From Macrostomum lignano (Eukaryota), in the NCBI GenBank assembly GCA_002269645.1, contig NIVC01000263.1:297330-361329 (forward strand): a stretch of DNA of 64,000 nucleotides, read 5' to 3'. This document shows positions 1-64,000 of the stretch, piece after piece (position 1 is the stretch's first letter; every line of letters starts with the position of its first letter). The translations under genes and the position numbers were made by a program. A model generated the notes under the pieces. That model searched no databases. It saw nothing but the letters and a program-made list of their open reading frames with translations, and was not told where the DNA came from.

Positions 1-15390: not shown

Positions 15391-16713
15391 GTGAGAGTCA
15401 GAGACAGGAGACAAGGTGAGAGTCAGAGACAGGAGACAAGGTGAGAGTCAGAGACAGGAGACAAGGTGAGAGTTAGAGACAGGAGACAAGGTGAGAGTCA
15501 GAGACAGGAGACAAGGTGAGAGTCAGAGACAGGAGACAAGGTGAGAGTCAGAGACAGGAGGCAAGGTGAGAGTCAGAGACAGGAGGCAAGGTGAGAGTCA
15601 GAGACAGGAGACAAGGTGAGAGTCAGAGACAGGAGGCAAGGTGAGAGTCAGAGACAGGAGACAAGGTGAGAGTTAGAGACAGGAGACAAGGTGAGAGTCA
15701 GAGACAGGAGACAAGGTGAGAGTCAGAGACAGGAGACAAGGTGAGAGTCAGAGACAGGAGACAAGGTGAGAGTCAGAGACAGGAGGCAAGGTGAGAGTCA
15801 GAGACAGGAGACAAGGTGAGAGTCAGAGACAGGAGGCAAGGTGAGAGTCAGAGACAGGAGACAAGGTGAGAGTCAGAGACAGGAGACAAGGTGAGAGTTA
15901 GAGACAGGAGACAAGGTGAGAGTCAGAGACAGGAGACAAGGTGAGAGTCAGAGATACATGTAGGAGACAAGATGAGAGTCAGAGACAGGAGACCAGGTGA
16001 GAGTCAGAGACAGGAGACAAGGTGAGAGTCAGAGACAGGAGACAAGGTGAGAGTCAGAGACAGGAGACAAGGTGAGAGTTAGAGACAGGAGACAAGGTGA
16101 GAGTCAGAGACAGGAGACAAGGTGAGAGTCAGAGATACATGTAGGAGACAAGATGAGAGTCAGAGACAGGAGACCAGGTGAGAGTCAGAGACAGGAGACA
16201 AGGTGAGAGTCAGAGACAGGAGGCAAGGTGAGAGTCAGAGACAGGAGGCAAGGTGAGAGTCAGAGACAGGAGGCAAGGTGAGAGTCAGAGACAGGAGGCA
16301 AGGTGAGAGTCAGAGACAGGAGGCAAGGTGAGAGTCAGAGACAGGAGGCAAGGTGAGAGTCAGAGACAGGAGGCAAGGTGAGAGTCAGAGACAGGAGGCA
16401 AGGTGAGAGTCAGAGACAGGAGGCAAGGTGAGAGTCAGAGACAGGAGGCAAGGTGAGAGTCAGAGACAGGAGGCAAGGTGAGAGTCAGAGACAGGAGACA
16501 AGGTGAGAGTCAGAGACAGGAGACAAGGTGAGAGTCAGAGACAGGAGGCAAGGTGAGAGTCAGAGACAGGAGGCAAGGTGAGAGTCAGAGACAGGAGGCA
16601 AGGTGAGAGTCAGAGACAGGAGACAAGGTGAGAGTCAGAGACAGGAGACAAGGTGAGAGTCAGAGACAGGAGGCAAGGTGAGAGTCAGAGACAGGAGACA
16701 AGGTGAGAGTCAG
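15375..16713. repeat. 25-bp minisatellite GAGACAGGAGACAAGGTGAGAGTCA
   Basis: About 53 copies, each containing AAG|GTGAGA. Confidence 0.95.
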
Positions 16714-17131
16714 GGCTCAAGCAAGAAAATCACGCCGCTGGCCCAGCATTGGGATTTGTAGCAGAAGAGGATTCAGACCTGAGATATGCTAAAGAAATCA
16801 ATGACTCTCAGGTGATCTTTCAAACTATTAGAGTGCAATGGGAAGTTCTTTTATTTTATCTCCTTCCCTTTTCCTTCAGCTTCAGTCTTCATTTCGAATT
16901 CAAATTCTTGAGCACAGGAAGTCTCGGGGCTGCGAGACGGGGATGGAGTAGGTGGAAAGGGGAAGGAAGCCCGTTCCTGATTGGCGGCTGCAGAGGCTTC
17001 ATCCTCAGCCTCTCGGCCCCACTATAATTGTAATTGCCCGCCGCGCACCCCTTGGGGCTCGCGGTCCGTTGCTCTCGGGGAATTTTCTGGAAAATTCCCC
17101 TGCTTTGCGAAGCTGCTTTTTCTGTTGCATC

Positions 17132-17414
17132 ATGATGACGCTGACTTCTATTGACGAGGATTCTGTGTGCGACGGGGCTGTGACAGACTCGCCCAGTCCC
17201 GGGCCTCACAGCAGCCTTCTTGGTGGCAGCGGCAGCGGCGGCAGCGGCGGTGGCGGCGGAGGAGGCGGCAGTCCGTTCATGCCTGGCCGAGGCCGGCACA
17301 GCTCGCTGTCAATCAATCGGCGCACCTCGATTTTGATGGCTCTGCATCAGTTTGACCAGCTGCAAGATGAGAACAGGGGCGACTTTGGAGATTATCTGGA
17401 TGAGTTTCTTGATG
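17132..17414 (+). CDS. Candidate alternative first coding exon B of the SLC4A11-like gene
   Basis: MMTLTSIDEDSVCDG...GGGGGGGSPF...RRTSILMALHQFDQLQDENRGDFGDYLDEFLD; donor G|GTGAGC in phase 1; CpG-rich upstream region with ATTGG (reverse CCAAT) at 16980. Confidence 0.55.
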
Positions 17415-17457
17415 GTGAGCGTTTTGGGGGCGAGGTTTGTCAGTAGGAATGTCGGGG

Positions 17458-18791
17458 GAGTGACTGGGAGAGTGAGCTGTCTGTGACTTTGGCAGTGCAC
17501 GGGAGTGACTGGGAGAGTGAGCTGTTTGTGACATTGGCAGTGCACGGGAGTGACTGGGAGAGTGAGCTGTTTGTGACATTGGCAGTTCATGGGAGTGACT
17601 GGGAGAGTGAGCTGTCTGTGACATTGGCAGTGCGCATGAGTGACTGGGAGAGTGAGCTGTCTGTGACATTGGCAGTTCATGGGAGTGACTGGGAGAGTGA
17701 GCTGTTTGTGACATTGGCAGTGCGCATGAGTGACTGGGAGAGTGAGCTGACTGTGACTTTGGCAGTTCATGGGAGTGACTGGGAGAGTGAGCTGTCTGTG
17801 ACATTGGTCAGCGCGTGAGTGACTGGGAGAGTGAGCTGTCTGTGACATTGGTCAGTACGTGAGTGACTGGGAGAGTGAGCTGTCTGTGACATTGGTCAGT
17901 GCACGGGAGTGACTGGGAGAGTGAGCTGTCTGTGACATTGGCTTTGCGCATGAGTGACTGGGAGAGTGAGCTGTCTGTGACATTGGTCAGTGCGTGAGTG
18001 ACTGGGAGAGTGAGCTGTCTGTGACATTGGTCAGTGCACGGGAGTGACTGGGAGAGTGAGCTGTCTGTGACAATGGCAGTTCATGGGAGTGACTGGGAGA
18101 GTGAGCTGTTTGTGACATTGGCAGTTCATGGGAGTGACTGGGAGAGTGAGCTGTTTGTGACATTGGCAGTTCATGGGAGTGACTGGGAGAGTGAGCTGTC
18201 TGTGACATTGGCAGTTCATGGGAGTGACTGGAGAGTGAGCTGTCTGTGACAATGGCAGTTCATGGGAGTGACTGGGAGAGTGAGCTGTTTGTGACATTGG
18301 CAGTTCATGGGAGTGACTGGGAGAGTGAGCTGTCTGTGACATTGGCAGTTCATGGGAGTGACTGGGAGAGTGAGCTGTCTGTGACATTGGCAGTTCATGG
18401 GAGTGACTGGGAGAGTGAGCTGTTTGTGACATTGGCAGTTCATGGGAGTGACTGGGAGAGTGAGCTGTCTGTGACATTGGCAGTTCATGGGAGTGACTGG
18501 GAGAGTGAGCTGTCTGTGACATTGGCAGTTCATGGGAGTGACTGGGAGAGTGAGCTGTTTGTGACATTGGCAGTTCATGGGAGTGACTGGGAGAGTGAGC
18601 TGTCTGTGACATTGGCAGTTCATGGGAGTGACTGGGAGAGTGAGCTGTCTGTGACATTGGCAGTTCATGGGAGTGACTGGGAGAGTGAGCTGTTTGTGAC
18701 ATTGGCAGTTCATGGGAGTGACTGGGAGAGTGAGCTGTCTGTGACATTGGTCAGTGCACGGGAGTGACTGGGAGAGTGAGCTGTCTGTGAC
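17458..18791. repeat. 45-bp minisatellite GACTGGGAGAGTGAGCTGTCTGTGACATTGGCAGTTCATGGGAGT
   Basis: About 30 copies starting ~45 nt after the exon B donor. Confidence 0.93.
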
Positions 18792-20451
18792 GATATCGTC
18801 TCAATCTCGCCGCCTGCTACCTGAGACTATCGCCAGCCAATGAAGATGGCTGAGGCTGAGTTGTCCCCTCACGCAGCTGTTTCCCCTTCCCATCTCATAC
18901 CTGTGCCCGCTGCGCCGTTAAAAGCATTCTGACCGGATCAACAAAGGCGGCGCCCCTGTCTGACTTGCTGTGGCAGCTTTTGGTATCCAAATGAGGCTAT
19001 GGGATATCTTTGTGAGCCTCCCTTCCCCTCTGGTGCTTACTTTCCTCCTCTTACTCTCTTTTAACTCCCGTCTTCTGCTTAAATTCTAAATTCCCTTTGA
19101 TGCCTCATCTGGGTCAGCTTTCAAAATGTACTTTTGTAGTCTTTTAAGCTTGACGCCAGGCTTTGTTGTTTCTTCAAGTCGTAGCCGCTTTGTAATAAGG
19201 CTTCGCGAATTCTTATGCTCGGTCATACGAGTACTTCGGTACGCATTTCTCAGGAACTGAAACTCAATATTTCATGAGTTCTAATCCTTATGAAAAAGTG
19301 ACTATAGTTCTATAGTTGTCCCAGAGTTAAAATAGATTGGGCGTATCAGAGTTACATCGATTTTCGACACATATCGGGAATTCATTGTGGGACTAGTTGC
19401 TGTTATCTGTTGGCTGGTGTCGTGACAGAGGAAAGTTCACTTCATGAACACTCACCGCTCTCCCCGCTCCCCACTCTCTCTTCCGCTCTCCACTCTCTCT
19501 TCCGCTCTCTACTCTCTCCTTCCGCTCTTTCCACTCTCTCTTCCGCTCTCTACTCTCTCCTTCCGCTCTTTCCACTCTCTCTTCCGCTCTCTACTCTCTC
19601 CTTCCGCTCTTTCCACTCTCTCTTCCGCTCTCTACTCTCTCCTTCCGCTCTTTCCACTCTCTCTTCCGCTCTCTACTCTCTCCTTCCGCTCTCTACTCTC
19701 TCTTTCCGCTCCCTCCACCTTCTCTGTTCTCTCCATTCTCTCTTTCCGCTCTCTCTACTCTGTATATCCGCTCTCTCCTTTCTCCTCCCTGTCTTCTTCC
19801 TGCCATTCTTCCCCACTCTCCTCTTTACTTTGCCCATAATCGCAGCTACTTAGCTCATAAAGCGTCTTAAATCCTTATCTCGATAATCAAGTCAGCGGTC
19901 CCAGCTGATAATCTGATATTTCACACGCCGCTCTAATACGCATCTGACAATGTATTCCAATGTATATCTGCTTAATAATTCCCTCCACCCGCTAGCAGCC
20001 GCCCACACTGACGACAAAAAATCGAACACAGGAGATATTTCCTGTTTGCTAAAAGTTCGTCTCTTCTCCAGACACAGCTCAGACCGCAATGCGAGTGTCT
20101 GGGAGTCTTTCTTGCCTGCCGTGACCGCTTCAGTCTGATGGACATTCGGTCGAAAAAGAATTCAAAATTATCGATTCTAACATTGATCAGCGTCCGAAAA
20201 TTGGCTACGCGGGATTTCCTAGAAACTGCTTTCTTAGAAAAATCTATTTTGAAATTTACGACGAAAACAACCGTAAAGCTTAGATACAGAACTGTTCGAT
20301 GCATAGTACCGAGCCTACATGCAAGTGGAAGTTATATATGATATATTTTATAAACAACCAAAGAGGAGACTGGATCCAAGGACCACTTGAAGTTACCGTT
20401 CAGTCTAGTGGTCCTTGACTCGATCACGTCAAGTGACCCAGCTCTAATGAA

Positions 20452-21079
20452 CAGTGCAGGAGGGCTCGATCGTGTCACGTGATACAGTTTAAATGTACAG
20501 TGCAGGAGGGCTCGATCGTGTCACGTGATACAGTTTAAATGTACAGTGCAGGAGGGCTCGATCGTGTCACGTGATACAGTTTAAATGTACAGTGCAGGAG
20601 GGCTCGATCGTGTCACGTGATACAGTTTAAATGTACAGTGCAGGAGGGCTCGATCGTGTCATGTGATACAGTTTAAATGTACAGTGCAGGAGGGCTCGAT
20701 CGTGTCACGTGATACAGTTTAAATGTACAGTGCAGGAGGGCTCGATCGTGTCACGTGATACAGCTTAAATGTACAGTGCAGGAGGGCTCGATCGTGTCAC
20801 GTGATACAGTTTAAATGTACAGTGCAGGAGGGCTCGATCGTGTCACGTGATACAGTTTAAATGTACAGTGCAGGAGGGCTCGATCGTGTCACGTGATACA
20901 GTTTAAATGTACAGTGCAGGAGGGCTCGATCGTGTCACGTGATACAGTTTAAATGTACAGTGCAGGAGGCTGGATCGTGTCACGTGATACAGTTTAAATG
21001 TACAGTGCAGGAGGCTCGATCGTGTCACGTGATACAGTTTAAATGTACAGTGCAGGAGGCTCGATCGTGTCACGTGATA
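20452..21079. repeat. 46-bp palindrome-rich minisatellite GTGCAGGAGGGCTCGATCGTGTCACGTGATACAGTTTAAATGTACA
   Basis: About 13.5 copies. Confidence 0.93.
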
Positions 21080-21489
21080 GATTGTACCAAAAAAGGATTG
21101 CAATATATCTGATACTTGCGAATAGAGAAACCACAAATTGTTTGAAAATAAAAGCTGTCAGCACAAAATCTGATTTACTGAAACGTTTCACCTGCAGTCT
21201 AGGCGGCTGAAGATCGTTAGGGCTTCAGCACCTCTATTCAACTCAAATAAGCGGATTAGCGTTGTGCTCGCACTTAATTTTCCTGGGAGATTAGCGGTCG
21301 TAAAACAGGCCGGACAATATTGGCCGCTTGCTTGCCAAAAGCTGCTCGAGTGACTGCCAAGGAGCTGCTTGCAGTGTCCGAGTGCCTGATTTAATGCGCG
21401 CTGGCTGACCCCGTCAATCAGGGAAATGGTCCTCTCGAATGTGAGAGCGTAATTTAACCAACACAGCGCTTGGGGTGTCCGGATTGATT

Positions 21490-22072
21490 GCTCCTTCTCC
21501 TTCCCTTCCCCCATCTCAGCTCTCCCCACTCTCCTCTCTTCTCCTCTGTCCTCCCTCCTCTTTATTCTTTTCTCTCTCCTCTCTCCTCTCTCATGTCTCC
21601 TCTCTTTTCTTTCCTGTCTCCTCTCTCCTCTTTCCTATCTCATCTCTTCTCTCTCCTGTGTCCTCTCTCCTCTCTCCTCTTTCCTCTCTTCTCTCTCCTG
21701 TCTTCTCTCTCCTGTCTCCTCTCTCCTCTCTCGTCTCTCCTCTTTCCTCTCTTCTCTCTCCTGTCTTCTCTCTCCTGTCTCCTCTATTCTTTCTTCTGTC
21801 TCCTCTCTCCTCTTTCCTGTCTCCTCTCTCCTCTTTCCTGTCTCCTCTCTCCTCTTTCCTATCTCATCTCTCCTCTTTCCTATCTCATCTCTTCTCTCTC
21901 CCGTCTCCTCTCTCCTCTTTCCTGTCTCCTCTCTCCTCTTTCCTCTCTCATCTCTTCTCTCTCTCCTGTGTCCTCTCTCCTCTCTCCTGTGTCCTCCTCT
22001 CTCCTCTCTCTTCTCTCCTCTTTCCTCTCTTCTCTCTCCTGTCTTCTCTCTCCTGTCTCCTCTCTCCTCTTC

Positions 22073-22103
<31 letters not shown>

Positions 22104-22145
22104 CTCTCCTCTCCCCCATCTCATTCAATTCTCTCCTCAGCTTCT
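21490..22145. repeat. CT-rich low-complexity tract
   Basis: Direct reading; a similar tract lies at 19465-19820. Confidence 0.85.
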
Positions 22146-22744
22146 ATCTTCAGCGCAATTCTAAAGGCCAGAGCAGTTTGATGATCAATAGATTCGAGCT
22201 TAGCGCGTTGCACTCTAGAATCTCCAAGCAAATTTTTGTACTAAAATAATCCAAAATGCCATCGCGGCATCGGGCCAACTCTCCCGCGAAATCCAAGGCT
22301 TTAATCCCCTGCCTTGCAACGCCTTCCTGTCGGCCGAGACGCTGCGGACTTCTCCCAGTTAAATGGATTTTTTTCTGAGAGTTTCGGCTGCTCCGGGATA
22401 TCCAAGCCTCTCTGGCTGGGGAAATGCGAATAAAAATAAATGAATAAAAAATCGGGAAACTGGGATTGTCTGGCGGTGTGAGAGCGCTTGGGATGACAAT
22501 CGGTGCCCTGGAGGGATGATTGGGTTGATGAGGCAGAACTGAGACTGGGGCGACCTCATGGGCTGCTGTAAGGGAAGAAAAATGACAGTTCAGAGTGGGT
22601 GACAGCTGTTTCAGACACATGATTTCCGAAGCGATAACTGGGAGTAGAGTTAGAGAAGTGGAGAGATGGAGAGAAGTAGAGAGGGGGAAAAGTAGAGAGA
22701 GGGGAGAAGTAGAGGGAGGGGGAGAAGTGGAGACGGTGAGAAGT

Positions 22745-23135
22745 AGAGTTCTACTTCTACTTCTACTTCAATGAGAGTTATACTTCTACTTTAATGAGAG
22801 TTCTACTTCTACTTTAATGAGAGTTCTACTTCTACTTTAATGAGAGTTCTACTTCTACTTTATTGAGAGTTCTACTTCTACTTTAATGAGAGTTCTACTT
22901 CTACTTTAATGAGAGTTCTACTTCTACTTTAATGAGAGTTCTACTTCTACTTTAATGAGAGTTCTACTTCTACTTTAATGAGAGTTCTACTTCTACTTTA
23001 ATGAGAGTTCTACTTCTACTTTAATGAGAGTTCTACTTCTACTTTAATGAGAGTTCTACTTCTACTTTAATGAGAGTTCTACTTCTACTTTAATGAGAGT
23101 TCTACTTCTACTTTAATGAGAGTTCTACTTCTACT
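22745..23135. repeat. 23-bp minisatellite GAGTTCTACTTCTACTTTAATGA
   Basis: Period 23. Confidence 0.9.
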
Positions 23136-23564
23136 TGCTGATGTAGAAGTTCTGAAGCACACTAATATCCAAAATAGTCAGCTAGCTCAGAGGCCAATGA
23201 GCCTGTTATTATATTCCCTGCCCGCATAGCAACAGACGGCCCACCTGCAGCCATAGGAATTATTAACACGCGCCTGGAGCAATTAGTTTCAAATTTCAGG
23301 AACAGCCTTTTTTGGCAAAAAAGTCAAGCGAGATTCAACTCGGGAAATTCCTTGATCCTAGAAATTTCCCCTCCATAATCTGCCGGCTGCGAGACGCAAA
23401 TTCAAACAGCAACACATCGGGGCTTCCTTAATCGGATTGGGATTTGCAGATATGTTGGTGACTGCCGCCCCCCCCCCCGATTATCTGGGATCTGCTGTCC
23501 GCCCTCACGCCATCCAGGAGAGCCGGTATCGATTTCCATTTGCCTCATCCTCTTCTCTCCCTTC

Positions 23565-24270
23565 ATCTCTCTTTCTCTGACCTATTCATTCTATCCTTTT
23601 ATCTACCCATTCTCTCCCTTTTATATATCCATTTCTCCCTTCATCTATTCATTCTATTCCTTCATCTATCTATTCTCTCCCTTCATCTATCCATTCTCTC
23701 CCTTCATATATCCATTCTCTCCTTTCATCTATCCATTCTCTCCCTTCATCTATCCATTCTCTCCCTTCATCTATCCATTCTCTCCCTTCATCTATCCATT
23801 CTCTCCCTTCATCTATCCATTCTCTCCCTTCATCTATCCATTCTCTCCCTTCATCTATCCATTCTCTCCCTTCATCTATCCATTCTCTCCTTTCATCTAT
23901 CCATTCTCTCCCTTCATCTATCCATTCTCTCCTTTCATCTATCCATTCTATTCCTTCATCTATCCATTCTATTCCTTCATCTATCTATTCTCTCCCTTTA
24001 TCTATCCATTCTATTCCTTCATCTATCCATTCTCTCCCTTTCATCTATCCATTCTATTCCTTCATCTATCCATTTTCTCCCTTTATCTATCCATTCTCTC
24101 CCTTTATCTATCCATTCTCTCCCTTTATCTATCCATTCTCTCCCTTCATCTATCCATTCTCTCCCTTTATCTATCCATTCTCTCCCTTTATCTATCCATT
24201 CTCTCCCTTTATCTATCTATTCTCTCCCTTTATCTATCTAGCCTCTCCTTTCATCTCTCTCCCTCTCTCT
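23565..24270. repeat. 21-bp minisatellite CTATCCATTCTCTCCCTTCAT
   Basis: Period 21. Confidence 0.9.
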
Positions 24271-24469
24271 TACGGCTTTCTATTCTTTCTTACGACTTAT
24301 TAATATTTCCGTGTTTAATGTCCAACTGAATTCCCCTCCCTCTGTTATTTTCCTGATTTATTGCTACTATTAATAACTTCATCTGTATGTCTACTTGCAC
24401 ACTACTTTAAGTACCATCGAGCAGTTAATTGATGCAAGGGCTGACAAAACGACCCAACGACTGTCCTCT

Positions 24470-24692
24470 TGACTGCTATCTTAACTGCTCTCATAACTGT
24501 TCTCATAACTGTTCTCATAACTGTTCTCATAACTGTTCTCATAACTGTTCTCATGACTGTCCTCATAACTGTTCTCATGACTGTCCTCATAACTGTTCTC
24601 ATAACTGTTCTTATGACTTTTCTCACGACTACTCTCATGACTGTCCTCATGACTGTCCTCATGACTGTCCTCATGACTGTTCTCATGACTTC
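24470..24692. repeat. 12-bp repeat TCATAACTGTTC / TCATGACTGTCC
   Basis: Period 12. Confidence 0.88.
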
Positions 24693-25003
24693 CTAATGAC
24701 CTCATGTCCTCTCCAATGCAGTTTCCATAAGTGTGTCTCGCTTTCGCACTCTCTCTCTCTCTCTCTCTAAGCAGAACAGCTGGGAGGGGCCCAAGTCTCC
24801 AGAATCCAATGGAAGCGCTGTCCTCCTCTGATTGGATGCCGGCACTTGACTGGGCTGGCTTTCAAAGCGAAGAAACTTCACAGAAAGCAGGAAACCAAAA
24901 AAGCCCGCCAAGCTAAAACAATCAAGCCAACTAGAAGAGAAGTGCAATAGAAGAAAGATTGCACAGAAAATTGAAACAAGTGCAGCCCGACTCGACACCG
25001 GAG

Positions 25004-25196
25004 ATGCGCCGCACCCAGCGCAGCCCGCAGCCGCGCGACTCGGGCATCGCCGAGGCCGCGCCAAGCCGGCCTTCGTCGGCCAGCCACGCCATCCTGGCTG
25101 CGGCTGCCACCGCGGGCCTCCTCATGGCCGCCGGCGCCGACGGGGCAGCGCGGCAGCAGCAGGGAATCAGATTCGACATCAGGGCTGGGCGGGCTC
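25004..25196 (+). CDS. Candidate alternative first coding exon C of the SLC4A11-like gene
   Basis: MRRTQRSPQPRDSGIAEAAP...GIRFDIRAGRA; very GC/CpG-rich; donor C|GTAAGA in phase 1; CCAAT at 24806 and ATTGG at 24831 upstream. Confidence 0.5.
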
Positions 25197-25340
25197 GTAA
25201 GAGACTGCGGGATGGCAGACACTGCCGGATATTTGATAGTTTAATGCTATGGAAGCCAGCCCGGTTCTCAGATTGAACTCACCTGCTTTTTCCGCTTGGA
25301 TCTTTCCTAAACTGTGAAATTTAAAACCGAAGAAATTCTA

Positions 25341-25901
<561 letters not shown>

Positions 25902-25932
25902 CTAAAGACGACGCCCTCCTCAACCATTGCAG

Positions 25933-26382
25933 ACGAGTCTCTCCCCTGTCTGGTGGTCTCTCGACTTGAGGTGAGCTATCCGCCTTTGATCATTGCTACA
26001 GTACAGAAAGTACAGACTTCCGTAGACCGAGATCAACCCGCCCGCACGCTTCTCCGCAGAAAATTCCTCTGAAGGATTTCAGCAGCGAAATCCGCGCCAA
26101 CATGGACATCCAGCGGTTCCTGAAGGAGGCCACTCTGCTGCTGGACGTCGAAGGCGCCAACGTGGAGTGCATCATCGAGCAGATGCTGCGTTCCATCTTC
26201 CGGGCGGACCACGAATCTCATCATTCCAGCGGCAGCGGCGGCGGAGGTGGCGATGGCGGCTCAGTCGCAGGAGCGGCTGGCGCCATCGACTCCAGACTCG
26301 ATGCCAAAGTGCAGGACGCTAAGAAGACCCTGTTTCTGCAGGCTAACTGGATGGACTACACCTGTGAGTCTGTCTGTATCCG

Positions 26383-26479
<97 letters not shown>

Positions 26480-29400
26480 TTCTTTGTACCCGTTCATCTG
26501 CTTCCATTTCGCTTGGCACTGCATAGAAATAAAAATTTTATTTCAGTTTAACGTCTCCAACCCAGCCGCATTCTGCGGCTCTCCCAAGCCAGTGAATGAA
26601 TTATTTCCCAGCCGCATTGTGGCAGATTCGAGGCCAAGAAAAGTGCAGCCAAGGCTGAACTGAAAGCCCGGATTCTCTGGTCGATCCGGTGCGGGCTGGG
26701 GGCCATTAATGCCAGCCTCTTGTCCAGGCCTGGCAGAGACAGATGAGGCCCGAGTTACCAGTGGTTCCGCCACCCTAATTAGGCCGGCGATATCCGTATG
26801 ATTAGGCTGGTGGCGGATCCCCTCGCATCAGAGTTCGATTTCGCTTCGCTTGGTCAATTGGATTTCTTTCTTGGAGTTGGTCTATGCTGAATCATGTGCT
26901 CACGAGCGCCTGTCTACAAGGCGATGAGAGATTCAGTCACGATAGATGATAGATGGGTATAGAAATAATACTAACCACTGCAAAGTAGCCCAGGTGTGGC
27001 GCCCCCTGTCAAAGGAAATGGCGCCCCCTGTGAACGAAAATGGCGTCCCTTGTCAAAGAAAATGGCGCGCCTGTGAACGAAAATGGCGCCCCATCAAAGG
27101 AAAAGGCGCCCCTTTTCAAAGGAAATGGCGCCCCTTGTCAAAGGACATGGCGCCCCTATCAAAAGACATGGCGCTTCTTGTCAAAGGAAATGGCGCCCCT
27201 TATCAAAGGAAATGGCGCCCCTATCAAAGGACATGGCGCTTCTTGTCAAAGGAAATGGCGCCCCTTGTCAACGGAAATGGCGCTTCTTGTCAAAAGAAAT
27301 GGCGCCCCTTGTCAACGGACATGGCGCCCCTATCGAAGTACATGGCGCTTCTTGTCAAAGGAAATGGCGCCCCTTGTCAACGGACATGGCGCTTCTTGTC
27401 AAAGGAAATGGCGCCCCTTGTCAACGAAAATGGTGCCCCCATAAACGGAGATCTCTAATGGAAGATCCTGGCCACGTGCCTTTTGACTCACTAATGACTA
27501 GCAAATGCTTAGCTTCAGTGCCGCGTGGCAGCGTGTGTTGGGGGGGGGCACGGATGGGTTTGGACCTCCCCACTTCCCCACTTAATTATCATCTTGCTGG
27601 CTACGAGCCAACTGCATCGCCTGAACACTGAGAAGTCTGCTTGGCGCTTTCTGATTATTGCAGATCAGCGCCTCGCCAAGACAATCAAGAGCATCTCTGT
27701 GGTGGACAGCGAAGGCCTCATCACTGACAACAGTTGGCTGTGTACCATGTGAGTTCGAAGCGTTTGATATACGCAACAACATTAGCAACTACAAAAAGAA
27801 CAACAACAAGGACAACAACATCAACAACATCAACAACATTAACAACATCAACAACAACAACATCAACAACATCAACAACATCAACATCAACAACATCAAC
27901 AACATCAACGTCAACAACATCAACAACATCAACAACATCAACATCAACAACATCAACATCAACAACATCAACAACATTAACAACATCAACAACAACAACA
28001 TAAACAATATCAACAACATCAACAACATCAACATCAACAACATCAACAACATTAACAACATCAACAACATCAACAACATCAACATCAACAACATCAACAA
28101 CATTAACAACATCAACAACAACAACATAAACAACATCAACAACATCAACAACATCAACATCAACAACATCAACATCAACAACATTAACAATATATCAACA
28201 ATATCAACATCAACAACACCAACAGCATTAACAACATCAACAAAATCAACAACATTAACAACAATAGCAACAACAACAACAACAGAAACAAAAGCAACAA
28301 CAACGACAACAACAACAACAATAACATCAACAACACCAACAGCATTAACAACATCAACAAAATCAACAACAATAGCAAAAACAAGAACAACAACAGCAGC
28401 AGAAACAACATCAACAACAATAAGAACATAAACATCAACAACAACATCAGCAATATCAACAACAACAACATCACCGTCAACCTGCTGTTCGAGCCAGTTT
28501 CTATTGCTATAACAATTGCTATTGTTATAGCAATTTCCCTATGCAGTTCTGTTAGTTTAATGATGATAACACTACCTAACCAACCCTCACGCAACCGGAC
28601 TTGCTCAACAGGTGCTCGCTAAACGGAGTCCAAAAGCGCCACGTGGCCATAGCGAGACTGAGCACCCCGGTGAATCTCGGCCGCTCGTCCGAGGGCGTCA
28701 GCTTCATCCTGCTGGTGGTGACACCCACAAAAGAGGTGAGCGAGGGGATCGGGGATGGGAGATGAAGGGATGCGAGATGAAGGGATGGGGGATCAAGGGA
28801 TGGGAGATCAAGGGATGGGGGATCAAGGGATGGGGGATCAGGGGATGGGAGATCAAGGGATGGGAGATCAAGGGATGGGAGATCAAGGGATGGGAGATCA
28901 AGGGATGGGAGATCAAGGGATAGGAGATCAAGGGATGGGAGATGAAGGGATGGGAGATCAAGGGATGGGGGATCAAGGGATGGGAGATCAAGGGATGGGG
29001 GATCAAGGGATGGGGGATCAGGGGATGGGAGATCAAGGGATGGGAGATCAAGGGATGGGAGATCAAGGGATGGGAGATCAAGGGATGGGAGATCAAGGGA
29101 TAGGAGATCAAGGGATGGGAGATGAAGGGATGGGAGATCAAGGGATGGGGGATCAAGGGATGGGGGATCAAGGGATGGGAGATCAAGGGATGGGAGATCA
29201 AGGGATGGGAGATCAAGGGATGGGAGATCAAGGGATGGGGGATCAAGGGATGGGGGATCAAGGGATGGGAGATCAAGGGATGGGAGATCAAGGGATGGGA
29301 GATCAAGGGATAGGAGATCAAGGGATGGGAGATCAAGGGATGGGAGATCAAGGGATGGGAGATCAAGGGATGGGAGATCAAGGAATGGGAGATGAAGGGA

Positions 29401-32400
29401 TGGAGACGCAATGATTGAGAGAAAAAAGCAGATTTTGTGAAAAAAGAGCTCACTGGATCGCTGCAGAAAGGCACCAAGAGCGACATCGAACTGGGCAGGA
29501 CGTTCGCCACCATCCTGGCTGACAGCGAGTTCCGGCAGAAGCTGCTGCTGGCCGAGACCGAGTCAGAGTTCAAGGAGATGCTGCAGGGCCACGCACACGA
29601 GCTCGGAGAGGAGCAGAAAATCTACAGGCGGAAGAGTCTGCGAACTAAGGACTTCATGTCTCAGGCATTCAACTATGTGAGCGGCGCTGCGGCTCTACTC
29701 TACTCCCCACTCTACTCCCACTCTACTCCCGATTCTACTCCCACTCTACTCCCACTCTACTCCCACTCTACTCCCCACTCTACTCCCTACTCTACTTCCA
29801 CTCTACTCCCACTCTACTCCCACTCTATTCCCACTCTACTCCCACTCTACTCCCACTCTACTCCCCATTCTACTCCCCACTCTAATCCCCACTATACTCC
29901 CCTCTCTACTCCCACTCTACTCTCTACCAATGAAGCTACCCTCTCTATCAATAAAGCTACCCTCTATTCCCATGAAGCTGCCCTTTCTACCAATGAAGCA
30001 CCCTCTCTACCAATGAAGCTACCCTCTCTACGAATGAAGCTACCCTCTCTACCAATAAAGCTGCCCTCTCTTCCAATGAAGCTACCCTCTCTACCAATGA
30101 AGCTACCCTCTCTACCAATGAAGCTGCCCTCTCTACCAATGAAGCTACCCTCTCTACCAATGAAGCTACCCTCTCTACCAATGAAGCACCCTCTCTACCA
30201 ATGAAGCTACCCTCTCTACCAATGAAGCTACCCTCTCTACCAATGAAGCTACCCTCTCTACCAATGAAGCTACCCAACTCAATCTACCCCAGGAGAGCAG
30301 CTGGCCCATCTGCAATGGCATCCGAGCGGACTTGAAGCGCCGACTTTCGCACTACCTTTCCGACTTCATTGACGGTAAATTTGATCTAAAAAATTTCCAA
30401 GTCGAACGAAGGACTAGGCTAAATTGTCAAAACTGAATTTCTAATCACACGCCTTTGGCAGCCTTCCGCGACAACAAAACCATCAGGAAAGTGGTGACTA
30501 CTGTCATCTTCTTGTACTTCGCCTGTCTCATGCCCTGCATCGCATTCGGTGTGCTCAACAACAGCCTCACCAACGGCTACATCAGTGAGTCGTTTGGACT
30601 TTTCGCCTTTCAATTCGTGCGGACACTCTTCTTGTCACTTTCGTAGTCTTCTTGTCACTCTTGTGCTCTTATTGTCACTCTTGCAGTCTTCTTGTCACTC
30701 TCGTAGTCTTCTTGTTACTCTCGTAGTCTTCTTGTCACTCTTGTGCTCTTATTGTCACTCTTGCAGTCTTATTGTCGCTCTCGTAGTCTTCTTGTCACTC
30801 TCGTAGTCTTCTTGTCACTCTTGTGCTCTTCCTTTCACTCTTGCAGTCTTCTTTTAACTTTTGCAGTCTTCTTGTCACCCTTGCGGTCTTCTTGTCACTC
30901 TCGCAGTCTTCTATTCACTCTGGCAGTCTTCTTGTCACTCTCGCAGTCTTCTATTCACTCTGGCAGTCTTCCAGTCATTCCCACGACCAGACTTCTCATA
31001 TGAAATCAATCAACATGTTTCTCTCTAAGTGAATAATAAAAAACGAGAACCCAAAGCACTGGCTAAACTATCCCATCTTCGCCACCTCACAGCGGTGCAC
31101 AGGGTGATTCTCTCCCAATGCATTGGCGGCGTCACATTCGCTCTGTTTGGCGGCCAACCTTTGATCATCATGCTGACCACGGCCCCGCTGGCGCTGTACA
31201 CTCACAGTGAGTCCGTCCGCTCAAAGGGGAATCTCCTTTGTTGAATAATTTCCTTATTAGCAAATATTTCTATTCTAATTTCAATTTTAGAGGTTTTCCG
31301 CTGAGATTCGACCGGGAATTCCCTTGAACAGTATAATGGGAATCCCCCTAGTATCGAGATTTCCATGGATACGGCTGCGAATCCATTAATATGATTGGGA
31401 TTCTTTGCGCAGGGATTTCCCCACATAGCTACTGCAAGGAATTTCCCGATATCGGGATGGGATTCCCTTGGAAATCTTCTGGGGATTTCCCTAGATTTAC
31501 TCAGGGATTCCCCACATACATGTAGCTTCTTCTAGGAATTTCCTGATAACGGGATGGAATTCCCTTGGATTCGGCTTGGGATCTCCCTAGATTTGCGCAG
31601 GGATTCCCCAAATAGCTACTGCTAGGAGTTTCCCGATAACGGGATGGGATTCCCTTAGATTCGGGATTTATTTCCATTGACACGAGGCGTATGATTTGAG
31701 ATTCTATGAATTTGCCGGGATTTCCCCGGAGAAACTTGGGGTTTCCTTATGTGCAATTGTCAATTTCCCGACATGCAATTGTCAGAATCCCGACATGCAA
31801 TTGTCAATTGTCAATTGTCAATATACATTGAAGATTATGTGCGAAATACAAGGCGGGACTTTCAAATTGACACTTGTACTATTTCTGCTTCTGTTTCTCC
31901 TTCTGTTCCTGCTTCTAATAAGCAAAGCTGGGCTCCACTCCTTCGCGGACTGGGGTTAGAAAAGTCCATCTGACATATTTATTGGGCATTTGAGAAATTT
32001 GTGCTACGAGTATTGTGGGCATCCTTAAACTTGAGTGAGTCAAATATGACCGGATGTTGCTTCTTTGCTCTGCATTAGCTCGCACTTGAATGAGTTCTAG
32101 TTCCTGTTTGAGAGGCTTTACGAGCTTAATGATGACTGCCTTAGCTTTCAATTTTTTGCCAGACGTATGGAATTTAAAGGATTCTAAGAAATATAGAATT
32201 AGCCTTAAATGCAAGTAATTAATTTTACCTATAAAGTAGATCAGATAAGGAAAGGTACACCAATCAGATAAGCACAGGTACACCAATCAGATAAGCACAG
32301 GTACGCCAATCAGATAAGCACAGGTACACCAATCAGATAAGCACAGGTACGCCAATCAGATAAGCACAGGTACGCCAATCAGATAAGCACAGGTACGCCA

Positions 32401-33093
32401 ATCAGATAAGCACAGGTACGCCAATCAGATAAGGACAGGTACATCAGTCAGATAAGCACAGGTACACCAGTCAGATAAGCACAGGTACACCAATCAGATA
32501 ATCACAGGTACACCAATCAGATAAGCACAGGTACACCAGTCAGATAAGCACAGGTACACCAATCAGATAAGCACAGGTACACCAATCAGATAAGCACAGG
32601 TACACCAGTCAGATAAGCACAGGTACACCAGTCAGATAAGCACAGGTACACCAGTCAGATAAGCACAGGTACACCAATCAGATAAGCACAGGTACACCAA
32701 TCAGATAAGCACAGGTACGCCAATCAGATAAGCACAGGTACGCCAATCAGATAAGCACAGGTACACCAATCAGATAAGCACATGTACACCAATCAGAAAA
32801 GCACAGGTACACCAATCAGATAAACACAGGTACACCAATCAGATAAAGACATACAGACATAAAAGAAGACAAAACTACAATGGGCATTCATCAGTGTGAA
32901 TAAGAGTACACTGGAATGGGAGAAAAATTAGGGGAACACATCGTCGTCATAATAGGAAGAGTTTTCTGAATAATTGATGAAGTTCGAGCCCAGTACCACC
33001 TCTTGATAATTTGACAATTTCATTTTTCTATCTGCACTCGGCGCTCGGTTCGTCAGACTTTTTCGCCATAATCTGTCAATAAAAGTCCAACGT

Positions 33094-33152
<59 letters not shown>

Positions 33153-36100
33153 TCTCTGCTCTCAGCCGGCACTGCTCAACTGCATGGCTTCCGAAGCAAA
33201 GTGTGGAATTGAAAAACAGACAAGTCTCACAGTTGCAGACAGACTTCTCAAACACAGACAGACTAAGGGTGGGTGAGGGAAGCTGAGTTGGAAGCCTCAT
33301 CGTGAGACGCGACCATTTGCATTCAAATTGCCTGCCTCTGCGCTGGCTCTGACAGGCCAGTCTGCCTGAGCTCAGCTCCGCAGGAGAACAGGGACTTCAG
33401 GACTCTTTTCAAAGCCGCTATTTTGTACTTTTAAAGCTAGCGATATTTTCCTTTCGACATCCGCAATGGTGTTCTGAAGTTTCGAACCCGCTGAGCTTCT
33501 CAAAGTGCACTCAAGACAACCGAAAATCCAAAACCGCCGCCAACAACCCCCCACCGCAGTAATTTTCGAGCTCAGCCAAAATCACGGCTTGGATTTCTTC
33601 GCCTTCTTCGGCTGGGTTGGCGCCTTCAATGCGGCCCTGCTGCTGCTCTACGCTGTGCTGGACCTCAGCAAGCTGATGCGCTGGTCCACCCGCAGCACCG
33701 AGGAGATCTTCGCCATGTTCATCTCGGTGGCCTTCACCGTGGAAGCCGTGAAGAGCGTCTATGGCAGTGAGTGGGGCAGACAGACAGACAGACAGACAGA
33801 CACTAAGACAGACACCAAGGCAGACACTAGGACAGACACTAAGACAGACACTAAGGCAAACACTAAGACAGACACTAAGGCAAACACTAAGACAGACACT
33901 AAGGCAGACACTAAGACAGACACTAAGGCAGATACTAAGACAGACACTAAGGCAGACACTAAGACAGACACTAAGACAGACACTAAGACAGACACTAAGA
34001 CGGACACTAAGACAGACACTAAGAAAGACACTAAGGCAGACACTAAGACAGACACTAAGGCAGACACTAAGACAGACACTAAGGCAGACACTAAGACAGA
34101 CACTAAGGCAGACACTAAGACAGACACTAAGGCAGACACTAAGAAAGACACTAAGGCAGACACTAAGACAGACACTAAGGCAGACACTAAGACAGACACT
34201 AAGGCAGACACTAAGGCAGACACTAAGACAGACACTAAGAAAGACACTAAGGCAGACACTAAGACAGACACTAAGGCAGACACTAAGACAGACACTAAGG
34301 CAGACACTAAGACAGACACTAAGGCAGACACTAAGAAAGACACTAAGGCAGACACTAAGAAAGACACTAAGGCAGACACTAAGACAGACACTAAGGCAGA
34401 CACTAAGACAGACACTAAGGCAGACACTAAGGCAGACACTAAGGCAGACACTAAGACAGGCACTAAGACAGACACTAAGGCAGACACTAAGACAGACACT
34501 AAGACAGGCACTAAGACAGACACTAAGGCAGACACTAAGGCAGACACTAAGACAGACACTAAGACAGACACTAAGACAGACACTAAGACAGACACTAAGA
34601 CAGGCACTAAGACAGACACTAAGCCAGACACTAAGGCAGACACTAAGACAGGCACTAAGACAGGCACTAAGACAGACACTAAGACAGACACTAAGACAGG
34701 CACTAAGACAGACACTAAGGCAGACACTAAGACGGACACTAAGACAGACACTAAGACAGACACTAAGACAGACACTAAGACAGACACTAAGGCAGACACT
34801 AAGGCAGACACTAAGGCAGACACTAAGACAGACACTAAGGCAGATACTAAGACGGACACTAAGACAGACACTAAGACAGACACTAATACAGACACTAAGA
34901 CAGACACTAAGGCAGACACTAAGACAGACACTAAGACAGACACTAAGACAGACACTAAGGCAGACACTAAGACAGACACTAAGACAGACACTAAGGCAGA
35001 TACTAGGACGGACACTAAGACAGGCACTAAGACAGACACTAAGACAGACACTAAGACAGGCACTAAGACAGGCACTAAGACAGGCACTAAGACAGACACT
35101 AAGACAGACACTAAGACAGGCACTAAGACAGGCACTAAGACAGGCACTAAGACAGACACTAAGACAGACACAAAGGCAGATTTACAATTTGAATAATCTA
35201 GAAGGGCATTTAAAAATCCTCTCCAGATTTTGACACCTACTACTGTGATGGAAACGGAGGCGCCGAAACCAACGGCGGCAACTTGACTTCCGGCTCGGAC
35301 AAGTGGGGTCCAAACCTGACTCTGGATAGCCAATCAGCATTGAATGGGAGCAGCTCAGTCGGCCAAAAACAGCAGAACTGCCAGAGAGACGTCAGCATCC
35401 TGTTTCTGCTTCTGTGCATTGGCACCGTGTTTCTGTCCATGTACCTGCTCAACTTCACCAAGACGTAATTACACGATGGATTGCTAATCTAGCCAACATC
35501 ACATGTGAAGGAATGGAATGGATTGCTAATCTAGCCAACGTCATATGTGAAGGAATAGAATGGATTGCTAATCTAGCCAACGTCATATGTGAAGGAATAG
35601 AATGGATTGCTAATCTAGCCTACATCATATGTGAAGGAATAGAATGGATTGCTAATCTAGCCAATATCATATGTGAAGGAATAGAATGGATTGCTAATCT
35701 AGCCAACGTCATATGTGAAGGAATAGAATGGATTGCTAATCTAGCCTACATCATATGTGAAGGAATAGAATGGATTGCTAATCTAGCCAACATCATATGT
35801 GAAGGAATAGAATGGATTGCTAATCTAGCCTACATCATATGTGAAGGAATAGAATGGATTGCTAATCTAGCCAACATCATATGTGAAGGAATAGAATGGA
35901 TTGCTAATCTAGCCAACGTCATGTGTGAAGGAATAGAATGGATTGCTAATCTAGCCAACATCATATGTGAAGGAATAGAATGGATTGCTAATCTAGCCAA
36001 CATCATATGTGAAGGAATAGAATGGATTGCTAATCTAGCCTACATCATATGTGAAGGAATAGAATGGATTGCTAATCTAGCCAACATCATATGTGAAGGA

Positions 36101-39100
36101 ATAGAATGGATTGCTAATCTAGCCTACATCATATGTGAAGGAATAGAATGGATTGCTAATCTAGCTAACGTGGATCATTGCATCGAATTAATATTTTTAA
36201 TCTATCGGACAAATGAAAAGTCAATGCGAAAAAGAGATTTCTCCTAATCTGATATCTTTTCGGTTGGGAAATTTCAAGCTCAATCCCGAGTCCCAGCAAC
36301 ATTCTGTCGGGCTGATCCCCCAGAGCTGGTTTGCTAATCTCCCCCCCCCCGTCTCCCTCCAAAAATCTGACAGGCAATCTCCTGGGCGGATCGAAAATCC
36401 CTGACTAATCGTACCGGGATGCCATCCATTATTGTCATTCGGCCCTTCTTCTCCCCTCCAACTACCTTCGAGTTGCAATTAGTCCCAGTTAGATTTAGAA
36501 ATTCGTGCTCGAAAGAGTGAGTCAGGACCGAAGGGGGGGAGTGGAGAGAGAGAGAGCTGCCTGACGCCCGCTGTGTGCACTCTTATTTCGCCAGGCCCTA
36601 CTTGAACCGAGCCAAGCGAGAGCTCATGGCCGACTTCTCACTGCCGGTGTCCGTGCTGGCGATGTCGTTCGTTGGCACTTACCTGTTCAGGAATGTCCAG
36701 CGTGAGTTAAGAATCGATTTTTAATGCACTTTTGGCTGCCGCATTTGACGCCTTTTTCGCTCTCTTAACGCCTTCTGACAACATGTTTGACAACATTTTT
36801 AAAAACATTTAAAATTAGCAATTTCAAAGACAGACAGATAGAAAGCTCTCAATTTCTGAGGTTCCATTCATGTCGTATTCATAAGCCTGGACCACACTCT
36901 TTTTGTAGCTCCGTCGAAACGTCACACAAGAATGTACATTCAGATCGAAGTAAAGCAAGATTTGGGGGTAGGAAAACAAGTCACAATGTACATTGAATGT
37001 ACATTCTAGCCGCGGCTAATTTAATCGCAAGGCGGGGTGAGGGGGATCGCGGGGAGCTACCCGCGGAGCATTGCACGGACTAGGACGGGGGCTGCACTGG
37101 ACTAGTCCTTACCCCTCACCCCTCACCCCTCACCCCTCACCCCTCACCCTCACACCTCACCCCTCACCCCTCACCCCTCACCCCTCACTCCTCACCCCTC
37201 ACCCCTCACCCCTCACTCCTCATCCCTCACCCCTCACCCCTCACCCCTCACACCTCACCCCTCACCCCTCACCCCTCACCCCTCACCCCTCACCCCTCAC
37301 CCCTCACCCCTCACACCTCACCCCTCACCCCTCACCCCTCACCCCTCACCCCTCACCCCTCACCCCTCACCCCTCACCCTCACACCTCACCCCTCACCCC
37401 TCACACCTCACACCTCACCCCTCACCCCTCACCCCTCACCCCTCACACATCACCCCTCACCCCTCACCCCTCACCCCTCACCCCTCACCCCTCACCCCTC
37501 ACCCCTCACCCCTCACCCCTCACACCTCACCCCTCACCCCTCACCCCTCACCCCTCACCCCTCACACCTCACCCCTCACCCCTCACACCTCACCCCTCAC
37601 CCCTCACCCCTCACACCTCACACCTCACCCCTCACCCCTCACCCCTCACCCCTCACACCTCACCCCTCACCCCTCACCCCTCACCCCTCACCCCTCACAC
37701 CTCACCCCTCACCCCTCACACCTCACCCCTCACCCCTCACCCCTCACCCCTCACACCTCACACCTCACCCCTCACCCCTCACACCTCACCCCTCACCCCT
37801 CACACCTCACACCTCACCCCTCACACCTCACACCTCACCCCTCACCCTCACACCTCACCCCTCACCCCTCACCCCTCACACCTCACACCTCACACCTCAC
37901 CCCTCACTCCTCATCCCTCACCCCTCACCCCTCACCCCTCACCCCTCACTCCTCATCCCTCACCCCTCACCCCTCACCCCTCACCCCTCACCCCTCACCC
38001 CTCACCCCTCACCCCTCACCCCTCACCCCTCACCCCTCACCCCTCACCCCTCACACCTCACACCTCACCCCTCACCCCTCACACCTCACCCCTCACCCAC
38101 CAAACTAGGTGGGTAATTTTACGTTACTGGAATCTCTATCTAGCTCGTAGTCAGCGGCCGTTAGGTAGCGTAGAGTGTTAAGGGAGAGTGTTAAGATAAG
38201 CGAATCGCGGCACCCCCAATCCCGCAGTGGAAAAGTTCTCGTGCCTGCCCTACATCCAGCTGGAGTTCGTGATTGCCAGACCCCTGCCAGGCCTGGCCAT
38301 TCTGGGCGCTTTCGGTTTGGCAATTCCGCTATCTATGCTGTTCTTCATGGAACAGAACATCAGCTCGGCTATGGTGAATTGTCCGGCCAACAAGTGAGAG
38401 ACCTTATTTTGCTTGTCTGTGACCTTTGCTTGCAGGGGCGCGTATTTTGTTGTTTGTTGTTGTTGTTATCAATAGAGTTTAGTTTATATCTGAGATAAAT
38501 TCCGGCCCGCGAAGCCTCGGGTCCTTGAAACTTCACAATAGCAATCCGGCCGCTCATGGTTCGTGTCTCTTTGCAGCTGTCTTCTCCTCTCTAATAATCT
38601 CTTCTCTTTTCTCTCCTCTCCTCTCCTCTTTCCTCTCTCCTCTCTCTCTCTCTCTCCGCTCTGCTCTTCTATCTCTCTCTTCCCTTGCCTCTCCTTCCTC
38701 CTGTCCTCTCTTCTCTCTCCTCTTCTCTCCTCATCTCTCCTCTTCTTTTCTCTCCACTCCTCTCCCCTCCTATCTCCTCTCCTTCTATCTCTCTTCTCTC
38801 TTCTCTATTTTGTCTGACCCTCTCCTCTCTCTCCTCATCTGGCCCGCAATCATGCACTGGATTTTCTATCTTGGCCCTTGAGGTAAAAAACTTTGCCGAC
38901 CCCATGTATAGATAGACTACGCCTCCTCCGTGAGTCACTTTTGACAATAATAATGTTGATTAATACTTGAGTCATTCTAAATAATTTAGCCTGAAGTTAC
39001 AGAAATAAACGGATGTTATCTGATACTTTCCGACCTACAGCTCGTTTCTAAGAAAGTCGAGGAGTAGCGTCCTTGTAATCGAACCTGGGCCGTCCATTTC

Positions 39101-42100
39101 TTATTATTATCCAGGCTGCGCAAGGGTTCCGCTTATCACCTGGACCTCTTGACCGTGGCGCTGATGAACGGAGTCATGTCCTGTTTCGGCTTACCCTGGG
39201 TGCACGGCGCCCTGCCGCACTCGCCGCTGCACGTGAAAGCTTTGGCCGACCTTGAGGAGCGAATCGACCTTGGCCAGCACGTGCACCAGAGGTGACCGGG
39301 GGCGGGGAGGCGGGCATTGGTTGGCAGTTGCTTCCAGACTGGGCTAGCTAACCACCTGTAAACCGCTGAAACAGACTACTCACCAATCTACGAGCTGGCC
39401 TAGTAATCTGCCAACTACCCAACCAATCTGCCAACTACCCAACCAATCTGCAAACTACCCAACCAATATGCCAACTACCCAACCAATATGCAAACTACCA
39501 AACCAATCTGCAAACTACCCAACCAATATGGAAGCTACCCAACTAATCTGCAAACTACCCAACCAATATGCAAGCTACCCAACTAATCTGCAAACTACCC
39601 AACCAATATGCAAGCTACCCAACTAATCTGCAAACTACCCAACCAATATGCAAGCTACCCAACCAATCTGCAAACTACCAAACTAATCTGCAAGCTACCC
39701 AACCAATCTGCAAACTACCCAACCAATATGCAAGCTACCCAACTAATATGCAAACTACCCAACCAATCTGCAAACTACCCAACCAATCTGCAAACTACCC
39801 AACCAATCTGCAAACTACCCAACCAACTGCAAACTACCCAACTAATCTGCAAACTTACCAAACCAACTGCAAACTACCCAACTAATCTGTAAACTTACCC
39901 AACCAACTGCAAGCTACCCTTGCCACCATTTCAGCGTCGTTCGAGTCCGCGAGACCCGGATCACCGGAGTTGTTTCAAATGTTCTGATCGGCCTGTCGCT
40001 ACTGATGTGCCCGGTGCCGCTCAGCTTCATCCCGGTCCCGGTGCTGGACGGCCTGTTCGTCTGCATGGCCATCACCGCCCTGTTCGACAACCAGCTGTTC
40101 GAACGGATCCTGCTGCTGTTCACTGAACAGGTAAACCGGGGGACAGGTGTTTGCAGTCAGAGGCATATAACAGGTATTAAAGCATCTAGGTCAGGGGGTC
40201 AACCGGCCCGCGATGCCTCTCTATCCGGCGTTCGGGTCCTTTGACACTTCACAATAGCAAGCCGGCCCTCGGGTCCTTTGAAACTTCACAATAGCAAGCC
40301 GGCCCTCGGGTCCTTTGACACTTCACAATAGCAAGCCGGCCCTCGGTCCTTTGAAACTTCACAATAGCAAGCCGGCCCTCGGTCCTTTGAAACTTCACAA
40401 TAGCAAGCCGGCCCTCGGGTCCTTTGACACTTCACAATAGCAAGCCGGCCCTCGGGTCCTTTGAAACTTCACAATAGCAAGCCGGCCCTCGGGTCCTTTG
40501 ACACTTCACAATAGCAAGCCGGCCCTCGGGTCCTTTGACACTTCACAATAGCAACCCGGCCCTCGGGTCCTTTGACACTTCACAATAGCAAGCCGGCCCT
40601 CGGGTCCTTTGACACTTCACAATAGCAAGCCGGCCCTCGGGTCCTTTGACACTTCACAATAGCAAGCCGGCCCTCGGGTCCTTTGACACTTCACAATAGC
40701 AAGCCGGCCCTCGGGTCCTTTGACACTTCACAATAGCAAGCCGGCCCTCGGGTCCTTTGACACTTCACAATAGCAAGCCGGCCCTCGGGTCCTTTGAAAC
40801 TTCACAATAGCAAGCCGGCCCTCGGGTCCTTTGACACTTCACAATAGCAAACCGGCCCTCGGGTCCTTTGACACTTCACAATAGCAACCCGGCCCTCGGG
40901 TCCTTTGAAACTTCACAATAGCAAGCCGGCCCTCGGGTCCTTTGACACTTCACAATAGCAAGCCGGCCCTCGGGTCCTTTGACACTTCACAATAGCAACC
41001 CGGCCCTCGGGTCCTTTGACACTTCACAATAGCAAGCCGGCCCTCGGGTCCTTTGACACTTCACAATAGCAACCCGGCCCGCTCAAGGCTTATGTCTGTT
41101 CTCAGCTCTCTTCTCTTTCCTCTCTCCCTTCTCTCTCCTCTCTTCTCTTCCCCTCTTTTCTTATCTTATCTCTTCTCTCTTCTCTCTTCCCTCATCCCAT
41201 CTCTAGCCCTTCCTCTCCCCTTTAATCTCTCATCTTCTATTCCTTCTTCCTTCCTCTCTCATCTGGCCCGCAGCCATGAGCTGGATTCTTTATCTGGCCT
41301 TTGATGCAAAACAATTTTCCCACCCCTGATCTAGTTATAAATAACTAAAGCAGGTAACTAGAACAGGTAACTAGAACAGGTAACTAGAACAGGTAACTAG
41401 AACAGGTAACTAGAACAGGTAACTAGAACAGGTAACTAGAACAGGTAACTAGAACAGGTACTAAAGTTTAAGCGCACTCCCATGATGCATCCCCAGGCCG
41501 CTTACCCACCGTCGCACTACCTGAGGCGGGTCCCGCAGCGCAAGGTGCACATTTTCACCTGCCTGCAGCTGCTGCAACTCTTTGTCCTGTGCGCCCTTGG
41601 ATTCAACAGCATCGCCTACGCCAAGCTCGGCTTCCCCGTCATCCTGTTTTTGCAGATGCCTGTCAGGTAAGGTCAACTGCCGGGGTGACGCTATCGGTGC
41701 TTTGGCATCTTTACACTCAATTTGGCGCTTAGACACCCACATTGGCCCTTAGACAGCCACATTGGCGCTTAGACACCCACATTGGCGCTTAGACACCCAC
41801 TTTGGCGCTTAGACACCCACTTTGGCGCTTAGACACCCACATTGGCGCTTAGACACCCACATTGGCGCTTAGACACCCACTTTGACGCTTAGACACCCAC
41901 TTTAGCGCTTAGACAGCCACTTTGACGCTTAGACACCCACTTTAGCGCTTAGACAGCCACATTTGCGCTTAGACACCCACATTGGCGCTTAAACACCCAC
42001 ATTGGCGCTTAGACACCCACTTTGGCGCTTAGACACCCACTTTGGCGCTTAGACACCCACATTGGCGCTTAGACACCCACTTTGGCGCTTAGACACCCAC

Positions 42101-42431
42101 TTTGGCGCTTAGACACCCACTTTGGCGCTTAGACGCCTACTCTGGCGCTTAGACAGGTCTACTTTGGCGCTTAGACACCTACTTTGGCTCTTAGACATGT
42201 CTAATTTGGCGCTTAGACACCTACTTTTCGCGCTTAGACACCTACTTTGGAGTTTAGACACTCAATTTGGCAGCAAAATCAGCTCCCCAGCAACCAGGGG
42301 TCCTAACCATGTATCCTAATCTGTATCTGAATCATATATCTGCATAACCCCTGCCTGACATTCCTAGGCACCTCCTCATACCAAAGCTAATTGATGAGAA
42401 CTATCTGGATGCCCTGGACAAACCAATGTAA
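25933..42431 (+). CDS. SLC4A11: SLC4A11-like (BTR1/NaBC1) bicarbonate-transporter-family membrane protein, 16 shared coding exons (~800 aa, plus an upstream N-terminal exon)
   Basis: Exons read with consistent AG/GT sites and phases: 25933-25970, 26060-26363, 27664-27748, 28612-28735, 29467-29676, 30293-30374, 30462-30584, 31093-31206, 33560-33766, 35227-35464, 36595-36701, 38228-38393, 39115-39291, 39935-40130, 41497-41666, 42368-42431 (TAA). They total 2405 nt, +1 nt from an upstream phase-1 exon = 802 codons. Family motifs: [174 protein letters not shown]. Confidence 0.92.
26995..27440. repeat. ~22-bp repeat AAAGGAAATGGCGCCCCTTGTC
   Basis: Degenerate tandem units with a GGCGCC palindrome. 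Confidence 0.85.
27773..28482. repeat. (AAC/ATC)n trinucleotide-type intronic repeat
   Basis: Direct reading; lies between SLC4A11 exons. Confidence 0.9.
28752..29402. repeat. 15-bp minisatellite GGGAGATCAAGGGAT
   Basis: Period 15. Confidence 0.92.
29695..30275. repeat. Compound repeat: CTCTACTCCCCA-like tract followed by 21-bp CTCTACCAATGAAGCTACCCT
   Basis: Direct reading. Confidence 0.88.
30625..30975. repeat. 20-bp degenerate repeat CTTCTTGTCACTCTCGTAGT
   Basis: Period about 20. Confidence 0.82.
32262..32848. repeat. 23-bp minisatellite ACACCAATCAGATAAGCACAGGT
   Basis: About 25 copies. Confidence 0.92.
33778..35180. repeat. 12-bp minisatellite GACACTAAG(A/G)CA
   Basis: About 115 copies. 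Confidence 0.94.
35476..36170. repeat. 42-bp minisatellite TGGATTGCTAATCTAGCCAACATCATATGTGAAGGAATAGAA
   Basis: About 16 copies starting ~11 nt after a donor. Confidence 0.92.
37110..38100. repeat. 7-bp repeat CCCTCAC
   Basis: Direct reading. Confidence 0.93.
38505..38905 (+). mobile_element. Second, unexpanded copy of the same hAT-like MITE family
   Basis: Shares CCGGCCCGCGA, one copy of GGGTCCTTGAAACTTCACAATAGCAA.CCGGCC, a CT-rich core, CTCATCTGGCCCGCA and a TTTGCCGACCCC end with the 40192-41328 element. Left end uncertain (perhaps CAGGGG at ~38433). Confidence 0.6.
39400..39915. repeat. 20-bp minisatellite AACCAATCTGCAAACTACCC
   Basis: Period 20. Confidence 0.9.
40192..41328 (+). mobile_element. 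Non-autonomous hAT (Charlie-like) MITE containing an internal 37-bp minisatellite
   Basis: Ends CAGGGG...CCCCTG; 8-bp target duplication ATCTAGGT (40184-40191) / ATCTAGTT (41329-41336); subterminal CGGCCCGC motifs. Confidence 0.75.
40234..41082. repeat. 37-bp minisatellite GGGTCCTTTGACACTTCACAATAGCAAGCCGGCCCTC inside the hAT MITE
   Basis: About 23 copies. Confidence 0.93.
41349..41460. repeat. 13-bp repeat GAACAGGTAACTA
   Basis: About 8 copies. Confidence 0.88.
41722..42255. repeat. 20-bp minisatellite TTGGCGCTTAGACACCCACA
   Basis: Period 20. Confidence 0.9.
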
Positions 42432-42881
42432 CGGAGAAGCCAGTGCAAAGTCAGCCGCAAATATTTCAACAAAATCTAGCTAATAATTATTATCAACGAG
42501 CTGTGCCGCCCGATCGAATCCCGGCTTCATATTTTATTGTAGATTTTCCCTGAAAAATGAAAAATTGAAATCTTTGTATGTAGAAGCCATATGACATGTG
42601 ACATATGAAGCCATATGACATAGGACAGAAATCCTTTCAAGCATGACTGTGAAAGTGAATCAGTTAGCAACAAAAATTTAGTACAAATTGCAATAACTTT
42701 ACATTTAAATTTGCTTCACAGATGCTTACAAGTAGTGTGTGTTGTCAATTATTTTGGTTCAATTGTCTTATAATTTGAACTCTTTGCTAAAGTGTATGCC
42801 ATATTAGTTTGTTTGTGTTCCTGTCTGGCAGAATGTGTTAAGCCTGCCGACTCTGTACTTTCTTTGTGAAAGTTGAACAAA

Positions 42882-42887
42882 AATAAA
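42882..42887 (+). promoter_or_regulatory. Candidate polyadenylation signal of the SLC4A11-like gene
   Basis: AATAAA about 450 nt after the stop codon, in an AT-rich 3' UTR-like region. Confidence 0.35.
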
Positions 42888-43064
42888 ATGCCTGCATATA
42901 TTATGAGAAACCTTGTGAGCAATATTTTCTAAGAACCATTTGCTTGGTTGATTTTTAGCTCTTCTTGTCCACTTTCTATGAGAAAGTAAATTTTTTTTAA
43001 TCCATGGCTCAATCGCTTCTCCTAACAGTCCTTTTGATCAACCCAGAGACAAACGTTTTTAGTA

Positions 43065-43870
43065 CAGTAGACTAGAGACAATCATTTTTTGTATAGTGGA
43101 CTAGAGACAGATCATTTTTTGTATAGTGGACTAGAGACAAATCATTTTTTGTATAGTGGACTAGAGACAAATCATTTTTAGTATAGTGGACTAGAGAGAA
43201 ATCATTTTTAGGATAGTGGACTAGAGGGAAATCATTTTTAGTATAGTGGACTAGAGGGAAATCATTTTTAGTATAGTGGACTAGAGAGAAATCTTTTTTA
43301 GTATAGTGGACTAGAGAGAAATCATTTTAGTATAGTGGACTAGAGAGAAATCATTTTTAGTATAGTGGACTAGAGGGAAATCATTTTAGTATAGTGGACT
43401 AGAGAGAAATCATTTTAGTATAGTGGACTAGAGAGAAATCATTTTTAGTATAGTGGACTAGAGGGAAATCATTTTTAGTATAGTGGACTAGAGAGAAATC
43501 ATTTTTAGGATAGTGGACTAGAGGGAAATCATTTTTAGTATAGTGGACTAGAGGGAAATCATTTTTAGTATAGTGGACTAGAGAGAAATCATTTTTAGTA
43601 TAGTGGACTAGAGGGAAATCATTTTTAGTATAGTGGACTAGAGAGAAATCATTTTTAGTATAGTGGACTAGAGAGAAATCATTTTTAGGATAGTGGACTA
43701 GAGGGAAATCATTTTTAGTATAGTGGACTAGAGGGAAATCATTTTTAGTATAGTGGACTAGAGAGAAATCTTTTTTAGTATAGTGGACTAGAGACAAATC
43801 ATTTTTTGTTTAGTAAATTAGAGACAAATCATTTTTAGTATAGTGGACTAGAGACAAATCATTTTTTGTA
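43065..43870. repeat. 30-bp minisatellite GTATAGTGGACTAGAGAGAAATCATTTTTA
   Basis: About 27 copies. Confidence 0.92.
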
Positions 43871-44222
43871 AGCTTAGTAAGTATGTGCTCGTAGGTAGGT
43901 GGGTAGGTAGCTAGATAGATAGGTAGGCATGCTAGTAAGCAAGCCTCACAGAGCTTATGAAGGTCATGTATACATGTAACTCTTTGCTACAGTATATGAA
44001 AAACTCAAATAAGTTTAGTGAAAATACGAGCCCTAGTAACAACACACTTTATAATAGCAGTAACAGTCAAGTTAAGAATCAGAAAACTCAGAAGCAATTT
44101 CTTCGCAAGTAGATTATGGAGCTCATTTTAAATCGCGGAGTTTATTCAATTTGAAGTCTATAGCAAAGTATGCCAGCGAGGGTCGCATTCTCAGAGTTAT
44201 TGTCATCAGTAATTTTAGCCAA

Positions 44223-44911
44223 TCAGCGCAGGTCGAACTTGACCCATTCGCCGCTGCTTCCAACGCTTTGCTCAACCAGCGAGTTGGCGAACTGCAGCAG
44301 GCGGCATTTCTTCAAGTTGCTGTTGTACAGCACCTGCCTGGAGTTGCCAGCCTGCAGTGCATTGGCAACACACATTCTGCCGCTGTCTACGGACTGCTGC
44401 ACATCTTCGTAGCAATACCAAGAGTGGTAGTGCGTTCGATTGAACTGGGTGGCGATCCACAATGACGCCGGAGTTGTCATCGGCGAGCTCGTGCTGTTTG
44501 AGTACTCGCAAACATATCCGTACCTGGCTGTGCAGGTCATGTCTCCGATTCTGTTGTTGCTCGACGTTAGAAAGTCGATCGCGGAGCTGTCCGTTGAGAA
44601 CTTGCCGTTGCCGTTGACCCGCTGCCAGCCCGCTGCGCTGCCGCCTCGAATGTCGGCTAGCGAGCACAGGCCGACCGACAGAGCAGTTTCACTGACTCGT
44701 ACAAATTTATCAGTTCGCCACCGATCGATTGGCACTGACGGTTGGCCTCGCACCAGGTGAAGCTGTGCGCTGGATTGACGAACACGCATTGACCGGCTTG
44801 CAGGCTGAATGGCTGGGGGCACTGGGCTGCTGACTCAGACCGGGACTGGGACACTCGAAGTAGAGTAATCAACAATTGAAGTAGTTGCAACGCTGGAATC
44901 TTTGTTGTCAT
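44223..44911 (-). pseudogene. Secreted C-type lectin-like protein with a C-terminal PAN/apple-like segment; one frameshift near 44700 (pseudogene or sequence error)
   Basis: Frame 1 (ATG 44911): hydrophobic leader MTTKIPALQLLQLLITLL, then CPQPFSLQAGQCVFVNPAHSFTWCEANRQCQSIGGELINL (CTLD N-half). Frame 2 continues ETALSVGL...GWQRVNG...GDMTCTARYGYVCEY (CTLD C-half), then ...RMCVANAL...VLYNSNLKKCRLL. The span is 689 nt (not a multiple of 3), and the only GT..AG at the junction is 11 nt long. Confidence 0.6.
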
Positions 44912-45801
44912 GGTTACTAAACTAGTTGGGATTTTTAAGGACAATTTCTCGTGATGATATTAGATAGTTTATATAGAGTATTTTTTTTCTTAGCCAGAAA
45001 ATTTTCAAGAATCTGACATCAAAGTTGAATTGTTGTTGAGACTTGTACGAGTGTGACAGAACTGTTCTAATGGCAGCTTTTCATCAAGGATTCTGCTTTT
45101 TGCATGACTAGCCGGAGGCCCCAGCTACTTGTCAATCTATCAGGCTATCAAATTACGAAAAGTTTTCTTTGTTTCACAGGACACTGGATCGTAATTAATG
45201 CATTCACAGGGCTGCACACGCGTGTCCCAAAACTTGACTTTCCCACACTAATCTGCATCTGAAGCGAACATGCATCCAAATTATTTAAACAGCGAGTTGT
45301 CCAACAGCTTTCAGATTTAGTAGGTTGGCAGATGTACTTTAACAGTATTTCTGTACGTAGCTATTAAAGAAGAGATCGATTTTTAAACTTGTTAACATCT
45401 TGACACAGAAAAACACCGTACTTCGTACTTCTATGCTCGCATAATAATAGCCTTTTACATGCAGATCGAGATCGGTACGACATACAGTACTGTATCATAT
45501 GCTGCACGGTAGATCTAAGTTTGAGAAGTTGGGGGGGGAAGGGTAGTGTCGGTAAAAGTACAAGTACATGAGGGCTAAACATAATTCCATAAGAATACCT
45601 TACTTTATCAATGTACTTTTCTTGTAAAGGATAGACAGGTTTAGCGAAACTAAACAAAAAAAAAGTTTTGGAAACAAAAAATAATTTATAAACTGCACCG
45701 AAACTTTATTGATTAATCGGGAAGAGAAGAGCTTGTTAATCATACGCTCGTATATCTCGTTTTCTCTTGGCTTCGAAAAGTCAAAAATAAAACTGGCTTC
45801 A

Positions 45802-46473
45802 CTATCCCATGATGCGCAGGAGTCCACCGGATGCAACCCTGGTGATAGCCCCGGTCAGACTTCCGGTCACAGCCTCGACGATACTCCTTTTCCCCCAGCT
45901 GAAGAGCGTGCTGCACGCCTGATAGACGCTGTTGAAAGCGCTTTTCGCGTATTCGCGCATGCCAACGCGGCCACGCCAGACGTCGCCAAGGCCCAGAAAA
46001 TGCAGGCTGATCTTTTGCCCGTAGCGGCACAGAGTGGCAAAGTGCTCGCAGTTGTTGGCGGCAACATTGTAGTCCCAGTGCTTGTACAACCAGCTGCGAG
46101 CGTCGAACACAATCTGCGGCCTTGGCTTGGCCGGCAGGTCGTAATCGTGCAAGTTGTTCTTGCGCACCAGTGTGCCACGGAATACTTCTACCAGTAGGCC
46201 TCGCTTAGCTGGGCCCGATCCGACAATGTGAATGACGTCTCCATTGCCTACATAAACAGCGTAGTGGCTGTAAAAAAATTGATATATGTAGTTGCCCTTC
46301 TGCTGCACGAGGTCGCCAGGCTGCAGATGATTCACCAGGCTCTCCGGATCGCAGAAGTCGGAGGTGTCATGTCCACTGGCCTGACTGCCGGCATAGTTGT
46401 CGTATGCTGTCAGCGCTGAGCAACGAGTGTCTCTGTAGCCTCCGCTACGGTAGCTGCTGCTTGACTGTCCCAT
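45802..46473 (-). CDS. LRAT/PLAAT (HRASLS)-family permuted NlpC/P60 phospholipase/acyltransferase, 223 aa, intronless
   Basis: LQPGDLV, H-box SHYAVYVGNGDVIH and NC motif YNVAANNCEHFATLCRYG (His-His-Cys triad intact). The ATG start gives MGQSSS, matching the MGxxxS N-myristoylation consensus. Confidence 0.88.
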   Translation of the reverse strand: MGQSSSSYRSGGYRDTRCSALTAYDNYAGSQASGHDTSDFCDPESLVNHLQPGDLVQQKGNYIYQFFYSHYAVYVGNGDVIHIVGSGPAKRGLLVEVFRGTLVRKNNLHDYDLPAKPRPQIVFDARSWLYKHWDYNVAANNCEHFATLCRYGQKISLHFLGLGDVWRGRVGMREYAKSAFNSVYQACSTLFSWGKRSIVEAVTGSLTGAITRVASGGLLRIMG

Positions 46474-47569
46474 TCAGATGCAACAGCCGAATTCTGCTGC
46501 AGGATTCTCTCTGAGAGGGGAAATCTTGCCGACCTAAAACTTCTTGCACAGCGACTTAAAATTGCAGTAGTACTCGCGTATATAAAATGATTGTTGCTAT
46601 AAGGTACTAGAATGAAAAAAGGTTTGAAATTACCCTTGAATTGAGCATCCACTGCACAGAGAATTACGAGTATGTAGTGCTGTACATGGACACTGTACAC
46701 TCAAGAGAAGTTCTGCTTGAAGCTTTTAACTGATCTGCTCAATGTGCAATATTAGCTCGTATTAGACAATTTCTAAACGGTATGCACTTGATACTGTAAG
46801 CCATTTAATAATTTTTTCACTTGTGTACAATGAGGTCTACACCCTGCAGAAGAAATAAGCGCTCTGTTTATTAGAGTTTATTTTTCGGGAATTTCTGCTT
46901 CTTCTACACATTTTGCGTGTCTTCTATGTTTGAAGCTTTTTTATTAAGTTGTCTGCATCAGAGTAGAGAGATTTTGAAAATTAGCGTTATCGGACTATCT
47001 TTACCAGTGTCCTGGTTGAGTATCTTGGCGTGAGCAAAAAGGGAACTTAAGGAGCATATTATAAGTAAGATTGTATTTTACACGTGTATTGCGTGGAATA
47101 GCATTTAGCACAGTATTGTAGCTCTCTCTAATAAGGAACTAAGAGAACGATAGCTTATTTTAGTTGCCGTATTTCTACATCATGCCTAAATTTAGCTTTT
47201 ACCTGTTCTCACAGTTTTTCGTAGACACAAAAGAAACGATGGCACTTTATGCCCTGTTTTTATATTCATTTGACTCGGAGCTCGGGGGGGAATAAACTGC
47301 ATGAAGCTTTTTTACCTTGTACAATCGCTTTTGCCATTATCCTAAGAAAAAGATTTTTAAAGCAAAAAAAGTATTAGTCCCGATAGCTAGCTGTCCAGCC
47401 TAGGACATCAGCGTCCCCTGTGAGCTTTGGCATCGAAGCCTCCCTTCTTAAGCCATGGCTTAACCCTGACTCTCCCTTTGATCTGCCTTTGGCTTGGCTT
47501 CCAATTCACCCTTGGGATCTCAGCAACCGCCTTCTATCATGAGCCACAGCATTTCGGCAATGCTCTCAT

Positions 47570-47991
47570 GAGGGTCGCCATCATAAGCTCCAAAAATCAC
47601 ATCGTCGAAAAATTTAGCAACCACCATCACAAGCTCGAAAAATCATAAGCTCGAAAAATCACATCGTCGAAAAGTTTAGCAACCACCATCACAAGCTCTA
47701 ACCCTAACCCGAAGGCACTAATAATAACCCTAAGGCACAAGTACCCTAACCTAACCCTGAACCACAATCCTAAGGCACTAACCCTAACCCCAATCCAAAC
47801 CTAACCCTAAACCCTAACCCTAAGGCACAAGCTCTAACCCTAACCCTATTCGAGCTTGTGATGGTGGTTGTTAGACTTTTCGACGATGTGATTTTTCGAG
47901 CTTATGACTTTTCGAGCTTATGACTTTTCGAGCTTTTGATGGTGGATGCTTTTCGACGATGTGATTTTTCGAGCTAGTGATGGGCCCCCTC
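47570..47991. mobile_element. Foldback/MITE-like element: ~130-bp inverted arms around a degenerate (CCCTAA)n core
   Basis: The left arm GAGGGTCGCCATCATAAGCTCCAAAAATCACATCGTCGAAAA...CCACCATCACAAGCTC matches the reverse complement of the right arm (47851-47991). Flanks are TCAT / TTAT. Confidence 0.72.
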
Positions 47992-48417
47992 TTATGAGCC
48001 TTGAAATCTCAGCAATTCCCCCCTCCCCAACAGCCACAGCATCTCAGGAATTTCCCACATAAAATGTTTATGTTTATGTTTTATGTTCGATGACATAAAC
48101 TGTAACAGTTTGTGTAATTCAACACTCACACCAAGTCCGTTAGAGTAAAAGTTACAGAAAGCAGTTATGACGTAATAATGAGTTTCTCAGTCGTTCAGTT
48201 TTCAAGTCGAAAATTCTGCTTGACCTTTGCAAAAAAACAAGTTTTTCGAATACGAGTATTTAATTCCCTTAGCATTGAGCAATCAATGTGATTGATTCAT
48301 GGATTGATTCCGAAAAAAATCCCATCCAATAGTTAAAATTTGAAGAAAATTAGTCCAACCTCTATGTAGATAATCGATGGCATTTAAGCACGAAAGTAGA
48401 GTATAATAGAAGATTCC

Positions 48418-50220
48418 GAATAGATTCCGAATAGATACAGAATAGATACAGAATAGATACAGAATAGATACAGAATAGATACAGAATAGATACATGTACA
48501 GAATAGATACAAAATAGATACATGTACAGAATAGATACAGAATAGATACAGAATAGATACAGAATAGATACAGAATAGATATAGAATAGATACAGAATAG
48601 ATACAGAATAGATACAGAATAGATATAGAATAGATACAGAATAGATACAGAATAGATACAGAATAGATACAGAATAGATATAGAATAGATACAGAATAGA
48701 TACAGAATAGATACAGAATAGATACAGAATAGATACAGAATAGATACAGAATAGATACGGACTAGATACACAATAGATACATGTACAGAATAGATACAGA
48801 ATAGATACAGAATAGATACGGACTAGATACAGAATAGATACATGTACAGAATAGATACAGAATAGATACAGAATAGATACAGAATAGATACAGAATAGAT
48901 ATAGAATAGATACACAATAGATACAGAATAGATACAGAATAGATACAGAATAGATATAGAATAGATACAGAATAGATACATGTACAGAATAGATACAGAA
49001 TAGATACGGACTAGATACAGAATAGATACAGAATAGATACAGAATAGATACAGAATAGATACAGAATAGATACAGAATAGATACAGAATAGATACATAAT
49101 AGATACAGAATAGATACAGAATAGATACAGAATAGATACAGAATAGATACAGAATAGATACAGAATAGATACATGTACAGAATAGATACAGAATAGATAC
49201 GGACTAGATACAGAATAGATACATGTACAGAATAGATACAGAATAGATACGGACTAGATACAGAATAGATACATGTACAGAATAGATACAGAATAGATAC
49301 ATGTACAGAATAGATACAGAATAGATACGGACTAGATACAGAATAGATACATGTACAGAATAGATACAGAATAGATACAGAATAGATACAGAATAGATAC
49401 AGAATAGATACAGAATAGATACATGTACAGAATAGATACAGAATAGATACGGACTAGATACAGAATAGATACATGTACAGAATAGATACAGAATAGATAC
49501 GGACTAGATACAGAATAGATACATGTACAGAATAGATACAGAATAGATACGGACTAGATACAGAATAGATACATGTACAGAATAGATACAGAATAGATAC
49601 AGAATAGATATAGAATAGATACAGAATAGATACAGAATAGATACAGAATAGATACAGAATAGATATAGAATAGATACAGAATAGACACAGAATAGATACA
49701 GAATAGACACAATAGATACAGAATAGATACAGAATAGATACATGTACAGAATAGATACAGAATAGATACAGAATAGATACAGAATAGATACAGAATAGAT
49801 ACAGAATAGACACAATAGATACAGAATAGATACAGAATAGATACAGAATAGATATAGAATAGATACAGAATAGATACATAATAGATACAGAATAGATACA
49901 GAATAGATACAGAATAGATACAGAATAGATACGGACTAGATACAGAATAGATACATGTACAGAATAGATACAGAATAGATACGGACTAGATACAGAATAG
50001 ATACATGTACAGAATAGATACAGAATAGATACGGACTAGATACAGAATAGATACATGTACAGAATAGATACAGAATAGATACAGAATAGATATAGAATAG
50101 ATACAGAATAGATACAGAATAGATACAGAATAGATACAGAATAGATACAGAATAGATACAGAATAGATATAGAATAGATACAGAATAGATACAGAATAGA
50201 TATAGAATAGATACAGAATA
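48418..50220. repeat. 11-bp satellite ACAGAATAGAT with ACATGT / GGACT variants
   Basis: Period 11. Confidence 0.94.
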
Positions 50221-50698
50221 GAAGAGTAATAGAAGCGTAAAGAAGAGAAGAAATCTGAATGTTTTGTACCTTTTAGTTAAATGGAAAGCAAAATGCCAAT
50301 ACCCTACTTGAAGTAGAAACAACAATAAAATTACATCGAAAAATTCGTTTATGTGAGCAGCTCAAGCTGTTCTTTTCAACGCTCTCGACCGTTTTTTTAG
50401 TATTTTGAGCATAGCCAGCTTTTGCCCCAAGGTGCACAATGGAGTAGTGAGTTCATCTTGATGCAGGCGGGCTGGGGCAAACTACAATACTGTACATTGT
50501 GGCAGTTTTTTCAACCTACTTGTACAACTTCAGACACTTTGCGAGTGCTTTCAGCTTGTTGCACACAGAGAGAGTCCACTCAAAATTCCGTTTAAATACA
50601 ACGATAGCTAACCCTTATACGTAAATTCGACTGGAACTTTTTTGCTAAAATCATCTGTTCCTTGTTCTAATTGGAATTCGCTTGCTGTAAATGAGAAC

Positions 50699-52778
50699 AT
50701 GTCTCAAGTCGGTGGACGCAACCAGGAACGGATATCGGTACGTTGTAGAATCGTAAATGAGTCGTGAGAAAGTCGGCCAAAGGTCTAGCGTTAGCGCTTA
50801 ACTTTCTACTAACTCAGAGTGAATTGCGATTCTAATTCATGATTCATGATAAGTGACGCAGATGCGCTTTAGACGCAGCTCAGTTATTTACCTCGTAGTG
50901 ACTTCAGCACGCCTCAGATCCAGCTCTACAGTCTCAGAGTCACTTGCGTCACGTCACGTAAGAGTCGTTTCAGAGTCAAAAACAATAAAACACCCGACTC
51001 TTTGACGAATTTTTGGCGACTTGTACCGTGACATCTCATCGTTTTAGAGTCGTCTAGAGTCAAACTATTTCCTACTTCCTACTCTGGGACACGTCTTGGC
51101 CTGGGTACCGTTTTCATCGGGTCAGCAGTCAGTTTGTCAGTCAAATTTCGGACTCGGTCTCAAAACCTGTAGACTCAGTTATCCTTAATGACGCTCTTTG
51201 GTACTGTGCAGTAGGACTGTGTGAGACGATTGACAGAAAATTGATGGGCGAGTCACTGTTTAGACCCAACTTTAAATCAACTTTTAGGCCCGAGAACGCA
51301 GAAGTCTGAACGTTCTTCTCGTGGGGAAAACCGGCAGCGGCAAGAGCAGTCTCGGCAATGCGCTGCTGCGAGCTGGAGGGCGCCAGGAGGGCGCCGCCGC
51401 CGCTAACTTCGACGCATTCGGCGTCAACCACTCGTTCTGCAGTTCCAGCGTCGACTGCGAGGTTGCCGAGGCGTCCGTGGAAGGAAGACAGCTGACCGTG
51501 GTAGACACACCGGGTACAATGGATTCCAACAACCGCGAGAGAGCGCTTCATGAGGTGGCCAATGCCATAGTTCATTGTCGCGAGGGGTTTCACGTAATTC
51601 TAATAATAATCCGTGTTGACTGTCGCTTCACTGATGAAGACAGAGCCGCTGTGGAACTTGTGACGCGCATGTTCGGTGAAGACTTCTACAAGCACTGCAT
51701 AGTGGTGTTCAGCCACGGCGATGACATCGGCAATAGCGAAGAAGCGTTCGCCAGGCTCATCCACGAGGCCCGGAACGCAACCAAATTCCTAAACAGTCTT
51801 CTGAACCAATGCGGAAATCGCTTTGTCCTTGTAGACAATCATGGAAGCGTAGAGCACCTTCTTAGCAGGATGGACAGTCTGGTCCAGCAGAACAGAGGCG
51901 CGACCTTCACCAACCGGTACTTTGCTGAGGCTAAGGAGGCGCTGCGTCAGCTGCGGCCTGCTCTGCAATCCGAAGAGCAGCAGCGTCGCGAAGAATTCAA
52001 CAGGCTTGTGGAGAATGCGGGAAAGGACGAGCTGGTTCGACTGAGGAATGAACTGGAGCGGGACCTACAGCGGATTGGGGAGGCCGCGATGAAGAGAGCT
52101 GCAACTGATGTTGCTAATAGCGCCATTTTGAACGGTGACACCTGCTTCCCAAGCGACGCCACGGTCGTAACGCCCGATGGTCCAGTGCAGCTGCGCGACC
52201 TCCGGCTGGGCCAGCTGGTGCTTGGCAGGAAGGGCAGCTCAGGTAACCGCCTGGCATTTTCACCGGTCTACGCCTGGGGCCACCGGAACCCGGAGGTGGC
52301 GGACGCAACCTGGCTGTCGATTCGAACAGAATCTGGCGCGTGCCTCGCGCTGAGCCCCGGGCACCTGCTGCTTCTGGCCGAGACGGCAGAGAGTGCGGCT
52401 TGTGCACCGCGCGCTGCTCCCGCCAGCCAGCTGCGTGCCGGACAATCCTCTCTGTGGACGATGGGACCAGGTGGACTCCGAAGAGACCTCGTTGTGTGTG
52501 TTCAACAAGCCAGCAGCAGAAGCCACCGCGGCATCTACGCACCGTTCACCCTGAGCGGCAGTCTACTGGTTGACGGCGTGCTGGCATCCTGCTACGTCGA
52601 CTGCGGCCCGCTGACCGCGCCGCAGATGCACGCCCTCCTGGCTCCGGTGCGAGCAGCCTGGCGCGTCTGGCCAGCCGGCATGGCAGCCGTTGGCTGCCCT
52701 CAGCCCGGCAGTGGCGGCGGCATGCCCTGCTGGGTCCGACTGGCAGCAAAGCTCACCCGAGCTCTGTCTGAGGCATGA
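50699..52778 (+). CDS. AIG1/GIMAP-family GTPase fused to a Hedgehog-type Hint + sterol-recognition-like (Hog) domain, ~509 aa
   Basis: Predicted exon 1 50699-50737 (MSQVGGRNQERIS|GTACGT) and exon 2 51288-52778 (TTTTAG|, phase 0). GIMAP motifs: LNVLLVGKTGSGKSSLGNALL, VVDTPG, GFHVILIII..RFTDED...MFGE...IVVFSHGD, LLNQCGNRFVLVDN, QNRGATFTN, then a coiled coil. Hint starts at Cys codon 52143 (T|CFPSDATV): LRLGQLVL, FSPVYAWGHRN, LALSPGHLLL, GIYAPFTLSGSLLVDGVLASCY. SRR-like tail: HALLAPVR...GMPCWVRL. Exon 1 is less certain than exon 2. Confidence 0.9.
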
Positions 52779-53159
52779 AGGCCATTCAACGTTATTCTGT
52801 TTCCCGCCAGACTCTTGCTGAAAGAGGCGTTCTAGCTCTTGCAGCTTGTTAAAAGCAACTCTCTGATCTATGCATGCGGTATGTCATATCCTTAGATTGC
52901 ATCACCCAAATTGGGACAAGTACGCTCGTACTCTACTTTCAGTAGCCACATTTTTCTAAATAAATGACTAAAATTCTGAGAATTGGACAAGCAATTACAT
53001 GCGGCAATGTGGCTTCTTTTCACGTCACTGAATACTCGAAATGTTTGCGACAAGGACTACTAGAAGTACTTAGGTTCACTATTTTAACTTCAATTTCGTG
53101 TCTTAAAGCTAGATAGTCAGTCTGCTGCCTTTTGGACCATTTCTCACCTTTCGAACATC

Positions 53160-53640
53160 CAAATACCACTTTGAGCTGCCACCTCAGACCAAATACCACT
53201 TTGAGATGCCACCTCAGACAAAATCCCAACCTTGAGATGCCACCTCAGACCAAATACCACTTTGAGATGCCACCTCAGACAAAATACCACCTTGAGATGC
53301 CACCTCAGACAAAATCCCACTTTGAGATGCCACCTCAGACAAAATACCAACTTGAGATGCCACCTCAGACCAAATCCCACTTTGAGATGCCACCTCAGAC
53401 AAAATACCAACTTGAGATGCCACCTCAGACCAAATCCCACTTTGAGATGCCACCTCAGACAAAATACCAACTTGAGATGCCACCTCAGACCAAATCCCAC
53501 TTTGAGATGCCACCTCAGACAAAATACCAACTTGAGATGCCACCTCAGACCAAATACCACCTTGAGATGCCACCTCAGACCAAATGCCACTTGAGATACC
53601 ACCCCAAACCTAGTACCACACTGAGATACCACCTCAGACC
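53160..53640. repeat. 30-bp minisatellite TTGAGATGCCACCTCAGACCAAATACCACT
   Basis: About 16 copies. Confidence 0.9.
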
Positions 53641-54059
53641 AAACGCATACCAGCTTCAAAAATATTCGAAAATCATAAAGGCGAAAATATAGACAATTTA
53701 GAGGCTGAAAACTTAAAAGTAATTATTTCGTTAAATGAAATAAACAATCGTTATGTTCAATCCCATGTGCAGTCAAAATGTAGCTGTTCGATTTTGGAAA
53801 AACAAAATTGAAATACGCGTTTATGCTTGAGTCATTTTTTTTAAACTGCATAAGCACTGCTCGCAATCAGTTTGATTAATCCAATTTGGCGGCAATTTTT
53901 TATGAAGGAAACACAATTTTTATCATTTTAATTGTTATCGTTCTATTTTTGTTTTTGATTGAAATCTGCTGCAGTTGCCGCCGTCTGAGTAAAGCATTAG
54001 AAAGCAGGCTTCATCTCTTTCCTCCGACTGGCTTCAACCGACTGACTGTGTGGAATTGC

Positions 54060-54911
54060 AGTCACATCTGTAGCAAGTGTAGCATTTCAGTGACATCTGT
54101 AGCAAGTGTAGCATTGCAGTGACATCTGTAGCAAGTGTAGCATTGCAGTGACATCTGTAGCAAGTGTAGCATTGCAGTGACATCTGTAGCAAGTGTAGCA
54201 TTGCAGTGACATCTGTAGCATTGCAGTGACATCTGTAGCAAGTGTAGCATTGCAGTGACATCTGTAGCAAGTGTAGCATTGCAGTGACATCTGTAGCATT
54301 GCAGTGACATCTGTAGCAAGTGTAGCATTGCAGTGACATCTGTAGCAAGTGTAGCATTGCAGTGACATCTGTAGCAAGTGTAGCATTGCAGTGACATCTG
54401 TAGCATTGCAGTGACATCTGTAGCATTGCAGTGACATCTGTAGCATTGCAGTGACATCTGTAGCATTGCAGTGACATCTGTAGCATTGCAGTGACATCTG
54501 TAGCAAGTGTAGCATTGCAGTGACATCTGTAGCATTGCAGTGACATCTGTAGCATTGCAGTGACATCTGTAGCAAGTGTAGCATTGCAGTGACATCTGTA
54601 GCATTGCAGTGACATCTGTAGCATTGCAGTGACATCTGTAGCAAGTGTAGCATTGCAGTGACATCTGTAGCATTGCAGTGACATCTGTAGCATTGCAGTG
54701 ACATCTGTAGCATTGCAGTGACATCTGTAGCATTGCAGTGACATCTGTAGCATTGCAGTGACATCTGTAGCATTGCAGTGACATCTGTAGCATTGCAGTG
54801 ACATCTGTAGCATTGCAGTGACATCTGTAGCATTGCAGTGACATCTGTAGCATTGCAGTGACATCTGTAGCATTGCAGTGACATCTGTAGCATTGCAGTG
54901 ACATCTGTAGC
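54060..54911. repeat. 20/29-bp minisatellite GACATCTGTAGCA(AGTGTAGCA)TTGCAGT
   Basis: Two interleaved unit lengths. Confidence 0.92.
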
Positions 54912-55276
54912 TCTAAGAAACGTTGACCACTGGCTACGGGTCAAGGTAGCGGAGATCCAGGGAGCCTTCTTCCCGTCCCGCGCTCACAACACATTCGTAG
55001 TGTGGAATCACAGAGAAGACATCTGTCACGCGGATGGTCAGCAGGTCTAGTCTCAGCATTCTTATCGAAAAAGATACCCAAAATTACGTTGAGCTGTACG
55101 TAATTTATTGCACATTTGGCTAAAGCGAGTTTAACGACCTAAATAATAACTCTCTCTCTTCTACTAATAAGCTATGAACAGCATCAATGCTGAAAGCATC
55201 AGGCATGTCTAGATGCTGGTGGGGATACTTTTTCATCTAGTGAATAGTAATTTATCCGTCCATCATCCATTGGCCT

Positions 55277-57218
55277 TCAGTCCTTCAGCCACCGAGTCCA
55301 CTGGAGGGGATTCAGCACCTTCGAAGTGGTGGCAGCGGTGGGATCGCCTGTCAGAGCCTCTTCGCCACCAATCAGCTGGTCCAGGTCGTTAGAGCTGTGC
55401 ATTACATAGACTGGGGAAATGTGAAACAGTTTGTAACGTACGATAAGAAGACAAGTTATCATTGTTATAGCAGCATCTCATGCAACAGCCATCTGCTTAC
55501 ACTCTCTGCTATTTCCAATAACAGTTTCGAAAGCGCCCTTCACATCAGGTCCCTGCTGTTGCAGCTGTTGAACCGATTTAAGAAATCGTTTCCTAGCGTC
55601 CTCCTGTGCCAGTCCTTGATAGTTGACTGCGAGCACTTTGTAGAAATCTGCAGTCAGTTCGGGTGGCATTTCGTCGGTTAACAATGCATTTTATATATAA
55701 ATTTAAAAGTTATTGCGCAGCGCATCTGAAGGCTGCGTACAGCTGTTCAGTCCAAGGACTGGGGGGGGGGTCGCCACGCACCCTCAATTACCCCAGCTAA
55801 TGTTGGCACCCATTTTACAGCTGGGTGAACTGAAGCAATGCAGAGTTGAGTGTCTTGCTCAAGGACACAAATTGTTCCTAGTGGGTCGAGATTCGAACCC
55901 CTGACCTTCAAGTCGTGAGTCCGACACTCTAACCACTAGGCTGCAACCCCCTCACTTGGCAACAACCCCTTCACTAGCTAAAACCCCCTCACTAGGCTAA
56001 ATATAAAAAATGATATAAACAAATCAGAACACACCTTGATCGTTCCACACGGACTTTATGTCACCTAGCAACGACTTGGCAACGCAGTTGTCTTGCTTTT
56101 CGAAAGCCGGCAACGCGAGCTTAAGAAATTTGTTGTTCCAATCTTGGTCGAGTGTCAGGGCGTCTCGAATAGCCTTTCTCGCCGTCAGGGAATCTGAAAC
56201 GATTTCATTCAGTGAAACTCGACGCAGGGATTTGCGTTTTGCTGCTTCGAAAAAAAATGAATTTTGAATCAAAGACCGATAAACAGAAATATGAGAAATT
56301 CAAAAACGCATTAAAGAAAAGAGACAGTAAATGGACCCAAAATTAGTTGAAGGTGCTCAGCTTGCTATAGCAAAAATTTCCTAACAGAATCAACCCCCTC
56401 CTGCAGTGGGTCATTGTGGAGACGCGGTTGCTTTGATCAAGCGGCCACAATGAAGCCCCATGCCGATTTTCGAGCTCAAACGTCAAATTTATTTGACCGC
56501 GTACGAAATCGAACCCCAGGTACTTTGGAAAAACTGCTTCCAAAGTTTTCATATCAAGCTTTGCAACTTTCACAAGCATTGCGAAGTTTGTTTAGAATCG
56601 CTAAGATAGCTCGTATCAAGGCTCATGGAGGGTTATTGATGGAATTCTGTGACACAGGGGAAAGTACTGAGATGTCAAGGTTTATTTGAAACTTGCTGGG
56701 ATTGTCATGGCTCACGGGGGGGGGGGGTTGCTGAGATGCGAAGGGTCAATTGGGAGTTGTTGGTAGGTCAAGCATCAAAAGGGAGAGTTATTGGTAAAAC
56801 ATGGCTTAAAGGGAGGCTTTGATGTCAAGGATCATAGAGAATCTGATAGGCTTAGATAGCTGGCTTTCAGGGCTGATGCTTTTATGCTTTTAACATCATT
56901 TTTCTTGAGAAACTAACAACAGATTGTACTTTTATTTTATTCAAAATATTTTATTCCTTTCTTTTTTGCCTCCCCGTTTGGGGGGCGCAGATGGCTAGTC
57001 GACTATACTAAAAATGAGAGCTCCTCACCGTACTCCCAGATGTGAAACACTTGGTTCAGAGAGCCCAGCTCGGCAGACCAGTAGCCAACGATGCGCGAGT
57101 GTCGGACGCGAACTCGGAACACCTCCTGGACCAGACTGCGCATCCTCGGCAGATCCTGAGCAGCGATCCGGTACGTGCGCAGCTCGTACAGCTTCCCGAT
57201 GCTGCCTGTGAGCTTCAT
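55277..57218 (-). CDS. NIPSNAP: NIPSNAP-family protein (NIPSNAP3-like), 4 coding exons, possibly missing a 5' transit-peptide exon
   Basis: Exons (minus strand) 57218-57029, 56193-56035, 55647-55501 and 55410-55277 are phase-consistent and total 630 nt. Motifs: KLYELRTYRI, IVGYWSAELGSLNQVFHIWEYDSLTARKAIRDAL..DQDWNNKFL; the second repeat is divergent (VKGAFETVIG). Confidence 0.82.
55715..55948 (-). mobile_element. tRNA-derived SINE with a CORE/Meta-like central domain, in a NIPSNAP intron
   Basis: Minus strand: A-box-like GCAGCCTAGTGGTTAGAG, B-box GGGTTCGAATCTCG (55887-55900), then GTGTCCTTGAGCAAGACACTCAACTC...CCCAGCTGTAAAATGGG, resembling the conserved SINE central domain. Confidence 0.7.
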
Positions 57219-58432
57219 CGCTAAATGATTTTTCAGCAAAACAAACTGCTGTCAAGTAAAGCATTTCTCGCTTCTATTAGCCTAATAAACAGTAATGCGC
57301 AGAAAGAGTGACTTGGCATGCAGGCCAACTGCTTGTTTGCCTGGCCAGCCACAGTGCTACAGCCCTTGGAGCGCTGCTAAGACAGATAAGACCGAATAAA
57401 TCGCCGGAAATCAGAACGAGCTGCATGCTATAGTGGATAGTAGTAGTTCAAGTGTGTGACAGCACTGCCAGGGCGATCTAGATTTAGAATCTGGGTTGGC
57501 GTTAGACAGGCAGTGGCTCTGGCCTACGAGCTCGAATTTTACATTTTCTGGATTTGTCCCAAGTCAAAGCTGCTGCAGACTTGGCGATCAACTGCAATCA
57601 GACTCACAAATGACAAATTGACAATGGAAAACACGTCGAATTGAAGCTTTAAAACTATTCCCGTCCAGATGCTTATATCCAAGGTGTCCCCGGCCAGACC
57701 GGCCCTCGGAGCCTTCAAGCTGCCCGTGTTCAGAGATATGGTTTAGCGAGCGCTTATCAGGGCTGTTTGGTGTGCCATGGGCTTTTTCAACTATCAACCG
57801 CTCAGTCGGGACACAAACAGTACGGTTAGTGACAGAAATTGCTCTGCAGATTCAACCCAAGCACTACCTTTAAAATAAAAGCTTTAAAAAATACAACTAA
57901 AGCTAGCTGAGTCTGGCCTTAGATCAGCATTGCTCCCGCCAGTTGCATTGAAATATGATGGAGCAGGAAAATTAGGCAGCTGGAGAAAATATTGGAGTGA
58001 CTATGAATGAGTGACGAAAAGCAGTCAGCCATCCATTTCAGTGCTTTCACCTGGGGGAGGCTGAATTCGCTGACAAAAAGCAGGCAGGAGTGACGACCAG
58101 AATGGATTGCGGGACCTGATCATGCCAGACTCGCGCCATTCTTCATCTCTTCTATCTCTCCCCTTGCGTTTCCCAAAAAGCTCCCCTCCAATCCAATCCG
58201 CGCCCTGCACCGCTGCAGCAGCCTCCACCCCCCTACTTACTCAGTGGCGCGCATTTTAAACAGCTGAGGAGGCAGCTCCGCCTCCCGTCCCATCCGCCGC
58301 CTTCTCCCCATACACTCGGCTCTCGCCGCTCCGCTCTCCCATAGCTATCTCTAAATCCTAAACAGCAACAAACCAAGCCCGTCCTTTGTTTGGAGAAGCC
58401 AACGCAACGTTTTACTACGGCGGAAGTGTGTC

Positions 58433-61400
58433 ATGGCGCAGCAGCAGCAGCAGCCGCCGCCTCTGTATCAGCAGCAGCAGCAGCATCAGGTTAGCAACCA
58501 GATGCAAGAAGGTGCCAAGTGTCTGCGATGGGAAGAGGTGAGCAGATTGTCATTAATTTAGCAGCAAAATCAAATCACGAGATTCTCTGTAAATGCAATC
58601 TAATATAAACTGTTTGGTTCGACTACGATTGCGCTTCACTCGTTTAAAAATACTCTGGTTCGAGAAATGAAATCAGCCAGATCTGACAGACCAATTAGTC
58701 TGACGCAGTGGCCATTGCATTTTTTGTGTCTAAATCCTGGAGTAGCTGGGGTGCCTGGGGTGGCTGGGGTGGCTCGGGTGGCTGGGGTGGCTCGGGTGGC
58801 TGGAGTGGCTGGAGTGGCTCGGGTGGCTGGGGTGCCTGGGGTGCCTGGGGTGCCTGGGGTGCCTGGGGTGGCTCGGGTGGCTGGAGTGGCTGGAGTGGCT
58901 CGGGTGGCTGGGGTGGCTGGGGTGGCTGGGGTGGCTGGGGTGGCTGGGGTGGCTGGGGTGGCTGGGGTGGCTGGGGTGGCTGGGGTGGCTGGGGTGGCTG
59001 GGTTGGCTGGGGTGCCTGGGTGGCTAGGGTGGCTTGAGTGGCTGGGGTGGCTGGGGTGGCTGGGTGGCTGGGTGGCTGGGGTGCCTGGGGTGCCTGGGTG
59101 CCTGGGGTGGCTCGGGTAGCTGGAGTGGCTGGAGTGGCTCGGGTGGCTGGGGTGGCTGGGTGGCTGGGGTGGCTGGGGTGGCTGGGGTGGCTGGGGTGGC
59201 TGGGGTGGCTGGGTGGCTGGGTGGCTGGGGTGGCTGGGGTGGCTGGAGTGGCTGGGGTGGCTGGAGTGGCTGGAGTGGCTCAGGTGGCTGGGGTGGCTGG
59301 AGTGGCTCGAGTGGCTCGGGTGGCTGGAGTGGCTGGAGTGGCTCGGGTGGCTGGAGTGGCTGGAGTGGCTCGGGTGGCTGGAGTGGCTGGAGTGGCTCGG
59401 GTGGCTGGAGTGGCTGGAGTGGCTCGGGTGGCTGGGGTGGCTGGGTGGCTGGGGTGGCTGGGGTGGCTGGGGTGGCTGGGTGGCTGGGTGGCTGGGGTGG
59501 CTGGGGTGGCTGGAGTGGCTGGGGTGGCTGGAGTGGCTGGAGTGGCTCGGGTGGCTCGGGTGGCTGGGGTGGCTGGGTGGCTGGGGTGGCTGGGGTGGCT
59601 GGGAAGGCTGGGTGGCTGGGAAGGCTGGGGTGGCTGGGTGGCTGGGGTGGCTGGGTGGCTGGGGTGGCTGGGGTGGCTGGGAAGGCTGGGGTGGCTGGGA
59701 AGGCTGGGGTGGGTTGGTGAGATGTCTGGCATGACTAAAATACTAAAAACTGAAATCAATCCCACCAGCGAGTGGATAAATGTCATTGCAAACAGAAATT
59801 ATAAAATTTCTCAAATTGCCCTAACTTAGGTTTGGATTAGAGCAGGTACTGATGACTCATACTTGATCACAGACTTGTCGTAACGTGCAACTAAAACACG
59901 TTTCTTCTTGAACGGGTTGTTGTTCCTTGCCTTTGCTCATCTCAATTCTCAAACTGACATGCCCGAATCGCCAGCCCTGGAGCGCGTGCGCTCTCCCTCT
60001 CTCACTGCTTATTGAATGATTGATGCGCGAACTGCTGTTGCGCGGATTCGAACTCCAACGTCAGTCCCTAGGGCGTTAGCTGCATTAGCTATTCAAGACA
60101 TCACAGCTCTCTTCCTCATTCACGTCCCAGCTGCAGTGGTTCAGCGATTGAAATTCTGGAATCACGTTTATTTATCCTTCATCCTTGTTCATGCGCAGGA
60201 TTCCACCGTGCCCAGGGCCGTGACGCTGAAGGTTGACGCCAGGGCCCACCTGCTGTTCTGGCAGGAGCTCAACGGGGTGAGTGTTCTGCGAGTCATGAGT
60301 CATAAAGTATGAGGCATCAAAAATTGAGGTATCCATATGCAACGTATATATCATGAGTCATCCATCAGTCACTAATATTAATTCATCTTTGACTCATACT
60401 CTCTGACACTGACTCATACTCTCGGACACTGACTCATCCTGACTCATGCTCTGACACTGACTCATACTCTCGGACACTGACTCATCCTGACTCATGCTCT
60501 GACACTGACTCATACTCTCTGACACTGACTCATACTCTCGGACACTGACTCATACTCTCGGACACTGACTCATACTCTCGGACACTGACTCATACTCTCG
60601 GACACTGACTCATACTCTCGGACACTGACTCACCCTGACTCATGCTCTCACACTGACTCATACTCTCTTACACTGACTCATACTCTCGGACACTGGCTCA
60701 TACTCTCGGACACTGACTCATACTCTTTCACACTGACTCATACTCTCTCACACTCATACTCTCGGACACTGACTCATACTCTCTCACACTGACTCATACT
60801 CTCTGACACTGACTCATACTCTTTCACACTGACTCATACTCTCTCACACTCATACTCTCGGACACTGACTCATACTCTCTCACACTGACTCATACTCTCT
60901 GACACTGACTCATACTCTCTCACACTGACTCATACTCTCGGACACTGACTCACCCTGACTCATGCTCTCACACTGACTCATACTCTCTTACACTGACTCT
61001 TACTCTCGACACTGACTCATACTCTCGGACACTGACTCATACTCTCTGACACTGACTCATACTCTCGGACACTGGCTCATACTCTCGGACACTGACTCAT
61101 ACTCTTTCACACTGACTCATACTCTCTCACACTCATACTCTCGGACACTGACTCATACTCTCTCACACTGACTCATACTCTCTGACACTGACTCATACTC
61201 TTTCACACTGACTCATACTCTCTCACACTTATACTCTCGGACACTGACTCATACTCTCTCACACTGACTCATACTCTCTCACACTCATACTCTCGGACAC
61301 TGACTCATACTCTCTCACACTGACTCATACTCTCGACACTGACTCATACTCTCTCACACTGACTCATACTCTTTCACACTGACTCATACTCTCGGACACT

Positions 61401-63529
61401 GACTCATACTCTCGGACACTGACTCATACTCTCTGACACTGACTCATACTCTCTTACACTGACTCATACTCTCGGACACTGACTCATACTCTCGGACACT
61501 GACTCATACTCTCTGACACTGACTCATACTCTCTTACACTGATTCATACTCTCTGACACTGACTCATACTCTCTGACACTGACTCACACTCTCTTACACT
61601 GACTCATACTCTCTCACACTGACTCATACTCTCGGACACTGACTCATACTCTTTCACACTGACTCATACTCTCTCACACTGACTCATACTCTCTGACACT
61701 GACTCATACTCTCTCACACTGACTCATACTCTCGGACACTGACTCATACTCTCGGACACTGACTCATACTCTCTGACACTGACTCATACTCTCTGACACT
61801 GACTCACACTCTCTTACACTGACTCATACTCTCTCACACTGACTCATACTCTCTGACACTGACTCATACTCTCTCACACTGACTCTTACTCTCGGACACT
61901 GACTCATACTCTCTCACACTGGCTCATACTCTCTCACACTGACTCATACTCTCGGACACTGACTCATACTCTCTCACACTGACTCATACTCTCTCACACT
62001 GACTCATACTCTCGGACACTGACTCATACTCTCTCACACTGACTCATACTCTCTCACACTGACTCATACTCTCTCACACTGACTCATACTCTCGGACACT
62101 GACTCATACTCTCGGACACTGACTCATACTCTCGGACACTGACTCATACTCTCTCACACTGGCTCATACTCTCTCACACTGACTCATACTCTCGGACACT
62201 GACTCATACTCTCGACACTGACTCATACTCTCTCACACTGACTCATACTCTCGGACACTGACTCATACTCTCTCACACTGACTCATACTCTCTCACACTG
62301 ACTCATACTCTCTCACACTGACTCATACTCTCGGACACTGACTCATACTCTCGGACACTGGCTCATACCCTCTTACACTGGCTCATACCTCTCACACTGA
62401 CTCATACTCTCGGACACTGACTCATACTCTCTCACACTGACTCATACTCTCTCACACTGACTCATACTCTCTCACACTGACTCATACTCTCGGACACTGA
62501 CTCATACTCTCGGACACTGACTCATACCCTCTTACACTGGCTCATACCCTCTAACATTTCCTCAAAATTCAAAAGTAATAAAAATGTCGAGTCATTCAAG
62601 AGCCAAAAAAGCATTATTAAACTGACAGTCATAAATTATGAGTCACAGAGGGCTAGAGTTAACTGGCAACTAAGACCATCACTGCAGGACACAGATTACA
62701 TGGAGATCTCCCGAATCAGAGACACACGAGTCGGCAGGTTCGCCAGAGCACCAAGGGTGAGTGAGCAGACTCATTAAACATCTGTTAAAATGAATTCCCA
62801 GCGCAGTTCTCAGAATTAATCAAAGCATTAATAAAGTCTGCATTGCTCTTTCTGCTTACAACAAGCCCGAACCCCCTTTGTTAATCGTTAAACAAACAAG
62901 CCATCGCGGCTTTCGTGCCGCTTTGTTGAAGCATTCAAGAAACGCATCAAAAGAGGCTGCATTGCATTCAGTCTGCTGCAAAATTATCTATCTGATGAAG
63001 AGGCTCCGAGGAGAGATGAGGTACTGAGGAAAAAAGGAAGTTGCCATCCCTCTTGCCCGAAGTGCAGCAGAGCAAATTAGCATTTCTGTGCCCATGCGAG
63101 TGTGAATGCGCGATGAGGCACAGCAGCTGCCACAGTGTGGGGAAGACAGGCCTGCCCTTGAATTTCAAGGGTTGGGAGAGGGCTGGATAGATGAAGAGGA
63201 AGCTGGACCGAGGCACCTGCGTCACACAAAACGAGTTTTTGCAAGCTTTCGGAATGATGGGGGGCCGACAATGGCCATCTAGAGCCATCTGTGACAACAT
63301 GCATGGATACAAGCCAAGGAGATCTTCTTTCACATGCAGAATTTTATCTTTGCTATCGAGAATTCGCTTGATAATGTTGCAGGAGCCGAAGCTGAGGGAA
63401 TTCTGCACCCAGTTCGGGTCCACAGTGGACAATCCGCTAGAGGACAGGTGCTTCTCCGTGGTCTGGGGTCACGACCTGGTCAGCCCGCAGTGGATCAACT
63501 TTGTGGCTCTGAATAGGGAGACTGCTCAG
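58433..63529 (+). CDS. PLCB: Phospholipase C-beta, 5' part (PH domain; exons 1-4), continues beyond the window
   Basis: Exons 58433-58537, 60199-60276, 62688-62756 and 63383-63529, all phase 0: ...[12 protein letters not shown]|[26 protein letters not shown]|[23 protein letters not shown]|EPKLREF...[31 protein letters not shown], matching the PLC-beta N-terminal PH domain. Confidence 0.87.
58738..59712. repeat. 9-bp G-rich repeat GGGTGGCTG (intron 1 of PLC-beta)
   Basis: Direct reading. Confidence 0.92.
60385..62550. repeat. 20-bp minisatellite GACTCATACTCTCGGACACT (intron 2 of PLC-beta)
   Basis: About 105 copies; most contain TGACTCA across the unit junction. Confidence 0.94.

Positions 63530-64000
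<471 letters not shown>

What the first reader, a model, noticed from the sequence alone, without database searches (positions are those of the whole stretch)
50699..52778. GIMAP/AIG1 GTPase fused to a full Hedgehog-type Hog (Hint + sterol-recognition) module: candidate self-cleaving, self-lipidating immune GTPase in an animal
Seen: one continuous ORF joins an AIG1/GIMAP GTPase (G1 GKTGSGKS, G3 DTPG, conserved box, IAN motif) and a coiled coil to a Hint domain. The Hint starts at Cys (codon 52143, about residue 299) and ends ...GVLASCY, followed by an SRR-like tail (HALLAPVR...GMPCWVRL) that aligns with the Hedgehog AHWGLAPMR...GIHWY pattern. There is no signal peptide and no GIMAP C-terminal TM anchor. 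Established: Hog domains autocleave at the N-terminal Cys and attach cholesterol to the upstream fragment, and many GIMAPs are membrane-targeted by a C-terminal TM helix. A GTPase+Hog architecture is known from the arbuscular mycorrhizal fungus protein GmGIN1; I do not recall it being characterised in an animal. Inference: the ~298-aa GTPase is released and possibly lipidated at its C-terminus in the cytosol, replacing the TM anchor. That would be Hedgehog chemistry used for intracellular membrane targeting or activation of a defence GTPase.
Basis: partly seen in the sequence, partly recalled or inferred. Interest (0 to 1): 0.88.

Follow-up and report, generated by a model that had tools for sequence, protein, structure and literature searches.

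The report
Flatworm GIMAP GTPase with Hedgehog-type self-cleaving tail
This is a real two-exon gene of the flatworm Macrostomum lignano that fuses a GIMAP/AIG1 GTPase to a complete Hedgehog-type self-cleaving (Hog) domain; the fusion had already been noted, but never tested, in corals, snails, amphioxus and a mycorrhizal fungus, so the find is a new member of a known but uncharacterised family.

Summary
The gene has exon 1 at 50699-50737, a GT-AG intron, and exon 2 at 51288-52778. It encodes a 509-aa protein identical to M. lignano BOX15_Mlig016153g2. Pfam finds AIG1 (1.4e-39) followed by Hint PF01079 (1.5e-27). There is no signal peptide and no TM helix.

The Hog half keeps the key residues:
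- the nucleophile Cys299 (in C-F-P);
- S369-x-x-H372, matching the TXXH motif;
- the motif-J Cys448;
- a conserved 60-aa tail predicted as helix-loop-helix.

The Hedgehog general base Asp (D46) is His345. This His is invariant in the family, and the engineered D46H Hedgehog enzyme is active.

AIG1+Hint proteins were reported in Acropora (2013), Biomphalaria (2020), amphioxus (2025) and the fungal GmGIN1. I also found them in bivalves, abalone, other gastropods and a brachiopod, plus a second M. lignano paralog.

Nobody has tested cleavage or lipidation. The most likely mechanism is self-cleavage at Thr298|Cys299, with transfer of the 33-kDa GTPase onto a sterol-like alcohol as a membrane anchor. 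This is plausible but inferred. I rate it a new member of a known kind, of moderate interest.

The parts
50699..50737 (+). Exon 1: start codon plus 12 codons (MSQVGGRNQERIS)
   Evidence: Read directly from the sequence. It matches the N-terminus of deposited protein P0001.
50738..51287 (+). Intron of 550 nt, GT...AG (gtacgt ... ttttag)
   Evidence: The frame is closed by a stop codon immediately before 51288.
51288..52778 (+). Exon 2: residues 14-509 plus the TGA stop. It contains both the GTPase and the Hog domain.
51306..51953 (+). AIG1/GIMAP GTPase domain (protein residues about 20-235)
   Evidence: Pfam PF04548 at 1.4e-39. GIMAP7 at 1e-23 by sequence. Foldseek hits GIMAP7 at E 3e-19.
51324..51347 (+). 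G1 / P-loop motif GKTGSGKS (residues 26-33)
   Evidence: Read directly; aligned to the GIMAP7 P-loop.
51504..51515 (+). G3 motif DTPG (residues 86-89); invariant in the 17-sequence family alignment
51915..52133 (+). Two long helices (residues 223-254 and 259-295) forming the stalk that ends 3 residues before the cleavage site
   Evidence: AlphaFold2 model with pLDDT mostly 85-95 in this stretch. Foldseek alignment to GIMAP7 spans about 289 columns and includes its C-terminal helices.
52140..52145 (+). Predicted scissile bond Thr298 | Cys299. Cys299 is Hint residue 1, in the motif C-F-P.
   Evidence: Aligned to Cys258 (C1) of Drosophila Hh-C. C-F-P is conserved in all full-length family members.
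52143..52595 (+). Hint fold (residues 299-449)
   Evidence: Pfam PF01079 at 1.5e-27. Foldseek hits 1AT0 (TM 0.88, rmsd 2.3) and 6TYY (TM 0.86).
52281..52283 (+). His345, at the position of the Hedgehog general base Asp46/Asp303
   Evidence: YAWGHRNPE aligns to Drosophila ILFMDRNLE and to the D46H variant 6TYY FMHRNLE. The His is invariant in the family.
52353..52364 (+). S369-P-G-H372, the block-B TXXH motif
   Evidence: Aligned to VTPAHLV of Drosophila Hh. The His is invariant, and the first position is S or T in all members.
52581..52595 (+). Motif J, LASCY, with Cys448 (equivalent to Hh C143)
   Evidence: motif nomenclature from PMC2362128.
52596..52775 (+). C-terminal SRR/ARR-like tail (residues 450-509): predicted helix 459-481, loop, amphipathic helix 494-508. 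Contains HALLAPVR and GMPCW.
   Evidence: Aligned to Shh HRAFAPFR and Drosophila HWGLAPMR. Helix-loop-helix in the model. H461, L464, P466, P475, P493 and W495 are invariant, and R468 nearly so, in 17 sequences. Hydrophobic moment of helix 494-508 is 0.66.
52959..52964 (+). AATAAA, a candidate polyadenylation signal about 180 nt after the stop codon
   Evidence: Read directly; not verified with transcripts.

Best explanation
What it is. Window 50699-52778 (+) is an expressed, endogenous two-exon gene of Macrostomum lignano. It encodes a cytosolic 55-kDa precursor with three parts: an AIG1/GIMAP GTPase (residues about 20-235), a two-helix stalk (223-295) and a complete Hog autoprocessing domain. 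The Hog domain consists of a Hint fold (299-449) and a 60-aa adduct-recognition tail (450-509). The protein belongs to an old, conserved but biochemically untested AIG1-Hog family. That family is found in cnidarians, molluscs, brachiopods, flatworms, cephalochordates and glomeromycotan fungi (GmGIN1).

Proposed mechanism, all steps inferred by homology.
1. Cys299 attacks the Thr298 carbonyl (N-to-S acyl shift, assisted by His372 of the SxxH motif) and forms a thioester.
2. The helix-loop-helix tail docks on the cytosolic face of a membrane and presents a lipid alcohol, most likely a sterol.
3. His345 acts as general base for attack of that hydroxyl on the thioester.
4. The 33-kDa GTPase plus stalk is released with a C-terminal lipid ester. 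This anchors it to the membrane at the position where GIMAP1/2/3/5 carry a hydrophobic anchor. The 22-kDa Hog fragment is discarded.

What is shown and what is not. The gene structure, domain identities, residue conservation, lack of a secretion signal and phyletic spread are shown. Cleavage, the nature of the adduct, membrane targeting and any immune role are inferred.
For: Gene and domains.
- The gene model is canonical and equals the deposited protein.
- The GenBank annotation of this assembly derives from a genome-guided RNA-seq transcriptome (PMC5730564).
- The window is 100% identical to contig NIVC01000263.1, and a second identical copy lies on NIVC01000052.1.
- Domain E-values are 1.4e-39 and 1.5e-27.
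- The model (pLDDT 76.7) matches GIMAP7 at E 3e-19 and Hh-C 1AT0/6TYY at TM 0.86-0.88.

Catalytic residues.
- Residues align to Drosophila Hh-C as C299=C1, H345=D46, S369/H372=T69/H72 and C448=C143.
- D86-T-P-G, H345, H372, S447, Y449, H461, L464, P466, P475, P493 and W495 are invariant, and C299, F300 and R468 nearly invariant, across 17 sequences from four phyla at only 25-41% overall identity.
- The D303H (D46H) Hedgehog enzyme keeps its structure and activity and accepts more sterols (review PMC9163320).

The tail.
- In Hedgehog, the region after the Hint fold is needed to produce cholesterol-modified hSHH-N (PMC7242414). Strong conservation of the tail here therefore argues for adduct transfer rather than plain hydrolysis.

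Family and location.
- A 38%-identical paralog, P0002, has the same architecture.
- Sixteen representative clusters among the best 150 hits carry AIG1+Hog.
- There is no signal peptide or TM helix, as was also noted for GmGIN1 (PMC2362128).
Against: - There is no experimental evidence of cleavage or lipidation for any member of this family, in any organism, in the literature I could search.
- All characterised Hog-mediated cholesterol transfer concerns secreted Hedgehog proteins, which carry a signal peptide. A cytosolic reaction has no precedent.
- The residue before the Cys is Gly in Hedgehog. Here it is Thr, and it varies freely across the family (W, Q, S, G, A, K, D, E, F). The effect on efficiency is unknown.
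- Similarity of the tail to the Hedgehog SRR covers the first helix (HxxxAPxR). It is only by eye for the last motif (GMPCW against GIHWY).
- Branchiostoma members have Thr instead of the motif-J Cys.
- The immune role rests on the family name only. The gene sits between an LRAT-like gene and a NIPSNAP gene, not in a GIMAP cluster.
Confidence: 0.5

Rival explanations
1. Self-cleavage without lipidation. The Hog domain forms the thioester and this is resolved by water or a small thiol. A free, soluble GTPase is released, for example as a maturation or de-repression step, and the tail only serves folding or regulation.
For: The Hint fold alone supports thioester formation in Hedgehog. Non-splicing Hint domains can use hydrolysis (PMC7242414 introduction). 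No adduct is known for nematode Hog proteins either, which is why the name 'ARR' was coined (PMC2362128). The residue before the Cys is variable.
Against: The general-base position is invariantly His. Six tail residues are invariant and one more (R468) nearly so across four phyla. Neither would be needed for simple hydrolysis. In Hedgehog, loss of the general base blocks sterol transfer specifically.
Confidence: 0.27
2. The Hog domain no longer cleaves. It acts as a permanently attached lipid- or membrane-binding or protein-interaction module on the GTPase.
For: Cleavage is untested. Thr at position -1 and His at the general-base position differ from Hedgehog.
Against: Every catalytic position is conserved over a very long evolutionary time: Cys1, the His of TXXH, the general-base His and the motif-J Cys. 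The D46H Hedgehog enzyme is active.
Confidence: 0.12
3. The thioester serves as a reactive warhead. The Hog domain attaches the GTPase covalently to hydroxyl-bearing molecules that are not host sterols, for example lipids of a pathogen-containing compartment or dietary or symbiont sterols. Cleavage would then be triggered by the target.
For: The D46H Hedgehog variant has broadened substrate tolerance. The family sits in a GTPase clade linked to defence. Mollusc members add a stonustoxin-like pore-forming domain, and amphioxus members add CARD (PMC12373286).
Against: This is purely speculative. No data on substrates or on induction were available.
Confidence: 0.08
4. Annotation or assembly artefact, pseudogene or contaminant.
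For: The window is extremely repeat-rich. I could not inspect RNA-seq reads directly.
Against: Both domains lie in one uninterrupted exon of 1,491 nt. The splice sites are canonical. There are two identical genomic copies and a diverged paralog with the same architecture. Orthologous architectures exist in many animal genomes. The annotation is transcript-based.
Confidence: 0.02

Closest known systems
GmGIN1 of the arbuscular mycorrhizal fungus Glomus (Funneliformis) mosseae
   Same: It has an N-terminal AIG1/IAN-like GTPase, a C-terminal bona fide Hog domain with motifs J and K, and no signal peptide (PMC2362128).
   Different: It is fungal. I could not obtain its sequence, so orthology, shared origin and the residue at the general-base position are untested.
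AIG1+Hint proteins reported in Acropora millepora, Biomphalaria glabrata and Branchiostoma
   Same: They have the same two-domain architecture (PMC3723955; PMC7053062; PMC12373286). The Branchiostoma members aligned here share the C-F-P motif, the general-base His, SxxH and the tail motifs.
   Different: Amphioxus members often add an N-terminal CARD and have Thr at the motif-J Cys. The M. lignano protein is the minimal form (GTPase, stalk, Hog) and comes from a phylum not reported before. None has been tested biochemically.
Hedgehog proteins (C-terminal autoprocessing domain HhC; PDB 1AT0, 6TYY, 7E2I)
   Same: Shared features are the Hint fold (TM 0.86-0.88), Cys1 in C-F-P, the His of TXXH, LASCY with Cys143, and the first SRR helix motif HxxxAPxR.
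   Different: It lacks the HhN signalling domain and the signal peptide. The general base is His rather than Asp. Position -1 is Thr rather than Gly. The cargo is a cytosolic GTPase.
Vertebrate GIMAPs (GIMAP7, GIMAP2, GIMAP5 and others)
   Same: The GTPase core with the G1 and G3 motifs and the conserved box is shared, as are the C-terminal helices. An Arg aligns with GIMAP7 R103 in 'GRYT'. There is a Foldseek match.
   Different: Vertebrate GIMAPs end either in a hydrophobic membrane anchor (GIMAP1/2/3/5) or in nothing (PMC8201404). None has a Hog domain.
Hog-only proteins of protists and algae, and nematode Hh-related proteins (warthog, groundhog, quahog)
   Same: They are non-Hedgehog cargoes attached to a Hog domain. 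The protist and algal ones share the F-G-H-R general-base His.
   Different: Those with complete sequences mostly have signal peptides or short unknown N-terminal regions (PMC2362128). None carries a GTPase.

Membership tests
AIG1/GIMAP (IAN) GTPases, Pfam PF04548 | Match to the AIG1 profile above the curated cut-off | tested here: met
   136.1 bits against a cut-off of 27, E 1.4e-39, profile positions 1-208 of 212.
AIG1/GIMAP (IAN) GTPases, Pfam PF04548 | Nucleotide-binding motifs G1 (GxxxxGKS) and G3 (DxxG), and the conserved box between G3 and G4 | tested here: met
   GKTGSGKS, DTPG and the box (GFHVILIIIRVDCRFTDED) all align to GIMAP7, GIMAP4 and GIMAP5. G4 reads SHGD, where the family consensus is THGD.
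AIG1/GIMAP (IAN) GTPases, Pfam PF04548 | GIMAP fold including the C-terminal helices packed after the G domain | tested here: met
   The AlphaFold2 model matches GIMAP7 3ZJC at E 3e-19 and target TM 0.68-0.73 over about 289 columns. This is a prediction, not a solved structure.
AIG1/GIMAP (IAN) GTPases, Pfam PF04548 | GTP binding and hydrolysis; a role in immunity or cell survival | not testable with these tools
   No biochemical or expression data were available.
Hog domain (Hint + SRR/ARR), Pfam PF01079 | Match to the Hedgehog-type Hint profile above the curated cut-off | tested here: met
   97.1 bits against a cut-off of 29.7, E 1.5e-27. Foldseek hits 1AT0 at TM 0.88.
Hog domain (Hint + SRR/ARR), Pfam PF01079 | N-terminal nucleophile Cys, and the block-B TXXH motif | tested here: met
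   Cys299 lies in C-F-P. S369-P-G-H372 aligns to T-P-A-H of Drosophila Hh; Ser for Thr is a conservative change.
Hog domain (Hint + SRR/ARR), Pfam PF01079 | Motif J (VLASCY) with the conserved Cys | tested here: met
   GVLASCY with Cys448.
Hog domain (Hint + SRR/ARR), Pfam PF01079 | A C-terminal extension of about 60 aa after the Hint fold (SRR/ARR) with a helix-loop-helix | tested here: met
   Residues 450-509. Predicted helices at 459-481 and 494-508. HALLAPVR aligns to Shh HRAFAPFR and Drosophila HWGLAPMR. Six positions are invariant and one more (R468) nearly so in the family.
Hog domain (Hint + SRR/ARR), Pfam PF01079 | Autocleavage at the Cys and transfer of the N-fragment to an adduct | not testable with these tools
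   This needs protein chemistry.
Hedgehog proteins proper | N-terminal HhN signalling domain (PF01085) and a signal peptide | tested here: not met
   There is no PF01085 match. The N-terminus is hydrophilic and leads straight into the P-loop.
Hedgehog proteins proper | Asp general base (D46/D303) and Gly at position -1 | tested here: not met
   His345 and Thr298 occupy these positions. His is the state in all AIG1-Hog proteins and in the protist and algal Hog proteins examined; Asp occurs only in the two true Hedgehogs.
AIG1-Hog (GIN1-like) architecture | AIG1 GTPase N-terminal to a Hog domain in one polypeptide without a signal peptide | tested here: met
   The same architecture was confirmed by Pfam in 7 relatives and by a Hog-only profile in 16 representative clusters.
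AIG1-Hog (GIN1-like) architecture | Common descent with fungal GmGIN1 and with the other animal members (a single fusion event) | tested here: inconclusive
   The AIG1 halves mostly have other AIG1-Hog proteins as best hits across phyla, but the comparison pool was biased. A neighbour-joining tree of the Hog halves does not resolve the group (6/100 bootstrap).
Inteins (protein splicing) | A C-terminal block-G His-Asn followed by a C-extein that starts with Cys, Ser or Thr | tested here: not met
   The protein ends after the tail, so there is no C-extein, and motif J replaces block G. 'Protein splicing', as suggested for the coral proteins, is not expected. Only N-terminal cleavage is expected.

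The most novel reading that the evidence does not exclude
Hog-catalysed self-lipidation operates in the cytosol as an ancient way of anchoring a GIMAP-type GTPase to membranes. It would be conserved from fungi to chordates and use the His-type general base shared with protist Hog domains. Hedgehog's cholesterol modification would then be a secreted, derived special case of an older intracellular chemistry. It would also be the first enzyme-free lipid anchoring of a cytosolic GTPase.
Probability: 0.3. Interest if true: 0.8.

Novelty: new member of a known kind. Interest (0 to 1): 0.45.

Why it matters
Outside the Hedgehog ligands and their relatives, no protein is known to lipidate itself through a Hog domain, and all studied cases are secreted proteins. 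A cytosolic GTPase of the GIMAP clade carrying an intact Hog domain makes a testable question concrete. Can Hedgehog chemistry work on the cytosolic face of membranes, and does it replace the hydrophobic anchor of other GIMAPs?

M. lignano is a good organism for this test, for three reasons:
- transgenesis is established (PMC5730564);
- the protein is the minimal form of the family (GTPase, stalk, Hog);
- two diverged paralogs allow comparison.

The finding also corrects the record. The architecture is not unique to amphioxus among animals, as stated in 2025. It is spread over at least five animal phyla. The His at the general-base position, so far discussed as an engineered swap, is the natural state in this family and in the protist and algal Hog domains examined.

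Tried and rejected
- Word-indexed searches. Searches with a Hog-only alignment and with a 17-sequence full-length alignment returned only 17 and 5 hits and missed known family members. They gave no census, and all three searches of that kind are now used.
- Hog tree. A neighbour-joining tree of Hog domains with 100 bootstraps did not resolve whether AIG1-Hog domains form one clade (6/100). The question of single versus multiple fusion, or HGT from or to fungi, stays open.
- Selection test. Comparing the two genomic copies was uninformative. They are 100% identical over the gene, including the intron.
- Gene identifiers. A literature search for Mlig016153 and Mlig029920 found nothing.
- Primary paper. 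The D46H paper (PMC7106946) is not held. I relied on the review PMC9163320.
- Other copies. A search for further AIG1 or Hog copies in the window found none.
- Rejected ideas. Tandem GIMAP cluster: neighbours are SLC4, LRAT-like and NIPSNAP genes. Intein-type splicing: there is no C-extein. True Hedgehog: there is no HhN domain and no signal peptide. Minus-strand ORFs overlapping the gene: these are chance ORFs in a G+C-rich exon with no homologs.
Full report
OBSERVATION

The reported interval is accurate to the base. An ATG at 50699 opens a 13-codon exon, followed by a canonical donor (gtacgt) at 50738. The intron ends in ttttag at 51287. A single 1,491-nt exon then runs from 51288 to the TGA at 52776-52778. 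The open frame of exon 2 has no ATG before the P-loop, so exon 1 is needed.

The spliced product is identical over all 509 residues to the deposited Macrostomum lignano protein BOX15_Mlig016153g2 (P0001). The window is 100% identical over the 8 kb compared to contig NIVC01000263.1 of assembly GCA_002269645.1. A second contig carries a copy that is identical even in the intron. This agrees with the known large-scale duplication in this line (PMC5730564). The GenBank annotation of that assembly was derived from a genome-guided RNA-seq transcriptome, so the model rests on transcripts. I could not inspect the reads myself. Both domains lie in one exon, so no splice is needed to join them.

DOMAINS

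- Pfam gives AIG1 (PF04548) at 1.4e-39 and the Hedgehog-type Hint module (PF01079) at 1.5e-27. Both are far above their curated cut-offs.
- Against solved structures, the N-terminal half matches GIMAP7, 4, 5, 2 and 1 (1e-23 to 1e-14). The C-terminal half matches Sonic hedgehog and Drosophila Hedgehog (6.6e-11 to 5.6e-07).
- An AlphaFold2 model built on a 17-sequence family alignment has mean pLDDT 76.7 and pTM 0.63. It shows a G domain, two long helices (223-254 and 259-295) that end three residues before Cys299, a beta-rich Hint fold (300-447) and a helix-loop-helix tail (459-481 and 494-508).
- Foldseek returns GIMAP7 (E 3e-19), then the Hedgehog autoprocessing domain: 6TYY at TM 0.86 and 1AT0 at TM 0.88.
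- The N-terminus is hydrophilic (mean Kyte-Doolittle value -1.35). No 19-residue window reaches 1.6. There is therefore neither a signal peptide nor a TM helix.

CATALYTIC INVENTORY

Residue-level alignment to Drosophila Hh-C gives these equivalences:

| M. lignano | Hedgehog (Hint numbering) | Note |
|---|---|---|
| Cys299 | Cys1 | motif C-F-P |
| His345 | Asp46 (Asp303) | YAWGHRNPE against ILFMDRNLE |
| Ser369 / His372 | Thr69 / His72 | block-B TXXH |
| Cys448 | Cys143 | LASCY, motif J |

The first tail helix motif HALLAPVR aligns to HWGLAPMR in Drosophila and HRAFAPFR in Shh.

The one clear departure from Hedgehog is His at the general-base position. That exact substitution was engineered in Drosophila Hh (D303H, structure 6TYY). 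It is reported to keep structure and activity while widening sterol tolerance (review PMC9163320).

In my table of 28 Hog domains:
- His is invariant in all AIG1-Hog proteins.
- His is present in six of the seven protist and algal Hog-only proteins retrieved (the seventh, P0281, has Asn).
- Asp occurs only in the two true Hedgehogs.

The Hog domain here is thus of the general, non-Hedgehog type rather than a copy of the animal's Hedgehog. The residue before the Cys is Gly in Hedgehog, Thr here, and freely variable in the family.

THE FAMILY

A profile of the two M. lignano paralogs was searched against 1.84 billion representative proteins. A local scan of the best 150 hits with a Hog-only profile followed. 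Together they show 16 representative clusters with AIG1 followed by Hog. The source names are:
- Macrostomum lignano (two paralogs, 38% identical);
- the bivalve Potamilus streckersoni;
- the abalones Haliotis cracherodii and H. rufescens;
- the gastropods Physella acuta, Plakobranchus ocellatus and Bradybaena similaris;
- the brachiopod Lingula anatina;
- Branchiostoma lanceolatum and B. belcheri;
- one unnamed ENA assembly.

Across 17 aligned members that share only 25-41% identity with the query, the following residues are invariant or nearly so:
- G1 and G3: G26, G29, G31 and K32 of the P-loop (nearly invariant) and D86-T-P-G;
- the Hint fold: Cys299, Phe300, His345, His372, Ser447 and Tyr449;
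- the tail: H461, L464, P466, R468, P475, P493 and W495.

This is strong evidence that both halves, including the tail, are under purifying selection.

PRIOR LITERATURE

The architecture is known.
- GmGIN1 of Glomus mosseae has an AIG1/IAN-like GTPase plus a bona fide Hog domain and no signal peptide (PMC2362128).
- Four AIG1+Hint transcripts were reported in the coral Acropora millepora (PMC3723955).
- AIG1+HINT and CARD+AIG1+HINT were described in amphioxus in 2025. That paper states these are unique to amphioxus among animals (PMC12373286). My hits and the two earlier papers contradict that statement.

I found no report of any biochemical test of cleavage or lipidation for any member.

MECHANISM

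Best-supported reading (confidence about 0.5): the 55-kDa precursor undergoes an N-to-S acyl shift at Thr298-Cys299. The thioester is then resolved by a lipid alcohol presented by the tail, with His345 as general base. This releases a 33.1-kDa GTPase plus stalk bearing a C-terminal lipid ester, and a 22.0-kDa Hog fragment (masses).

Arguments for adduct transfer rather than simple hydrolysis:
- In Hedgehog, the Hint fold alone suffices for thioester formation. The general base activates the sterol hydroxyl, and the region after the Hint fold is needed to make the cholesterol-modified product.
- Both of those features are invariant in this family.
- The last helix is strongly amphipathic (hydrophobic moment 0.66), which fits membrane docking.
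- The cleavage site lies at the end of the stalk helices. That is the position where GIMAP1/2/3/5 carry their hydrophobic anchor (PMC8201404).

All of this is inference.

Rivals:
- cleavage without lipidation (0.27);
- a non-cleaving binding module (0.12);
- a thioester warhead aimed at non-host lipids (0.08);
- an artefact (0.02).

The 'immune' label rests only on family membership. The neighbours are an SLC4 bicarbonate transporter, an LRAT/PLAAT-like gene and a NIPSNAP gene, not other GIMAPs.

ORIGIN OF THE FUSION

This is unresolved.
- The AIG1 halves of AIG1-Hog proteins mostly have one another as best hits even across phyla. For example, amphioxus hits gastropods, and flatworm hits abalone and bivalve. 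However, the comparison pool was selected with a flatworm profile and is biased.
- A neighbour-joining tree of the Hog halves is star-like, with 6/100 bootstrap support for an AIG1-Hog group.
- I could not obtain the GmGIN1 sequence.

VERDICT

The gene is a new (flatworm) member of a known but functionally untested family. The self-lipidation idea remains an attractive experiment, and M. lignano is a practical system for it. The discovery value of the architecture itself is modest.

Noticed in passing
Relatives P0141 (Potamilus streckersoni, residues 1-320) and P0185 (Haliotis cracherodii, residues 1-370): These mollusc AIG1-Hog proteins carry an extra N-terminal domain homologous to the MACPF/CDC pore-forming domain of stonustoxin alpha (PDB 4WVM_A, E 8.5e-8). 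The Pfam MACPF match is only 1.1e-3, below its cut-off. This gives a pore-former + GTPase + Hog three-domain protein.
   Followed up: partly
Literature against hits P0141, P0185, P0202, P0001 and others: The 2025 amphioxus pangenome paper (PMC12373286) states that AIG1+HINT architectures are unique to amphioxus among animals. The flatworm, mollusc and brachiopod proteins found here contradict this, as do the earlier coral and snail reports.
   Followed up: yes
Hog alignment of 28 sequences; window 52281-52283: His at the Hedgehog Asp46 position is invariant in AIG1-Hog proteins and present in six of the seven protist/algal Hog-only proteins retrieved (F-G-H-R). Asp appears only in the two true Hedgehogs. 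The engineered 'general base swap' D46H thus mirrors what may be the ancestral state.
   Followed up: partly
window 45802-46473 (-): This is a single-exon 223-aa ORF of the LRAT/PLAAT (H-RAS-like suppressor) family (PF04970, 8.5e-18) with the NCEHF catalytic motif. It starts MGQSSS, a possible N-myristoylation site. It is a lipid-acyltransferase-type gene 4.2 kb upstream of the AIG1-Hog gene on the opposite strand. The other genomic copy also has it (L002).
   Followed up: partly
window about 29400-42431 (+): Exons of an SLC4-type bicarbonate transporter (PF00955, 7.3e-19 for 33505-33780) are interrupted by long tandem repeats. The called gene ends near 42431 by transfer from L001.
   Followed up: partly
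window about 55277-57218 (-): A NIPSNAP-family gene (209 aa, PF07978) is called downstream on the identical contig L001. Coordinates were transferred by the 40,698-nt offset. Identity to the window was verified only up to 55778.
   Followed up: no
window, many places, e.g. 2000-2900, 7900-9500, 10900-14200, 33700-35300, 48300-50300, 53100-53700, 54000-54900, 59000-59800: Very long mini- and microsatellite arrays produce spurious ORFs of up to 1,112 aa in several frames on both strands. This is consistent with the reported 15% simple and tandem repeat content of the M. lignano genome. ORF lists here are dominated by these artefacts.
   Followed up: no
P0231 / P0294 (M. lignano, UniRef A0A1I8GAU7 / A0A1I8G144): A third M. 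lignano AIG1 paralog is the closest GTPase to both AIG1-Hog paralogs (42-44% identity). It has a coiled coil but no Hog domain in either deposited model. The two models diverge after residue 286, so the 3' end may be mis-annotated.
   Followed up: partly
P0202 (Lingula anatina), P0189 (Haliotis rufescens), P0266 (Branchiostoma belcheri): Public names hide the family. AIG1-Hog proteins are labelled 'protein Spindly-like' and 'coiled-coil domain-containing protein 18-like'. A Hog fragment of one is labelled 'desert hedgehog protein B-like'.
   Followed up: no
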